Notes under the pieces: model-generated
The model's database searches: none
Seen by the model: only the letters and a program-made list of their open reading frames with translations
What the model was told of the DNA's origin: nothing
Virus record (IMG/VR): IMGVR_UViG_3300043424_000354
Coordinates: 1-64,000 of that record
DNA: 64,000 nucleotides
Source of the DNA: a virus
Reading direction: 5' to 3' (one strand)
Shown here: positions 1 to 64,000 of the stretch, piece after piece
How positions within the stretch are numbered: position 1 is the first letter of the stretch
How the letters are laid out: every line of letters starts with the position of its first letter
Position numbers and translations under genes: made by a program

Positions 1-1792
1 TGAGTTTATCGCGATCCAGATTGCCATAAAACTTACGAACAAGAGGGTCCAAGGAAATGTAACAAGAATCAGTATCGCTGTAGAAAGAGTAGTCATGTCC
101 ATTTGTTCCAACAACCTTGTTTAGATAATTGTTAAGCGCCTTACCGACTTCTTGAATAATAAACTGACCTGTCATCGTGATGCCCTCGGCGATACGAGCA
201 TCATAGTATCGGAAGTATTCGTTGCCCATCGCACCGAACAGCGAATTCAACTGAATCTTTCTTGCCATCTGGAAGTTGTTATACTTAGAGATGTCATTTT
301 TCAGTTTGGGATTCTTGGTTTGTTCGTATTCCTTCTCTGCTGCAATCATCAGTTTCTTGTATCGCTGACGATCGTCAAAGAACTTCTGAACAATCTCGGG
401 GAATAGACCCTGCTTCTCACGAGTATAGCAGTAACCATTCGCAGTCATACAGTAATCATCTTGCTTCAGGTCATCGAGGTCATACTTACTATCAAGCAAT
501 CCACGAACAGTCGTATCTTTAACCACGCCATTGATCAATGTTTCAGGCGACTGGTTATACTGCATAATGATTGATGGATACAGCGAAGTAGCGTCAAAGG
601 AAACCACCCAGTCATACTGTCCAGGACGAGGTTCCTTTACGTATGCGCCTTCAATCTGACGACCTTGGTTTTCTTTCTTCTGCGGAATCTGAATATTCTT
701 ATCATGTAAGTGATTGTAGAGAATACAATCCCACGTTCGAACCTGAGAAAACACATCATTATAGTTGCACTTAGCATCGTATGCCATCGTCAGGATAAGT
801 TCGATCAGTTTCATCTTACGCTCAAGAGCATCAACGATCTCAACGTCTCGGACGTTATACTCTACAAACTTTTGCCAATCCTTAACATAGAATTCTCGGA
901 AAGTCTCATATGGATTATCCAACTTTTTAATACCGAGTTCGACCTCGCCAATGAAGTCCAGTTTGTAACTCTCGCGGCGAGTATACGTAAACTTTTTATA
1001 GAGATCGATGTAGTCGATAATTGCCACGCCAGTAATGTCATACGACACATGTTCGCGACCCATGATAGTGACAGTCTTGCGGCGAACAAGACCCCATGGA
1101 GAAAACTTCTTTTTCATGGTACTATCTTCATCGCTGCAGAACAGACGTTCAACACGAGAAATCAGATACGCAATATCGAACAGATCGTTGTTCCAACCTG
1201 TGATGATATCAGGATAATTCTCAGAATAGAAACGAAGGAAAGTTTCGATCAAGTCGTGTTCATTGTCACACTTGACATAGAGGAACTTGTTACCTTGCTC
1301 GCGAAGTTTAGTAATCTCTTCAGACTTGTCATCAAACTCGCCGCACCCGAATGTGATGATTTGCCTGGTAACAAGATTCTTAACTGTGATCAGCAGAACT
1401 TCTTCAATCGGATTGTGAACATCAGGAAATCCATGTTCAGCAGAAGTCTCGATATCGATAGTCTGAATATTTAACTGGGTAATATCCCACTGGATTTCTC
1501 CAGGATAGTTACGAGTAATATATTGATACCCGTAGTTAGTCTGACCGTAGATCGGAAAGTTCTCTACCTTGCCATAAGTTTGAATAAACTCCTTGGCAGC
1601 ATTGTTATCCTCAAACTCAATTGGTTGGAGTGGTTCTCCAAACAAAGATCTGTGAATAGATTCTTCTTTGGTCTTCGCTCGAACAAAAAGAGTTGGCGAA
1701 AACTCAGCACGTTTGGTAAAACGCACACCATTATGGACTCCTCGGACTAAAACCTTAGAACCATATTGGTGTGCGCAAGTGTAAAACTTCAT
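1..1792 (-). CDS. 43: Family B DNA polymerase, T4 gp43 homolog (N-terminal part; runs off the window start)
   Basis: Missing from the ORF track because the stop lies outside the window. Manual translation from ATG 1792 gives MKFYTCAHQYGSKVLVRG..., with motif A SFDATSLYPSII near 570-605 and motif C YSDTDS near 66-83. It lies downstream of regA as in T4. Confidence 0.95.
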   Translation of the reverse strand, partial: MKFYTCAHQYGSKVLVRGVHNGVRFTKRAEFSPTLFVRAKTKEESIHRSLFGEPLQPIEFEDNNAAKEFIQTYGKVENFPIYGQTNYGYQYITRNYPGEIQWDITQLNIQTIDIETSAEHGFPDVHNPIEEVLLITVKNLVTRQIITFGCGEFDDKSEEITKLREQGNKFLYVKCDNEHDLIETFLRFYSENYPDIITGWNNDLFDIAYLISRVERLFCSDEDSTMKKKFSPWGLVRRKTVTIMGREHVSYDITGVAIIDYIDLYKKFTYTRRESYKLDFIGEVELGIKKLDNPYETFREFYVKDWQKFVEYNVRDVEIVDALERKMKLIELILTMAYDAKCNYNDVFSQVRTWDCILYNHLHDKNIQIPQKKENQGRQIEGAYVKEPRPGQYDWVVSFDATSLYPSIIMQYNQSPETLINGVVKDTTVRGLLDSKYDLDDLKQDDYCMTANGYCYTREKQGLFPEIVQKFFDDRQRYKKLMIAAEKEYEQTKNPKLKNDISKYNNFQMARKIQLNSLFGAMGNEYFRYYDARIAEGITMTGQFIIQEVGKALNNYLNKVVGTNGHDYSFYSDTDSCYISLDPLVRKFYGNLDRDKL

Positions 1793-1816
1793 AAAAATCC
1801 CTCATCATTCAATACC

Positions 1817-1845
1817 ATAATACTATAAAACATAACAAAAGTAAA
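1817..1845 (-). promoter_or_regulatory. sigma70-type promoter upstream of gp43
   Basis: TTTACT-N17-TATTAT on the minus strand. Confidence 0.55.
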
Positions 1846-1850
1846 GGGAT

Positions 1851-2498
1851 TTATCGTAGTTTATATCCAATCTTTGCTTCGAGTTCTTCCAGTTTCATAG
1901 TTGAAACTTGTGACTTGGGAACAAGATTGTCTACGATATAGACGGCAACATTTCCACTCTCGAAAAATGCAACCTTGTAAAGCATATCAGGAACAGGAAC
2001 ACCTGACTTGCCGATACGCTTTGGTGTCTTGCTATAGTGCGCACCAGTTACAACCCACTTGAACGGGACTGAACGAACGCGATCTTCAAGTAGACGCCAA
2101 GCAGTGCGATTGACTGATGGCAACTGAGGTGTCATGTTTGTCATCAGGAATGTATCTGACATTTCCTGCTTCTCATCTGCATTAGCAGCAGGAACCATGT
2201 GCCCACGATCGTAACCAGAATTGGTGTAATCAGCAGGTGTTGGTGAGTCAGCAATACGCTTGTCAGCGCGGAAGTCATCAGTTCGAGGAACCTTGACAAC
2301 ACGTGCCTGTGCAATCTCAGTGGAGAATACCGTTGCGTTGTTCGCATCATCGTAGACTGTAGCAAAGAAAGAGTTGCAAAGAACTACCGTGTTCGGGACT
2401 ACGATTTCCTTACCATTCGGATAGAACTGATCACAGGGGGACGCATTAGCAGCAGTCGGCAGAGCGAATAGAAATAGAGCAGCAATTAAGTTCTTCAT
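1851..2498 (-). CDS. DNA/RNA non-specific endonuclease (NucA/Serratia type) with signal peptide
   Basis: DRGH catalytic motif, TFLMTNMTPQ and NRTAWRLLE; hydrophobic N-terminus MKNLIAALFLFALPTAANA. Confidence 0.9.
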   Translation of the reverse strand: MKNLIAALFLFALPTAANASPCDQFYPNGKEIVVPNTVVLCNSFFATVYDDANNATVFSTEIAQARVVKVPRTDDFRADKRIADSPTPADYTNSGYDRGHMVPAANADEKQEMSDTFLMTNMTPQLPSVNRTAWRLLEDRVRSVPFKWVVTGAHYSKTPKRIGKSGVPVPDMLYKVAFFESGNVAVYIVDNLVPKSQVSTMKLEELEAKIGYKLR

Positions 2499-2803
2499 AG
2501 AATGATTTTACTTTCAGGAACAACGATACCAGAACCGCAACGAGTGTTATACTCATTCAGCATACCAGTTTCTGGATCGAAAATGGATAGAACAGCACCA
2601 GAACGAAGTGGAATCATATCGTCCTTGGCATACGGACAGAAAGGTGCCAAACCAATACCGAACTGATTATTCTGATTTGGAATCATCATAATCTGTAATG
2701 GTTTTCTCAGGATAACAAGACCTTCAATTCCTTCATCGATGTCGGCGATGACCTCGTCACCACTGATTAACTTCAAACATTTAATATTCGCCATGATTGG
2801 CAC
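2495..2803 (-). CDS. Conserved hypothetical T4-like phage protein (Sm-like fold; likely start 2794)
   Basis: KLISGDEVIA...LAPFCPY pattern typical of small proteins near gp43 in T4-like phages. Confidence 0.6.
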   Translation of the reverse strand: MPIMANIKCLKLISGDEVIADIDEGIEGLVILRKPLQIMMIPNQNNQFGIGLAPFCPYAKDDMIPLRSGAVLSIFDPETGMLNEYNTRCGSGIVVPESKIIL

Positions 2804-2814
2804 CTTCCATTATT

Positions 2815-2913
2815 TTAGATTGTTAAAATCGCATAACCCATAATCATCAGCAAACTTGCTATAACGATATGGCCAGCGCGAGAAACTGGTATAACATACT
2901 TATGATTAAACAT
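2815..2913 (-). CDS. Small 32-aa single-pass membrane peptide (not in ORF track)
   Basis: MFNHKYVIPVSRAGHIVIASLLMIMGYAILTI*. The start overlaps the hsp20 stop (TAATG), AAGGA lies upstream, and the ORF fills the intergenic gap. Confidence 0.6.
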   Translation of the reverse strand: MFNHKYVIPVSRAGHIVIASLLMIMGYAILTI

Positions 2914-3404
2914 TACTTTTCCTTTTGTTCTGCGAGAAACTCAGCGGTCGATTCTGCACCACTTGTTTCTGCATCAGAGTCAGTAATGTCAATCTTCTTT
3001 GGTTTCTTTTCTTCTGGCGTAAATGCTTCAAGCCAAACCTTTAGCATACCATTGACCAGAGAAGAACTCTTGACTTCGACGTTGTCGGCAAGAGTAAATT
3101 CGCGTGTGAAACCACGCTCGGCAATTCCCTTGTAAAGATATTCAGAACCTTCGTCAGACTTGACGTTTCCTTTAATCTTTAACTTGCCTTCTTGAAGTTC
3201 GATATCTAAATCGGTCTTACCGAAACCAGCGACTGCCATTTCGATAACGTAGCGATCTTCATCTACCTTCTTGATATTATATGGGGGATACTTAGTCGCA
3301 ATATGGACTGACTGGTCAGCAATATCTGCCAACTTCTTCATGACGCGATCGGCGCCAACGAAATAACGATCCATGTGCGGAAGACTTGTTGTATCAAATT
3401 TCAT
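2913..3404 (-). CDS. hsp20: Small heat shock protein Hsp20 (IbpA-like)
   Basis: YPPYNI, IEMAVAGF, YLYKGIAERGFTREFTL, NGML. Start taken at MKFDTT, which has an AGGAGA Shine-Dalgarno (SD). Confidence 0.95.
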   Translation of the reverse strand: MKFDTTSLPHMDRYFVGADRVMKKLADIADQSVHIATKYPPYNIKKVDEDRYVIEMAVAGFGKTDLDIELQEGKLKIKGNVKSDEGSEYLYKGIAERGFTREFTLADNVEVKSSSLVNGMLKVWLEAFTPEEKKPKKIDITDSDAETSGAESTAEFLAEQKEK

Positions 3405-3460
3405 AATAGTTCTCCTAAAAGCGAGATTAAAAAAGAGTGGAGTCCGAAGCACTCCACCCT
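3402..3460 (-). promoter_or_regulatory. ROSE-like RNA thermometer in the hsp20 5' UTR
   Basis: UCUC(G)CU-UUU-AGGAGA hairpin sequesters the SD with a bulged G (U-C-G-C-U motif), preceded by a GTGGAGT/ACTCCAC hairpin. Confidence 0.65.
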
Positions 3461-3461
3461 C

Positions 3462-3492
3462 TATTTATACTATACTTTTAGAAGGAAGTCAA
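3462..3492 (-). promoter_or_regulatory. Overlapping sigma70 (TTGACT-N17-TATAAA) and T4 late (TATAAATA) promoters for hsp20
   Basis: Direct motif match. Confidence 0.7.
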
Positions 3493-3909
3493 TTATTTTT
3501 TGCGACCAATATTATATTTCTGAACGAGTTCCCACTCATTCTTTTCCTTGAACGCAATGACTTTAATTTGATTTAGAGGTGCCTTGTCTTCATGAATCTC
3601 TGGATTCAGAATATTAATAAGACCCCAATCGGAAAGTAAATGTGCCACTGTATTTCTACGTTGTAGATCATTGTCACTAAAGTCAGCATCCTTACCATCT
3701 AGGGCAAAGAGTTCCTTAAAGTGAACAATGAAATATCTACCTTGCTTATGTAGAATATGGCATGATTGATAAAGAACCTTGTCTTTTCTGGACGCAACGC
3801 CGATACGAGAAAGAGTCTCGCGAACCTTCAGAAAGTCGTCTGGATTCTTTAGTTTAACTTCCAAGGGTGCATACCCTGGATAGTTAATATCAAAAAAATC
3901 TTCACTCAT
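3493..3909 (-). CDS. regA: Translational repressor RegA
   Basis: DFLKVRETLSRIG, LYQSCHILHKQGRYFIVHFKELF. Confidence 0.97.
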   Translation of the reverse strand: MSEDFFDINYPGYAPLEVKLKNPDDFLKVRETLSRIGVASRKDKVLYQSCHILHKQGRYFIVHFKELFALDGKDADFSDNDLQRRNTVAHLLSDWGLINILNPEIHEDKAPLNQIKVIAFKEKNEWELVQKYNIGRKK

Positions 3910-4370
3910 TTTCTACCACCTTTATACAATTTCTCTTTTATGTATTGTTTTTGTTCTTCAGAGAGAATTGCGAGTGCTTGGCGAGCCTTGTCATTGCTGT
4001 AACCATAATACTCTTTTATCATCTCCACCTCGGCATCGTCTTCGATTTTGATCCATTTATCAAATCTTTTCTTTGCACGTATTGTATTTATAAGATACAT
4101 GTTTTGTAACGCTTTGTCCAGGTGGGGACGACAGTTCATTTCATTTGCAGGGTGGACAGTATCAATACTAAATGTCAATCCGCGATTGATGATCCAAGGA
4201 TTGTATTGCTTCTCAGACCACTCGTCAACTATCAGATTCTTCTTTTCATAGTTGACGTCTTTGATGAAATCGAAAGGAGAGATACTCTTTTTCTTTTCTT
4301 TAAACTCCTCGGGATCGTATTCAACCTTTGGAGTTCCCAGACCTTCGAGAACTCCACTCATTATTTCCAC
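3906..4370 (-). CDS. 62: Clamp loader small subunit gp62
   Basis: YNPWIINRGL, ANEMN, KEYYGYSNDKA; lies between gp44 and regA. Confidence 0.92.
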   Translation of the reverse strand: MEIMSGVLEGLGTPKVEYDPEEFKEKKKSISPFDFIKDVNYEKKNLIVDEWSEKQYNPWIINRGLTFSIDTVHPANEMNCRPHLDKALQNMYLINTIRAKKRFDKWIKIEDDAEVEMIKEYYGYSNDKARQALAILSEEQKQYIKEKLYKGGRK

Positions 4371-5302
4371 TCCATCGCTGCCATAATTTCAGCAAGGCAT
4401 GCGACCAGATTGATCTCAGGGTTAGCAGCAAACGCTGCCTTATACTGATAATCTGCAAGCAGCAGAACCAACTGCGAAGGATACTTTACTTCATCAAGAA
4501 TGGTATCATAGATCTTACGGAAGATAAGATTCGGATCGTTGTCAATATTCTCAACGACCCAACCACGCATCTTCTTGAAGTCCTTTGCTTTCAGAGAAGA
4601 AACAAGTTCCTTCATGTTTACTTCTTGAACGTTGACAAGGATACCTTCATCAATCGCACCAGAGACGCTGTAACGCTGAAGTTCATTTAGAACACGGCGA
4701 TAGTCAGGAAAATGCTTCTTGAGAACTTCAGCGATAACCCTCTCGTCGTATTGAATACCCTCTGTAACAAGAATCTCTGACAACCGTTTCATGAAACGAC
4801 CTGCCATCTTCGGACGGTCTGCCTTTGTCAACTTAAACTCGATTACTGCAGTTCGACTGTGAAGTGGAGAGATGATTCGGTTCTTGAAATTACAAGTGAA
4901 GATAAACCGACAGTTGTTAGCAAACTCTTCGATGAATGCACGCAACGCAGGTTGAGTAGAGTTTGGATTGAGATAATCTGCTTCGTCTAGGATAACAACC
5001 TTGGTCTTACCGCTGAATGAAACAGAGGATGCGAACTCTCGAATCTTGGTGCGGAGAACATCAATACCTGATTCTTCTGAACCGTTGATAATGATATAAT
5101 CACAACCAAGTTCTTCGCAGATTGCACGAGCGATGGTAGTCTTACCAACACCAGCGGAACCGCAGAGAAGCATGTTAGGGATTTCGCCAGTCGCAACGAA
5201 CTCGCGGAATGTCTTTAGTTGATCATCTGGTAGAATACAGTCATCGAGTTTACGAGGACGATACTTTTCTACCCAGAGAAACTGTTCTTTTGATACGTTC
5301 AT
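4361..5302 (-). CDS. 44: Clamp loader large subunit gp44
   Basis: LWVEKYRP, GSAGVGKTT Walker A, ILDEAD, LHSR. Confidence 0.97.
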   Translation of the reverse strand: MNVSKEQFLWVEKYRPRKLDDCILPDDQLKTFREFVATGEIPNMLLCGSAGVGKTTIARAICEELGCDYIIINGSEESGIDVLRTKIREFASSVSFSGKTKVVILDEADYLNPNSTQPALRAFIEEFANNCRFIFTCNFKNRIISPLHSRTAVIEFKLTKADRPKMAGRFMKRLSEILVTEGIQYDERVIAEVLKKHFPDYRRVLNELQRYSVSGAIDEGILVNVQEVNMKELVSSLKAKDFKKMRGWVVENIDNDPNLIFRKIYDTILDEVKYPSQLVLLLADYQYKAAFAANPEINLVACLAEIMAAMEWK

Positions 5303-6005
5303 TTTTCACTTCCTTCATAATATCAAACTTGGGAGTCCATCCCAGTTCTTTTAATTGAGAATTGTCAGCATGCGTGACAAATCTTTCACCAGTCACTTCA
5401 CGAATAGGAACATCTCGGTATCCATATTCGCGAGCAACATCAATAACTGAAACAGGATTACCTGTCCCAATATCCATCTTACCCGATATTCTCGTATCAG
5501 TCAATATAATTTTGATCGCAGAAACAACATCTTCAACATGAGTCCAGTCTCTCTTATGTTCAGTCAGATATTCAACCTTGTCGTTGAGCATCATATCATA
5601 GAACATGTCAGGTCGAGAGTCTGGTCCATAGACTGTATGGAATCGCATCCCTACAGAATAATTTGGAGCAAGTTCTTCCATTGCTTTCTTACTAGTAGCA
5701 TATGGGTTTGCCCACCACTCATAGATCGAGGATGAAGATGCATATACGCACCGTAAATTGAGACGTTTACATTCATCAAAGACACGCTTCGAACCTGTAA
5801 CATTTACGTCCCAGTATTCGTCAGGATTGTTCCAACTCTTGCGAACTCCAGCGAGTGCAGCAAGATGCAGGACTGCATAATAATATTCTGAAATCTTGAA
5901 GTCTCGGATGTCACCTTCATAGGGAATCATCTCAAAGTCATCGGACAGAATGCGTAAAGCATTCCGCCCGATAAACCCTTCCCATCCAGTAATTAAAACT
6001 CTCAC
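5250..6005 (-). CDS. NAD-dependent epimerase/dehydratase (extended SDR)
   Basis: ITGWEGFIG, HLAA, YASSSS, YATSK (YxxxK), RFHTVYGP, RDWTHV. The GTG start overlaps the upstream stop. Confidence 0.9.
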   Translation of the reverse strand: MRVLITGWEGFIGRNALRILSDDFEMIPYEGDIRDFKISEYYYAVLHLAALAGVRKSWNNPDEYWDVNVTGSKRVFDECKRLNLRCVYASSSSIYEWWANPYATSKKAMEELAPNYSVGMRFHTVYGPDSRPDMFYDMMLNDKVEYLTEHKRDWTHVEDVVSAIKIILTDTRISGKMDIGTGNPVSVIDVAREYGYRDVPIREVTGERFVTHADNSQLKELGWTPKFDIMKEVKNERIKRTVSLGRKVSSS

Positions 6006-6586
6006 GAGTTTTCGCGCAACCAATTCAGAATATTCTCAGGCGAGGTCTCACCATACGGATCAGTCTCGCAGTTGTCTTCCATTCCAGGTTCAACGAACCA
6101 CTTTTCAATGAGACCGTTGTTCACAACGCAAGCATAACGCCACGAGCGGACGCCAAATCCAAGATTATCCTTGTAAACCCCCATCTGCATTTCGCGAGTG
6201 AAATTACCAGATCCGTCTGGAATCATCTTGACCTTCTTGATCTTCTGATCCTTTGCCCAACAATTCATTACGAACGCATCGTTTACCGAGAGGCAGTAGA
6301 TTTCCTTGATACCGAGAGACTTAAACTCCGAGAAGTTCTGCTCAAACCCAGGAAGTTGGTAGGTCGAGCATGTAGGAGTGAAGGCACCAGGAAGCGAGAA
6401 CAGGACTACACGCTTACCCGCAAAATAATCGTAGGTCGACTTATCCTCCCAGCGGAAAGGATTTGGACCTTCGATCGAGTCATCACGAACGCGAGTCTTG
6501 AAAACAACAGCAGGAACAATTCCAGGAAGTTCCACTTCACGTGGTTCTTCGTCCCACTTCGACTTATACATGACCTTCTCTGCCAT
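6002..6586 (-). CDS. Peroxiredoxin (Prx5/redoxin type)
   Basis: LPGAFTPTCS, SVNDAFVM, GVRSWRYA. Confidence 0.93.
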   Translation of the reverse strand: MAEKVMYKSKWDEEPREVELPGIVPAVVFKTRVRDDSIEGPNPFRWEDKSTYDYFAGKRVVLFSLPGAFTPTCSTYQLPGFEQNFSEFKSLGIKEIYCLSVNDAFVMNCWAKDQKIKKVKMIPDGSGNFTREMQMGVYKDNLGFGVRSWRYACVVNNGLIEKWFVEPGMEDNCETDPYGETSPENILNWLRENS

Positions 6587-6777
6587 TACGAATCATCCTC
6601 TACTACTGTAATGTTGAAATCATTCAGTGCCAGAAACTTATTAAACTGACGAACAATTTCCTGTGGGTTGCTATCTAGGTCAACATCAAACTCGATGTTG
6701 CTGCTGCGATTTAGATGATCATCGTCGCTGTTGTAAGGGACGCGAGTACTAAAACTAATCTCCAACTTATTCATCAA
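6586..6777 (-). CDS. Hypothetical protein
   Basis: 63 aa ORF overlapping both neighbours in the operon. Confidence 0.6.
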   Translation of the reverse strand: MMNKLEISFSTRVPYNSDDDHLNRSSNIEFDVDLDSNPQEIVRQFNKFLALNDFNITVVEDDS

Positions 6778-7063
6778 TATTTTCCTTTGTTATTTTATAA
6801 GTCATTTCGTTGGAATTATACCAACTATCATCAATTTCGCCATTCTTGCGGAGGAAATTATGGGAAAATTCATCCCAAATTTCCTCCGAAGGCGCAGACC
6901 AAATAAGATTCATTGTCAGTAAATCGGGAGAAAATAATTGAACAGCAGTAATATTTCTTTTTGCTGCTTCAGTCAAAATCCGATAGATATCTTCTTCTTC
7001 TTGCGGATCGCTCCACAAAATACTGGTATTTGGTCTAGTTACAGTAAGTGTTGATTTGAACAT
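6767..7063 (-). CDS. Hypothetical protein
   Basis: 98 aa ORF coupled to the gp45 stop. Confidence 0.6.
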   Translation of the reverse strand: MFKSTLTVTRPNTSILWSDPQEEEDIYRILTEAAKRNITAVQLFSPDLLTMNLIWSAPSEEIWDEFSHNFLRKNGEIDDSWYNSNEMTYKITKENIDE

Positions 7064-7722
7064 TAGACTGACGAGGTGGGTTCCATTGCCAACCAGTAAT
7101 CGATATCCCGCGAGTTGCTCTTGAAGTGCAGCGCCTTCTTCTTACCAACAGCAACAGTGTAATCATCAGTGATTACCTTGAGATTCTCAACCTTCAGTCG
7201 AGCATCAAACACAGGTGCCTGATCAGTTGTCAGAGTCTTCTTATACGAGTTTGCTGCAGAGTTCGCAGGATCGCCAACCTTCAGAGTGACGCTGTTACCA
7301 TCCGAAACAATGCTAATCGTCGACGCAGAAACAATCGAGGCAGCACGCTGAATCATTGTGATGTCAGCAGCAGTTAGAACGAATGTAAAGACAGGATCGA
7401 TATCCAGCGCCTTATACGGCGAGGCAGTTACGACACTGGCATCTGAATAGAAATATTCAAACTCAGAACCATCCTTGCTGATGTGGATGCTTGCGTCATT
7501 AAACTCTACATCCTGGTCTTCCATGAGAGTAAGCAGACCAAGCAAACTGTTGAGGTCGTAAATCGCAAACTCACGAGGGAAACTCTCTGAGATATTAGCA
7601 AGCGCAAGAATATTCTTACCCGCACTCACGGTCGAGAGAACATTACCCTGCTTAACTACAAGATTGCCATTGATACCAGCAAAGTTCTTAAGCAAAGTAA
7701 GTGTTTCGTGTGAAATCTTCAT
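7063..7722 (-). CDS. 45: Sliding clamp gp45
   Basis: MKISHETLTLLKNFAGIN, FAIYDLNSLL, YWLAME. Confidence 0.95.
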   Translation of the reverse strand: MKISHETLTLLKNFAGINGNLVVKQGNVLSTVSAGKNILALANISESFPREFAIYDLNSLLGLLTLMEDQDVEFNDASIHISKDGSEFEYFYSDASVVTASPYKALDIDPVFTFVLTAADITMIQRAASIVSASTISIVSDGNSVTLKVGDPANSAANSYKKTLTTDQAPVFDARLKVENLKVITDDYTVAVGKKKALHFKSNSRDIDYWLAMEPTSSV

Positions 7723-7728
7723 AATATA

Positions 7729-8226
7729 TTAGTCCTTCTTCTTTTTGGTTTTCTTGGTTTTATCACCAGATAAATCGATTATACCTGGAATATCGAGAGA
7801 AGTCAATAGAGAACTGGTCCCCATGTTATGTTGACCCCAATCAGGAAATGCTGCATGTTCTGTATTGAGAGTAATAGTTCCATCAAGTTCTGCTGTCTTA
7901 AACGTTACCGTGTTCAAACGATAACGATCGTCTTCATCGTCAACTGCCTCAGTATATTCCTTATCATGAACATACATCGCAATGATGGCATAATGGATAA
8001 CCTTCATGAGATCCTTGCGCCAGTCCTTGGGTGTTCCCTTGTGACCGTAACGCTGGGCATACTTCATGATGTTGCCAATGGTAAACCCTTCACCGTGACC
8101 GCCATCGATAATGAATTCAGTTGCCTGAAACTTATTCTGCGAGTAGTGCTCATCATAGGTGGAATTTACGTAGTCGGTGATCTGCCGAAGCAGATCACCC
8201 TCATTATATTTGTATTTAATTGTCAT
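7729..8226 (-). CDS. DUF3310-like phage protein
   Basis: HY...GFTIGNIMKYAQRYGHKG...DLMKVIHY pattern. Confidence 0.65.
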   Translation of the reverse strand: MTIKYKYNEGDLLRQITDYVNSTYDEHYSQNKFQATEFIIDGGHGEGFTIGNIMKYAQRYGHKGTPKDWRKDLMKVIHYAIIAMYVHDKEYTEAVDDEDDRYRLNTVTFKTAELDGTITLNTEHAAFPDWGQHNMGTSSLLTSLDIPGIIDLSGDKTKKTKKKKD

Positions 8227-8235
8227 TGTATCTCC

Positions 8236-9372
8236 TTAGAACGGGACTTCTTCATTAATGTGATTGAAGTAGGAATCATCATTGCTGGTAGTCTTATCTT
8301 CACCAGCATCAACCTTGTTGTAAAGGTCGAGGAAGGCAGACTTCGTGTCGCTATCAAAGCGATTGACGCAGAGTTCGATTGCCTTCGAACGCGAACCAAA
8401 CATGGCATAGGCATTGACGATGTGCTCAAGACGACGAGTCGAAACCAGTTCTTCAACGCCACCATCATAGAAGGTCTTACGGATAATATCCGCCCACGTG
8501 ACCAACTTATCGGCGAACTCGTCGTCGATCTTGTTCGCCTTCTCCATCTTGTTCAGAATAATCTGCTTCTCAATCTTGAGCGAAGGATATTCCTGCTCAA
8601 CGGTGATGGCAAAACGCTCAAGGAACGCATCGTCGAGGATCTGGGCAGACATAAACTTGCCATCGTCAGAACCACGACCCTTCGTGTTCGCCGTAGCGAT
8701 AACGTTGAAACCAGACTTCGGATAGATGGTCTCGCCAGTCTTCTTATTGAAGTATGGTTTACCTTCAAGGATCGCCTGAAGGCACATCATCTTGTTCGAA
8801 CCACGGTCGATTTCGTCGAGGATAAGGATCGCACCACGCTTCATGGCAGTGAGAACTGGACCTTCACGATAAACAACGTTACCGTCGACGAGGGTGTTAC
8901 CACCAATCAGATCGTCTTCATCAGTTTCGATAGAGATGTTAACACGCATACATTCGCGCTTCAACTTGGCGCAAACCTGCTCAATCATCGTGGTCTTACC
9001 GTTACCAGACAGACCAGAGATGAACGTCGGATAGAAAACCGCAGACTTGACAATCTTGGTAAGGTCGCGATAGAAACCGAACGGAACATAAGTCTGGTCG
9101 ACCGATGGAACAAGGTTCTCAACAGTGGTCTGCAACTTGGGTTGAATGACCATCTTAGGGGCAGTCGCAGCGACAGGGACAGCAGAAATGGTTGACATCA
9201 GCGGCGACAGGTCATACGAACCACGCTTGATCATACGATCGCGCTGGAAAATCCAGCCAGGATACTTCATACCGAGAGACTCGGCAGCGGCGACAACGTC
9301 GCGCTTACGGAAAACACCATTGTTGGTGTTGTTAGCGGAAAGGTACTCAATCAAAGTTTCACGGTTCGTCAT
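8236..9372 (-). CDS. MoxR/CobS-like AAA+ ATPase
   Basis: GLSGNGKT, EDDLIGG, LILDEID, ATANTKGRG, AFLERF, STRRL. Confidence 0.9.
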   Translation of the reverse strand: MTNRETLIEYLSANNTNNGVFRKRDVVAAAESLGMKYPGWIFQRDRMIKRGSYDLSPLMSTISAVPVAATAPKMVIQPKLQTTVENLVPSVDQTYVPFGFYRDLTKIVKSAVFYPTFISGLSGNGKTTMIEQVCAKLKRECMRVNISIETDEDDLIGGNTLVDGNVVYREGPVLTAMKRGAILILDEIDRGSNKMMCLQAILEGKPYFNKKTGETIYPKSGFNVIATANTKGRGSDDGKFMSAQILDDAFLERFAITVEQEYPSLKIEKQIILNKMEKANKIDDEFADKLVTWADIIRKTFYDGGVEELVSTRRLEHIVNAYAMFGSRSKAIELCVNRFDSDTKSAFLDLYNKVDAGEDKTTSNDDSYFNHINEEVPF

Positions 9373-9405
9373 AAAAAATCCTCACATCACATCATAATAT
9401 AAAAC

Positions 9406-9434
9406 ATTCTACCTCGAAACGGTAGAAAAGTCAA
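9406..9434 (-). promoter_or_regulatory. Early sigma70-type promoter
   Basis: TTGACT-N17-TAGAAT. Confidence 0.75.
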
Positions 9435-9631
9435 GCCGCTTTTTCACCATAGAGATAAGAAAGATAACCAGCGATATAGGCATCAGAAGCGCCAACCATC
9501 ACGCGAAGCTGGGACACGATAAAATCAAGTTCAATAGACTCAACCCAACCACCCTCAAAATCTTCACGAGCAGTAGCGAAACCATCAGCGAACGAAGTAA
9601 AATCAGACATCAAGAATTCCTTTCTCATCAT
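9431..9631 (-). CDS. Hypothetical small early protein (start probably 9610)
   Basis: Has its own promoter and an AGGA SD before MSDF. Confidence 0.6.
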   Translation of the reverse strand: MMRKEFLMSDFTSFADGFATAREDFEGGWVESIELDFIVSQLRVMVGASDAYIAGYLSYLYGEKAA

Positions 9632-9637
9632 ATATAC

Positions 9638-9666
9638 ACTCTACCTCGAAACGAGAGAAATGTCAA
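9638..9666 (-). promoter_or_regulatory. Early sigma70-type promoter embedded in a 13-bp inverted repeat
   Basis: TTGACA-N17-TAGAGT; repeat arms at 9642-9654 and 9676-9688. Confidence 0.7.
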
Positions 9667-9696
9667 GCACTTTTTTCGTTTCGAGGTAAAATAATT

Positions 9697-11952
9697 TTAA
9701 GCAACTGCCCGAATCATTTTTCCGAGCAGCACGCGATTGGTTTGCTTCTTGTTCTGGAACTTCTTAAATGCCTTGGTCAGTTCCTTAGCATCAGTCGCAT
9801 CTGTATCCAGAACATCGGCATCAATACCGAGTTCCTTACCACCAGGAACGAGGAAGCGATCGTCATAACCACCAGACTTGGTGACATGAAAATACTTACC
9901 CTTGCTCCATTCTTCCTTCCACTTGGTGGAGAAGTCAGCAGACTTATAGAGACGCTGGGCAAAGTACTTCGCATTGTAATCCACGATGAAGAAATTCATG
10001 GTGCGCGAACCAGTCGCCTTGCGATAGAGTTCGAGCAGTGCTTCCTGCATCTGGTTGCGCTGGTCATCATGATACTTGACAGTTACATTCGCACCAGTCT
10101 TGGCATCCGAAATAGTCAGGTTGCGTGCCGACCAGCGAGAATACTTACCACCAACCGTAACGTTGTCATCACCATCACCATCCGTCACAAACACAGTGCT
10201 GAGAACTTCAACACGATGCTTGTTACGGAACTGTTCAGCAATCGAACGAGCAAGAACAATCGATTCCTCGAGAGGAGTCGACGCAAGACCCATGAAATCA
10301 GGCAGACGATAGGTATTGCGAGTTTGGTAACGACGACGAGTTTCAAATGCCTCAGCGCACATCAACAGATTGCGAATCATCTGGTTGAACATACCAGCAG
10401 AGCAGTTGCTGCTCATAAACTGCAGAAGGAAGAATCCATGACGAGCAATGTCAATACTGCGGTCATCATTCGATGACTGGCGATTATCAATCATCTTACG
10501 GGCATTAGGATACGCATCAGATACCATGTTGTTGTTCGTGAAACCATAAACTTCGAAGGGGATACGAACCTTACGGCAGAACATCATCAACGTAACCAAC
10601 TGCTCAATCGAACCCTTCATGTTACCAGACATAGAACCAGACATGTCGAGGAACAGAAGCATACCATGGTTCTTACCATCAGGAACAACCGTGTTACGAG
10701 CAAACAGATCTTCGCTGATCTTGTGCGCCCAAACGCGATCAACATCAAGACGACCTGTCTTAGAGATCGATGCACGAGCAAACTGCGATGCCTTACGCTT
10801 CATTTCAAATTCCTGAACCATCAGGTTGATATACTTCTGGTTCTTATCGCGGAACTGAACGAACAGGTCGTTTGCTACAGCAACAGAGTCGAGTTGTTCG
10901 TGCGTCCACTGGTCCTTGTGAACGGTCGGTGCCATATTGTCAAGCAACCAATTCATCGGAACCACATAGTTACGAGGATCTACTTCGCGCAGAACACCAT
11001 ATTCATACGGACGCGATTCGCTATCGATGAAAGTATCTTCCATCTGGCGGAAGAACTGGTCGGTGATACCAGCAGGATCATCGCTGTAGGTTGGTTCGGC
11101 AGCAGTCGTCGAAGAACCTTTTTGCTTTTCACCCTGTGAGTCATCACCAGCACGTTCGGAATCAGCAGCATCATCCGACTTCTTTTCGCCAGCAGAGGCA
11201 GGAGATTTACCTTCACCCTTGTCATCGGCAGCATCGGCAGTTTCGTCAGACTTGTCATCGCTCTGCTGAGCATCCGACGAGGAAGGAGCAGAAACTTTAA
11301 CGTTGGTAGGTTCACCCTGACCATCACCATCGTCGTCACCGTCTTCTATAACACCCGACAGAGCATCCATCAGATCGTCAAGGTCAAACTCAGGTTCAGG
11401 TTCAGACTTCGCGAGTTCGTAGAGTTCGGCAGCGAGAGCAGCGACATCATCCCAAGTCTTCATCGCATCGATGCGAGCGATATATGGTTGCTCATCGTTC
11501 GAGAACTGAACGTTCAGGAAAGGACCAACCTTGTAGTGCAGATTGATACGGTCAATAAAACGGAGAGTGCTAAGGTCGCGACCCTTCACGCCGAAGAAGT
11601 TCTTGTCGAACAGTTCCTGATAACCAGTGAAGAAGTTCTTGCGGATACCAGGAAACTTGTCCTTGATCATACGCTCGATACGAGCATCTTCAAGGATGTT
11701 CAGATAGGACTTGATACCCATACCACGAGCATCGATCTCACCGTGCCAACCCTTGGCGGGAGTATAGAGTGCGTGACCAACTTCATGACCGATAAGCAGG
11801 TCATAAAGATCGTTCGACATATCTTTCCAGATAGGGAGGATGAGAGTACGGTTCTTGAGGTCGAAGGCAGCAGTCTGAACCTGCTGGTGTTCGACGCGAA
11901 GGTTCTCAGTGGCAAGCAACCGAGCGAGCGTAGATTTCTGGTTCGTATTCAT
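9697..11952 (-). CDS. VWA-domain protein with N-terminal HEXXH metallopeptidase-like domain (CobT-like partner of the AAA ATPase)
   Basis: GHEVGH, NILEDARIE, acidic linker, MIDAS DMSGS, TDG. Confidence 0.85.
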   Translation of the reverse strand: MNTNQKSTLARLLATENLRVEHQQVQTAAFDLKNRTLILPIWKDMSNDLYDLLIGHEVGHALYTPAKGWHGEIDARGMGIKSYLNILEDARIERMIKDKFPGIRKNFFTGYQELFDKNFFGVKGRDLSTLRFIDRINLHYKVGPFLNVQFSNDEQPYIARIDAMKTWDDVAALAAELYELAKSEPEPEFDLDDLMDALSGVIEDGDDDGDGQGEPTNVKVSAPSSSDAQQSDDKSDETADAADDKGEGKSPASAGEKKSDDAADSERAGDDSQGEKQKGSSTTAAEPTYSDDPAGITDQFFRQMEDTFIDSESRPYEYGVLREVDPRNYVVPMNWLLDNMAPTVHKDQWTHEQLDSVAVANDLFVQFRDKNQKYINLMVQEFEMKRKASQFARASISKTGRLDVDRVWAHKISEDLFARNTVVPDGKNHGMLLFLDMSGSMSGNMKGSIEQLVTLMMFCRKVRIPFEVYGFTNNNMVSDAYPNARKMIDNRQSSNDDRSIDIARHGFFLLQFMSSNCSAGMFNQMIRNLLMCAEAFETRRRYQTRNTYRLPDFMGLASTPLEESIVLARSIAEQFRNKHRVEVLSTVFVTDGDGDDNVTVGGKYSRWSARNLTISDAKTGANVTVKYHDDQRNQMQEALLELYRKATGSRTMNFFIVDYNAKYFAQRLYKSADFSTKWKEEWSKGKYFHVTKSGGYDDRFLVPGGKELGIDADVLDTDATDAKELTKAFKKFQNKKQTNRVLLGKMIRAVA

Positions 11953-11982
11953 AACAGCACCTCATTCATAATCAATATAACC

Positions 11983-12011
11983 ACTCTACCCGATTTTGGC
12001 AGAAATGTCAA
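11983..12011 (-). promoter_or_regulatory. Early sigma70-type promoter
   Basis: TTGACA-N17-TAGAGT. Confidence 0.75.
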
Positions 12012-12015
12012 GCCG

Positions 12016-12738
12016 TTATTTTCGTGCAAGGTAATTATTTTTATGTTGCGTGATGTTTTTATATCCCATCTCACCTAGGAGATCGAATAATTTTAATCTT
12101 GTATTTTCAAACCACGACTCTTGCCAACACTCAAAAATAATTGGCGGGTAGTTATTTTCTTTCAGAGTTTCTTTTGCACCAAGCAAGACGTTCAATTCCA
12201 TACCCTCAACGTCAATCTTGATAACATCAATCTCACGGAAAGCATACTCATCAAGAGTCTTAACATCGTAGTGCGTTAGGAAATCCCACTTAGAAAATTT
12301 GCCTGTGGTTGTTTTACTTTTATACTGCTCAACACTAAAATTCAATGTCAATCCACCGATGTTAGCAGAAGTCCTGTAGTCAGGAACACCACCCATTAGT
12401 CGCATTGCCTTCTCAGCAAGACCATGATTATGAGACTCAACGTTGGTTAATGAATTCAGGAATACATTGGTATTGAATTGCTGAAACACAACTCTCTGCG
12501 GTTCAAATCCAATAAATCTTGCATCAGGATATTCTTTAGCAAGAGGAATAGAGAATGAACCCAGATTACAACCGATGTCTAGAACGACACCAGTTCGTAT
12601 AAACTGCCTTGCCAACTCTTGTGTTTGTTTTTCGAAGTGTCCATATTTACGTATGGAAGTCGAGATATAGTCTCGAGTTTTGAACAGAGCATAATGTATT
12701 CCGTTGTCAGTTGTGACAACTTCAATATCAGGAAGCAT
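12016..12738 (-). CDS. FkbM-family SAM methyltransferase
   Basis: VLDIGCNLG, FEP, IKIDVEGME, IIFE. Confidence 0.9.
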   Translation of the reverse strand: MLPDIEVVTTDNGIHYALFKTRDYISTSIRKYGHFEKQTQELARQFIRTGVVLDIGCNLGSFSIPLAKEYPDARFIGFEPQRVVFQQFNTNVFLNSLTNVESHNHGLAEKAMRLMGGVPDYRTSANIGGLTLNFSVEQYKSKTTTGKFSKWDFLTHYDVKTLDEYAFREIDVIKIDVEGMELNVLLGAKETLKENNYPPIIFECWQESWFENTRLKLFDLLGEMGYKNITQHKNNYLARK

Positions 12739-13067
12739 CAGTTGCAGCGAACAGTACGCTTTTCGTAGTAGTCGCCGTAGCGGTCATAACCACTGCTGAT
12801 AACTTCGCGACAGTAAGAACGACGATAGTGATAATCATATTCACGATCGTAGACTTCGCGTTCAACATTCCGATCTTCGGTTCGCTTGCTGCTTGCTGCA
12901 GCACCAAGTATAAATGCGCCTACACCGATGGCGATTGCCTCACCAGTGCTAATACGCGAGTGATGTCCGCGACCCTGACCACCACGGTCACGGTGCTTTG
13001 CTTCGGCAGCAACAGGAGTGGCAAGAACACTAACAGCAATAAGACCTGAAACAATTTTCTTCAACAT
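12738..13067 (-). CDS. Exported small protein with glycine-zipper-like hydrophobic segment
   Basis: Signal peptide (..LATPVAAEA), AIAIGVGAFILGAA, C-terminal Cys pair. Confidence 0.65.
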   Translation of the reverse strand: MLKKIVSGLIAVSVLATPVAAEAKHRDRGGQGRGHHSRISTGEAIAIGVGAFILGAAASSKRTEDRNVEREVYDREYDYHYRRSYCREVISSGYDRYGDYYEKRTVRCN

Positions 13068-13079
13068 ACTTCTTCTCCT

Positions 13080-13685
13080 TTAATAACGAGTCATCGTGCC
13101 ATCATGATGGGCAAGATATGCTTCAAACTTCACATTAGGGTATTCTGATGAGAGGCCCTTCAGCATTTCCAGATTTGATACAGCATCGTCGAACAGGCGA
13201 ACACGAGAGTATTTACCTGTATCGAGATATTGTTTGATGTAGATTTTCTTACCCTCAGCAGAGTTGGCAGCATTGAGATTACCAGCACGGTGAACGTGGA
13301 TATCGTCAATGTCAATACCTTGCTTACGGAAGGTGTCTAGGAACATGTCACGGTCATCGAAGTCAGCGCGAGCAGTGATGACAATCATCTTGCTGCCCTT
13401 CGCCTTGACGTTCTTGTGAATTGCGATTAGTTTACGGATCGCCTTAGCAATCGGTTCGGAGGTGTCGCGGAAGTGGCGAGCATCTCGGAATTCTCGGAAG
13501 TCGTAGGACTCACCAGCACCCAACTTGTAGGTGTTAAATTCTTGGTTTGAAAGTTTACGAACGATTTCGCCACCCTTCATTACATAGATGAGTGCTTTTG
13601 TGTTGAAGAGGGTCTCGTCAATATCCCAAATGGTCAGGCCAGCACCCTCTTCGCGTTCGAACAAATAATCTTTAAAACCAATCAT
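13080..13685 (-). CDS. HAD-superfamily phosphatase-like protein
   Basis: WDIDETL (DxD), ITAR, K, FDD motifs I-IV. Confidence 0.8.
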   Translation of the reverse strand: MIGFKDYLFEREEGAGLTIWDIDETLFNTKALIYVMKGGEIVRKLSNQEFNTYKLGAGESYDFREFRDARHFRDTSEPIAKAIRKLIAIHKNVKAKGSKMIVITARADFDDRDMFLDTFRKQGIDIDDIHVHRAGNLNAANSAEGKKIYIKQYLDTGKYSRVRLFDDAVSNLEMLKGLSSEYPNVKFEAYLAHHDGTMTRY

Positions 13686-13691
13686 AGAATC

Positions 13692-13731
13692 AATATACCT
13701 GCTTTTTCTGAAAAAGTCAAGCCTATTTATT
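13692..13731 (-). promoter_or_regulatory. sigma70 promoter (TTGACT-N17-TATATT) plus late-like AATAAATA box
   Basis: Motif match; the same AATAAATA variant precedes gp19. Confidence 0.6.
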
Positions 13732-14371
13732 CATCTGTGGTTTTTTTCCTGCGCTTTTTTGGTTGTTCAGGTTCTTCTTCCTTGCTCTGCGCCCCAACAC
13801 GGTGCTCAAGACGCTTCGCAACTTCTTCGGCATCCAACCAGATGTCCTTGTTATCAAGCATCGACTTGATTTCTTCAGTCGTTAGGAAGTCCTTATAGAA
13901 GGAGGTGAACAGTTTCTCAGACCAAGAACGGAAGTGCGTAATCTGGTCATACATTTCACCACCCTTACCAATAGTTCCGCTTGAGTAGTTATGGAACATG
14001 AACATGGTATGGTCAGAGAGTTCGTAGCGATCGCCGCTGAGGAAAACCAGAGTAGCAGCACTCATGCAAATACCCTCGACGGAGCAGACAATAGTCGCAT
14101 TCGATTCTTGGATTGCGCGAACCAACTGCATAGCAGAGAATAGGTCGCCGCCTTCGCTGTTAATACGAATGTAAATTATATCGGTCTCACCTGCTGCTCG
14201 GAGGATTTGAAACCATTCAACATATTCTTCTGCGGGTTTAATCTCACCACACAGATAGAACGTCACTGCAGTCGCTACAGGTTGCGTAAAGAATTTTGGT
14301 TTTTGAGGAGCATGATCATACTCGTTCATAATATCTCGTGATCGCGGTGATCTTGTCAATTTGGTTATCAA
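13727..14371 (-). CDS. ClpP-like serine protease (start probably 14329)
   Basis: INSEGGD, CMSAAT (catalytic Ser), FMFH, DIWLDAEE. Confidence 0.88.
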   Translation of the reverse strand: MITKLTRSPRSRDIMNEYDHAPQKPKFFTQPVATAVTFYLCGEIKPAEEYVEWFQILRAAGETDIIYIRINSEGGDLFSAMQLVRAIQESNATIVCSVEGICMSAATLVFLSGDRYELSDHTMFMFHNYSSGTIGKGGEMYDQITHFRSWSEKLFTSFYKDFLTTEEIKSMLDNKDIWLDAEEVAKRLEHRVGAQSKEEEPEQPKKRRKKTTDE

Positions 14372-14690
14372 TGATTGGTGTCCTATTCGGCCAGTGGATG
14401 TATTCCTTTTCAGGATTTTTCATCAAATTATAAAGGAGAGGCAGAATTAGATCTTCTACCTGTTTTAGTTTTTCAGAGACTTCCATTTCTACAAGTCTCT
14501 TGTGCTCTGCGATAAGACCAGATTGGTCAGACGTTAGTAGTCTTGCTTCGAGATCATAGAGTTTTGCCATGATCTCATCTTTCAGGTCACCCGCATCTAT
14601 AGTCTGGGAACTATATGGTTCTGGAACGTGAATTACTGTTTCGGTTGGATCCTCAAATGTGAATCCGAAATCATAGGTTGTGTTGGACAT
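14316..14690 (-). CDS. Conserved hypothetical T4-like phage protein
   Basis: ILPLLYNLMKNPEKEYIHWPNR pattern. Confidence 0.6.
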   Translation of the reverse strand: MSNTTYDFGFTFEDPTETVIHVPEPYSSQTIDAGDLKDEIMAKLYDLEARLLTSDQSGLIAEHKRLVEMEVSEKLKQVEDLILPLLYNLMKNPEKEYIHWPNRTPIIDNQIDKITAITRYYERV

Positions 14691-15186
14691 ATTTCCTAAT
14701 ATACCTCTTTGCTCGTTTGTTTAAAGACTTTAGTGCCATATCGAGTTTCAACTGAGATACATGATCAGAAAAATTCAAACCTTCCATGTGATCAAACTCA
14801 TGCTGTGCGATTCTTGCCTGCAGTCCAATGAAAGTTTCAACGACATGAGTTCCGTCGACTTTCTGATAAGAAAGCGTAACTTCCTTTGGTCGTTTAACAG
14901 ACAACCACAATCCAGGATATGACAAGCATCCCTCCTTTGCAAGTTCCGTTTCCTTTGATACGGAGATTACTTTGGGATTAAAAATATTCTTACGATTGGT
15001 GTCATCACTTCCCATAACAAAAACCTTGGCATCGATACCCACCTGATTGGCGGAAAGACCAAGTCCTTGGAGACGACGACATTCATCCCACAATGTATCA
15101 GCAAGTTCCTGAGCATTCTGTTTTTCAAAATCAAAAGCAGTCGGGATATTACGCAACTGCGGATCTGTAAATTTAAGTAGTTCCAT
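14671..15186 (-). CDS. def: Peptide deformylase
   Basis: GLGLSANQVG, EGCLS, QHEFDH. Confidence 0.95.
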   Translation of the reverse strand: MELLKFTDPQLRNIPTAFDFEKQNAQELADTLWDECRRLQGLGLSANQVGIDAKVFVMGSDDTNRKNIFNPKVISVSKETELAKEGCLSYPGLWLSVKRPKEVTLSYQKVDGTHVVETFIGLQARIAQHEFDHMEGLNFSDHVSQLKLDMALKSLNKRAKRYIRKYVQHNL

Positions 15187-16901
15187 TATACCACCATTTC
15201 ACTATAATTATTTTTCTTTTCAAATTTGATCAAACTGCGGAACTTATCGAACAGTTGATCACCCTTGTGACTGATTACGAAAACATTAGTATCTTCGCCA
15301 ACAGTATCCAACAGGGACATAACGTAATCAGTTCCGTTATTATCCAACGATGAGTCGAATACTTCATCAAGAATCAACAGGTTTGTTGCAACACTGTTCT
15401 TCATCTTAGCAATAGTTCGCCAGGTAAACAGGAGGGCTAGATCGATTCGCTGCTTTTCTCCTTCCGAGAATGAAGCATAACTGAAGTCATCGCGATGGCG
15501 GGACTTGATTGTTTCGTCGAACTTTTCATCAAGATTAAACTGAACAAAGAAGTCCATTGCCTGAAGATATTTATTCACCAGTTTATTGATAACTGGAAGA
15601 TACTGCCGAATAATCTTAGTCTTAATACCAGTATCCTTGAGGAGTGTTGAGACAACTTCCATGTAATGCTTTTCTTCATTCAACCTTGCCTTCTCGGTAT
15701 TCTGAGAGACAACTTCCTTTGCAAGTTGCTTTAACTTATCCTTCTCAACATCAATATCAGCAGTCTTAGTTTTAATGTCATTCAGTTCTAGATTGAGTGC
15801 CTGAACAAGACGTTGCTGAACAATGATCTCATTGTTATTGGTAAGAATTTGCTTGTTCAGTTCTTGGATTTGTTCAACTAGAGCATTATCCTGCGCGATA
15901 AGTTCTTCGAGTTTTGTAAATTCTTCCTGGAGTTTCTCCATTCCTGAAGAAAGTTCTTCGATTTTCTCTTGGCGAGACGATACGATTGTTTCTTTGTGGT
16001 CATGGGCAATACCCTGCTGACACGTAGGACATTCGTCCGTTTCATTATAGAACGCCACCTCCTTTTGAAGATCGCGGAGTTGAGTGGAAAACTTGGTTTT
16101 GAATTGTTCGAGTTTCTTTTGCTTACTGGTAAGATCTCCGAGCAATGCACGGGCATCTTCTTGCGTAATCTTTTTACCTTCGAGCGTAGTAACAAGACTT
16201 TGGAAACTCGCGATGGATAATTCACCTTCCTCAATTCGGGAGATAATTTCGTCAACTCTCTTTTCCTTGTTTGCTTCCAGCGTGTCAACATATTCTTTTT
16301 GAATAGTTGCCTTCTGCTTCAAGACTTCCAGTTTGTTTTCTGCTTCGCTAACCTGATCTTTGAGAGCAGTCATCTTATCCTTCAGAACTGTGTTCATCGT
16401 AGTAAAGATCTGAATGTCAAGAATGTCTTCAATGATTTCGCGACGAGTAAATGGTGGCAACTGCATGAATGGAGTAAACGAAGCAGACCCCAGAATAACA
16501 ATCTGCGTAAATGATTTGTAATTAAACTTGAGAATTGATTCTTCAAGATACTTCTGATAGTCTCTAGCAGCAGCATCCTGATTGATCACTTCTCCACCAG
16601 ATTCAATCTCAAAGACATTCGGTTTAATACCACGAACAATCTTATAGTCTTTGCCACCTACTGAGAACTCAATCTCAACAACAAGATTCTTCTTATTGAT
16701 TGAGTTTAGCAGTTGCGGTTTATTAATATTGCGGAATGGTTTACCGAACAGACCGAAGCAGAGCGCATCAAGGAAGGTCGATTTACCGCCACCGTTCTCG
16801 CCAACAATCAGAGTGCTTGGCGAACGATTCAAATGAATTTCAGTAAACGTATTACCAGTTGATAGAAGATTCTTCCACCGTATTGTTTTAAAATAGATCA
16901 T
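15186..16901 (-). CDS. 46: Recombination ATPase/exonuclease gp46 (Rad50-like)
   Basis: GENGGGKST, CPTC zinc hook, FSEGEK signature, ILDEVFD, ISH. Confidence 0.97.
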   Translation of the reverse strand: MIYFKTIRWKNLLSTGNTFTEIHLNRSPSTLIVGENGGGKSTFLDALCFGLFGKPFRNINKPQLLNSINKKNLVVEIEFSVGGKDYKIVRGIKPNVFEIESGGEVINQDAAARDYQKYLEESILKFNYKSFTQIVILGSASFTPFMQLPPFTRREIIEDILDIQIFTTMNTVLKDKMTALKDQVSEAENKLEVLKQKATIQKEYVDTLEANKEKRVDEIISRIEEGELSIASFQSLVTTLEGKKITQEDARALLGDLTSKQKKLEQFKTKFSTQLRDLQKEVAFYNETDECPTCQQGIAHDHKETIVSSRQEKIEELSSGMEKLQEEFTKLEELIAQDNALVEQIQELNKQILTNNNEIIVQQRLVQALNLELNDIKTKTADIDVEKDKLKQLAKEVVSQNTEKARLNEEKHYMEVVSTLLKDTGIKTKIIRQYLPVINKLVNKYLQAMDFFVQFNLDEKFDETIKSRHRDDFSYASFSEGEKQRIDLALLFTWRTIAKMKNSVATNLLILDEVFDSSLDNNGTDYVMSLLDTVGEDTNVFVISHKGDQLFDKFRSLIKFEKKNNYSEMVV

Positions 16902-17953
16902 ACAGAAACGTGCTGTGCCTCAATATACAAAGTTCTCAGTAAGTTTTTAATTTTATCTTTATCAAGGTCGGTTGAAACTGTGTCAACAAAATCAGAAAGA
17001 ACTGTCATTGTATCCTCAATGTCAAGTTTTTCATCTTCCATTGCCTCGGTCTCAAACTCTGAGAAGTCTTCAATAATTTTTAATTCGATCAGGTTGCAAT
17101 CATACAACTTGTCCACGAAACGATCAAACTTATAGAAGTCTGTTTTCTTTACGACAACTAATCGAACACAACTCCCCACAAGTGTGCTAAGATCAAGCAA
17201 ACTAGGGTCACCAGTAGTGTCATCATAGTAGATTTTATGAAAGATTTTAAATGGGTTCTCATGAAATTCTATCTCATTCGTTTCCGTATCATAGAGGTGA
17301 TACCCTCGTGGATCATTATAATCGCTCCAAGTAAACTCATAGGTATTACCAAGATAGACAATGTTACCAGACCGACTCCGATGATGAAAATGACCAGAGC
17401 AAACAAGAGGGAATTTATCAAACTCTGCAGTATCCATCCCATGGTCATTCTTATGCCCACGATACATTTCAAAACCTGAAAATTCAAAGTGTCCAAATAC
17501 TGCTTGTGCATTGCTTTCCTTTACAACTGCCATAGTTTCGGCGTAGTTACCCGAACAGATCCACGGCACAAGCAGCAGATTTTTACCGTCGAGAATAATT
17601 TCTTCTGCGTCAGAGTATGTAATGATATTTTCATACTCTCGCAATAGAAGGTCCAACGAGTTTACGTCATTGGTGTTCTTGAAGAACGTGTCGTGATTAC
17701 CTGCGATCATGTGAACGTCGATACCAAGTTCGGCGGTCTTATCGAAAAAGTATTCACGACACTTCTTCAGTGTGTTATAGTTGATGAACTTGCGTCGATC
17801 GAAAACATCACCAAGGTGAATGATAGTCTTGATTCCTTCGCGTTCAAGATGAGGGAAAAACACCTCGGTGTAAAACTTCGCGAAGAAGTTATCAAATGGA
17901 ATAGAATCTGACCTAGCACCGAAGTGGGTGTCAGTGATCAACGCAATCTTCAT
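16898..17953 (-). CDS. 47: Recombination nuclease gp47 (Mre11-like)
   Basis: DTHFG, GDVFD, GNHD, GHFH. Confidence 0.97.
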   Translation of the reverse strand: MKIALITDTHFGARSDSIPFDNFFAKFYTEVFFPHLEREGIKTIIHLGDVFDRRKFINYNTLKKCREYFFDKTAELGIDVHMIAGNHDTFFKNTNDVNSLDLLLREYENIITYSDAEEIILDGKNLLLVPWICSGNYAETMAVVKESNAQAVFGHFEFSGFEMYRGHKNDHGMDTAEFDKFPLVCSGHFHHRSRSGNIVYLGNTYEFTWSDYNDPRGYHLYDTETNEIEFHENPFKIFHKIYYDDTTGDPSLLDLSTLVGSCVRLVVVKKTDFYKFDRFVDKLYDCNLIELKIIEDFSEFETEAMEDEKLDIEDTMTVLSDFVDTVSTDLDKDKIKNLLRTLYIEAQHVSV

Positions 17954-17968
17954 ACTCGAACCTTTTAT

Positions 17969-18361
17969 TTACTTTGCAGGTGGGGTTGCCGTTGCGTTAG
18001 CGGGAACAACTTCTTCCAACTTTTCCTCGGTAGTTTCCTGAGGGACTTCGTCCGAAAGACGCTTCAAAATAATCTGACCATTGCAGATCATGTAGTGCTG
18101 ACCATCACCAAGTTTGCTGGACTCAAGATAAATGCACGCAGCATTCTGCTTAGAGATTTCTTGGACTTGATACTTATGTTCCGCTGCGGAACTGATCAGA
18201 GAATATGCGCCAGTGAAAAACAACCCAGTGAAAATCAGCATCCAGTAGTTATCCGCAACCCACTTACCAACAGGGTTCTGCTTAACGAGGGTCTTGGCAG
18301 CGTTGAGGTCAATCTTATCAGTCATTAATTTATCCTTATTCACAAGAGTAGATATTCTCAT
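17969..18361 (-). CDS. Hypothetical membrane-anchored protein
   Basis: One hydrophobic segment, WMLIFTGLFFTGAYSLI. Confidence 0.6.
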   Translation of the reverse strand: MRISTLVNKDKLMTDKIDLNAAKTLVKQNPVGKWVADNYWMLIFTGLFFTGAYSLISSAAEHKYQVQEISKQNAACIYLESSKLGDGQHYMICNGQIILKRLSDEVPQETTEEKLEEVVPANATATPPAK

Positions 18362-18362
18362 A

Positions 18363-18956
18363 TTACCCTAAATCAAGAGAATTGTCAATGATTTTTTTAT
18401 CAAGATATTTCGGTCGCCTCTTCGGAAGAGCATTTTTCTTAGGTTCATCTGGTTTATCGTACTCATCTATCATATCCATTTGCTTCTTGACATAATCGAT
18501 AAACTCGTTGCCGTATTCACCAGTATCATGATCCTGCGTAATAAGGTCATGCATATCAATATTTCTCATGTATCGATATTTGGTTTGCTGTTGCCTCTTT
18601 TCCTTTTGGATTCTACGAAGAAAGGCATAGTAGGTGATTTGTGTGAAGTACGCGAAGGGATTCTTAGACTTATCAGGATCGAAGTTGTCAATGTAAGTAA
18701 TGCAGTTCTCAATGCCATCAGAAATCATTTCCTCGCGATAGGTATAGTTGATAAAATTGCTTTTGTATGCAAGGTGGTTTGCAATCTTAAGAAAACACTC
18801 GCCAAGATAATTTGGCACACGTGGTTTAGTTGTTCCTGCCTCAATAGAAGCAAGCACCCCATTGCGATACTTAGTAATCTCTTCTAAGAACTTTGAGTTG
18901 TCCACGTAATGGACATTGTTCTTTTTGTTTTTCTTGAATGGTACTTTTTCGTTCAT
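18363..18956 (-). CDS. 55: Late transcription sigma factor gp55
   Basis: HYVDN, NFINYTYREEMISDGIENC, NPFAYFTQI. Start set at MNEK (GGAG SD), downstream of the promoter. Confidence 0.95.
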   Translation of the reverse strand: MNEKVPFKKNKKNNVHYVDNSKFLEEITKYRNGVLASIEAGTTKPRVPNYLGECFLKIANHLAYKSNFINYTYREEMISDGIENCITYIDNFDPDKSKNPFAYFTQITYYAFLRRIQKEKRQQQTKYRYMRNIDMHDLITQDHDTGEYGNEFIDYVKKQMDMIDEYDKPDEPKKNALPKRRPKYLDKKIIDNSLDLG

Positions 18957-18978
18957 GTTTTTCTCCATCTCATAGTAT

Positions 18979-19007
18979 CTTATACTATATTTTTTCACTA
19001 AAGTCAA
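18979..19007 (-). promoter_or_regulatory. sigma70-type promoter for gp55
   Basis: TTGACT-N17-TATAAG. Confidence 0.65.
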
Positions 19008-19017
19008 CTTTTTTTCA

Positions 19018-19045
19018 TTGACATTTCTTTGGAAAAGAGTATAAT
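19018..19045 (+). promoter_or_regulatory. Orphan consensus sigma70 promoter firing antisense toward uvsW
   Basis: TTGACA-N16-TATAAT with no substantial downstream plus-strand gene. Confidence 0.6.
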
Positions 19046-19081
19046 CGACTATGTCGCATTATGAATAATAAGCTTTAGCTG

Positions 19082-19447
19082 TCAGTTAAGTAAGTTCTTA
19101 TCCTTGAGCAGTGCTGCTCTGATCGTCTCCAGATCCATATCCAAATCTTCGGGGGGATCCTCGTCTGACAAAGACGGACCTGAGATATATCTGTTGTATT
19201 GTTCTAAAAGATTCTTCTTCAATGTGCAGATCGTAACAATTTCACAAGTCGGGATAAGGAATTTTTTCTCATCAGAGATACCAATCCAAGGTTTCAGTAG
19301 AAACGTTTCGCCCATCATATCGTTCTGCATGACAGGGTATGGCACAACTGCGATTGGGTTCTCTATCCACAGAGACTCTTCATTGTTATTGCGCAAGACT
19401 CCAATGACAAGTTCGCCATTGTTAAATTTAATTACCTTTGGTTCCAT
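19082..19447 (-). CDS. Conserved hypothetical protein downstream of uvsW (Sm-like)
   Basis: IKFNNGELVIG...LKPWI pattern. Confidence 0.6.
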   Translation of the reverse strand: MEPKVIKFNNGELVIGVLRNNNEESLWIENPIAVVPYPVMQNDMMGETFLLKPWIGISDEKKFLIPTCEIVTICTLKKNLLEQYNRYISGPSLSDEDPPEDLDMDLETIRAALLKDKNLLN

Positions 19448-20927
19448 CAGTTGGGATCCTCACCAGTTTATATTTAAAACCTTCTTCATTGTATAATTTG
19501 ATTCTCTCTATCATATGCTGTAGAGTATAATTCTTTCGACTTTTCCAAGTCAGATCGTCGCCAATATCAAACAAACGGCAGGAAGTCTTATCGTTACCCT
19601 TACGTAATCCTCTACCAATCGACTGGAGATTTCTTATCCTAGATTTCGACGGAGAAGCGAATATAACATTATGCAGATTTCTTATATTTATTCCCGTTGA
19701 AAAGGTGCCATACGAAGCAATAATAATCGCATCGCTTTGTTGTTCGGTAATCTCACGAACCTTTTCTCTTTGCTGAGTATCAGTTCCGCCATGAACAAAG
19801 AAGACGTGTCGCTTTTCACCAACCTTCTGGTTGATCAGATCGTATAGCACAGCACCATGCTTCTCGACAAACTGAAACAGAACTAGGGTGTTGCCCTTCT
19901 GCGTAGTTGCCAGATTTTTAATGATGGTGTTTCGTTTCTGATGCGTTACCAACCAGTCCATTTCTTCCTGATAGGTATACTTTGTCAGCGCCTTCTTTTC
20001 TTCATCGGTATAATCGAGAACGAGGCAATGAATATCAAGATCTGCGACCGATCCTTGGTCCATGAGTTCTTTGGTGGAGATTACCTTGTGAACTTTACCG
20101 AACAAACCTTCGAGAATCAACTTGTGTGTTTTAGTTCCGTCGAGGGTTCCTGTTGTTCCGATCCGGAACTTAGTTTTGGTGCACTTATTGAAGATTGATG
20201 TTAGGGATTTCGCTTTGAAAAGATGCGCTTCATCCCCGTAAATGACATCAAACTCGTCAAAAAATTTCTTAGGTAATTTGTAGATTGACTGCCATGTTGA
20301 TATTGTAATGGGATACTCATTCGACTTCTCGAACCCTGAATAGATTCTCGCACAATTGTAACTTGCTTTCCAGTCTGTTTCGGAGGCATAATCTTGGAAG
20401 TCCTTATACATTTGTTCAACCAGAGATGTGGTGGGAACAATGATTAATTGCTTGCGCCCAAACTGTTGGTGGTAGCGCATTAGTAGATAGATGATCAGGG
20501 ATTTACCAGAGGCAGTTGGTGAGAGTAGCAGAGTGCGTCCGATGCGTATCGCATACTTGACAGCGTCTAACTGGTAGTCTCGCGTCTCGATCGGACTGCC
20601 CTGTGAGTGTAGATTCAGCGACTCGGCAAATTTTACAAGATCGTCTAGATTAATCGGATCGCCGATTCTTTCCATCTGAACATCCATCTTGTAGTCAAGA
20701 CGTTCAGCAAATTCTCTTAGATATGGGAGTAGACCAACATAAAGTTCTTTGGTCCACATATTGAATAGTCGCGCTTTACCATCCCAAAGTTTAGCACGGT
20801 AAGTAGGCATAAATCTAGCACCAGGAACCTCGAAGGTGAAGTAATCGTTTAATTCTTGCGCAATGCTTGGATCGCACTCGACGTTCAAATATACTTCATC
20901 TTTTTTGGTAACTGTTAGATCGCTCAC
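19428..20927 (-). CDS. uvsW: DNA helicase UvsW
   Basis: RDYQ, SPTASGKS, DEAH, QSIGRGLR. The GTG start overlaps the uvsY stop. Confidence 0.96.
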   Translation of the reverse strand: MSDLTVTKKDEVYLNVECDPSIAQELNDYFTFEVPGARFMPTYRAKLWDGKARLFNMWTKELYVGLLPYLREFAERLDYKMDVQMERIGDPINLDDLVKFAESLNLHSQGSPIETRDYQLDAVKYAIRIGRTLLLSPTASGKSLIIYLLMRYHQQFGRKQLIIVPTTSLVEQMYKDFQDYASETDWKASYNCARIYSGFEKSNEYPITISTWQSIYKLPKKFFDEFDVIYGDEAHLFKAKSLTSIFNKCTKTKFRIGTTGTLDGTKTHKLILEGLFGKVHKVISTKELMDQGSVADLDIHCLVLDYTDEEKKALTKYTYQEEMDWLVTHQKRNTIIKNLATTQKGNTLVLFQFVEKHGAVLYDLINQKVGEKRHVFFVHGGTDTQQREKVREITEQQSDAIIIASYGTFSTGINIRNLHNVIFASPSKSRIRNLQSIGRGLRKGNDKTSCRLFDIGDDLTWKSRKNYTLQHMIERIKLYNEEGFKYKLVRIPTDGTKGN

Positions 20928-21364
20928 ATTAACCCATTTGTAAATTTGGTCCACTCGATAGCAGACTTAATGTCCCATGTCCTACTATTTAGTGACCGCA
21001 GAATTTGCTCTAATTGATATAGAACTGCCTTGACGTAATCAATCTTGTCTTGAATCTTGATTAGATCGTCATCGCATTGAAGAACATCATCCATCTCATT
21101 CTTGAGCGGTTTCAATCCTTGGTATTGATTCCATCCCCATTCTTCAAGTTCTTCCCGAGTAAGTTCGCCCTTGTAGTATCTAAGTTTAGTCTTACGCATG
21201 CGGAAGTAATCTGCCTCTGTCTTACGCAACTGCAACTTGGCATTGGTAAGCAGGTTCAAATATTTTGCGTGTAGTTCTGGGGTTTTGGTGGATTCTGGAC
21301 CAAGATTTAATTGATCAATCTTGCAGTCTTTCGCCCACAACTCTTGGATTTCAGATAATTTCAT
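20924..21364 (-). CDS. uvsY: Recombination mediator UvsY
   Basis: LHAKYL, YYKGE, RTWDIKSAIEWTKF. Confidence 0.92.
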   Translation of the reverse strand: MKLSEIQELWAKDCKIDQLNLGPESTKTPELHAKYLNLLTNAKLQLRKTEADYFRMRKTKLRYYKGELTREELEEWGWNQYQGLKPLKNEMDDVLQCDDDLIKIQDKIDYVKAVLYQLEQILRSLNSRTWDIKSAIEWTKFTNGLM

Positions 21365-21390
21365 ATGCCCTCACTAGAAAAAATAATATA

Positions 21391-21419
21391 ACTATACCGT
21401 GTTTTTTGACAAAAGTCAA
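21391..21419 (-). promoter_or_regulatory. sigma70-type promoter for uvsY-uvsW
   Basis: TTGACT-N17-TATAGT. Confidence 0.7.
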
Positions 21420-21422
21420 TAC

Positions 21423-22007
21423 TTAAAGTGCTTCTACCGTATAATGACGATATTTAAATGCGGCAATCCCGACCAAGAAGTCTGCTCTACCAGAACTGAT
21501 GTCAAAGTCCAGTCCTTCTAGACTGACAGGGAACACATCATAGTATGTAATCTTTACGTTTGGATTATTATCAGAGTCGAGAATAAAGAAGTCTGCGTCC
21601 GAGAAGTTTCCTAGAGCACCAAGACGTTTGTCTGAGATAGCAGGGAATCTATAACGTTGTGACTCGTTCCAGTTTTTATACTGATCATGATTCTCTGGGA
21701 ACCCAAGACCAATTAACCAATTATATAATTCGAGATAGTTACTCATGTTCTCTTGAACGAGGAAACGAATAACCAGATCACCATAAGTTAGTTTATCACC
21801 AGGATATGGGATATCGGATAGCGGTGTTGCAACTGTAGGCGAACCCATTTGAATTGCTGGGATATTCGCTGCCTGACAGAAATAAGAAACGTTTGGTAGG
21901 TTGTGAATCTGGAATTTAAATCCATTGGGTTTCAGATAATCGAGATCGCTTGGTTGCTGATTCGACCAATTCGCCTCTGTAACGCCAAGTTCTGTTTTTA
22001 GTACCAT
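21423..22007 (-). CDS. 3: Tail completion / sheath stabilizer gp3
   Basis: YFCQAANIP, PGDKLTY, FLVQENMSNYLELYNW, FPVSL. Confidence 0.88.
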   Translation of the reverse strand: MVLKTELGVTEANWSNQQPSDLDYLKPNGFKFQIHNLPNVSYFCQAANIPAIQMGSPTVATPLSDIPYPGDKLTYGDLVIRFLVQENMSNYLELYNWLIGLGFPENHDQYKNWNESQRYRFPAISDKRLGALGNFSDADFFILDSDNNPNVKITYYDVFPVSLEGLDFDISSGRADFLVGIAAFKYRHYTVEAL

Positions 22008-22028
22008 AGGATCCTCTTAGTTTCCTAC

Positions 22029-22036
22029 TATTTATA
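22029..22036 (-). promoter_or_regulatory. T4 late promoter for gp3
   Basis: TATAAATA. Confidence 0.8.
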
Positions 22037-22039
22037 ATG

Positions 22040-22069
22040 AAAATGGGGAGAGCATTTCTGCTCCCCCCA
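22040..22069 (-). terminator. Intrinsic terminator after gp23
   Basis: TGGGGGGAGCA-GAAA-TGCTCTCCCCA followed by TTTT; a second hairpin at about 22081-22102. Confidence 0.8.
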
Positions 22070-22107
22070 GTTTCTTAGCAACCCTCTCTCTAATGGAGAG
22101 GTATCGA

Positions 22108-23409
22108 TTACATAAGGTTAGTAACCTTAACGCGACGATAGTATTGGTTGCGGTTAGCAGTGAACGTATCAGCGTCAGTTGTACCGTTCGACTGAGTTAC
22201 GAATGGGTTAGCGATCATACCGTAACGAGTCTTGAAACCAATTTTTGGTTGGAAGGTGTTAGGATCGATAGCACGAACCATTTGTAGTGGAACGTATGGG
22301 CAGTAGAAGATACCTGCGTCATAAGCATTCGAACCCTTATAACCAACAACATAGAACTGCGATGCAGCGCCAGTGTTTGCTGAGTAAGGATCGATGAATA
22401 CCTTGTAACGACCGTTCAGAGTACCAGCGAAGGTGTTACCTGTGTCGTCCGAAGACAGAGTTGGCGAACCAGAAAGCGCACCACCTGTGTCAAGCATACC
22501 TGCCATTGCAAGAGCAGCAGCAACGTCTGACGAACAGATAATGAAGTTACCCTTACCACGACGAGTGTCTTGAGCGATTACGTTAGCGTCACGTTCAATG
22601 TTGAACAGAAGACCCTTGAAACGCTCAACCGACCAACGACCGTTTGAGTCAACGTCAAGGTCGAAAGTACCAGCAGTTGCAGTCGATGCTGCACCAGGTT
22701 TAGCAACCTTGTAGATTGTGCGGATAACTTCGCGGTTGATTTCAGCAAGAATTTCTTGTGAAAGGATGTTCGAGAGTTCTGACTCAGCGTCAAGACCGTG
22801 AATTGCCTTGAGATCCTGTGCCAGTTCGACTGTGTATTCTGCCTTCAGCGCACGTGTCTTAGCAGTTACAGTTGTCTTTTCGATGCTGAATGCCATTTCG
22901 TTGAAGTCAGTGCCCGAAGGATCACCAAGTGCTTCAGCGTCTGCAGTAGCAATACCAGTACCAGTTGTGTAAGAACCGTCAACTGGGTTTGAACCAGCGT
23001 GAGTTCCTGTACCCGAGAAGTCGGTGTCTGCTTCGTTGAAGAGTGCTTCTGTGCCGTTCATAGCAGCATAGCGCGACTTCATTGCGAAGATAAGACCAGT
23101 TGGACCAGTCATAGGTTGAACGCCAGCAACGTCGTATGCCATTAGGTTTGGCAGCGCACGACGAACGAGCGAGATTAGGATTGGGTCGTAGCGGTCAAGA
23201 TTGTCAGCACCACCAGTGGTTGCTTGAGCAATGTTGTTTGCTGCTGGGGTTGTTTCCCAAAGAGCCGAACGCTCTTCACGGAGTGCCTTTTCTTGGTTTT
23301 CAAGAACTACTGCTGTAACCGAACGGCGATAGTTGTCCTTGATTTCACCAAGACCTTCATGATTGAGAACAGGTTCCCACTTCTTTGTTAATTGTTCTGA
23401 AAGAAACAT
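22108..23409 (-). CDS. 23: Major capsid protein gp23
   Basis: GVQPMTGPTGLIFAM, RALKAEYTVELAQDLKAIHGLDAE, FYCPYVPL, FQPKIGFKTRYG. Confidence 0.98.
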   Translation of the reverse strand: MFLSEQLTKKWEPVLNHEGLGEIKDNYRRSVTAVVLENQEKALREERSALWETTPAANNIAQATTGGADNLDRYDPILISLVRRALPNLMAYDVAGVQPMTGPTGLIFAMKSRYAAMNGTEALFNEADTDFSGTGTHAGSNPVDGSYTTGTGIATADAEALGDPSGTDFNEMAFSIEKTTVTAKTRALKAEYTVELAQDLKAIHGLDAESELSNILSQEILAEINREVIRTIYKVAKPGAASTATAGTFDLDVDSNGRWSVERFKGLLFNIERDANVIAQDTRRGKGNFIICSSDVAAALAMAGMLDTGGALSGSPTLSSDDTGNTFAGTLNGRYKVFIDPYSANTGAASQFYVVGYKGSNAYDAGIFYCPYVPLQMVRAIDPNTFQPKIGFKTRYGMIANPFVTQSNGTTDADTFTANRNQYYRRVKVTNLM

Positions 23410-23441
23410 TTAGTTTTCTCCTCTAAGGTGTTCAATAGATT

Positions 23442-23449
23442 TATTTATA
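23442..23449 (-). promoter_or_regulatory. T4 late promoter for gp23
   Basis: TATAAATA. Confidence 0.85.
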
Positions 23450-23454
23450 ATAAA

Positions 23455-24651
23455 TTACTTTTTAGCAGCAAGTTGGTCCAATGCACGGACATACTGACTG
23501 ACTGTTGATCCTTCGATGAACTCGTTGTCAACTCCATCGTCAAATTTATCTTCGGAAAGTGTTCTGTTCTTAGGGAAATAATTTTCCTTAATTACGTTTA
23601 GTTTTTCTTCGAAGATATCTGCATTCTCGAATTCTACATCAGCGACCAAAGATTTGAACTTTTCTGCGTCTGTCTTTGCGAGGTCTTCGACCACTACAGA
23701 GAAAACGCTTTCTTTCATAAGTTCGGTATTGGCATCGTGCAGTTCTACATTTGCAGCGATTGTTTCATCCAGTTTCGACGCAAGTTCGTCGATCTGGGTT
23801 TGCATTTCACCAAGAACATCATATTTTTCTTCGGGAACATCAATATAATGTTCCGCGAAAAGGTTTTTCATGCCTTCGATAAACGACTCAGTGACATCAG
23901 CACGGAGACCGTTTTCTACAGCAAGTTGGTTTTCCTCAATCCAATTTTCAATTACATAACCGAGATAGGAATCTACCTTCTCGACGAGTTCTGACTTATA
24001 TTCTTCCATCAATTCAGCAGCTTCTTCAACCAGACGGTCTTCGATGATTGCTACTTCATTGCTTACTCTTGCAACAACCATTGCTTCAAAAAGCGATGAT
24101 GCTTTGTTGCGGAAATCTTCTGTGAGATCTTCGTTACCGTCGAACAGAGTTGCGAGGTCGGTAGCGAATGATTCTTCTAGATCTTCATCTTCGTCTTCAT
24201 CTTCGAAGTCGTCTTCTAGATCTTCATCTTCTTCTGGGTCATATTCTTCTTGATGAACATTGCCCTTTGACGATGCCTGATTAACAACTGATGTTGGATC
24301 AGCAACAGTAGTGAAGTTTGGAGCAGCACCAGCACCACCTTGCGATAGTGTTCCTTGGTTGCTTCCCTTTACAGCACCAGCTTCTTTAGCACCTGGATTT
24401 TCTGTCTTGTCATCACGTTCGCTATCGATAGATGCATCTTGCGATGAACCCTGACGTGGATTAGTTGCATCGCCAGCAATCTTTGCTGGGATCGAAGAAT
24501 CCTTACCCTTTGCTGCGCCCATTGCACCAGCAGCAGGACTTGCTTGTGATGAACCCTGCATAGGATTGGTTGCGTCACCTGCTTCGGCAACAACACCCTC
24601 GGATAGTTGCTTCTTAGTCAGCAACTCTCTGATTTTGTTCTCTACACTCAT
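23455..24651 (-). CDS. 22: Prohead core scaffold gp22
   Basis: FRNKASSLFEA, VDSYLGYVIENW, IKENYF; position upstream of gp23. Confidence 0.92.
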   Translation of the reverse strand: MSVENKIRELLTKKQLSEGVVAEAGDATNPMQGSSQASPAAGAMGAAKGKDSSIPAKIAGDATNPRQGSSQDASIDSERDDKTENPGAKEAGAVKGSNQGTLSQGGAGAAPNFTTVADPTSVVNQASSKGNVHQEEYDPEEDEDLEDDFEDEDEDEDLEESFATDLATLFDGNEDLTEDFRNKASSLFEAMVVARVSNEVAIIEDRLVEEAAELMEEYKSELVEKVDSYLGYVIENWIEENQLAVENGLRADVTESFIEGMKNLFAEHYIDVPEEKYDVLGEMQTQIDELASKLDETIAANVELHDANTELMKESVFSVVVEDLAKTDAEKFKSLVADVEFENADIFEEKLNVIKENYFPKNRTLSEDKFDDGVDNEFIEGSTVSQYVRALDQLAAKK

Positions 24652-24681
24652 TTGCTTCTCCTAAAAGTCGAGATTATATGA

Positions 24682-24689
24682 TATTTATA
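24682..24689 (-). promoter_or_regulatory. T4 late promoter for gp22
   Basis: TATAAATA. Confidence 0.8.
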
Positions 24690-25353
24690 AAAACTTTGTT
24701 TTGCGTGAAACGCGATTCAGGAAAGATTCGAATACTGCAAGTTTCGCTTCTTCCAATTCTTTTTTGGTTGCTTTCTTAATATAACGCTTAGACATATCGC
24801 ATGCTTGCTCTGTCCAAACACCATTTACAACAACCCATTCTTTATTTTCCATGATGCCCTGAACAAACGCATCAGGAGCAGAAGGATCTGCTACGATATC
24901 GGCAGCAGTAGCAAGATAGAAATCGCTCTGCACTTCATTGATACCATCTTTGTTCGCTTTCAGTGTTCCCATACCACGGGAAGAAACACCAAGTTTAGCA
25001 CCACCTTCAATCAGACCCTTAGCAATATTACCCATTGGTGTATCCATAAGTTTTGCCTTACCAATATAGTTGTCTCCATCTTCTCTGAGAGAAACAATCA
25101 TATGGGAAACACGATCTAGATTAATCGATGGACCATCTGGGTGACCGAGTTCTCCGAGCGCACGATTTGACTTGACATAACTTTCGTTGTATCTGTCGAC
25201 TTCTTTCTGCATAATCTCCTTTGGATAAACACGCCCATTGCGGTTTTGGAGATTTGACTGGAGGAAGATACCTTCGATAAAGTGTGTCTTCTTACCGTTT
25301 GTTTCTTCGGTAAGGATGTTGATGTCTTCAACGACTTCAGTAATTAGTTTCAT
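24685..25353 (-). CDS. 21: Prohead protease gp21
   Basis: NRNGRVY, ALGELGHP, GVSSRGMG, DIVADPSAPDA. Confidence 0.96.
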   Translation of the reverse strand: MKLITEVVEDINILTEETNGKKTHFIEGIFLQSNLQNRNGRVYPKEIMQKEVDRYNESYVKSNRALGELGHPDGPSINLDRVSHMIVSLREDGDNYIGKAKLMDTPMGNIAKGLIEGGAKLGVSSRGMGTLKANKDGINEVQSDFYLATAADIVADPSAPDAFVQGIMENKEWVVVNGVWTEQACDMSKRYIKKATKKELEEAKLAVFESFLNRVSRKTKFL

Positions 25354-25730
25354 TATCCTAGATCTCCTTGGTTCTGGTGGGACTGAGGACCATAACCAGA
25401 GACCTTAGCAAGTTCGAGAACTACTGCTCCAGTTCCTGAAGAAAAATCGACAACAATGTCTGATTCATTTTCTTCATTGTCGGACCATCCCATAAATTCC
25501 ATCTTACCAGTTCCGGAAAGGTAATAAAGAACTACACTATTTCTAGTGACAGTTGCAGTAGAACCTACTGACAGCGCCCAGTGAATGGTGCGAATATTCG
25601 CCTTTGGTGAAGACTGAGTTTCTGAAGATTTCTTCAGATCAGTTGCAAGCGCAATGGTAGCGGATCCTGTGCCACGCACCTTTACCACACCATGGACCTG
25701 TGTTAGTTTTAGAACCGCTTTAGTCGCCAT
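25353..25730 (-). CDS. Hypothetical virion protein
   Basis: Lies within the head operon; beta-rich composition. Confidence 0.55.
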   Translation of the reverse strand: MATKAVLKLTQVHGVVKVRGTGSATIALATDLKKSSETQSSPKANIRTIHWALSVGSTATVTRNSVVLYYLSGTGKMEFMGWSDNEENESDIVVDFSSGTGAVVLELAKVSGYGPQSHQNQGDLG

Positions 25731-25740
25731 TTGTTAATCC

Positions 25741-26256
25741 TTACTGGTATCTTGCTTTCTTTGCATTACGCAAAACTTTGAAATCGTGTCCATCAATTTT
25801 ACCATTCTTATTGGCATCAATCTTGTGTTGATTGCCCTTTAGTTCTTCGTCGGTCTGCTCGATCTCTTCAGTCTTCAGACTTTCGCCACGTTTGACAAGT
25901 TGCTTGCCAGACATGTTAGCACCCTTTGATCTTTTACGAAGTGTCTTGGTGTCCTTCTGATCCTTCGACCAATCACCACCACCCATCTTCATCTTGTCGA
26001 CGATAGCATTACCTTGAGCACGTGCTTTCTTGCGGTAACCTTTAAGTGTGTCGGTTGAAAGTTCTTCAAGTTCTTCTACTTCTTCCTTGACACCACGATC
26101 TGCTTCTAACTTGGCAGCGATTGCCATCTGACGACGCTTCTCTGCGCTCTTACCCTGGAATTGGGGCGCATCAGAATCCTGGAAATCCTTAATCACATCG
26201 CCCATTTTTGTCTTGGCGATATTAATTCTTTCTAGTAATTCCTTATAAGTCAGCAT
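25741..26256 (-). CDS. Prohead core / internal head protein
   Basis: N-terminus MLTYKELLE resembles the capsid-targeting sequence; ELEELS motifs; lies between gp20 and gp21. Confidence 0.65.
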   Translation of the reverse strand: MLTYKELLERINIAKTKMGDVIKDFQDSDAPQFQGKSAEKRRQMAIAAKLEADRGVKEEVEELEELSTDTLKGYRKKARAQGNAIVDKMKMGGGDWSKDQKDTKTLRKRSKGANMSGKQLVKRGESLKTEEIEQTDEELKGNQHKIDANKNGKIDGHDFKVLRNAKKARYQ

Positions 26257-26479
26257 CGTCTTCTCCTGCGTCTTCTAATGTATCGTCTTCGGAATCGTCT
26301 TCGAACTGATCATCTTCATCATCTTGCGGATTGCCAAACATATTTGATGCTACGGTTTCCCTATGAGCATCTAATGCTGCACCTGCTTTTAGATCCATAA
26401 TATCATTAAAAACTTGTTCTGCGTCCGCTAGTGTTCCGTTTTCGATATTATTTATTAAGTCTGCTACACTCTGTGTCAT
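26243..26479 (-). CDS. Prohead core protein, gp67-like
   Basis: Small acidic protein directly downstream of the portal gene. Confidence 0.65.
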   Translation of the reverse strand: MTQSVADLINNIENGTLADAEQVFNDIMDLKAGAALDAHRETVASNMFGNPQDDEDDQFEDDSEDDTLEDAGEDDADL

Positions 26480-26480
26480 A

Positions 26481-28031
26481 TTATTGTCCTTGTTGATTGT
26501 CTACTGGTTGTTGATTATCTGGTTGCAGTGATGAAAAATCAGCAGGTGGAACCTCAGGCGGACTCGCTTCGTTCTCTGCTTCAATTTCAGCAATTTCATC
26601 ATCTGTCAACTTTAGGATATGCTTCTGAACATATTCCTTACTATACAATGAACCAATATAGTTTGCCATACCGTTAAGAATTTCAATACGAGATTGAAGA
26701 ATCTGTTGTTCTTTTGATTCAGTGTAGAATGCATCGGTCGCATATCTATACTGAATGTTGTCTCTAATCTTATCCCAATCATCCTCTGTGATAATACCCT
26801 TCAGTATTAACTGAGTCTTAAGGAGATCGTCAAACAATAGTGAGAAACGACGACGCAACTTAGCAATGAACTTGGTGAACTTCCATTCGTCGCGATTGAT
26901 TTCCGCCGCACGACCAAAGTTTAAACCAGACTGCTGTTGTAGTCTCGAGATAGGAACGTTCAACGCTTGATATAGTTTACGTTGGAAGAATTCTACGTCT
27001 TGGATCTGACCAAGATTTTCTCCACCAGGAAGTGTTTCAATCTGAGTGCCACGACCACCTTCACGGCGAGGCAACCAGAAGTCTTCAAGCATCGACATAA
27101 ATTTCTTGTCGTCGCGGATTTCACCAGTGTTAGAATCATAAACGATCTTGTTACGATACTGGTTCATAATACCCTTGAGGTATTGTTCCGCTTTGATTTT
27201 TGGAAGATTACCAACGTCAACGTAAAACACTCTACGCTCTGGAGCACGAGTAATACGATAAATGACCAGTGCGTTTTCCATCATACGCAACTGGTTAGCA
27301 GGACGAATTGCCTTATGTAAGTATGATAGACCAACGTTCTTATCCTGATCAACAAGACCAGAAGGAACATGGCATATAGCGTCCTTAGTAATCTTCAGCA
27401 TATTTGAAGTGCTGGAATAATCATTGACATTTGCTGTCTTCTGATTTACTACACCCTTTTCATTGTAAAGGAAGTATTCTTCAACCTTCTTAATGAAATC
27501 TACGCCAGACTTGGTTTCTTTTTCCTTGATAATCTCACGAACCTTTTTAATCTTTCGTGGATCGATGTAACGAACATCAGTAATACCCTGTTTAGGATTT
27601 GCCGTGTCAATAACTTTATGGAAGAAAAGTCTGCCGTCGATATACCAACGGCGGAAGTAGTCTTGCGCTCTGAGTTTAAAATCAAGAACTCTAAGGATTT
27701 CTTCGAATTCTCTCTCAATGTCTTTCTTAATTCCAGCGGAAAGTTTTACTTCATCGAGATTAATTTTGATTGGATCTTCATCATCAAGATTGGAAATTGA
27801 ATCATTAACAATGTCATCAATTGCTGTGTCGACATCTGCCATACCAGCAATGTCGCGGTAGCGTCTGATCAATTCTTGTTCGGTGCTGGCAGTTCCATCT
27901 AGATCTAGATATGTACCGTAGTAACCACCTGCTTTAATCGCATCTGTGCCACCATCGTCTGTCGGAGCCACGAACGATTTTTCCGTTGGTGGCTCCGAAG
28001 ACCTCGTAATCTTATAACCAAAAATTTCCAT
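26481..28031 (-). CDS. 20: Portal protein gp20
   Basis: WYIDGR, IYRITRAPERRVFYVDVGNLPK, EDFWLPRREGGRGT. Confidence 0.98.
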   Translation of the reverse strand: MEIFGYKITRSSEPPTEKSFVAPTDDGGTDAIKAGGYYGTYLDLDGTASTEQELIRRYRDIAGMADVDTAIDDIVNDSISNLDDEDPIKINLDEVKLSAGIKKDIEREFEEILRVLDFKLRAQDYFRRWYIDGRLFFHKVIDTANPKQGITDVRYIDPRKIKKVREIIKEKETKSGVDFIKKVEEYFLYNEKGVVNQKTANVNDYSSTSNMLKITKDAICHVPSGLVDQDKNVGLSYLHKAIRPANQLRMMENALVIYRITRAPERRVFYVDVGNLPKIKAEQYLKGIMNQYRNKIVYDSNTGEIRDDKKFMSMLEDFWLPRREGGRGTQIETLPGGENLGQIQDVEFFQRKLYQALNVPISRLQQQSGLNFGRAAEINRDEWKFTKFIAKLRRRFSLLFDDLLKTQLILKGIITEDDWDKIRDNIQYRYATDAFYTESKEQQILQSRIEILNGMANYIGSLYSKEYVQKHILKLTDDEIAEIEAENEASPPEVPPADFSSLQPDNQQPVDNQQGQ

Positions 28032-28046
28032 TATATCAAATTACTC

Positions 28047-28565
28047 TTACAGGGTGTTTGTTAGGTAGTGAGAGTAGTTGAAGGTTACTGTGAACTCTTC
28101 AATTACATCGTTCTGACCATATTGTAGAGCAATTTCTGACATGTTGATTGGGAACGAGTTATACAGGGTGTATTCCATCAGAACTTCGTCGTTACGATCA
28201 AGATGCTGGACAAGGATGTCTGCTTGATAGTCTGTTGGAGATAGAACACCTGTATTCAATTCCAGATCATTCATTCCGTTCATCCACTCTTCGAATGGTT
28301 TACGGAGTGACATTTCAGTATCGTTTACAATAGTGATTGTCCAAGGATCGAAGATACGCTCGCCAGCAAGTTTGACTTCGCGACCACGATATTGAACGAG
28401 AGTTGGGTTTACTGTTGATGCAGGAAGAGCAGCGCCAGTAACCAGCAGCGAGTATTCTCTATCAGGAACAGATGTTACATATCCTGGGAAGTTGAGAAGT
28501 ACGCGGAATTGGTTTGGACGAGCACCACCAGCACCTAGTAACCCTTTAAACTTTGAAATATCCAT
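28047..28565 (-). CDS. 19: Tail tube protein gp19
   Basis: GARPNQF, YRGREVKLAGER, WTITIVND, IEEFTVTF. Confidence 0.96.
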   Translation of the reverse strand: MDISKFKGLLGAGGARPNQFRVLLNFPGYVTSVPDREYSLLVTGAALPASTVNPTLVQYRGREVKLAGERIFDPWTITIVNDTEMSLRKPFEEWMNGMNDLELNTGVLSPTDYQADILVQHLDRNDEVLMEYTLYNSFPINMSEIALQYGQNDVIEEFTVTFNYSHYLTNTL

Positions 28566-28586
28566 ATTAGATTTCTCCTATAATTC

Positions 28587-28594
28587 TATTTATT
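28587..28594 (-). promoter_or_regulatory. Late-promoter variant for gp19
   Basis: AATAAATA (one mismatch to consensus). Confidence 0.55.
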
Positions 28595-28601
28595 CGGGTT
28601 A

Positions 28602-30323
28602 TTAGGCACCAACTTCTTCGAACGAAACGCTTGTGCGAGTCGCGATGAAGTTTAGGTAGATGAAGTTGATTGACTTAGCAGGTTTGATGTAGATGTCTGC
28701 AACAAACTCGTTACGGTCAATTACTTCGCCAGTGTTATTTGTTTCGTCGCAAACGACACGGAAGTCATAGATACCACGGCGACCACGAACATCGCGGAGG
28801 AATGGTTCTACTAGCGACTTGAACTGCGCACGAGTAAACACGTCGTTGAACTCGAACAGTTGATACTTAGCAGCAGTCGAGATTGCCTTCTCAAGAACGA
28901 TGAACAGACGACGAACATTGATGCGGTCGAATGCCGATGGTTTTGCTAGAAGTGTCTTATCGCCGTAAAGAACAACACCCTGTCCTGGGAACGACACAAC
29001 TGGGTTGATGCCATTCTTGTAAAGAGTATCACGGTCTGTTTGGTTTGGCGAATAAAGCAACTTTACGCAGTTCTTGATTGCACCACGGTTGAAACCAGCA
29101 GGTGACCACCAAGGATCATTTGTCTGGTCGGTACGAGCGCAGAGACCTGCTGTATCAGCGTTCAGTGGAACGTAGACGTAACTATCGTTATACTTGTCGT
29201 ACTGAACCTTCCAACCTGAATCCATAACAGCGTATGAAGTCGAACGATCGAGAGTTGAGTTTCTGTATGTTACGATATCTGCTGCTTCATCACCAGCATT
29301 GTTTTGCACTGCTGCAAGTGGTGGTGAGAGGAAAGCAACGCAATCAAGACGATCAAGAACAACGTTATCAATAACGTGCTGAGCAACAGCAACAGCATGG
29401 TTGCCCGTCAGAAGAAGCGATACGTCAACTAGTTCCTTGTTTGCAAACAGATCGTAACCTACGTTGATGTCCCCAGATGCAGGAGCAGCATCAACACCAC
29501 CTGCTAGACTGAATGTAGCAATTTCGCCACCAACAGTCCACGCTGTATTGTCGATATCTTCGATTGTTGCGAATGTAGAAGTAGCAGCATTACCCCAGTG
29601 AGCATTACCGCCTGTTGATGTAGCACCAGTTGATGGGTGATCCATCCACCAGATATACTTCGATTGAGCATTGATGATGTTCTTGTAGTAGTTTGAAGAA
29701 CCATCGTTATTCTTAGCATCATTTGCCTTTGAAACAAACGCAAACTTTTCTAGAACAGTTCCTGCTGTTCCAGTGAACAGACCGTCTTCGTCAACAACGA
29801 TAACGTGTAGTTCGTCATCAACGCCACCAACATTGGAAGCATAAGTTGATGTGCCTGGAGCAGCATCAAATTGCGCTTCGTATGCCCAACCATCGTAGGT
29901 TGAAGAGTCAGCAATAGAAACCTTCAGCGAGTTACCAGTTGCACCAGCATACTTTGCTGCCCATGGTCCAACAGCACCTTCGCCCGCAAAATATGATGCG
30001 GTGTAGTCATCTTCGTTTTTGATTAGAACCGCAGTGCCATCAGCAACAGCATTCTTTGCTGTATCTCCGACTACGCGAACCAATTGAAGGTTGTTACCGT
30101 AACCAAGAAAGTTAGCAGCGGTGTGAAAGTGAACTGTTGTTGTGCTTGTTGGTTTACCAAACTCGCGCACGAGTTGGTTTTCTGACGAAATTGTTTGAAT
30201 TTCGTTTACAGGACCCCAGAGGAAGTAACCAACGTATCCGCCCGCAGAACTTGAAACTGCTGGTACGACGTTAGTAAGATCCTTCTCAGTAACTAGGACT
30301 CCTGGCGATAATTGAAATGCCAT
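28602..30323 (-). CDS. 18: Tail sheath protein gp18
   Basis: LSPGV, WWSPAGFNRG, FDRINVRRLF, IYIKPAKSINFI. Confidence 0.98.
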   Translation of the reverse strand: MAFQLSPGVLVTEKDLTNVVPAVSSSAGGYVGYFLWGPVNEIQTISSENQLVREFGKPTSTTTVHFHTAANFLGYGNNLQLVRVVGDTAKNAVADGTAVLIKNEDDYTASYFAGEGAVGPWAAKYAGATGNSLKVSIADSSTYDGWAYEAQFDAAPGTSTYASNVGGVDDELHVIVVDEDGLFTGTAGTVLEKFAFVSKANDAKNNDGSSNYYKNIINAQSKYIWWMDHPSTGATSTGGNAHWGNAATSTFATIEDIDNTAWTVGGEIATFSLAGGVDAAPASGDINVGYDLFANKELVDVSLLLTGNHAVAVAQHVIDNVVLDRLDCVAFLSPPLAAVQNNAGDEAADIVTYRNSTLDRSTSYAVMDSGWKVQYDKYNDSYVYVPLNADTAGLCARTDQTNDPWWSPAGFNRGAIKNCVKLLYSPNQTDRDTLYKNGINPVVSFPGQGVVLYGDKTLLAKPSAFDRINVRRLFIVLEKAISTAAKYQLFEFNDVFTRAQFKSLVEPFLRDVRGRRGIYDFRVVCDETNNTGEVIDRNEFVADIYIKPAKSINFIYLNFIATRTSVSFEEVGA

Positions 30324-30383
30324 ATTCTTCTCCTCGTTTTAAAAACTTGACAATTGCCACTGTCTTCTTTGTTTCTATGCTTT

Positions 30384-30391
30384 TATTTATA
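30384..30391 (-). promoter_or_regulatory. T4 late promoter for gp18
   Basis: TATAAATA. Confidence 0.8.
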
Positions 30392-30402
30392 ATTCACTCA
30401 AT

Positions 30403-32040
30403 TTATAGTAACCACCCTCGCTTATCGGAGTCCCGATCAACAGTCCATAAATCTCCACTATTATCTATAAAAGTCTCATCTTCAAGACCAGATGTTAGTA
30501 TACCAAACGGTGTCAATTCTTCTTCGATTTGCTTCATTTGACTATCGTATAGTTTCTTTCTAATGTCAATATCAGTCAAGTCTCTAAAGTAAGTATTGCT
30601 TGTTACCCATGCAAATAAAACCAAACTCATCACAAGGTCATCAAAGTAACCTTCATCTGCCATCCAACTTCCCTGCTTTTCAATGAAAGTCGAGAACTCG
30701 GAAATACTATCAGCATCAAATATCAATAATTTATTTTCTTCCAATAAGGATTTAAGCGTAAAACACCCCTGACGTTTGACCTGTTTGGTCATCCGAACGC
30801 CCATTTGGGTTGCTTTTCCGAATCCTGGAGATAGATACTGCTTGTTGGTATCCTTCGCAGTTGTTAAAATATTATCATATTCTAATTCGCTGTGTAAAAT
30901 ATCTGCGACTTGTTGTCCGATGTCATTAATTTCGATCATGACATGGGCATTATTATAATCCCTTGCCACTTTGTTCACAATATTTGGATACAACATTGGC
31001 GGAATTTTGTTGTTTCTATATTTAGCGACCAATTTATACGGTACTTCTGTTGCATCGATGACAGTAAATGCCGAGTAGTCGCCTCCGATACCTCTTGCAG
31101 TGTCAACGCCCATTACATAAGTTCTATCTGGGAGAGGATCTTCGAAAATATCCAACCCGTCTTTCATATAGATTGGGTCAATAGAACTCATTGCGCCAAG
31201 AGTTTTTGCAGCGATAAGAGTGTTGCTCGACCCAAGGAAATTACAGAGAACTTCTTGGTTGAATTTCAATTCACCAAGTAGTCGTAACTGTTCTTCTGCC
31301 CAAGCATCATCACGTCCTGGAATCTCAGTGTATGGAATGAACATTGGTTCGAATCCATTGGCACCTTTTTCTGCTTCGTTCCAGAATTTCCAGAAGTGAT
31401 TATATCCAAGAGGTGTTGAAGTCAACAGAATCTTAGTTGTCTGACCAGCAGAAATTGTAGGATAAACGGAAGCGAAAAACTGTTCTGCGACAGTGTTTGG
31501 AATAATCGCCGCTTCGTCGATATACAACCAGTTAACCGACTTACCGCGAATACCAGATGCAGTCGTAGCAGCAGTGAATACCTTTGACCCGTTTTCTAAT
31601 TCAACGTCACCCTTGTTCCAGGTTCTTACGCCTTGCTGCATCCAGATTGGCAGATTCTCATACATACCTTGATAACGAGACATTACTTCTCGAGCAGCAG
31701 CAGTTTTGTTCGCCATGATAGCAACGGTCTTGGCATCTTGGAACAATGTATACCACAGAATACAAGCAGCAGATGTAATAGTCTTACCCTGCTGACGACC
31801 TTCCATCAAGATCGCCTTACGATGATTTAAAATATGGTGAACTTTGCGCTTCTGGCATTCATATAATTTGAACAACTGCAGACCATGGTCAAGTGTGACG
31901 ATCTGACAATAGTTCTCAATAAAATAAATTGGATCATCCTGACACTTGATCAGTTCTTCCAGTTGCTCTTGTGTAAAGGTATGTTTGTAACCAATCGGTT
32001 TTAAGTTAATATTACCGTGGTAGGAATTGTCGTCACTCAT
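30403..32040 (-). CDS. 17: Terminase large subunit gp17
   Basis: GRQQGKT, YIDEAA, TSTPLGYNHF, GVDTARG, DDLVM. Confidence 0.98.
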   Translation of the reverse strand: MSDDNSYHGNINLKPIGYKHTFTQEQLEELIKCQDDPIYFIENYCQIVTLDHGLQLFKLYECQKRKVHHILNHRKAILMEGRQQGKTITSAACILWYTLFQDAKTVAIMANKTAAAREVMSRYQGMYENLPIWMQQGVRTWNKGDVELENGSKVFTAATTASGIRGKSVNWLYIDEAAIIPNTVAEQFFASVYPTISAGQTTKILLTSTPLGYNHFWKFWNEAEKGANGFEPMFIPYTEIPGRDDAWAEEQLRLLGELKFNQEVLCNFLGSSNTLIAAKTLGAMSSIDPIYMKDGLDIFEDPLPDRTYVMGVDTARGIGGDYSAFTVIDATEVPYKLVAKYRNNKIPPMLYPNIVNKVARDYNNAHVMIEINDIGQQVADILHSELEYDNILTTAKDTNKQYLSPGFGKATQMGVRMTKQVKRQGCFTLKSLLEENKLLIFDADSISEFSTFIEKQGSWMADEGYFDDLVMSLVLFAWVTSNTYFRDLTDIDIRKKLYDSQMKQIEEELTPFGILTSGLEDETFIDNSGDLWTVDRDSDKRGWLL

Positions 32041-32551
32041 GGTCTATGATTTTTTCTTTTTCCGCTTTCAATGCTTTAAGAAGATCCTGCGTAGAACCAG
32101 CAAACACAATATTATTTTGCGTGTCGATGTTTTGGTTCTTTGGTTTATCTTCTTCCTTCAGTTTCTTTTTTGCTTGTTGTAGTTTCAGAAGATCTTGTGC
32201 AGCATCACCCGTTGTTTTGATCAACTGACCGACAACTTCATAAGCACGAGGACTGTCGCTGGCAAGTGCAACGTTTAGCATTCCATCAAGTGCTTGTTGA
32301 CTCTTGTCAATAAGAGCATTGAGTTTTTTTCTGGCGGTTTGATAATCATCTTCGATGTCATCGCCTGTTGAAATGATTTCAGGAACTGCAGGTTGATCAA
32401 CCACAACAGGAACCTCAGAGACTACTTCGACTGCATTAGGAGTTTCTGTTGTTTCGGTTCCGAATAGTTCGTCAAGATCTCTATAATTATTGTTCATAGA
32501 CTTCATCAAATTGCTCCACGTAATCCCATGTTCCTTCTGGGGTTGCATCAT
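32033..32551 (-). CDS. 16: Terminase small subunit gp16 (true start probably about 32497)
   Basis: DDYQTAR, SPRAYEV, FAGSTQDL. Confidence 0.92.
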   Translation of the reverse strand: MMQPQKEHGITWSNLMKSMNNNYRDLDELFGTETTETPNAVEVVSEVPVVVDQPAVPEIISTGDDIEDDYQTARKKLNALIDKSQQALDGMLNVALASDSPRAYEVVGQLIKTTGDAAQDLLKLQQAKKKLKEEDKPKNQNIDTQNNIVFAGSTQDLLKALKAEKEKIIDHE

Positions 32552-33257
32552 TAGGATCTGTTGTTACTTGGTATTTCTGTGAATAGTTTGGTTGTTCAAT
32601 ATCGGTGTAGGTCTGTGCAATAGCAGTTCTAATAATACCTTGTTGCTCAACTGGACCATACAGGTTTAGTCCAAGCGTAAAGTTGATAGTCCAAATAATT
32701 GATCGACGTTGTAGATAATCGCCTTCGTAATTATCTTCGTAATTGATCGAGTCAAGGACTATTTGTAAATCTCTCTTGATTCCCATTTCTGGAATATCAG
32801 TTATCGTTACGCAAAAATCAGGATTGAAGAATGGAATAATTTGTTCAATTATCTGTAGACCTTCATCTTGATTCTTTGACATAATAAACAACGACACGTT
32901 CATGTCATATGGTGTGCTGGTAAATTGTGTTCGCAGCATATTAGGATCATCGCCCTGCCCGACTGCAACATTCTTGGTTAGTAGGTTGATTTTTCTGGAA
33001 GGATTATACTGCAATCCTGTGATTTCAAACCCCATTCTCGGAAGAATGATTGCTGCTGATTGCGTAGTTGTGCTGGGCACCTCAGCAATACGAGCAAGAA
33101 ATTTATTCTTTGGGGAATATGCCAGAGGAACGCGTAGAGATTGCACTGTTTCATTCGCAGCATTAAATCTTTTGACAGTAATCTGATTGAAGATTGTGCC
33201 AAAAGCAATTATTGCTTTACGAATGTGTTGGTGATAGAAGTGTTGACGTAGAAACAT
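32487..33257 (-). CDS. 15: Tail sheath stabilizer / terminator gp15
   Basis: FGTIFN, VPLAY, LPRMGFE, QIIEQIIPFFNP. Confidence 0.94.
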   Translation of the reverse strand: MFLRQHFYHQHIRKAIIAFGTIFNQITVKRFNAANETVQSLRVPLAYSPKNKFLARIAEVPSTTTQSAAIILPRMGFEITGLQYNPSRKINLLTKNVAVGQGDDPNMLRTQFTSTPYDMNVSLFIMSKNQDEGLQIIEQIIPFFNPDFCVTITDIPEMGIKRDLQIVLDSINYEDNYEGDYLQRRSIIWTINFTLGLNLYGPVEQQGIIRTAIAQTYTDIEQPNYSQKYQVTTDPNDATPEGTWDYVEQFDEVYEQ

Positions 33258-34003
33258 TATGCTCTCTTTTGAACCTCACCGAATGGATTGAATGCTGTGA
33301 AATCTATAATACCGTCTGCTTCTAATTCGAATTCATCATTGTCTGCTTGTGGATCTGTATCTGCTGTAGCATATTGTTGTAGAACAATCGAATCGTCCGA
33401 TGTATTCAATACTAAATCACCAGATTCCATTAGCAACTGGAATCTGTAAAGATCTTGACTCGAGTTATCTGTAATAGCATCAATCTCATCAATACCAGTG
33501 TCAATTCTCTCGGAACTAAATTCAAAGACGTCGCACTGGAGTTTATAGGTGTAGATCTTACCGAGTTGGTAGAACGGATTTAAGAAGTCGACATACTTGA
33601 TTACGAAAAACGTTTTTGTTTTCGAGAAGTATAGTAAGTCGCCTTCTGCTGGTCTTCCAGGTAATTGAAGTGTTGCGTTTTGTGCAACTCCCTCTTCCCA
33701 GCGTCTCTTTGCAACTACGAAAGTTGCCGAAGATCTGAACTCGAAACCAAACTTAGTGAACAGTTCGCCTTCGCCTTCGAAACCTTGAACATTCTCAAGA
33801 TACATTTCGAGAGGATATGCCTGATCAAAATACTGAAGCGCATCCTCGCCGAGAATACCGTCGAGATTACCAGTTTGTCTTGGGAGATAGTAAACATCGT
33901 GCCCATAGATCTTCAAACTTTCAATAACAAGATCTTCCACCAAACGCTGTTCGCTGGTGGTTCCTGAAGTATTTCCTGATTGAAAGTAGAAGTTGGTAGG
34001 CAT
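33257..34003 (-). CDS. 14: Neck protein gp14
   Basis: GHDVYYLPR, FTKFG, PAEGDLLY, FYQLGK, NPFGE. Confidence 0.95.
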   Translation of the reverse strand: MPTNFYFQSGNTSGTTSEQRLVEDLVIESLKIYGHDVYYLPRQTGNLDGILGEDALQYFDQAYPLEMYLENVQGFEGEGELFTKFGFEFRSSATFVVAKRRWEEGVAQNATLQLPGRPAEGDLLYFSKTKTFFVIKYVDFLNPFYQLGKIYTYKLQCDVFEFSSERIDTGIDEIDAITDNSSQDLYRFQLLMESGDLVLNTSDDSIVLQQYATADTDPQADNDEFELEADGIIDFTAFNPFGEVQKRA

Positions 34004-34006
34004 GTC

Positions 34007-34975
34007 TTATCCCACCATAAAATCGACAGGGAGTTCCGACTTTAGTTGCATTTCGGTTTCGATTGTAGTAATTTCTTCAACTGCCTCATCGTAAATTTCT
34101 TTACCATTAAGAATGACACCACCAGGAAGTTGGATTCCACCAAACTTCTTCATGTTCTCACCCCACTGACGTTTGATCAGTGCAGTTGCATAACGTTTCA
34201 AGAACATATCATCATACACCTGAGTATATGTTGCTGGATCCAGAATACGGTAGCATTCAATAATTACATAATCACCAGGATCGAAAACTTCTTCCCAGTT
34301 TACGTCGATAAACATCTTGTCCATTTTACGATTGTAGCGGATAGATCTATCTCCAACCAGTAGCATATCAAGCATTGATAAGTGCTGCTGAACTTGGGTG
34401 TAGTAGACCATGTCCGCAGACAGTAGGTTATACATATCGTTGAGGCGGAATTGGTAGATAATATCGAACATATTGTTGCGATTGTTCATACCAGAACTTG
34501 GACCATTTACTGGTAGAACACGAATTACACCAATTACCGAATCTGGGATAGGAATATATCCGTTTTGAATATCACCTGCAGTGTAAAAATCACTCGATGC
34601 CAATGCTCTACTAAATCCAGAAACTGAACCTGTTACAGTTTCACCAGCAACGAATGTTCCTTTAACGCTGGAAACTCTAGAATTTGTTCCGCTGAGCGAG
34701 AAAAGTTTACAAGTCGCGCCCGATGTTGCACCAGTTAAAATTTCATCAATCTCAAAAGATGGTGCAGACAGACCGGAAAATTTAAGTTCTGCGGTTGTAA
34801 CTTGGTGAGTGAGGTAAAGACGCTCAACCCCATCAAAATGATATTCTTGAAAATATTGCAAGGCATCGTCGATGCGGTCAGAAACCTGATCATCATCCAC
34901 GTTAATTTCAATTACTGGAAACCCTAGTCTGCGGAGACAGTAATCGATTAGTCCTTGTCTTGATGAAATTGCCAT
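34007..34975 (-). CDS. 13: Neck protein gp13
   Basis: YCLRRLGFPVIEINV, YATALIKRQWG, LPGGV. Confidence 0.95.
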   Translation of the reverse strand: MAISSRQGLIDYCLRRLGFPVIEINVDDDQVSDRIDDALQYFQEYHFDGVERLYLTHQVTTAELKFSGLSAPSFEIDEILTGATSGATCKLFSLSGTNSRVSSVKGTFVAGETVTGSVSGFSRALASSDFYTAGDIQNGYIPIPDSVIGVIRVLPVNGPSSGMNNRNNMFDIIYQFRLNDMYNLLSADMVYYTQVQQHLSMLDMLLVGDRSIRYNRKMDKMFIDVNWEEVFDPGDYVIIECYRILDPATYTQVYDDMFLKRYATALIKRQWGENMKKFGGIQLPGGVILNGKEIYDEAVEEITTIETEMQLKSELPVDFMVG

Positions 34976-34997
34976 CTTTTTATCCTCTATTTCGGAC

Positions 34998-35005
34998 TAT
35001 TTATA
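34998..35005 (-). promoter_or_regulatory. T4 late promoter for gp13
   Basis: TATAAATA. Confidence 0.8.
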
Positions 35006-35006
35006 A

Positions 35007-35255
35007 TCAGGCAATAGAACCCAAGTCTCTGGAACCTGTTCCGCTACTATCTGTTACAAATCCCAGATCTACTGTTTCCGGAACAGTAAACAAATCGGCA
35101 TCATAACTAATCAATTGAACTACTGTTCCGCTACTATTCTTAGAAAAAATTTTACCGTCTGCTAGGTTTATAGCAAGTTCTCCGACCAATATGGACCCAG
35201 AGGCAGGAGTAGATCCTGATGTTTCAGAACGTTTATGTTGAACTGTAGTTGTCAT
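35007..35255 (-). CDS. Small stand-alone fibre N-terminal domain protein
   Basis: QHKRS...P...GELAINLADGKIFSK, similar to N-termini of T4 gp34-like fibres. Confidence 0.65.
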   Translation of the reverse strand: MTTTVQHKRSETSGSTPASGSILVGELAINLADGKIFSKNSSGTVVQLISYDADLFTVPETVDLGFVTDSSGTGSRDLGSIA

Positions 35256-35464
35256 CAGTTTAATAGGTTCCCTGCAGCATCATATACGTTAATTCTATTT
35301 GCAGTGACAGTCGATTCTTTTGCCAGAGGAATACCACCAGCAGTTGATCCATCATGAACAACAACTGTATCTTTTGTTGTATCGACTGTTACTTCTCCCA
35401 CGGCTCCCGTAAAGGTTGCGTGTTCAGTAGTAGTTCCTCGTCTCAGTTGTAATTCTGTTGCCAT
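35255..35464 (-). CDS. Small stand-alone Mtd_N / hyaluronidase-N-like domain protein
   Basis: LQLRRGT...GEVTVDTTK...HDGST.GG. Confidence 0.7.
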   Translation of the reverse strand: MATELQLRRGTTTEHATFTGAVGEVTVDTTKDTVVVHDGSTAGGIPLAKESTVTANRINVYDAAGNLLN

Positions 35465-35473
35465 TGCGCTACC

Positions 35474-35725
35474 TTAGTCTTGCTCCACCGCTGAATAATC
35501 ATCTGCAGTTTCAAATGGCATATTTCCATCAAGACCAACATAATTACCAGAGGGAACAGGTTGCTCTAACTGCTGTTCCAGTGCTTGGATTTTAATTGCT
35601 TGCTCTTTAACGGTTTCATTTGCCATTGTGAGTTGTGTGTTCAGCATTATGTTATCAAGTGTTAATGCCTTCAGTCGTTCTGCTAGATTAGCAATATACG
35701 AATTAATAAACTTTGTTTGATCCAT
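35474..35725 (-). CDS. Hypothetical coiled-coil protein
   Basis: Heptad pattern; GGAG SD. Confidence 0.6.
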   Translation of the reverse strand: MDQTKFINSYIANLAERLKALTLDNIMLNTQLTMANETVKEQAIKIQALEQQLEQPVPSGNYVGLDGNMPFETADDYSAVEQD

Positions 35726-35742
35726 TATCTATCTCCAAATGC

Positions 35743-35764
35743 GGGAGGGGAAGAATCCCCTCCC
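35743..35764. terminator. GC-rich hairpin between the fibre gene and the coiled-coil gene
   Basis: GGGAGGGGA/TCCCCTCCC stem; the U-tract is weak, so it may be a processing or stability element instead. Confidence 0.45.
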
Positions 35765-35773
35765 TATTATATA

Positions 35774-37474
35774 TTAGTATGTTCCACCGTCGATATTACC
35801 AAACGCTGGTGTTCCACCCGAACCGCCAGAAATTAGGACTTGACCTGCAGTACCAGCACTTGTTGCTGCCAGCGCAGAAGTTCCGTTTCCGTATAGAATA
35901 CCCTTAGAAGTAAAGGTTCCTGCACCAGTACCACCATCAGCAACTGCGATATCCGAGGAAAGCGATGAAACCGTTCCACCTTCGATGTTAGCAACAAGAG
36001 TAGCAACAGTATAACCAGTTGCGGCAGTGTTAACAGTTGTGGTCGGAGCAGACTGCGAGTCCTTGAAGAGTTTCCACTTACCGTCCGAAGCATCACGGAA
36101 GAAACCAGAATAGAGGTCTAGTGAACCTGAAGTATCATAAACGCCGAACAGACCAATATCAACCGCATCAGTTGAAGTATTGTCTGTAGCAAGTCCGATC
36201 AGAGGGTCAGAAACAGTAAGAGTTGTTGAGTTAACAGTGGTTGTTGTTCCCGAAACTGTTAGGTTTCCAGCAACAGTAACGTTCGCGCCTGAAAGAGTCA
36301 GAGCAGTTGTCCCACCCGATGACTTAATATCATTTCCTGTAACCGTAAGATCCCCAGCAACAGTAACGTCTGCGCCAGAAAGTGTCAGAGCAGTGGCAGA
36401 AGATGATTTAATGTCGTTTCCTGTAACTGTGAGATCACCTGCGACTGATACATCTGCTCCCGAAAGTGACAGGGCAGTTGTTCCATCAGACGCCTTGAGA
36501 TCATTTCCACCAATCTTCAGATCGCCAGCAACAGCAACGTCGCCTGAACCCGAGAAGGTAAGAGCAGTAGTTCCACCATTCATCTTGATGTCATTGCCGC
36601 CAACTGTTAGGTCGCCGACAAGTGCAACATCGTCAGTAAGAGCAACAGTAACAGCAGCGGTTTCAGAACCTGAACCTGTTACGTTAATTTGGTTTGCAGT
36701 TCCTGCAACAGTAGCAACATAATTGCCAGAAGTGTCAGTTCCAAGAGCAACTGAGTTAGCAGCAATAGAAACAACACCTGCTTCTGTTACTGTAATATCG
36801 CCCGAAAGACCTGCGTAAATATAGTCTGCAACGTCTTCTGCTGTAATCTTTCTGTTTGCAGTTGCCGAAGCATCATAAACAAGAAATTCGTCAGCGTCAG
36901 CAAGTGAGGTAAGAGCAGTAGTTCCGTTCACATCAACAACGATACCAACTGAATTGTCAGAAATTGTTGTTTTGATACCTGCAGTACCAGCAAAAGTCAG
37001 AGTCGATCCAGTTGCGAACGAGTCAGTGTTTGGTGTGCCTTGGTTGTCCGAAATAGTGAACGACGAGGCAGCAGGAGCAGAGAAGGAAAGATTCCCAGAA
37101 CCATCAGAAACAAGAACGTCGCCATTGTTTCCGTCTGTGCTTGGCAGCGTGATAGTAATATCACCCGCAAGACTGTCTGGACCCTTCAGAGTTACTTTGT
37201 TGGAACCATTGCTTGTTCCTTCTGAGAAAGTAACCTTACCTGAAACTGATGATGTTTGTTTTGTTAGAAGAGCATCAACGGTAGAAGTAAACTTCTTACC
37301 GCCAATTGCGTCAATAACTGCAGCGCTACCTGAATCCACTGATTCAATGTAGAGAACAGCATTAGCACCGTTGTTTGCTGCATCTTCTGCATACGCCATT
37401 TCACCTTCTAGAAGATCAGATGTAGTTGGCGCTGTAGAACCTGAACTTCTCTTAATTTGAATTACTGTTGACAT
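35774..37474 (-). CDS. Tail fibre-like virion protein with about 28-30 aa repeats
   Basis: IQIKRS...GEMAY N-terminus, repeated VAGDLTVTGNDIKS.GTTALTLSG units, C-terminal IDGGTY. Confidence 0.75.
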   Translation of the reverse strand: MSTVIQIKRSSGSTAPTTSDLLEGEMAYAEDAANNGANAVLYIESVDSGSAAVIDAIGGKKFTSTVDALLTKQTSSVSGKVTFSEGTSNGSNKVTLKGPDSLAGDITITLPSTDGNNGDVLVSDGSGNLSFSAPAASSFTISDNQGTPNTDSFATGSTLTFAGTAGIKTTISDNSVGIVVDVNGTTALTSLADADEFLVYDASATANRKITAEDVADYIYAGLSGDITVTEAGVVSIAANSVALGTDTSGNYVATVAGTANQINVTGSGSETAAVTVALTDDVALVGDLTVGGNDIKMNGGTTALTFSGSGDVAVAGDLKIGGNDLKASDGTTALSLSGADVSVAGDLTVTGNDIKSSSATALTLSGADVTVAGDLTVTGNDIKSSGGTTALTLSGANVTVAGNLTVSGTTTTVNSTTLTVSDPLIGLATDNTSTDAVDIGLFGVYDTSGSLDLYSGFFRDASDGKWKLFKDSQSAPTTTVNTAATGYTVATLVANIEGGTVSSLSSDIAVADGGTGAGTFTSKGILYGNGTSALAATSAGTAGQVLISGGSGGTPAFGNIDGGTY

Positions 37475-37501
37475 TCCGTTTTCCTTTGGTTATAGTTTGT
37501 T

Positions 37502-37750
37502 TTAATATGTTCCGCCATCAATAATACCAAGATTAATATCTTCGGCAGGTGCTGCTTCCCACTTTCTCGTCGCTGAATTAAATACCAGCGTATAACCATC
37601 TTGCACCGTTTCATCGTCAACTGCAACATTACTCAAATTCTCGAGTTTTGCTGAGGCATTCTTACTTAGAATATTTGTATTTATTCCGCTTTGTTGTGTA
37701 ACAGAAGTATTAACTGCTCTATTTAGAGGGACTGTGACTTTTATTGCCAT
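37502..37750 (-). CDS. Small virion protein
   Basis: LSNV..D...DGYTLVFN...KW fibre-repeat-like segment; C-terminal IDGGTY. Confidence 0.6.
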   Translation of the reverse strand: MAIKVTVPLNRAVNTSVTQQSGINTNILSKNASAKLENLSNVAVDDETVQDGYTLVFNSATRKWEAAPAEDINLGIIDGGTY

Positions 37751-38079
37751 TATCGTGTTACCTCTGGATTGATTACAACAATACCTTCTAGTACTCTTAG
37801 AGTTTCTTCGTCGCTTTCGATTTCTATGTCGTAAACATACCTTCCTGCTTTTAATGCGCTTGTTTGTGTAGCAGTAAGAGAAATAGTAATCTCACCGTCA
37901 GTTGGCGATGATGCGCTTGCGGTAAAACTAGTTGCTGTTGAAGAGTAATAAGATTTTCTCAGTTGGGCAGTTACTGTATAATCTGTTAAATCTTTCACAT
38001 CACCGTTTTGGTCGCTTACCGTAATTGTCAAGGAGTATGTTGTTCCCTGATCAATATACAAATTTTGAATAGTCGCCAT
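37750..38079 (-). CDS. Ig-like virion structural protein (BppU_N-like)
   Basis: NLYIDQG, AQLRK, GRYVYDI, RVLEG..INPEVT. Confidence 0.7.
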   Translation of the reverse strand: MATIQNLYIDQGTTYSLTITVSDQNGDVKDLTDYTVTAQLRKSYYSSTATSFTASASSPTDGEITISLTATQTSALKAGRYVYDIEIESDEETLRVLEGIVVINPEVTR

Positions 38080-38089
38080 GAGAAACCCT

Positions 38090-38114
38090 TATAAATTATT
38101 CTACACTATTTATA
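38090..38114. promoter_or_regulatory. Oppositely oriented late promoters: TATAAATA (minus, 38107-38114) and TATAAATT (plus, 38090-38097)
   Basis: Motif match in the 49-bp gap between the fibre operon and the glycosyltransferase operon. Confidence 0.6.
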
Positions 38115-38128
38115 AAATTGAGAGTTGT

Positions 38129-38806
38129 ATGAGAACCATTGTGACGATTAAATATGGAACAAAATATTCCGCAGCAGACGTAAATAAAATCGTCGAAGAT
38201 ACTGGCAGGAAGTATACCTACGTTTGTTTCACTGACGATCCTACCGATTTAGATCCAATTGTCCTTGCTTGCCCTCTTCCCAGTGACATCGAAGGTCACT
38301 GGTATAAGGTTTGGTTGTTCAGTCAGAAAGGATTTGGCGATATTTTGTATCTTGATTTAGACGTCAGAATACAAAAAAATATCGATCATCTATGGAATTA
38401 CCTTGACGAACGCCCAACAATAGTTTATACTTACTGGAAAGATAGAGGTTTCCCTGATCATGAAGGTGATACTCACGACATGCGGTATTTGAGTAATTAC
38501 AACTCAAGTGTCATGTTGTGGAAAGAAGGGTCTGGTAAATATATTTGGGATCATTTTAATTCTGACCCTGATTACTTCATGCTGAAATACTTTGGCGACG
38601 ACAGGTTTCTTTGGCATGAAACTTTCGGGTTGAATTGGTTTCCGAAAGGCGAGTTTTATTCTTTTGTTTATGGCGCAGACTATTATGGAATTGATGATCA
38701 CAACGAATCTTTCTGTTATAGACCAGACTACGCCATCGCATTATTGAATGGATTAGATCAGTTCCCTGGGGCAGATAAAGAGTATGATGAACTTCGTATG
38801 CATTAA
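38129..38806 (+). CDS. GT-A fold glycosyltransferase-like protein, paralog 1
   Basis: IKYGTKY, CFTDD, WYKV, YLDLDV (DxD), YNSSVM, GDDRF. Start set at MRTIV (GAGAG SD). Confidence 0.8.
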   Translation: MRTIVTIKYGTKYSAADVNKIVEDTGRKYTYVCFTDDPTDLDPIVLACPLPSDIEGHWYKVWLFSQKGFGDILYLDLDVRIQKNIDHLWNYLDERPTIVYTYWKDRGFPDHEGDTHDMRYLSNYNSSVMLWKEGSGKYIWDHFNSDPDYFMLKYFGDDRFLWHETFGLNWFPKGEFYSFVYGADYYGIDDHNESFCYRPDYAIALLNGLDQFPGADKEYDELRMH

Positions 38807-39542
38807 GTGGGGTGATAAGTATCCTGCTAAATATGTAAACAACCTATACAAGATGGTGCAGAAACACTACGCCAAACCATTTACATTCACATGTTATACT
38901 GATGATGTGGAAGGAATTGAATGTGATACTGCTCCGATTCCTAATGATGGTATTCTACATCCAAAATATTGGTTTGGTAAAGAAACATTTTGTTTTGATC
39001 GCGCCAAGTTCTTAGTTTTCAATTCACATAACTGGTTAGGATACGAGGGTAACTGGTGTTTCTTTGATCTTGACGTAGTAATCCAAGAAGATATAACTGA
39101 CATAGAGGAACTTGCGCAGAAACCTCGGATTATTCAGTGTCGCTGGCAACCAGAATCGCAGAAACATGATAGATTTTTTATAGAGATACGAGGAACATTT
39201 TATAATTCCAGCATGATGGTTTGGCCTGGTAAATCATGCGAACATATTTACAGAGACGTATTAAGTAATTCAGAATCCGTGTTCAAAACTTTCTTCAAGG
39301 GAAGTGACAACTATCATTACTGGAGGCAGCGAGATTTCTGGAAGGATATTCCAGGTGGTTGGGTTTATTCATGGAATCGCGGTAAGCACCACCCGAAAGA
39401 TGTAGAACGTTTTAAATTTCGCTCAGACGCTAAGATCTGTTTATTTAATACGGACAATGTTCCGCATCCATCTGCCAGAGAACAGGAAGAACTGTCTGAC
39501 TGCTTAGACGAAAACATTATTAGATTGTGGAATTGCGAATGA
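38784..39542 (+). CDS. GT-A fold glycosyltransferase-like protein, paralog 2
   Basis: CIKWGDKY, CYTDD, FFDLDV, YNSSMM, GSDNY. Confidence 0.8.
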   Translation: MMNFVCIKWGDKYPAKYVNNLYKMVQKHYAKPFTFTCYTDDVEGIECDTAPIPNDGILHPKYWFGKETFCFDRAKFLVFNSHNWLGYEGNWCFFDLDVVIQEDITDIEELAQKPRIIQCRWQPESQKHDRFFIEIRGTFYNSSMMVWPGKSCEHIYRDVLSNSESVFKTFFKGSDNYHYWRQRDFWKDIPGGWVYSWNRGKHHPKDVERFKFRSDAKICLFNTDNVPHPSAREQEELSDCLDENIIRLWNCE

Positions 39543-40357
39543 GAGTTAATTACGTTTGTTGTAAATGGGGAACCAAATATTCAGCAGAGTTTGTCAATCG
39601 TCTCTACCGAATGGCAAAGAAGCACACACCAGATAGATTTGAGTTTCATTTCTATTGCTATACAGACAACAGTGAAGGTTTTGATCATGAAATTAAAGTC
39701 ATCGACTTCCCAGATATCCCAGACATCCACCCAAAATATTGGTTCGGAACAGAAGATTTCAAATATGGTATGGCACGTTGCTGGGATCGACCCAAGACAT
39801 TTATCTTTAACACCCACAACTTCGCCGAAGATAAACCAACTGGAAGATTTGTATTCTTCGATCTGGATGTGATTATCCAGAACGACTTGTCACCAATCAT
39901 CACATACGATTTTGAGAATCCTACTAAGTTACGTTCTTGGTGGCAGGATCCGCGACCAATGAAGACTCGTAACTTCAAGTTATCACATGGAGCATATACG
40001 AATGGTAGTTGCATGGTGTGGTCAGATGATCAGACAGAATGCATTTGGCAGGATGTTCTAGAACATCAAGAGCGTATTTGGTTTACATTCACCGATGGAA
40101 CTGACAACTATCACAGTTGGCGATGGGGTGATTTTAGTAATACGCCTCTTTGGAAGCATTTTCCAAACACCTTTGCCTACTCGTATAACAGAGGCAGAGA
40201 CTGGAAGTCTAGTGACTTAGAAGTAGGAATATATAGAAAGAACTGTATCCTCTGCGTTTTTAATGTGGACTTACTTCCATTTCAGGATAACAGTAGAGGT
40301 AAAGTGAAGCAAGAGTCGCTAGTCGACCCTGATCTTTTAGAACATTGGAATGTATGA
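39527..40357 (+). CDS. GT-A fold glycosyltransferase-like protein, paralog 3
   Basis: CCKWGTKY, CYTD, FFDLDV, NGSCM, GTDNY. Confidence 0.8.
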   Translation: MELRMRVNYVCCKWGTKYSAEFVNRLYRMAKKHTPDRFEFHFYCYTDNSEGFDHEIKVIDFPDIPDIHPKYWFGTEDFKYGMARCWDRPKTFIFNTHNFAEDKPTGRFVFFDLDVIIQNDLSPIITYDFENPTKLRSWWQDPRPMKTRNFKLSHGAYTNGSCMVWSDDQTECIWQDVLEHQERIWFTFTDGTDNYHSWRWGDFSNTPLWKHFPNTFAYSYNRGRDWKSSDLEVGIYRKNCILCVFNVDLLPFQDNSRGKVKQESLVDPDLLEHWNV

Positions 40358-41040
40358 TGATTAATATTTACACAGTGAAGTGGGGATTTAAGTATGGACC
40401 AGAGCACGTTAATCATATCTTTGAACAGTGCCGACAACATATTACGAGGGAATTTAAATTCTATTGCATTACAGAACATGCGGTAGACTTAAATCCAGAG
40501 ATTACTGTTATTCCGATTCCCGAGAATAATTACTACGAAAAATGGTGGAACAAACTGCATTTGTTTGATCGCAGAGTGATTAGGCAACAGGGAGAGAAAC
40601 TATTCTTAGATCTAGATATCGGCATTCAAAAAAATATTGATTGTATTGTTGATTATGATCCAGAAAATACATTAACGTTTGTTCGTACGCATTGGCACAA
40701 TATGATACAAATGAAAGAAGATACTAAAGAGATCCCACACAAATACACGGATTTAAATTCGAGCGTATTACGTTGGAACGATAGATTAGATACCAATAAA
40801 ATAACTAAATTCGTTCGAGATTATCCTGATCAAATGTTCTACTACTATAGAGGTCTTGATAATCTTTTCGGACATCAGAGAGATCGCCTACTCAATATTA
40901 AATTTTTCCCAGATGGTTGGGTATACAGTTACAACTACGGATATATGTGGCCGTCTGATGTGAGAGAGCGAGTCCATCGAGACGAACCACTTATTTGCTT
41001 ATATGATTCAATGGAAAGACCACAAGATGTTAAACTATAA
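40345..41040 (+). CDS. GT-A fold glycosyltransferase-like protein, paralog 4
   Basis: TVKWGFKY, WWNKL, FLDLDI, NSSVL, GLDNL. Confidence 0.8.
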   Translation: MECMMINIYTVKWGFKYGPEHVNHIFEQCRQHITREFKFYCITEHAVDLNPEITVIPIPENNYYEKWWNKLHLFDRRVIRQQGEKLFLDLDIGIQKNIDCIVDYDPENTLTFVRTHWHNMIQMKEDTKEIPHKYTDLNSSVLRWNDRLDTNKITKFVRDYPDQMFYYYRGLDNLFGHQRDRLLNIKFFPDGWVYSYNYGYMWPSDVRERVHRDEPLICLYDSMERPQDVKL

Positions 41041-41689
41041 TTACTTGAACAATTATCGAAATTGGGGTGATGGTCTGGAAAAGATCGCACACGAGATGCC
41101 GTGGAAGCACGAAGACTTTCGTAAGTCTCTAAATCCGAATACAATGGATGCTGCTATTTGGTTAGTAGAAGAACTACAGAAACACATAGATGTATCTAAG
41201 AAGTTGGATATCACAATTCTAAATTCTTGGTTAGGGTTTCCCCTTGTTCCGCTTCTATGTGAAAATCTAAACGTTAAAAAAATCAACTTGATTGACATCG
41301 ACAAAGATGCATTAGAACTGTCAAAGGTTTTTAACCGATATTATAATAATGAGCAGGGTGTTGAATTAAACCACATCAACTGGGATATCCCTTTCGCATA
41401 TCACGATATTAATGCGTTGGAAACTGATGTGGTAATTTCCCTTTGTTGCGAAACAATGTATCCTCTGAAGAAAATGACAACTGCGAATCCAGATTGCATC
41501 TTTGCCTGCCAGTCATCAAATGTATTCAAAGAAATGTATGGTATCAATTGTGTTCCGACAATTGAAGACCATATTGAGAATGTTGGTGTTGCCGCTGTTG
41601 GATATCATGGATCCATTCAGCAATCCTACTGGTCGTGGGATGGTAAGGTTGAGTTTGATCGCTTTATGGTAATCGGTAAGAAAACTTAA
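41003..41689 (+). CDS. Class I SAM-methyltransferase-fold protein (degenerate motif I; start probably 41027)
   Basis: ILNSWLG, LIDIDK, DVVISLCCE, RFMVIG. Confidence 0.6.
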   Translation: MIQWKDHKMLNYNYLNNYRNWGDGLEKIAHEMPWKHEDFRKSLNPNTMDAAIWLVEELQKHIDVSKKLDITILNSWLGFPLVPLLCENLNVKKINLIDIDKDALELSKVFNRYYNNEQGVELNHINWDIPFAYHDINALETDVVISLCCETMYPLKKMTTANPDCIFACQSSNVFKEMYGINCVPTIEDHIENVGVAAVGYHGSIQQSYWSWDGKVEFDRFMVIGKKT

Positions 41690-42363
41690 CCGAAGTGCGA
41701 GGCATCCTCGCCTGTAATATCTTCGATCATTGACCGCCAGATTTCAAGGTGCGGAACTACGTAACCAAGAGTCAGACGCTTTGCTGTATTTCCGCAACAG
41801 TGATAAACAATCTTGTCTTGTTCCTGCTTGTTACCGAAATACCCAACCTTACACGACCAACCTTTCGGATCGATCATCGTAACAACTTCCTTTGTTACTG
41901 GATCTAGGTATCTGAAAAATCCACCATTTTCTTCTGAGTTATATGTGATCAGAATATTATAACCAGCAGCATTCCAATTAGTATGCCACCCCATAAATCC
42001 ATCTTCGGGATAATATGTGAAGACTGCGTTATTTCTGGCGCCCAGATAACTGATCAATTCTCTATTAGTTTCTTGCTGTCTTCTACCATACTCTGATGGG
42101 AACCACGGTTGCCCATGCGCTTGCGACATATCTGTGCAAAAAGCAACCTCAGGGAATCCCACATGTCGTTCGCCTTTGTTTCTGATATGATTCATATACT
42201 GTTCGTCGGTTGCTGTGATGTGGGTTAATCCCCCTGCACGATCGCTTTGCATTTTTTCTGGTCCGAGAACAAGATGCTGATCGTTTTGTTCAAAAAACCA
42301 TTCAGTAAATGGATCCAGAATATCTTGTAATTCTTGTGAGACAGAACTTGTAAATTTCAGCAT
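41686..42363 (-). CDS. Cupin / 2OG-Fe(II) oxygenase-like protein
   Basis: YYPEDGFMGWHTN...GGFFRY...VYHC...R pattern of a double-stranded beta-helix. Confidence 0.55.
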   Translation of the reverse strand: MLKFTSSVSQELQDILDPFTEWFFEQNDQHLVLGPEKMQSDRAGGLTHITATDEQYMNHIRNKGERHVGFPEVAFCTDMSQAHGQPWFPSEYGRRQQETNRELISYLGARNNAVFTYYPEDGFMGWHTNWNAAGYNILITYNSEENGGFFRYLDPVTKEVVTMIDPKGWSCKVGYFGNKQEQDKIVYHCCGNTAKRLTLGYVVPHLEIWRSMIEDITGEDASHFG

Positions 42364-42939
42364 TCAATAATTCCTAAAATGATCAATAGTTATTTTGTTC
42401 CACACCAACTTGGCACTACATAAATCTTTACCAATGCGCAACATAGTTTCAGCAGTAGGATTAAATCCTCTCTTACTATACTTCACTAATCGTTGGTATG
42501 CCATAAATGGGTGAATATTGTTTTTTCTAAGTCGTAGAGTCTTACTATGTATATCATCCCAAAACTCCTCGGCATAATATATGTTCTTACCGTCAAATGA
42601 AATACAGCAAACAGTAAAGTCATAGTTATGTAATGTGCGAATTGGGTCTACGTATGGATAATCTGTTACTTGTATCTTTTTCCCAAACAAATTAAAGTCG
42701 TAAGAAAACTCGTTTTTATTTGTCTCGGGAGATATTAGTCTAAGATCTTGAATAAACTGTGTTGGATTATCGCTATAGAAATCATAATCGCTTATCGCAG
42801 TATTAGTAAGATGCGAAGTGATTGCGCCTCCTGCCAACCAATAGTTGTAGGATACCTTTCCTATTTTTTGTTTTAAGTTTTCAAATAAATCAAAAAATGG
42901 TTTGAATTTTTCTTGGTCTGCTGGTTTTACGATCATCAA
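42364..42939 (-). CDS. Nucleotidyltransferase (CCA / poly(A) polymerase head-like)
   Basis: LAGGAI, DYD, YDFTV, RLVKY..RGF. Confidence 0.7.
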   Translation of the reverse strand: MMIVKPADQEKFKPFFDLFENLKQKIGKVSYNYWLAGGAITSHLTNTAISDYDFYSDNPTQFIQDLRLISPETNKNEFSYDFNLFGKKIQVTDYPYVDPIRTLHNYDFTVCCISFDGKNIYYAEEFWDDIHSKTLRLRKNNIHPFMAYQRLVKYSKRGFNPTAETMLRIGKDLCSAKLVWNKITIDHFRNY

Positions 42940-43631
42940 TCTAGTAGATTATGTGGGATAGTATAATGATAAATCACAATAGGTTGCCCCTGTAATTCTT
43001 CTTCTCTATACCCCACAACAAAGTTCCATCTTGCATCAGGATCTGGGAATCTACCTGTCTTTACGCCGAAATCATAAAGATTTAGGAGACGCCACATTGT
43101 GAATGTATCCCATTCAATTGCTGCAGCAGGATAGTGTTTTCGATCCCAATCAGGTTTGTTCTGCTCCCAATACTCACCATACCATGCACGCATGAGGTTT
43201 AGAGTCTGGGGATTGTTGCGGTAAATAAAGATACCACAGTGTTCAGTCATCTCTTCAGTTTCAGACAACTTAGTCAGTGCTGCATTATACGGACGATTGG
43301 CGGTGAAGAGAACATCTACATCATCTGGGATCTGATCAAAAATCTTTTGAATATCCTCGTGTTCGACTTCGGTGTCGCAGTCCATATAGACAGTCAGGTC
43401 ATACGGAGTTTGATCAAGCGCCCATAGTTTGGCACGCTTATCGCGAGGAACATTTTCAGTTACTACGTTGTCGAAAATCTCATAGTCGTCTGGTTGCACC
43501 CATTCTTCGTGTGTGAAGAATGTGATTTTTGCATCAGGAAAAAAATCTTTTAGGGAAATCGCCGAGTTTCTTGCTGCCCTATAGTATCCTTTACGCCTAG
43601 TGGCAACATACAGGAATCCATTATTCGGCAC
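42936..43631 (-). CDS. GT8-like glycosyltransferase
   Basis: GFLYVAT, SAISLK, TPYDLTVYMDCD (DxD), WN, IYHY. Confidence 0.75.
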   Translation of the reverse strand: MPNNGFLYVATRRKGYYRAARNSAISLKDFFPDAKITFFTHEEWVQPDDYEIFDNVVTENVPRDKRAKLWALDQTPYDLTVYMDCDTEVEHEDIQKIFDQIPDDVDVLFTANRPYNAALTKLSETEEMTEHCGIFIYRNNPQTLNLMRAWYGEYWEQNKPDWDRKHYPAAAIEWDTFTMWRLLNLYDFGVKTGRFPDPDARWNFVVGYREEELQGQPIVIYHYTIPHNLLD

Positions 43632-44076
43632 TAACTGCTTCCTTGACGATTGCAGTATTCGCTTCTTCTTGCTGTAGAAGCATAACTGTATATGCAGTGA
43701 CTTCCATGATGTTCTTTGCCTTACGAATCTTTGACTTCAGTTCGCGATTCTTTGATGCTTTGACGCTATCGATTTCAAACGCATCCAGTTTGGCAGCGAA
43801 CAATTGCTCCTGCTGCATCCGTGTACGGTCAACCTTTTGCCGTTCAATATTGTGCTTGATTTGTTCATTGCGATCATCAAGACGTTTCTTCGTATTTGCA
43901 TCGATCTGTTCGATGCTATACTTCTTCAACAATTCCTCGAAGTCGCGATTAGTGCCATCGTTCATAATTGACGCTGTGACTCGTTTCCCAGTATCAGGGT
44001 AAACAAATTCTGCGATGACGTGCTGTTTTTCCTTATTTGCCCAATAAGGGTTTTCAATTGTGCGATTGGTAGTCAT
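43621..44076 (-). CDS. Hypothetical protein (possible fibre assembly chaperone)
   Basis: Lies directly downstream of the repeat proteins; NPYW N-terminus and helical C-terminus. The chaperone role is inference. Confidence 0.5.
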   Translation of the reverse strand: MTTNRTIENPYWANKEKQHVIAEFVYPDTGKRVTASIMNDGTNRDFEELLKKYSIEQIDANTKKRLDDRNEQIKHNIERQKVDRTRMQQEQLFAAKLDAFEIDSVKASKNRELKSKIRKAKNIMEVTAYTVMLLQQEEANTAIVKEAVSAE

Positions 44077-44109
44077 TCAAATCTCCAAAAAATACATTAA
44101 TTAATATTA

Positions 44110-44138
44110 TGTATACTACTTTTGCAATAGAAAGTCAA
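44110..44138 (-). promoter_or_regulatory. sigma70-type promoter driving the minus-strand enzyme genes
   Basis: TTGACT-N17-TATACA. Confidence 0.6.
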
Positions 44139-44143
44139 GGGTT

Positions 44144-45727
44144 TTATGCAGTGCGAACCCAAAGTTTTACGGTTGACACTGTCTCTTTAGTTTCAATTAC
44201 TGTTGCGCCTGAATATGTTCCGGAATAAGTTCCCGAGTAGTTGCCTACGTAGTTACCGGAGTAGTTTCTGGAACCTGCGAAGTAACCAGTATAAAATCCT
44301 GTAAAGAATCCTTGGTAATTTCCAGTATATGTTGCAGTTCCAACATAATTTCCGGTAAAGTTATTTGCATATGTTCCGGAATAAGTTCCCGCATAGTTGG
44401 CGGCATAGTTTCTAGAACCAGAGAAGTATCCAGTATATGTTCCTGAATATGTTCCTGCATAGTTAGCAGCATAGTTTCTAGATCCAGCAAAGTATCCAGT
44501 AAAATTACCCAGATAGGTTCCGCTGAACGTACCCGAGAAATAACTTATATAATTTCCCGCAAAAGCAGTACCAGCATAACCACCATAGAAAACAGAATAA
44601 TACCCAACATACCCAGTTGCATATCCTGCGCCAATGTAGTTACCGCTGAAATTGCTAGAATAAGTTCCTGCATAGTTACCAGCATAGTTCCTAGAACCTG
44701 CGTAATACCCTACGTAGTTGCCAGAGAAATTGCCAGCATAGTTGCCTGCGTAATTTCTAGAACCCGCGTATGATCCAGTATAATTTCCTGTGAAATTGCC
44801 TGTATACGTTCCTGAATAGTTTGCCGGACCTACATAACCGCCACTGAAGTTGTTGGCATAATTACCAGAATATGCGCCAGCATAATTACCAGAGTAATTT
44901 CTAGAACCAGCATAGGTTCCTGCGTAGTTACCTGCGTAGTTACCTGCGTAGTTTTGCGGAGTTACTTGTTCACGAGTATCTGCAAACTCATCACCCATTT
45001 GCACCCAAGTGCCGCCAGATGGAGCAGTGGATTGAATCTTATATGTCCCAACGCCGCTATCGATAATTCTATTGCGGAAGTTTGGTAGCATCTGAAGAAT
45101 CTCAGAAGATGACATTTCTTTGACATCTTTCGTATTGATCAGTTTCAGTGGTTTTAGATTGGCATCCGAAAGAGAAGTAGCAGCAGTTTTCTGCCAAAGA
45201 TATGTTGTGGTATTCCCACCATTAGCAACATCGGTTAGCGTGTAACGAGCAACCCACGTCCCGCCTGACGGAGCAGAACCTTGTAGGCGATATTGACCCG
45301 CAGTATACGAAGTCTCCGAAACCATCGCATTAATTGCATAGTCCAGAATTTCGGTATCGATTTGACCATCAGTCATTTCGCGGATACCCGAATCATATTT
45401 CAGCGGACGATTTGTAATACTTTCTGATGCTGCAGCAGAGACCTGCTTTGCGTAGTATGTAACTGTGTCTAATGCACCAGTAGCAGGGTGAGTGCCTGTT
45501 GCTTCTTGGCGATCAGTGTCAGCAAAAGTTCCGATTGCAGTTCCTGCGCCACTATTGTTTGTGGTGATATTTAGTTCGCCAGTGCCAGTACCGTCGGAGT
45601 TAGCACCGAAAGAAACTGTCAATGTTTGGGCGATGTAGTTCTTGACTTCATCAGTAGTCATCTCCTGCAAACCTTGCCAGTTTGCAGAAGAAACAGGTGT
45701 TGCCGAGGATTTGTTTCTCAATACCAT
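44144..45727 (-). CDS. Tyr/Gly tetrapeptide-repeat virion protein, paralog A
   Basis: N-terminal globular region, then about 250 aa of [NT][YF]xG repeats, ending TVSTVKLWVRTA. Confidence 0.75.
   Translation of the reverse strand: MVLRNKSSATPVSSANWQGLQEMTTDEVKNYIAQTLTVSFGANSDGTGTGELNITTNNSGAGTAIGTFADTDRQEATGTHPATGALDTVTYYAKQVSAAASESITNRPLKYDSGIREMTDGQIDTEILDYAINAMVSETSYTAGQYRLQGSAPSGGTWVARYTLTDVANGGNTTTYLWQKTAATSLSDANLKPLKLINTKDVKEMSSSEILQMLPNFRNRIIDSGVGTYKIQSTAPSGGTWVQMGDEFADTREQVTPQNYAGNYAGNYAGTYAGSRNYSGNYAGAYSGNYANNFSGGYVGPANYSGTYTGNFTGNYTGSYAGSRNYAGNYAGNFSGNYVGYYAGSRNYAGNYAGTYSSNFSGNYIGAGYATGYVGYYSVFYGGYAGTAFAGNYISYFSGTFSGTYLGNFTGYFAGSRNYAANYAGTYSGTYTGYFSGSRNYAANYAGTYSGTYANNFTGNYVGTATYTGNYQGFFTGFYTGYFAGSRNYSGNYVGNYSGTYSGTYSGATVIETKETVSTVKLWVRTA
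44205..44953 (-). repeat. 12-bp period coding repeat array (NYxG)
   Basis: For example tandem GTTACCTGCGTA copies near 44926-44953. Confidence 0.9.
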
Positions 45728-45730
45728 AGT

Positions 45731-47722
45731 TTACGCAGTTCTAATCCACAACTTAATTGTTGAAACTGTATCTTTAGTCGCTTGAATCGTCGCACCACTA
45801 TAATTACCAGTAAAGGTATTTATATACGAACCAGAATAGTTTCCGGTGTAAGTTCCGCCGCCTGCATAGTTACCACTGAAGTTGCCCGTGTAATTTGATG
45901 TTGTAGAGAAGGTTCCTTGATAGTTGCCAGAGTAGTTTGCTGGTCCTGTGAAGTACCCCGTATAGAAACCTCCTGGTCCAGAGAAATATCCAGTGTATGG
46001 AGTTGGAGGAACAAATCCGTTATAGTTTCCAGTGTATGATGTACCGTATGCTGGACCTTGGAACGAAACTGTTCCGGAATAATTACCAGCAAAGTTACTT
46101 ACGTATGTTCCGTTATATGTTCTTGAACCTGAATAATATGCTATACCAGTATATCCTGGACCTGTGCCAGCATAGTTGCCAGAATAGGTTCTGGATCCCG
46201 AGTAGGTTGCTGGTCCTACATAATTGCCAGTAAAAGTGCCTCCTGGCGAAGAGAAGGTGTTGGTATAAAATACAGGCAAGTATCCTATACCTGGAATAAA
46301 CTGCGTTTCCTGATATGAACCAGAATATGCTGGACCAGGACCAGTAAAGAATCCAGGACTATAGTAAACTGTCTGCAAACCACTATATGGATCAGGTATC
46401 TGATTTGAGAAATAATCAGTGTAATAATTAGTCCCCGAGTAATACCCTGTATAATAATCTGCCATAAAGGCACCAGTATATCCTGGTCCAGGAGCACCAC
46501 TATAATTACCTGTATATGTGGCAGTTCCTGCGTAACTACCAGCATAGTTTCTCGAACCAGAGTAATATGCTACACCAGAATATGTTGCTCCTGTTCCGGC
46601 ATAATTACCAGCATAGTTTCTTGAACCAGAGTAGTAAGATGCGTAATTACCAGTATATGATGGACCTGGACCACTAAAGAACGGCGAATAGAATGGGGAT
46701 CCAGTATAAGTGCCGGAATAACTGATCAGTGGACCTAGTGGTGCAGTATATGTTGTTCCAGTATAACTTACTGCATTAGTAAAGGTGTTTGAATACCCAG
46801 CAGTTCCAGCATAATTACCAGAAAAGTTACCTGTGTAATTTGAGGTTGTTGAAAAAGTGTTTGAATATGTTCCGCTGTAATTTACTACGCCACCATAGTT
46901 GCCGCTGTAGTTACCAGTGAAATTTCCGCTGTAGTTACCAGCATAATTCTGCGGAGAAACTTGCTCGCGAGTATCGGAAAACTCATTGCCCATCTGAACC
47001 CAAGTTCCACCAGAAGGTGCTGATGATTGTAATTTATAGGTTCCGATTCCGGTATCGATAATTCTATTACGGAAGTTCGGTAGCAGTTGTTCGATTTCAG
47101 ATTCTGTCATCTGCTTGCAGTTGCTGCCGTTGTAACTGCGCAACGGAGTATAATCTGAATTTGGAGAAGATGATGCTACTGTTTTTTGCCAGAGATATGT
47201 AACAGTGTTTCCGCCTTGCGCAGTATCTGTTAGCGTATATCTGGAAACCCAAGTTCCACCCGACGGAGCAGATGCCTGTAGTTTATATTGTCCAGCAGTA
47301 TAACTAGATTCGGCGACCATCGCCTCAATGCAGAGATCCAGCACGCCATCAATATCACCATCACTCATCTCTTCAAGATGAGAATCCCATGCGAGTGGTC
47401 TGTTGGTGATGCTTTCTGATGCCGCAGCAGTTACCTGCTTTGCGTAGTACGTGGTAGTTGTAGTATTTCCAGTCGCGGGATGCGTGCCAATCGATTCAGT
47501 TCTATTGGTATCAACAAAAGATCCGATTGAAGTCCCAGAACCCGAATTGTCTGTTGTGATGTTTATTTCAGCAGTACCTGTACCGTCAGTTACTGCTGCG
47601 AATTTTTCAGTGATAACATTGGCAATATAATTTTTTACCTCTGAATCGGTCATAGTCTGCAAACCGCTGATGTTTGCAGAAGTGATTGGGGACCCTGATG
47701 CTTTGACCTTTAGAGGATTCAT
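45731..47722 (-). CDS. Tyr/Gly tetrapeptide-repeat virion protein, paralog B
   Basis: N-terminal region highly similar to paralog A; about 385 aa repeat array; ends TVSTIKLWIRTA. Confidence 0.75.
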   Translation of the reverse strand: MNPLKVKASGSPITSANISGLQTMTDSEVKNYIANVITEKFAAVTDGTGTAEINITTDNSGSGTSIGSFVDTNRTESIGTHPATGNTTTTTYYAKQVTAAASESITNRPLAWDSHLEEMSDGDIDGVLDLCIEAMVAESSYTAGQYKLQASAPSGGTWVSRYTLTDTAQGGNTVTYLWQKTVASSSPNSDYTPLRSYNGSNCKQMTESEIEQLLPNFRNRIIDTGIGTYKLQSSAPSGGTWVQMGNEFSDTREQVSPQNYAGNYSGNFTGNYSGNYGGVVNYSGTYSNTFSTTSNYTGNFSGNYAGTAGYSNTFTNAVSYTGTTYTAPLGPLISYSGTYTGSPFYSPFFSGPGPSYTGNYASYYSGSRNYAGNYAGTGATYSGVAYYSGSRNYAGSYAGTATYTGNYSGAPGPGYTGAFMADYYTGYYSGTNYYTDYFSNQIPDPYSGLQTVYYSPGFFTGPGPAYSGSYQETQFIPGIGYLPVFYTNTFSSPGGTFTGNYVGPATYSGSRTYSGNYAGTGPGYTGIAYYSGSRTYNGTYVSNFAGNYSGTVSFQGPAYGTSYTGNYNGFVPPTPYTGYFSGPGGFYTGYFTGPANYSGNYQGTFSTTSNYTGNFSGNYAGGGTYTGNYSGSYINTFTGNYSGATIQATKDTVSTIKLWIRTA
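45793..46948 (-). repeat. Coding repeat array (xYxG) with Pro-containing insertions
   Basis: Translated sequence. Confidence 0.9.
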
Positions 47723-47724
47723 TA

Positions 47725-48207
47725 TTAATTCAGCCTGTTACCGCTTGAGTCATAAACAATGAGATTTGTTACGCGATACCAGTCTTGAGTATCCTGAGCA
47801 ACCAATTCTACCGATGAGTATGGTGCCAAATTCACACCAGCGTTGGTTGTTCCACCATCAATAACGTCTGAAGTATTTGGGTATACAACAATGGTAACTG
47901 CAGTTGTGTTAACAACTTTGATATTAATACCCGCAGCAGCAGTAGGTAACTTAACACCCTGCGCCGCACTGGCAGTTGTTACAATATTGACTGTCTTTGT
48001 TAGCGCAGTGGCATCACCTTGCGTAGATCCTGCTGCGGAAACTGTTCCTGACACCGAAGTGGTAAGAGTGCCTGTTAATGTCAAATCTGCAAAAGAAGGA
48101 CTGTCACCAGATTCATACTTGTCTGTATTCAAATTGCTGAAGTTGTCATCAACCTCAGTATTTGTCAGCGGAGTCCCCTTTACAGATCTAAGGGTAAGAG
48201 TGCTCAT
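47725..48207 (-). CDS. Virion structural protein
   Basis: KGTPLTNTEVDDNFSNLN fibre/baseplate-type N-terminus; C-terminal VYDSSGNRLN. Confidence 0.65.
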   Translation of the reverse strand: MSTLTLRSVKGTPLTNTEVDDNFSNLNTDKYESGDSPSFADLTLTGTLTTSVSGTVSAAGSTQGDATALTKTVNIVTTASAAQGVKLPTAAAGINIKVVNTTAVTIVVYPNTSDVIDGGTTNAGVNLAPYSSVELVAQDTQDWYRVTNLIVYDSSGNRLN

Positions 48208-48213
48208 GCTTTT

Positions 48214-48450
48214 TTATCCTTGTTTCTGTAGAATTTGTGTTAGTAAGTTTTTAATCTCAATCATCTCATTCTTAAGATTATTTATATCGTCGCCATACGA
48301 TTCAATCTGCATCATGTGTTTTTTACGCGCCTTATATGCTGCTAAGGCAGGGAGGTCATTCGAAAGTATTGCCTTCGAATGACTGTCCCGTTCGTATTTG
48401 TTTGTGTCTGTTAGTTTGATTTTAGTTGACATATTATACCTGCAACGCAA
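48214..48450 (-). CDS. Conserved hypothetical protein
   Basis: RDSHSKAIL...LKNEMIEIKNLL; follows the large structural protein. Confidence 0.6.
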   Translation of the reverse strand: MRCRYNMSTKIKLTDTNKYERDSHSKAILSNDLPALAAYKARKKHMMQIESYGDDINNLKNEMIEIKNLLTQILQKQG

Positions 48451-51400
48451 TCGCTCTTAGTTCTCTTACACGAGGAACAACAGAACTGTTTGACGAAAGA
48501 GGAACAACCTTTACAGCGAACGTCTTATATCCAGTGAAGTTTGCGCTTCCGACAGCATACTCAAAAACGTCGCTTCCGTTTTTATTCGCAGCAGGAATTG
48601 TATATTCATATTCTACAAATCCTGACTTCGAAGCACTATCAAGTGGCGAATTGGTTAGTTCCAATTGAATCCAGTCAAGATCATCAAAGTTTGAGGCATC
48701 AGTTGCATTCTGGAATTTACCGTAAACTGCAACATCACATTCAGACGGAATCTTGTTGCTCAGATATACCTTCAAATCTTCTGCATCTTGACCATCATCA
48801 AGCACAACTCGGCGAGAGATATACTTCGAAGCAGCAGAACCATTGTTACCATCTTCATTCGTAGTAAGATTGTTTACATCATTCGCAACTGCGATAATTG
48901 AACACTTTCTAGTATCAATAACTGGCGAAACAGTAGATGTTTGCGTTACCATACCTGCTCTTACTGTTAGGGATTTATCTCCACCAAGATCTGCTTGCTC
49001 GTTCGAATAGGAATATACCTGTGCTTCGTACGTCAATTCATGTTCTTGACCAAAGTTGAAACCTTCATGGACCGTTCCACCAGCACCAGCACCTGTTGCA
49101 GTTGGTGCAACTGACCAAGAAACTGTCGCAGGAGTATGATCAATAAACCCGATATTGGTTTCTAGAACGTTCAATTGCTTATTCTCGACTTCAGTGATTT
49201 CAGCGTATGTAGTTCCATTACCGACGATGTCTGTAGCAGTAAATGAACCCTTAGTGATCAACAACTTACCGACATTATAGAGAGTATCGTATTGCTTTAC
49301 GAAACCTGTATTGAGAACAACGGTAACTACAGCGCTGGATCCACCGCCACTAGAGATAGTGAGAGTTGGGTTGCTTGTATATCCTGCTCCTGGATCTGTA
49401 ACGACTACATCAGTAACCAGACCGCTCGCGATTGTTACATTAACTGTAGCATTGGTTGTTGCTCCACCCCCCGAGAGGGTATGTGCAATAGTTCCGTCTG
49501 TATAACCACTTCCTGGGTTTGAGATCGTGAACGTGAAACCGTGAACCGTATCACCTGCCGCAAAATTACCATCGGAGAACGAATCAAATTTCAAATAATC
49601 AACGTTCATGTTGCGCATCACAACTGACCCAACAGTATTAATTTCGAAGTCGGCACGACGAAGAGTAAACTTAATATCTTCTTTCTGCCATGCAGTCCAC
49701 GATCTGTTGTTTGCAGAGGTGAATAGAACGCCGACATGCGGTTGTTCTGAAATTCTGTTCTGTGTTCCCAGTTGGTTTTCGCCAAGTTCCGAAACCCAGA
49801 TATTGTAATCTGGATTGTTACCAGCAGGAAGCAGAACAAAGCAATATTCAGTATTGTTTTGCAGATATACTGGTGAAGGGAAGGTGAAGGTTGTTGCTGT
49901 TGCAGCAGTTTCGCTTACCGACACAGCAGAAGGATTCAATGTAACTTCGCCGAACGGAATTACCTTGTTACCAGGATAACCATTTACAACTTCGCGAATC
50001 TGTAGAGTGATTGGCGCTGTCGATGACTTCGTTCTGAAATAGATGTCAAGATTTGTTACATAGCAACCAAAAGGCATACCTTCAACATAGAAAGTTTGAG
50101 CGATTGGATCTCTACCACGCGCAGGTTGCGCACACGGATTGATCGTGTTACACCCTGCAGGAATTGTTATTGGACTGCTGCTGCCGCCGAATGTGACATC
50201 AAAACCACCCAATTCTAAATCAATTGTTGTCGCTTCCCAACATGTTTCAACTGGTGCGCATGGATCTGGTGTTGGTGTATCCACAACCACGACTTCGCGT
50301 GGAGGATCTACTACAGGATCTTCTGTAATAACTGGGGGATCTTGAACGATTTGCGTTACATTAGTATTGTTGATTACAGTGGTGTTAGTTACTGTGTTGT
50401 CAATGTTAGTAACGTTGTTAACAGTTGTGAACGTATTGTTAACTGTTCTTTCGATTACACCAACTTGCCTATCAGCAATTCTATTTTCAGTTCGTTCAGT
50501 TTCGAATATCGATCTAGAATCTGATGTTGATGACAATTCGACATTAGCAACTCTGGTCGAAACAACGGTATCTTGAACGTTTTGCGAAAGACCGTTTGCT
50601 GACCAAGTCTTAGTCGAAGCAGTGGTAATAAACGCATCGCGATTGAATTGGTCGTCGCAGAGACGGAAATTCTTATCGCCTGTTCTGAACGTTGCTGCTG
50701 GAATTCTAAATTGACCGACGCAAACACCCTGTGCATTAGTGATCAGTGGATCTCCATAATCACCATCAGCATATGTTGAATATCTAGCAGGGTCGTTTGG
50801 TTTCTGGTCTGTCGCTGGGTCAAAGTCTAGTGGACGACAATGTTCAGCAACTGCAACACCATCAAAGAATGGATAAACTCTGGTATTTGGTTTTAGTCTC
50901 TGCGCAATAAACGTAACGATTACAGAGCGCATGAACGGAATGATCGAAGTATTCGTTACTCGAGCGCCAGTTCTTTGTGTTTGTGTTTCAGGCGTAACCG
51001 ATAGCGACACACCCTGACGAGTTTGTCTTTGTTGGATTGTTGTTGTAACAACTTGTGTTTGCTGCTGTAATAGCAGGTCGCCGCTAAGAGTAGTGTTACC
51101 TGCAACAGTTTCTGAAGACTGACCAACTGCAGTTCTTCCAGTTACGACATCCTGCCAGTCACCCCATTGAGTTCCCCATGCATCTGATAGATTTTCCCAA
51201 GCATCATAATTGCCGTCGAAGTTTACGCTAACATCTGGTAGTTGTGCGGTATCCGTCCAGTTATCGACTGGTGGATCTAGTTCCATATTTCCGATGTAAT
51301 TGAATAGTAACTCACCGACGCAATTTCTTGGTTTGGAGGCAAATGCGTTCTTAGTCATCTCTACGTTGGTGTACGGTAGAGTGATCAGATCACCTGTCTT

Positions 51401-54400
51401 ATAGACATTGGTTGAACTATCCGAATCGTAACCAATATCAATATTTTCTAGATAGAAGAATGGACGCATCTCTTTCTTTGCAGCATCAATTGAGATATGA
51501 TAAGCAGAATCAAAGACGTTACCAACGTTGTGACCTGTGAAGGCATCAACGAGAATACCATTCTTGAAGCGATCGAGACCAGAACTGTCAGGGATAGAAA
51601 GATCGCTTGCTGCCTTTTCAAGCAGGGATAGCGAAGTATAATACTCAAGGCGATTGATACGTTGTTCCAGAACGCCGATATCGCGCATTGTGTAACGGCG
51701 ATTGTCGATAGCGCGGAATGTTACGCCGTAATCTGGACGATTAACGGTCTTGGCAACATTCGGTGCAAGCGATGGATATGGAGGAATATTAATGATTGCC
51801 AGCGACATCGCATTTTCTGGTTCTGCTGGTGTCAATGGTGTCAGGGAAGGAGTCCCGTAGATAGAACTGAAGATACCTTCAGAGTCAATTATAAGTCTGT
51901 CGGTTCTTCCAAGATAATATTCCAGATCAGTAATAAACTGTTCAGTTGGAACGGGATTCGTAATACCGACGGATGGTGCTGTGATAGTTGTGCTCTCGGT
52001 TGGATTTGTTGTAGCACTACCAACAGTCGTAGAGTTTGCAGCGGAATCCGAGTAACGAACACGGAAGTCTAGAGTGTCGCGAAGATCAAACGACTCACCA
52101 GTGATAGGTGAAGTATAAACAGGAATATCCTGAGTTTTAATTGTTGCAGCAGTAGCACCAGTATCATCAATTGGATACGAGTCAACTGTAAAGAATGTTC
52201 CATCCGCAGAGGAACCATCGTGCGTGAAGTAGTCTAACTTGATTACAAGTTTCTTGTTTGTAAGAGAAGGACCAGACGCTTTCTTGACGATCTTGGCATT
52301 ACGATATTCGTTATCTCGTTGACCCTTATCAAGAGTAAACGAAGAGGCAACATCATTTGCTGCAGCAACTACTGCCGAATCGGAATCAGTATGCGCGCCA
52401 ATGAAGATATTCTTAATTTGATAAACGTCAGAAAGACCAAGCGAATATGTTCCACCACTTGTTGATGGGTGAGTGTTGGTATTAATGATCACATAACGAT
52501 CTTCACGAAGAACCTTTAGAACAGGTTGAGCATTCGCTGATTGGACGTTCACATATAGTTTAACTTGCTTTGGAGCAGAAGTTACGCCACCAGTAAGATC
52601 AATTGTGATTGACTGTGATGAGTTCTTTGTGAATGTAGCGCCAGTAAGATCAAGCACTGAACCAATCGGTCTCGAAACTGAGTTGATTGTCGCCGCTTCT
52701 TTCATCATCATGGTAAAATTATTTTTGATGATTGTTGCAGTAAACGAATCATAAGGGAATGTTTCGTCGCCGCTCAGAGTAATGGTCACTTGACCGTTTG
52801 CGTTAAGTTCCCCATCGAATTCTTTGGTGTAAATAAACGAGTTATCGTAAACAGAACTCGGAGCAATAGTCTTTGTTGCTCTTGCTGGAAGTCTATATAG
52901 AGATCTGTTGAAACTTGTTTCTTGGAGAACAGCATTACCGCCTGTCAAAACTACGTCAGCATGACCATCAGCAGTTGCATCGTTGTAGTAAATACCACGA
53001 ACGTCTTTGAAATCGCCGCTTGACATTTGAATGTCATAGAGATATAATCTATATTCTGCCGCAGCAGCACCCGCAGTCCCAGACTCATAAACAATTTGTC
53101 TTACGCGAGCAGTACCGACTTCGGATCCTGGAGCAGATGTTGCAGAGAACGTTGTTGCAGTTATTGCTCCTGCTGCTGTTCCACGGAGACTTACACGATC
53201 GCCACCATTAAGGTCCCAGAGACCACAGAATTCGTCAACTAGAATATAGTTACCATACGCAGTGCTGATCGAGGATTCCTGAACGGAAACTGTTGTCAGA
53301 CCCTTTGGAACTACAACATATTCTGTTTGGAAAGTTTCATGTTCGAACCCGCGAACATATGCCTTACCTGCCTCGAGACCAATAGCAAGAAGATCTGCGT
53401 CGCCGCCACGTTCTGGGTCGGTAGAATTTAATTCTTTAAGACCGTTGTTTCCGTCTACGTTCAAGTGCTCTTTGATCAGAACAGGGAATTGTCTGACTGC
53501 ATAGTTGCCGGATTCATCATATGTGCGCCTTGCCATGTTCTTGCCAAGTTCGCCGTAGATGTTTGCGGTATATGTTCTTTGAATTTCACCGTTAACAATA
53601 TCAACAAGTTGGTTGAATGTTGCTGGTAGAGTTTCCCCTGTGTCATACTTGACAAGAGTTGTTGTTACTTTGTATCTGTCTGCGCCAGGAGCAGCATAGT
53701 TAAACGATCCCTGTGCTGGATCAAGTAATGTCTGGTCGTCTTCAGAAGAAACAGTAGTTTCTGATAGTTGAAATCCAACCTTTACAGAAGGAAGGTTTGA
53801 ATACTTGGAGAGAATGATTGTTTGCGCTTCGTGGTTTACGAACTTACCATCAATGTAAACAATACCGTCGTCGACAGTAAGAGCAGAAGCAAGACCCCAG
53901 TAACTGTTTGTTGGTTCTGCCTGATCATACGCAGAATCTACTACGAAAGTGTCACCATTTCGTCCGGAGACTGTAGAAGTAACGGTGAGTGTTTCGCCAC
54001 CAGTAAAGTGGACCGCAGTAGTTTCACCATCCCCGCTGGTGTAGCGAAGATAAAGAGTCTTCATATCTGGCGATTCTGCAGCAGTTCCTGTAGCAGTATC
54101 TAAAATGACAGCAGTGATACCAGAAGTGCCACCAGTTACAGTGTCACCAACATAGTCTGCAAGAGTAGTATTACTTACTGCTGCAGATCCTGCATCAGTA
54201 TCAAGGATTTTAACAAACGCTCTGGCAGAGTCGAGTTTAAACTCACAACCCTGTACTACAGAACCGTTCTTGAAGATATGGTCGCCGAATTTACCGATCT
54301 GAGATTGCAACAGAGTCTGCAGTTGCGTAAGTTCGCGTGCCTGAACAGCATATCCAGGTTTAAACAGGACTCGGTTGAAATTCTTTGCATCATCAAAATC

Positions 54401-54436
54401 ATCATAATATGGTGATACATTTAAATTCAGTGCCAT
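48434..54436 (-). CDS. Large virion structural protein (DUF4815 / VrlC-like), 2000 aa
   Basis: NVSPYYDDF, VLFKPGYAVQARELTQLQ, APGADR, RRYTMRDIG, DPIAQTF. Confidence 0.85.
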   Translation of the reverse strand: MALNLNVSPYYDDFDDAKNFNRVLFKPGYAVQARELTQLQTLLQSQIGKFGDHIFKNGSVVQGCEFKLDSARAFVKILDTDAGSAAVSNTTLADYVGDTVTGGTSGITAVILDTATGTAAESPDMKTLYLRYTSGDGETTAVHFTGGETLTVTSTVSGRNGDTFVVDSAYDQAEPTNSYWGLASALTVDDGIVYIDGKFVNHEAQTIILSKYSNLPSVKVGFQLSETTVSSEDDQTLLDPAQGSFNYAAPGADRYKVTTTLVKYDTGETLPATFNQLVDIVNGEIQRTYTANIYGELGKNMARRTYDESGNYAVRQFPVLIKEHLNVDGNNGLKELNSTDPERGGDADLLAIGLEAGKAYVRGFEHETFQTEYVVVPKGLTTVSVQESSISTAYGNYILVDEFCGLWDLNGGDRVSLRGTAAGAITATTFSATSAPGSEVGTARVRQIVYESGTAGAAAAEYRLYLYDIQMSSGDFKDVRGIYYNDATADGHADVVLTGGNAVLQETSFNRSLYRLPARATKTIAPSSVYDNSFIYTKEFDGELNANGQVTITLSGDETFPYDSFTATIIKNNFTMMMKEAATINSVSRPIGSVLDLTGATFTKNSSQSITIDLTGGVTSAPKQVKLYVNVQSANAQPVLKVLREDRYVIINTNTHPSTSGGTYSLGLSDVYQIKNIFIGAHTDSDSAVVAAANDVASSFTLDKGQRDNEYRNAKIVKKASGPSLTNKKLVIKLDYFTHDGSSADGTFFTVDSYPIDDTGATAATIKTQDIPVYTSPITGESFDLRDTLDFRVRYSDSAANSTTVGSATTNPTESTTITAPSVGITNPVPTEQFITDLEYYLGRTDRLIIDSEGIFSSIYGTPSLTPLTPAEPENAMSLAIINIPPYPSLAPNVAKTVNRPDYGVTFRAIDNRRYTMRDIGVLEQRINRLEYYTSLSLLEKAASDLSIPDSSGLDRFKNGILVDAFTGHNVGNVFDSAYHISIDAAKKEMRPFFYLENIDIGYDSDSSTNVYKTGDLITLPYTNVEMTKNAFASKPRNCVGELLFNYIGNMELDPPVDNWTDTAQLPDVSVNFDGNYDAWENLSDAWGTQWGDWQDVVTGRTAVGQSSETVAGNTTLSGDLLLQQQTQVVTTTIQQRQTRQGVSLSVTPETQTQRTGARVTNTSIIPFMRSVIVTFIAQRLKPNTRVYPFFDGVAVAEHCRPLDFDPATDQKPNDPARYSTYADGDYGDPLITNAQGVCVGQFRIPAATFRTGDKNFRLCDDQFNRDAFITTASTKTWSANGLSQNVQDTVVSTRVANVELSSTSDSRSIFETERTENRIADRQVGVIERTVNNTFTTVNNVTNIDNTVTNTTVINNTNVTQIVQDPPVITEDPVVDPPREVVVVDTPTPDPCAPVETCWEATTIDLELGGFDVTFGGSSSPITIPAGCNTINPCAQPARGRDPIAQTFYVEGMPFGCYVTNLDIYFRTKSSTAPITLQIREVVNGYPGNKVIPFGEVTLNPSAVSVSETAATATTFTFPSPVYLQNNTEYCFVLLPAGNNPDYNIWVSELGENQLGTQNRISEQPHVGVLFTSANNRSWTAWQKEDIKFTLRRADFEINTVGSVVMRNMNVDYLKFDSFSDGNFAAGDTVHGFTFTISNPGSGYTDGTIAHTLSGGGATTNATVNVTIASGLVTDVVVTDPGAGYTSNPTLTISSGGGSSAVVTVVLNTGFVKQYDTLYNVGKLLITKGSFTATDIVGNGTTYAEITEVENKQLNVLETNIGFIDHTPATVSWSVAPTATGAGAGGTVHEGFNFGQEHELTYEAQVYSYSNEQADLGGDKSLTVRAGMVTQTSTVSPVIDTRKCSIIAVANDVNNLTTNEDGNNGSAASKYISRRVVLDDGQDAEDLKVYLSNKIPSECDVAVYGKFQNATDASNFDDLDWIQLELTNSPLDSASKSGFVEYEYTIPAANKNGSDVFEYAVGSANFTGYKTFAVKVVPLSSNSSVVPRVRELRAIALQV

Positions 54437-54450
54437 ATTTTATTTCTCTC

Positions 54451-56064
54451 TTAAAATTTTAGAATTGCTCTAATTTTCTCTACTTGATCCTGCTGACGAA
54501 CGATAAATTCTCTGTTATCAAGATAGATAATCTCGCCTGTCTTACCATCAACCTCAGGTTCATCAACACTATTTATTGTCAATCCAGTCAATGATTGCGT
54601 AACATTAGTCAATTCGCTTGAAGATGTTATGATTGGAATAATTGGAAGAAGGTAAATACTTTCCACAGTTCCATCTTCATCTAAATCAACTTTCTGAACA
54701 ACAAGAAATCTACCGCCACTATCGGTAGTAATTACGTCGTCCAACTCATAACTCTCAGGATCGTCCACATCGATTACATAACAACAAGTTCCGGTTGAAT
54801 CTTGGAAATTGAGATTACTGTCAAAAATCAAAGGATTTTTAACAACGCCGATTTGCCTAAAATCATTATTTAAAAATAGATCGGCAGAATCGTTTGTTAG
54901 GTTTACAGAGAATCCAAGATTTGTGGCAAATAGTTCTTTTTGTGCGTTCGCGCCATGCCCTGCTTTCGGAGACAACACTGCAAGTAATGAAGCGCCAGTT
55001 CCTTCTACGCCGTCAACAGTAACTTCGGCAAAGGTATAACCTGAACCTTGGTTTGTGATTGTTACTGATAGAATCGCACCGTCATCTGGGTCAATGTCAA
55101 GAATTGCTTCTGCGCCTGAACCATCACCAACGATAGAAACTGATGCATCACCATCAATATAATCGATACCAGAATTGACAATTTCTATGCGGTCAACAGT
55201 TCCTGGAGTTGCTGCATTTTCCACATCTTCTTGCACTGCGCTGGAATCTGGCGCACCAAGATTTACATATGCCTCTGCACCAGAACCGCTTGCGCTGGAG
55301 AACGTGATATATGCAAAACTATATCCTTCCCCAGCAGTTGTTACTGTAACACCAGTAACTTCTCCACCAGAAATAGTAGCGGTAGCAACTGCCCCAGCAC
55401 CATCACCATTAATGATTACTGTTGGTGCTGTTAGATAACCAGATCCGCCTTGTGTGACAATAATGTCGTCGATCTGACCGTTTACATCAAATTCAGGATC
55501 GCCGGAACCTGCGATCTTTCTGACTGGGATATAATCCGTTGTTAGGAACTTGGTTTTATCGGATGCTTCAACCTTGAACATAAACTTCCAGATATATCCA
55601 TCAGCAGTTTCAATTGCTGATGTAGAAGTTCCAGAAGGTTTAGTTGTGCTTTCTGCATCATTGTTGTTAGAGATGCATTTATACACATGATCATCGTCAG
55701 TAAATACGTAGAACAGCGAGTCTTTCAAAGACTGGGCACCACTATATGCAGTATACTGATTTCCATCGGCGTCTAATTCGCCATACTTATCATCGTATTG
55801 ATCATAAACTGTTCCTGACGCCCAATTGATTCTTGGGATCATCAAAACAGCATCACTTGACTGAATTCTTTTTACGAACAGCATGTTTCTGTGGGATGTG
55901 CTGTCATAACGCACGGAATCTACTGGTGTTTCAGGAGATTCCTCGTCATCCCACTCGGTTGTTCTGCCCACGCAGAAATAGAAGAAGTCGTTCTCGTTGT
56001 AAATATCACGATAGAGACTTCTTGCTATTTCTGTGCGACCTGCTGATCGAAGAAGAAGTGCCAT
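54451..56064 (-). CDS. 8: Baseplate wedge subunit gp8
   Basis: PRINW, VYKCISN, DGYIWKFMF, FRQIGVVKNP. Confidence 0.88.
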   Translation of the reverse strand: MALLLRSAGRTEIARSLYRDIYNENDFFYFCVGRTTEWDDEESPETPVDSVRYDSTSHRNMLFVKRIQSSDAVLMIPRINWASGTVYDQYDDKYGELDADGNQYTAYSGAQSLKDSLFYVFTDDDHVYKCISNNNDAESTTKPSGTSTSAIETADGYIWKFMFKVEASDKTKFLTTDYIPVRKIAGSGDPEFDVNGQIDDIIVTQGGSGYLTAPTVIINGDGAGAVATATISGGEVTGVTVTTAGEGYSFAYITFSSASGSGAEAYVNLGAPDSSAVQEDVENAATPGTVDRIEIVNSGIDYIDGDASVSIVGDGSGAEAILDIDPDDGAILSVTITNQGSGYTFAEVTVDGVEGTGASLLAVLSPKAGHGANAQKELFATNLGFSVNLTNDSADLFLNNDFRQIGVVKNPLIFDSNLNFQDSTGTCCYVIDVDDPESYELDDVITTDSGGRFLVVQKVDLDEDGTVESIYLLPIIPIITSSSELTNVTQSLTGLTINSVDEPEVDGKTGEIIYLDNREFIVRQQDQVEKIRAILKF

Positions 56065-56070
56065 GTTATA

Positions 56071-56532
56071 TTACGAGATCGTTACCGTCCAAGTGATTGT
56101 CATGCTGTCTGACGCACCCTTGTTAATGACAGCAAATTCAGTGCGGCAAAGCATTGTGCCAGAAGACGAGGCATTGAAGATACCTGCTTCAGTAACAGCA
56201 CCAGTGCCTGTTCCTGCGCCAAAAGTAGCAACATATTCAATAGCATTGTCTGTTACAGTTGTTGATGTCAGGGAAACACGAGCAAGTTGGTGTTGAAGAG
56301 CAGTATCAGATGCCGCTGGGTTTGCTGCGCCACCTGCTTGGTCGCCATCACCGACTGCCATGTGTGACATAGCAGTTTCGGTTGTATCCTTCATGCGCGA
56401 AGCAATATAAGCAAGACCTGTGTCAACAACCAAGTTAGGAACAGTTACTTCTTGAGTAACATTTCCTGCTTCGTCGCGAAGGACGATATTTAGAACGCCC
56501 TTAGTTCCCTTTACGTTTTCGATTAGTTTCAT
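56071..56532 (-). CDS. Baseplate / tail structural protein
   Basis: NLVVDTG, AVTEAGIFNA, ITWT. Confidence 0.6.
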   Translation of the reverse strand: MKLIENVKGTKGVLNIVLRDEAGNVTQEVTVPNLVVDTGLAYIASRMKDTTETAMSHMAVGDGDQAGGAANPAASDTALQHQLARVSLTSTTVTDNAIEYVATFGAGTGTGAVTEAGIFNASSSGTMLCRTEFAVINKGASDSMTITWTVTIS

Positions 56533-56548
56533 TTGATTTACCTTCTTC

Positions 56549-59539
56549 TTAGTTAAAATAAGTTACTTGACCAACATAATCCGAACCAAAATCACCATCA
56601 ACATAGTTTTGAGTATTTACAATACCATCTTCAGTGACTGTTACTGTTTCGAATAGACCTTTAAGTGTATTTATAAGCGATTGTTCAGTCGTAGCGATAG
56701 AATCTATCGTTGCTGCATCATTTGCTATGATCAGTAGTTCCGTTGCCCCTGCATTGTCTGTCTTGACAAGATATGGAATAATCCCAGTTGTATCTGTTGA
56801 AGTAACAGAATCAGTCAAATATTTATACAGGTGACTTGTCGCAGAATCTGCTGCATTCAATTCATCTACATTACCTGCTTCTTCGCCTCCAGGTTTTACC
56901 AATCCAACGGATGTATATTCGTGTGTTATTACGGACTCTGCAAACGTTCTATAATATTCAACTGATCTACCAAAACTTTCGGTCGCAGTAGCAGTATCCG
57001 TTACGCCATTTTTAGCGAATGTCACTGCATTCGTTTCACTTGTATTTGCTACTTCCGCCAGAACTTTAGTGAAGTCATAATTTGCGATATCGGCAGAAAC
57101 ATAATTTTCATCGAAGAAATCATCAGCATATGGGGATTGTAGATAGATTGTTTCTTCTAGAACCTTACCAAAATCAGTAATTGCATTTTCAGCAGTGATT
57201 GTATTTTCGCTGACTTCTCTTACATATTGAACGACTCTCTCAAACACATCAGTTGATATTGTAGTATCATCTTCGTTTTCGTAGATACCAATATCAAAGT
57301 CAAAGGCAGTAGTTTCGCTTGTTGTTACTGAATCCGCCAGAACTTTGTAAACATGACTTCCATGCGCTTCGGAAGCAGTTGCAGTATCCGAAAGAACCTT
57401 GATGAAATCAACAGCATAGTAGAAAGTATCAGCAGAGAGTTCTTCGAGAACAAACTCATAGATATGCAGACGTTCGATTGGTGTTGTAATGTAATCGCTA
57501 ATCTCAACAACTTGCTCAATGACAAGTTCGCCGAAGATCGCAGTACCTGCAGGGTGCGTAGTGTTCTTTACAATGTCAATCCATTTATTGGACGGAACGT
57601 TTGAGCGAACAACATACGAGTAATTTTGATAGTAATAGTTGTCTTGTAGTTTGTTGACGTTTGACAACATACCACGAGAATCTTTAAATCTGCCAGTCTT
57701 GACGTTAATCGCGCCTGTTGTGAATGATATTGTTGCAGTACAACCTAATGTGGATGTGATAGTTGCAGTAAACGATTCGCGTTCGAAATCAAAACCCGTA
57801 TCAAAAATACTAACTGCCGTAGGGCAACCATCCTCGTCTACAGCATCAATTCTAATTGACGCCCTGTTGTCTCTACCAACCAGCGTATATGGGTTTAATC
57901 CTATGTCGCTTTCGTTGTATTTGTTTAAGAAATACCCGAGTAGATTATTATCATATTGAATGGTGTATGAACCGACAGAACCTGTTTCGTCGATCGAGAA
58001 AATATCACCAACATTAAATCCGCATGGTGGTGTTCCATCACAACTTACTACTTCTGCAGTTGAAAGTTGACGAACAACATATCCGTATGTCGTAGTTGTT
58101 CCAGCGTCAGTATCTAAAATTTCAACTGTTGTTCTGACGGCATCAGTTGAGAAAGATACAGCAGGAGCAGAAGTATATCCGGAACCGCCATCTACAATAA
58201 CTACGTGCGAAAGAGTTCCGTCATCAGAAAGGACTGCTCTTGCGGTGGCACCAGTTCCATCAACAGAAGTAAACTCAACAGTAGGAGCAGCATAATAACC
58301 GTTACCTGCATCGGTGAGTGGTTCATACAGACGCTGCGTTCCAGAACCTACGATAGTTAGATCGACTGCAGTTCCTGCTGACGCATTTGTTGCACTGGTT
58401 GCTAATTTTATTGTATTTGAATTTACTACAATCGCGTAATAGACATTATAGTTTGTCAGACCAGTAACAATAGTTCCGCCGTTTTTGTCATAAATGACAA
58501 CGTCACCAGTCGTATAACCATGAGATGAAATGGTTATTGTATTGTTTGTCAGGTTTACTGCAGAAGAACCATTGAATGTTTTATAGTTGTCGCCGACTAT
58601 CGCCACAACTTCCTCGGACGCAGATACTAAAGCATTACCCACTGCACCAGCGCCTGGAACTAGGATTTCTGCAGTCTTTGATAGACTTGTTACCAATTCA
58701 TAAACTGCGGGGAAGATATATGCAAACTTGGTAACATTGGTAACATTGGTTTCTACAATTCTTTGATATAGAACCGAACCAACGTTTTCAAAATATTTTA
58801 TTCTTACAGTTTTACCTTTTAGGTCAAACGGATTAGCAGTAATTCCGCTATCGACTGCAAGTTTTAATGTAACATCTTCAATCCAGATACCATCAGAAGC
58901 GCGAAGGATTTGTTCCGACGGATAGAAAATTTCAGTACTCTCATTGTAAAGAATTCTGAACAGTAATTCTATTGCCTTCTCGGATCCCTTCGCCTCATAA
59001 AATTGCTTGATGAATTTGATCAGACGACGATCGTCGAGTTGTGCTGTTAACGGGAAATTCTGCGCATATTGATTCTTAAACTTGGGAACAAATGTATCCA
59101 AAGTTCTATTGATATCAAAATTCTTCTCATAGTTTAAGAGGAAATTATTTACTTCATTTTCCTGATCAAGGAACTCGTAGTATTTTTCCAAGAACGTAAC
59201 AAAAACTGGATATTCATTACGAACGAAATCAGGAAGTTGGTTTGCAATAAGATGACTTAGTGATTGTTTGAAACCATTATACTCGTCATCAACATATACC
59301 ATATTTGCAGTTGCTGCTGCGCCAGTTCCGCTTCCGCCACTAAAGGTGATTGTTGGTGGTGTAAGATAATCAAAACCAGAAAACGTCACAGTAATCGCAG
59401 TAACTTTACCACCGGAAACTGTTGCAGTAGCAGTTGCATTACCACCAACAGTAACCGTAGGCGCAGAAATATATCCTGAACCACCATCAGTTACTGTTAT
59501 ACTTGCAACCTTTTTATAATATGATGTGGTTTGTGTCAT
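56549..59539 (-). CDS. 7: Baseplate wedge initiator, gp7-like
   Basis: [16 protein letters not shown]...[23 protein letters not shown]; lies between gp6 and gp8. Confidence 0.75.
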
Positions 59540-59542
59540 CTC

Positions 59543-61435
59543 TTATTCTTGCGAGTTAGCAACCGCCGTAATGGTCAGTCCTGCTGTTACATTTGATACT
59601 GAATTTGCTGCGCTTGTATCTAACGTCAAAACAGTATTTCTAGCAGCATATGGGAAGACTGCGGAGGTTGAAGATTCTGTGGTTGATGTTAGATCGCTGG
59701 TCAAAATATTTGGAGCATCCCCAAACGGTTTGACGTAAACTCGAAGTTCTGTTTCATCCCCGAGTAGAGAGTCAATAGTTATATTTGAAATTGATACTAC
59801 TCCAGTATCATAATTAACAGAACCAACGTTTGATGAAATAATGGTATCATCTGCTGATTTCTTTAACACAAGAGTTCCAATATCACCAACAGTAGACGGA
59901 TGCCCGTCAGTAATGTATACTTCATACTGCTGTCCAGAAATCGTCGTATTAAAAAGTGTAGTTCTAACTGATTCTGGTTGCAACTTACTGTTAAATCTTA
60001 CGTCGTATTGATCGGACACACCCAAGAAAATCGGAATTCTTTTGTGCATCTCAATTTGAACGCTGGCAGAGAAGATAGACTTCGTAGTGCCTACGATTGC
60101 AGAAAGCAGTTTAGAATAATAGAAGTTCTTCTGTAACTTGTTTAGATTATTTGTAAAGAAGTTTTGAACGACTGTTCTAATTTCCGTTTCAATTCTCGAG
60201 GAAGTGAATGTTGTTTGCGTTTTATTGAAGTTGGCAGTAACGCCCAGACTAATATAGGTTTCGATCGGATCAACAAACTCAGGTTGAATCGATACCATAC
60301 TTCTTGGGCGAATGATGTCTCTAGAAATAATATCTTTATCTGCCTGCGTAATAATAGATCCAGGTTGCGGTTGGATTGCAATGAACACCTTACCGTAAAT
60401 CGGAGGAACATTTTCTTCCCCACCCCAAACGGAGATAGAGTTGATATTACTAAATCTTGAGGTGATCAACGTCTCATAGTCTGTCACAGTAACTGCTCTG
60501 TTCTTAGTAGCATTGAACTTGGGAGCATTATATCTGATGCTGTCAATGCTTTCTTGTTCTGAACCGCCTGTTGCTGCTTCGTTCAGATAGATAATTTTAG
60601 ATTCACCAGAACCAGTGAAAGTGGTTGAGACTGCAAAATTTGGAATAGAATTTGCTGCAGCGCCGCTACTTACAATATAGTCAACAATTACAATATTTCC
60701 CGTTACCAACTTTTTGCCAAGGATGTCATCACCGAATCTAATTTCATAAAGACCAGATGGACCTTCTTCAACAAAGAATCCCTTTGTTGTAGGATCTACG
60801 CTCATAATGTCTTCGTAGTAATTCCATGTTGTAGTGGTAACAACAGTAGAAGATTCTTGGACTCTTACTCTAATTGTTGAAATATCAATATTCTTATTCG
60901 GCAAAACGAATGGACCAGATAGATTTGATAAATCAGCAACAAAAGTATTTGTTACGCGCTTACCTTCGATCAATTCTACGTCAAAACTAAAACCAGTATT
61001 ACTTGTTTCCAATGTAACAAGACCAGAATAATAGTCCTGCTTTGGATAAAAAGTATAAGTGTTCTTTACTGTTTTGGCAGTAAAAGGAGTATCTCGCGTC
61101 AATGTTAAACTTGTTCCAGTATAACCTGATGGTGGATCAATTTGTAGAGTAATGTTTGCTCGAGCAGATCTTCTTGATGCACCTGTGTAACCAAGAGTTT
61201 TAGCGATTGATGCGACCGAGTTTCTCTTTACCGCGCTATCAATAAACATTTCATTTGCTTGAAGATGTGCAAGAGTGGCATTATAGTGAGTGTTGTATGC
61301 CAGAATATCAAGCAACATAGAAAGAGCAGAACCGTCGAAGTTATAATCTTGAAATTCTTCCTGCGATTGCAAGAAAGTTTTTAGATTTTGTTTGATCGCA
61401 TCGAAATCTAGTTCCGCTACATTTAGTTGTGTCAT
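59543..61435 (-). CDS. 6: Baseplate wedge subunit gp6
   Basis: LDFDAIK, DYNFDGS, LAYNTHY, RAVTVTDY, WGGE, YGKVFI. Confidence 0.95.
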   Translation of the reverse strand: MTQLNVAELDFDAIKQNLKTFLQSQEEFQDYNFDGSALSMLLDILAYNTHYNATLAHLQANEMFIDSAVKRNSVASIAKTLGYTGASRRSARANITLQIDPPSGYTGTSLTLTRDTPFTAKTVKNTYTFYPKQDYYSGLVTLETSNTGFSFDVELIEGKRVTNTFVADLSNLSGPFVLPNKNIDISTIRVRVQESSTVVTTTTWNYYEDIMSVDPTTKGFFVEEGPSGLYEIRFGDDILGKKLVTGNIVIVDYIVSSGAAANSIPNFAVSTTFTGSGESKIIYLNEAATGGSEQESIDSIRYNAPKFNATKNRAVTVTDYETLITSRFSNINSISVWGGEENVPPIYGKVFIAIQPQPGSIITQADKDIISRDIIRPRSMVSIQPEFVDPIETYISLGVTANFNKTQTTFTSSRIETEIRTVVQNFFTNNLNKLQKNFYYSKLLSAIVGTTKSIFSASVQIEMHKRIPIFLGVSDQYDVRFNSKLQPESVRTTLFNTTISGQQYEVYITDGHPSTVGDIGTLVLKKSADDTIISSNVGSVNYDTGVVSISNITIDSLLGDETELRVYVKPFGDAPNILTSDLTSTTESSTSAVFPYAARNTVLTLDTSAANSVSNVTAGLTITAVANSQE

Positions 61436-61436
61436 C

Positions 61437-61835
61437 TTATCTACTTCTTCTTAGAATTGTTGAAAATGTTACAGGATCATTAACACCTATCACATAAAAA
61501 TAAATTGTTACTTTAAATGCGTTGTCGTCAAATAGCGGAACTACATCAACTTGCTGCGATCTTACTCTTGGTTCATATTTGTTGATCAAAAGTTCTAGGC
61601 GCAATTTTAATGAGTTTGCTGTGATCATGTCAATATTTTCAAACATCATTCCATACACAGGAGAACCGAGTTTCGGTTGGAATGGGCGCTCATAATAATT
61701 AGTTAAAATTAAAGTCTTGAGTGCTTGCTTTACGGCATTAACATCATACTTCCTCGCGACGTCACCCGTAATTGGATGCGCCGCGAAGGACAGATCTAGA
61801 TCTGAGTATATTCTGTTTACTTGCTTCGTGCTCAT
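61437..61835 (-). CDS. 25: Baseplate wedge subunit gp25
   Basis: YSDLDL, ERPFQP.LGS, YEPRV. Confidence 0.93.
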   Translation of the reverse strand: MSTKQVNRIYSDLDLSFAAHPITGDVARKYDVNAVKQALKTLILTNYYERPFQPKLGSPVYGMMFENIDMITANSLKLRLELLINKYEPRVRSQQVDVVPLFDDNAFKVTIYFYVIGVNDPVTFSTILRRSR

Positions 61836-61840
61836 ATGCT

Positions 61841-61848
61841 TATTTATA
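61841..61848 (-). promoter_or_regulatory. T4 late promoter for the gp25-gp6 operon
   Basis: TATAAATA. Confidence 0.8.
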
Positions 61849-61850
61849 TG

Positions 61851-64000
61851 TTACCACGGGATAAACCTACCTTTACTTAAGAATATTGTTTGACTTCCGC
61901 TTTGACGGCAAGTTCCGTTTGCGCTACCGCTTCTCTTTTGCCCGTTCCATAGAACATATCCAATATGCAACCATGCAGTAGATCCGTTCGCAGTCTCTAG
62001 CAGAATTTGGTCGCAGCGTGGTAGAGATGTTGCTACGAAGTTTGCGATCTCAACCATCTTTTGTTTGTTTGAAGCATACTGCGGCCACTGCAAGTCAACT
62101 GCAGCATATCTGTGCGCCGACATGGTGTCGTGCCTAAATCCAGAGTTAATTCTGAACCCAGGATACTTTTCGCGCAGAGGTTCGAGAATGTTAAGAGCAA
62201 GGCATCTATAGTTCTGGATAATTTCCCACTTATTATTTTTGCCCTTTGGATAGGCAATGAACTGCGATAGACTTCTAGTTGGGAAGAAGTCTTTCAATCT
62301 GTAATTATCTGACAGAACAATATCACCGTTAATCTTGTTTCCGCCAAGTGCTGGCAGTGGTTGTTTAGTCTTGTAGTATTTGTCGCACCCAGCAATAGCA
62401 GGAGGGACTGTGCCGAAGTCGCCGACTTGTTCCCCACCAGTGCCCGAACCTGAATCTGGTCCAAGTGGATTGGATGGATCATTTGGACTTACGCAATCCG
62501 CGGAACCACTATCTGGCGAATCTGGAACGTCGTTATCAGTAGTATCCGACGATCCTTGGTTACCACCACCTACACCACCAGCAGACCCACCAACATATTG
62601 CGACTTGCCTGCGACGGACTTACTGACTGGTTTTTCGACAGTCTTGGTATTTGACAACGGAGCAGCAACAGCACAAACTGCCTCTGCTGCTGCAACAGGA
62701 GCAGTAACAGTTGCGGTTGTATTACCCTTGATGTTAGTGGTATCATCAGGCGAGTTATGAGTTCCCTTGAGGTTTGTTGTTCCTGCATTCAGGGTTGTGA
62801 TATTTGCAGTTGTAACATCAATTGTGGCGGTGTCAATCGGCGAAGAAGTAACAAGAGGTGCCTTGAGACTGATATTACCAACACCCTCAACATTTACTCC
62901 TGCGCCCGATTTAATTTCAGTCGCTGCGCCAGACTTAGACTTAATACTTGCATCAGTACAGGTGTTCATATCGCCCGTCGAGTGATTGTAGTATGCACCA
63001 GCAGATTTAATGTGGGTATCTGTCTTCGAAGTGAGGTTAAGTCCTCCATCTGTTGTCAAATTAAATTTACCAGCAGCGTCTGTAGTAAAGTTACCCTTCG
63101 CGTCGATGTCAATGTCACCAACATTCTCGAGTGACATCAATCCGCCATTTCTTGCGTAGATACCTTCACCAACAGACAGCGATAAACGGCCGCCGATATT
63201 GACATCAATGTCATTGTGAATATCCATCGAAACTCGACCATGCATAGTCAAGTTTGTATCGCTCATAATAATAACATTGCAATTACCTGCAACGTGAACG
63301 TTAGCAACACCCTCGATTAAGATATATCCGTCCTTGTCCAGAATGGTGTAACCATCACCAACAATCTTAGTGACCTTAGTTCCGTCTGGTCCAATCTCAT
63401 CAAATGTCCCTGAACGGTGAGCAAAGTTTAATCGTTCTGAACCAGGAGTGTCATCGATTTCAATAGCGTGTCCTGCCTCAGATCCAAACACCTTATTATA
63501 TGGATACTGTGCGTTATAAGGTGATTCTGGTTGCGCCCAAGTTGCACCATTTCTACCAGCAGTTGGAACTTCGCGTTTTCTATTTGCGTTTCTTGCTGCA
63601 GGAGATGCACCTGCGCTAAGAGTTTCTCTGTTACCAGCAGAAGTTTTTGGACTCGCACCAACTTGTGGCGAGTTTACCCCTGTTGCCAGTGGGTTGGTAT
63701 CAGGTTTATTTACAGAAGATCTTAACGGATATACTTTATTAGGATCCTTGAATCCTTTTGAATCATCTTGCATTGATGCTGGAACTACGTCAGCATTTGA
63801 TGGTTGATTATTTGCTCTAAAGGTTTCAGTAGAGTTTTCTTTGTTTACTTCTTCTTCAGATGCAGCATTCTTAACCTGCGTCGATGGGGGATCGGTAACA
63901 TCAGTTTCTGCTGGTTTCGTTTCTAGAACAACCTTTTCTTGAGTCTTTTCTTTAGTTCTCGTAGTTCCATCTGCGCTGACAGTTTCAACTGTTGTGGTTT
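61851..64000 (-). CDS. 5: Baseplate hub / spike gp5 with C-terminal M15-type peptidase (N-terminus outside the window)
   Basis: YPYNKV..SEAGHAIEIDDTPGSERL..AHRSGT and beta-helix repeats; C-terminal INSGFR..SAH....VD...WLHI. The frame stays open upstream of 63773. Confidence 0.88.
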   Translation of the reverse strand, partial: TTTVETVSADGTTRTKEKTQEKVVLETKPAETDVTDPPSTQVKNAASEEEVNKENSTETFRANNQPSNADVVPASMQDDSKGFKDPNKVYPLRSSVNKPDTNPLATGVNSPQVGASPKTSAGNRETLSAGASPAARNANRKREVPTAGRNGATWAQPESPYNAQYPYNKVFGSEAGHAIEIDDTPGSERLNFAHRSGTFDEIGPDGTKVTKIVGDGYTILDKDGYILIEGVANVHVAGNCNVIIMSDTNLTMHGRVSMDIHNDIDVNIGGRLSLSVGEGIYARNGGLMSLENVGDIDIDAKGNFTTDAAGKFNLTTDGGLNLTSKTDTHIKSAGAYYNHSTGDMNTCTDASIKSKSGAATEIKSGAGVNVEGVGNISLKAPLVTSSPIDTATIDVTTANITTLNAGTTNLKGTHNSPDDTTNIKGNTTATVTAPVAAAEAVCAVAAPLSNTKTVEKPVSKSVAGKSQYVGGSAGGVGGGNQGSSDTTDNDVPDSPDSGSADCVSPNDPSNPLGPDSGSGTGGEQVGDFGTVPPAIAGCDKYYKTKQPLPALGGNKINGDIVLSDNYRLKDFFPTRSLSQFIAYPKGKNNKWEIIQNYRCLALNILEPLREKYPGFRINSGFRHDTMSAHRYAAVDLQWPQYASNKQKMVEIANFVATSLPRCDQILLETANGSTAWLHIGYVLWNGQKRSGSANGTCRQSGSQTIFLSKGRFIPW

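Follow-up and report, generated by a model that had tools for sequence, protein, structure and literature searches.

A mirror-ordered Tyr/Gly repeat protein from the host-recognition region of a T4-like virus probably forms a single out-and-back beta-hairpin

Elongated proteins built from short repeats are found in phage and bacterial fibres and include the pentapeptide-repeat solenoids, the triple beta-helix of T4 gp5 and gp12, and the polyglycine-II adhesin gp38 of phage S16. Outside phages, the bovine ultralong CDR H3 carries a disulfide-rich knob on a stalk of approximately 10 to 12 residues per strand. In the receptor-binding tip of the T4 long tail fibre, gp37 (Bartual et al. 2010, as summarised in PMC9659904), the chain follows a thin shaft of antiparallel beta-strands outwards to a distal region that determines specificity and then returns. 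The needle is a six-stranded homotrimer in which His-x-His motifs coordinate a line of iron ions. The tail-fibre genes downstream of VrlC constitute a host-recognition cluster, which lies between VrlC and the neck gene gp14 (PMC7029224).

The protein considered here, P0001, is encoded in a window of 64,000 nucleotides, the whole stretch analysed, which corresponds to positions 1 to 64,000 of IMG/VR record IMGVR_UViG_3300043424_000354. The window carries T4-like capsid, portal, sheath, and baseplate genes, the baseplate genes and a VrlC homolog lying upstream of P0001, and the virus is a T4-like myovirus with pelagimyophages, methylophages, and cyanomyophages as its relatives. The repeat interval 45793-46948 (minus strand) corresponds to residues 259-643 of the 663-aa ORF at 45731..47722 (minus strand). 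The features of the locus are as follows.

44144..45727, minus strand: gene A, encoding P0002 (527 aa), the shorter tandem paralog, with arms of 127/124 aa
45731..47722, minus strand: gene B, encoding P0001 (663 aa), a probable fold-back repeat, fibre-like protein (ORF and translation; >792 metagenomic homologs)
45734..45796, minus strand: conserved C-terminal strand, aa 643-663, predicted to close the hairpin at the base domain (homolog identity, AlphaFold)
45797..46222, minus strand: returning (C) arm, aa 501-642 (same types of evidence as for the N arm)
45860-45913, minus strand: block A', inside the C arm
46115-46204, minus strand: block C', inside the C arm
46223..46522, minus strand: central region, aa 401-500, irregular and hypervariable, presumed to be the tip (low identity, many unpaired indels)
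46523..46948, minus strand: outgoing (N) arm, aa 259-400, of xYxG tetrapeptide repeats (period-4 autocorrelation, mirrored indels, anti-diagonal covariation)
46544-46633, minus strand: block C, inside the N arm
46805-46858, minus strand: block A, inside the N arm
46949..47722, minus strand: N-terminal base domain, aa 1-258, three related helix-plus-hairpin modules (AlphaFold pLDDT ~85-95)
47725..48207, minus strand: 160-aa gene directly upstream of P0001 (homolog upstream of the gene pair in 35/35 loci)
48434..54436, minus strand: VrlC homolog, 2000 aa, DUF4815, at the edge of the host-recognition cluster (Pfam PF16075)

The VrlC homolog shares 40% identity with the annotated VrlC of Pelagibacter phage HTVC008M, and, like the 160-aa gene, it was found upstream in all 35 loci with enough upstream DNA. 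P0001 thus occupies the position, directly downstream of VrlC in a T4-like genome, by which the host-recognition cluster is defined in pelagimyophages and cyanomyophages. The P0001 family comprises more than 792 metagenomic proteins at E <= 0.001, and P0001 matches no known family or solved structure. Neither paralog matched Pfam or PHROGs, tblastn with the whole of P0001 and with the N-domain alone gave no match among 50,697 phage records, which places no homolog in a cultured phage, a profile search of PDB sequences returned nothing relevant to P0001, and Foldseek against the PDB returned nothing at E <= 0.001. The ESM Atlas yielded unnamed viral clusters only, and its own model of P0001 had a pLDDT of 0.40. 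In the literature, no described tetrapeptide-repeat fold-back phage fibre was found.

The repeat tract of approximately 385 residues shows period-4 autocorrelation of Tyr/Phe and Gly, contains no cysteines and no His (0 in 384 residues), and is interrupted every 10-26 residues by dipeptide insertions (SR, PA, TA, VV) that shift the tetrad phase. Our main conclusion, held at a probability of roughly 0.8, is that P0001 is a virion fibre-type protein in which this tract forms one out-and-back beta-hairpin. The 258 N-terminal residues would form a globular base of three related modules, and the beta-hairpin of the third module, which spans about 25 residues in a sister module, would have expanded into the tract. 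The xYxG tetrads and their dipeptide insertions would run out to a turn near residue 450 and then back, placing residue i opposite residue ~900-i, and the last 21 residues would re-join the base. Because the two strands must keep register, indels would be fixed only in matched pairs. As a locally two-fold symmetric antiparallel pair, the two segments at a given level would also tend towards a common sequence, and the mirror order of the blocks (A..C..C'..A') would follow from this.

The preliminary description of this DNA reported blocks in the order A-B-C...C'-B'-A'. All of the strings are present, at aa 289 (A), 348 (B), 364 (C), 507 (C'), 579 (B'), and 604 (A'), as are the two irregular Pro-rich loops that it placed at the centre, at aa 441 and aa 473. 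In a self dot-plot (ungapped BLOSUM62), a check that it had proposed, two long-range pairs stood far above the repeat background: 270-323/585-638 (score 159, 30/54 identical), which holds A/A', and 364-397/507-540 (score 144, 25/34 identical), which holds C/C'. These two pairs are nested. A and A' are identical at 18/18 residues, and DNA identity is ~70% for A/A' and ~75% for C/C', with all of the nucleotide differences within the 18 identical residues being synonymous; the similarity is therefore one of conserved protein rather than of recent duplication. The B/B' pair proved not to be specific. GPG-type motifs like B occur in at least six copies (near aa 348, 409, 458, 491, 520, and 579), B matches the copy at aa 458 as well as it matches B', and the pair is unsupported because its centres sum to 937, whereas the covariation band described below lies at 885-909. 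Nor did proline positions demonstrate kinks in register: a mirror test on them within P0001 lacked significance (P=0.43), and alternative registers did just as well.

Within one protein, two pairs would be nested by chance in about 1 of 3 cases. Among 40 long homologs, the strongest long-range pairs had their midpoints a median of 3 aa from the tract centre, and where two pairs were present, they were nested in 14 homologs, crossed in 1, and serial in 0. At the level of the family, the mirror order exceeds what chance would give. Cross-arm identity was not appreciably higher within proteins (24.0 and 24.25) than between proteins (23.1 and 23.8), which indicates no general concerted sequence evolution of the arms. 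As separate observations, P0003 has a change of Tyr to Phe at the matching block position in both C and C', and P0006 has a Pro-Ala-Asn variant common to both arms.

Length changes in the two arms occurred in mirrored pairs, not in one arm only. In P0003, the closest homolog (88% identical), 10-aa deletions at aa 288-297 and aa 600-609, one in A and one in A', were accompanied by a 1-aa insertion. Further homologs had matched indels of +4/+4 at 293/604, +4/+4 at 265/636, -3/-2 at 377/527, +13/+16 at 411/500, and -6/-6 at 275/621-632. Among close homologs, 10 of 13 N-arm indels of >=2 aa had a mirrored partner of the same sign with |i+j-900| <= 12 (null mean, 4.5; P=0.0004). When net arm-length change was taken from global alignments with distant homologs (31), the two arms showed a weak correlation only (Pearson 0.30, P=0.10; Spearman 0.37, P=0.04), probably because global alignment of repeats is unreliable, and this measure was set aside for an alignment-free one, in which arm length was taken from the central turn motif [YF][YF]GG[FY]VGG where it was recognisable.

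Measured in this way, the lengths of the N and C arms were tightly correlated (r=0.96) across the 110 homologs with a single central turn motif, which fall into 52 length classes. In independently fetched IMG/VR loci, the arms ranged from 78/76 to 284/282 aa (r=0.997), and the difference between them was exactly 2 aa in 17 of 22 classes. Arm length is near-continuous across the family, from 46 to 284 residues. A minority of homologs deviated from the arm rule by approximately one super-repeat (~+24 or -18 aa), with arms of 94/70, 102/77, and 96/113. In the window, P0002 carries the canonical turn motif at aa 380-387 (44567-44590), and P0001 has its hairpin centre near aa 450 and a degenerate turn-like motif at aa 453-461.

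Covariation, calculated as APC-corrected mutual information for family members taken in at 120 per search among the >792, placed the pairing of the arms on an anti-diagonal through the turn and on no diagonal, in accordance with a check suggested in the preliminary description. In two subfamilies the peak was the anti-diagonal that runs between the turn's two Gly residues (z 4.4-5.2), compared with z 2.4 for the best diagonal on gap-free columns and z ~3.1 when gapped columns were included (class-80). For the long class, numbered as in P0001, every one of the ten best lines was an anti-diagonal, between 886 and 906; the P0001 peak fell at i+j=899-905, against 900 predicted by the canonical arm rule, and 30% of the top 40 covarying pairs lay at 893-912, where 5.4% would be expected. 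The pairs 286/614 and 324/579 ranked with the strongest. Neither a secondary diagonal nor an offset anti-diagonal, of the kind expected for rung-to-rung contacts, was found. The tract also lacks the traits of a parallel beta-solenoid, having a period of 4, irregular super-repeats, and a diagonal signal weaker than the anti-diagonal one. The mirrored indels, the equal arms, and the anti-diagonal covariation all support the earlier proposal of one very long antiparallel hairpin. Of the outcomes that the preliminary description had named as refuting it, neither a change of length confined to one arm nor a lack of anti-diagonal contacts was observed.

Structure prediction resolved the ends of the hairpin and left the arms unmodelled. 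In the AlphaFold2 monomer, long strands at 248-268 and 635-662 adjoin the confident N-domain, with pLDDT climbing to 83-88 in the second strand, and pLDDT is ~30 over residues 270-632, except that a small local hairpin at aa 472-484 in the central region reaches ~61. In the model of a 391-aa homolog, the strands are symmetric about the turn, the arms have a pLDDT of ~40, and the strands break at 279-291 and 337-349. Module 3, taken up to the motif before the tract, is related to module 2 (z=12.4; modules 1 and 2, z=2.6), and the flanks of the tract are homologous to the beta-hairpin of ~25 residues in module 2. Both the predicted strands and this homology support the claim that the conserved C-terminal strand returns to the N-terminal base; a likeness of this strand to the second strand of module 2, seen by eye, is not significant alone. 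In addition, VIA gave a weak match to a two-stranded beta-ribbon arm covering model residues 251..658.

Identity among homologs declines from the base through the arms to the centre. The base domain is the most conserved part of P0001 (83-98% identical), and the C-terminal strand, aa 643-663, is 85-100% identical. The two arms track each other (85/83, 69/68, 75/72, and 73/71%), and in homologs with arms 51-75% identical, the central region is only 24-42% identical, with many indels unpaired. This gradient supports the variable tip proposed earlier, and the hypervariable centre may be the receptor-binding part. The analysis thus shows the topology of the hairpin, the rule on arm length, the gradient in variability, and the genomic context, whereas its shape and packing are inferred. 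If the hairpin is an extended shaft, it would measure some 45-65 nm in P0001 at ~0.33 nm per residue pair. In such a shaft, Tyr of one strand would pack over Gly of the neighbouring strand, and the Tyr/Gly face may be buried by oligomerisation, probably in a trimer by analogy with other fibres.

Mirror order could arise by chance in a low-complexity Tyr/Gly repeat, in which case the tract would lack long-range coupling and would be either disordered or a parallel solenoid. That only two pairs are robust, with a nesting prior of about 1 in 3 and a non-specific B/B', is compatible with such an origin, as are the low pLDDT across the tract and the result of the proline mirror test. It is nevertheless extremely improbable given the paired indels, the exact matching of the arms in two independent data sets, covariation that is anti-diagonal rather than diagonal, and the 14:1 ratio of nested to crossed pairs. 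The symmetry could also be a footprint of DNA events, for instance duplications nested within one another or ectopic gene conversion from one half to the other, in which case equal arms would not be required by the structure. Direct repeats of 12 nt and 54-78 nt, which could recombine, fill the tract, and some homologs carry duplicated blocks that are as long as an arm or perfectly identical (43/43 identical residues in P0028; 128 aa in P0062, P0074, and P0077). However, the A/A' residues are identical over DNA that has diverged synonymously, P0003, otherwise 88% identical, acquired its matched deletions in two separate events, the arms are equal even where subfamilies carry different unit types in each arm near the tip, and substitution covariation remains on gap-free columns; an origin in DNA events alone is thus very improbable.

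A fold-back tract need not be an extended one. The comparative evidence constrains strand pairing and not overall shape, and the long hairpin could be wound or stacked into a compact body, such as a two-stranded beta-helix, a sandwich, or several hairpin segments bundled together and interrupted at the dipeptide insertions. Regular insertions do break the tetrad phase, the strands of the 391-aa homolog model are broken as described above, and it seems mechanically implausible that a ribbon whose arms reach 284 residues would stand alone. A compact body is still considered unlikely, since no rung-to-rung covariation was found and since near-continuous arm lengths of 46-284 residues fit a linear shaft more easily than a closed compact fold. 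Somewhat less unlikely is a fold-back fibre that is not a receptor-binding protein and serves as a whisker, decoration, or spacer, or that acts only with its shorter paralog, as a hetero-oligomer or as two segments of an appendage. Of 64 related loci, 50 keep the long-then-short gene pair, the longer repeat tract belongs to the first gene in 27 of 27 distinct pairs, and the repeat lengths of the paired paralogs correlate modestly (Spearman 0.45, P=0.018). In contrast, the first dipeptide insertion falls at a different tetrad in P0001 and P0002, so there is no sign of side-by-side alignment of the window paralogs, and the gene sits in the host-recognition cluster downstream of VrlC. Furthermore, a hypervariable centre and variable arms on a conserved base are the usual signatures of host-range determinants in phage receptor-binding proteins, and in P0010 the base is 98% identical, yet the arms are only 43-51% identical.

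The out-and-back hairpin therefore remains the preferred reading of P0001. Whether it represents a new fibre architecture is, in our estimate, evenly balanced. In that architecture, the hairpin of one globular module would have grown to form a Tyr-Gly "zipper" ribbon, tunable in length and reaching 2x284 residues, and evolution of the gene would obey an exact arm-balance rule (N arm = C arm + 2 around the Gly-Gly turn). The host-recognition appendages of each phage would comprise a long version with an elaborated tip and a short, plain one. The family is large and entirely uncharacterised, and its genes sit at the site of the host-range determinants in abundant aquatic T4-like phages. The comparative data yield a residue-level pairing map (i+j ~900 in P0001) without a solved structure, which makes the fold directly testable, and they provide a simple annotation rule for the turn, arms, and tip across hundreds of proteins from metagenomes. 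An extended shaft would make the family a natural series of fibres in which repeat number sets the length, and an unusually clean case of compensatory indels enforced by structure. Knowledge of which part is the variable tip would be of use in tying uncultured phages to their hosts and receptors.

Several known systems share individual traits with P0001. The best VIA matches to the base and closing strands were beta-prism domains with a protruding hairpin, of the MABP and perforin-2 (MPEG1) P2 type (112-120 aligned residues, 10-15% identity), at Z 6.2-6.4, which falls below the Z of 7-8 that the tool states as typical of unrelated best matches. The beta-prism fold has three-fold pseudo-symmetry, and the P0001 base has three internally related modules (only z=2.6 for modules 1 and 2); function and context are unrelated, and the P0001 hairpin is one to two orders of magnitude longer. 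With the bovine CDR H3 there is an analogy only, in the two-stranded beta-ribbon stalk, the hypervariable distal region, and the elaboration of a hairpin loop of a globular domain; cysteines are absent here, and the family has arms of up to 284 residues. The short-period repeat fibres resemble P0001 in having a short, Gly-containing repeat, an elongated, length-tunable element, and a place in a host-recognition protein (a role proposed for P0001). They differ in that the P0001 period is 4 and not 3, 5, or 8, and in that its coupling is antiparallel over the whole tract and not between successive rungs. In comparison with T4 gp37, no sequence or profile similarity was detected for P0001 (Pfam, PHROG, and PDB-sequence profile search), and the gp37-type iron-binding motifs are absent because the tract lacks His. 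In addition, the gp37 tip is the C-terminal end of a long trimeric fibre, whereas the proposed P0001 shaft grows out of a hairpin in its globular N-terminal module, and the shaft of xYxG tetrads in the P0001 family is many times longer and varies in length from 2x46 to 2x284 residues. Like the gp37 tip, however, P0001 runs out and back with same-level motifs in its ascending and descending parts, and it is encoded in the tail-fibre region of a T4-like myovirus.

The repeat tract of P0001, a 663-residue fibre-like protein, is read here as one out-and-back antiparallel hairpin, in which residue i would lie opposite approximately residue 900-i. P0001 comprises a base (residues 1-258), an N arm (259-400), a centre (401-500), a C arm (501-642), and a closing strand (643-663). 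The features concerned are as follows:

45793-46948, minus strand: mirror-ordered interval, residues 259-643 of the P0001 ORF
45731..47722, minus strand: P0001, 663-aa ORF (ORF translation)
44144..45727, minus strand: P0002, 527-aa paralog, directly after P0001
48434..54436: VrlC homolog, 2000 aa, DUF4815, upstream of P0001

The tract has a repeat period of 4, an xYxG tetrad, as seen in the autocorrelation of Tyr/Phe and of Gly, which peaks at lag 4; it contains 19% Gly and 24% Tyr plus Phe, and a composition count found no His, Cys, Lys, or Trp. The preliminary description had reported three blocks, A, B, and C, recurring beyond the centre in reverse order, and all of the quoted blocks were found where it placed them. 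In an ungapped self dot-plot of P0001, the long-range pairs 270-323/585-638 (30 of 54 residues identical, containing A/A') and 364-397/507-540 (25 of 34, containing C/C') were nested and stood above the repeat background, whereas B/B' was weaker: its Gly-Pro-Gly motif occurs at least six times in P0001, B matches a copy at 458 as well as B', and the pair lies approximately 30 residues off the register of the covariation and the arm rule. A and A' are identical at 18 of 18 residues and approximately 70% identical in DNA, every difference being synonymous, which argues that their similarity is old and maintained at the protein level. Among 40 homologs of at least 580 aa (tract half-lengths, 143 to 250), the midpoints of the strongest long-range self-similar pairs lay at a median distance of 3 residues from the tract centre, and two non-overlapping pairs in one homolog were nested in 14 cases, crossed in 1, and serial in 0. 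In some homologs, one entire arm is a near-identical direct copy of the other.

Partner segments at a given level thus tend to share sequence, read in the same chemical direction. Identical segments on antiparallel strands would form a locally two-fold symmetric, self-complementary pair, and we infer that such same-level pairing explains the mirrored order of identical blocks. The universal rule is equal arm length, not equal arm sequence: in one subfamily, tip-proximal units differ in sequence between the arms and are equal in number, with counts of 0/0, 1/1, and 2/2 in the 391-, 435-, and approximately 474-aa length classes.

The N arm was taken as the stretch between the conserved end of the base domain and the turn motif, and the C arm as that between the turn motif and the conserved C-terminal strand, the motif being [YF][YF]GG[FY]VGG, which is conserved at the centre of the shorter homologs, including P0002 (arms 127/124). 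Across 110 proteins in 52 length classes, the two lengths correlated with an r of 0.96, and in arms spanning 46 to 144 residues the modal difference was exactly 2. In 71 independent IMG/VR loci, the 22 length classes ranged from 78/76 to 284/282, with a difference of exactly 2 in 17 of them (r=0.997). A minority of homologs departed from the rule by about one super-repeat (+24, -18, ±10, or -6). In P0073, P0081, P0088, P0101, and P0108, one arm was longer by about this amount (+24 or -18 aa), and P0108 (arms 102/77) had tip-proximal unit counts of 2/1. Assembly errors, side bulges, or uncompensated intermediates could account for such exceptions.

Length changes were also mirrored. P0003, the closest homolog (88% identical), differs in length from P0001 by exactly two 10-residue deletions, at 288-297 (in A) and 600-609 (in A'), and, besides these, by a single 1-residue insertion. 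Outer-arm indels were likewise paired among homologs 64 to 70% identical to P0001.

Paired indels (N-arm change / C-arm change, with P0001 positions)
+4 / +4: N arm 293, C arm 604
+4 / +4: N arm 265, C arm 636
+4 / +4: N arm 298, C arm 609
-3 / -2: N arm 377, C arm 527
+13 / +16: N arm 411, C arm 500
-6 / -6: N arm 275, C arm 621-632

With N-arm indels of at least 2 aa and a partner defined by |i+j-900| <= 12, 10 of 13 had a same-sign partner (expected, 4.5; P=0.0004, a value that ignores shared ancestry; at least six events are distinct). Length changes confined to one arm, which the preliminary description had named as evidence against a hairpin, were therefore not the pattern. Residues 400-500 contained many unpaired indels.

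Covariation, which the same description had proposed as a check, was scored by averaging APC-corrected mutual information along every diagonal and anti-diagonal. In two subfamilies whose members are of near-equal length (30 distinct sequences each), the maximum was the anti-diagonal passing between the two Gly residues of the turn (i+j=167, z 4.4-4.7, in one; 207-208, z 4.9-5.2, in the other). This peak persisted on gap-free columns, where no diagonal exceeded z 2.4; when gapped columns were included, the class-80 set had a best diagonal of approximately z 3.1. From the position of the peak, the turn consists of two residues, Gly-Gly, with aromatic residues on either side. Among 34 long proteins, P0001 included (P0001 coordinates; minimum separation, 40), all ten top-scoring lines were anti-diagonals, from 886 to 906, with 899 at z 4.6 and 905 at z 4.2, and 30% of the 40 strongest pairs had i+j of 893-912 (expected, 5.4%). 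For P0001, the canonical arm rule leads to an expected i+j of 900, and together these values centre the putative hairpin near residue 450, in the interval that separates the two Pro-rich loops noted earlier; it adjoins residues 453-461, where the turn motif recurs in degenerate form.

An AlphaFold2 run on P0001 with a 49-sequence alignment modelled residues 1-258 confidently and gave long strands at 248-268 and 635-662, with pLDDT rising to 83-88; residues 270-632 stayed at approximately 30, except for a small hairpin at 472-484. VIA weakly matched model residues 251..658 to the two-stranded beta-ribbon arm of a DNA-bending protein, which is consistent with these two strands being adjacent. 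The model of a 391-aa homolog had, at low confidence, strands symmetric about the turn (262-278/350-367 and 292-309/319-336). The base (46949-47722) consists of three related helix-plus-hairpin modules. The alignment of modules 2 and 3 (z=12.4) stops at a conserved motif; in module 2 this motif is followed by a hairpin of approximately 25 residues, and in module 3 by the repeat tract, so that the tract appears to be an expansion of the module hairpin. The best structural matches of the base were MABP and perforin-2 P2 beta-prism domains, which also have a protruding hairpin; at Z 6.2-6.4, below the tool's stated chance level, this resemblance is only a lead.

The 108.6-kb IMG/VR record carries T4-type genes within its first 64 kb (capsid, portal, sheath, baseplate hub and wedge, DNA polymerase, clamp loader, and gp46/47-like). 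The major capsid protein is 64 to 69% identical to those of Methylophilales phage Melnitz, Pelagibacter phages HTVC008M and Mosig, and cyanomyophages, and the 48434..54436 product shares 40% identity with the protein annotated as VrlC in HTVC008M. In pelagimyophages, the VrlC-to-gp14 region is a hypervariable "host recognition cluster," with tail fibres encoded downstream of VrlC in most genomes (PMC7029224). P0001 and P0002 occupy this tail-fibre position.

A tandem pair of the family was present in 50 of 64 related loci, the longer tract always lying in the first gene (27 of 27 distinct pairs); the two paralogs correlated modestly in repeat length (Spearman, 0.45). At 44144-47722 and in loci L005-L075, the first paralog is longer and tip-elaborated, and the second is shorter with a plain Gly-Gly turn. 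Wherever the upstream DNA was long enough (35 loci), homologs of VrlC and of a 160-aa gene lay immediately before the pair. The 160-aa gene (47725-48207), the VrlC (DUF4815) gene (48434-54436), and the fibre pair form a four-gene module at the edge of the cluster. Adjoining the pair, at 38078-43631, are eight small genes in two convergent groups; none had a significant Pfam match, and only 38078-38806 matched a PHROG glycosyltransferase family (E=1.8e-13). Within the P0001 tract, N-x-S/T triplets hold 14 of 35 Asn residues (approximately 40%), and these sequons may be incidental, because Ala or Val is as common as S/T at the same position. A 566-aa protein of the same cluster (35774-37474), with a marginal right-handed beta-helix Pfam match (E=0.0098) and a PHROG "structural protein" match, may be another fibre or spike.

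Identity to homologs fell from 83-98% in the base to 35-85% in the arms and 24-73% in the centre, with the N and C arms tracking each other closely. P0010 is 98% identical to P0001 in the base but 43 to 51% in the arms, a pattern that indicates modular exchange and suggests a recombinational swap of the whole hairpin onto a conserved base. Declining identity from base to centre and modular exchange are the usual signatures of host-range determinants. We infer a receptor-binding role for the P0001 family. In P0036 and P0037, the repeat DNA is read out of frame part-way along the tract, which could reflect sequencing or assembly frameshifts or real frameshift variants; alternative repeat frames are open over long stretches, as the overlapping ORFs at 44245-44490 and 45820-46092 also illustrate.

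The nearest known principle is that of the T4 gp37 tip, an out-and-back needle (PMC9659904). The P0001 family differs in its repeat, in being far longer and length-variable, and in having neither the His motifs of gp37 nor detectable homology to it; it is therefore classed as working like a gp37-type fold-back fibre without being a member of the gp37 family.
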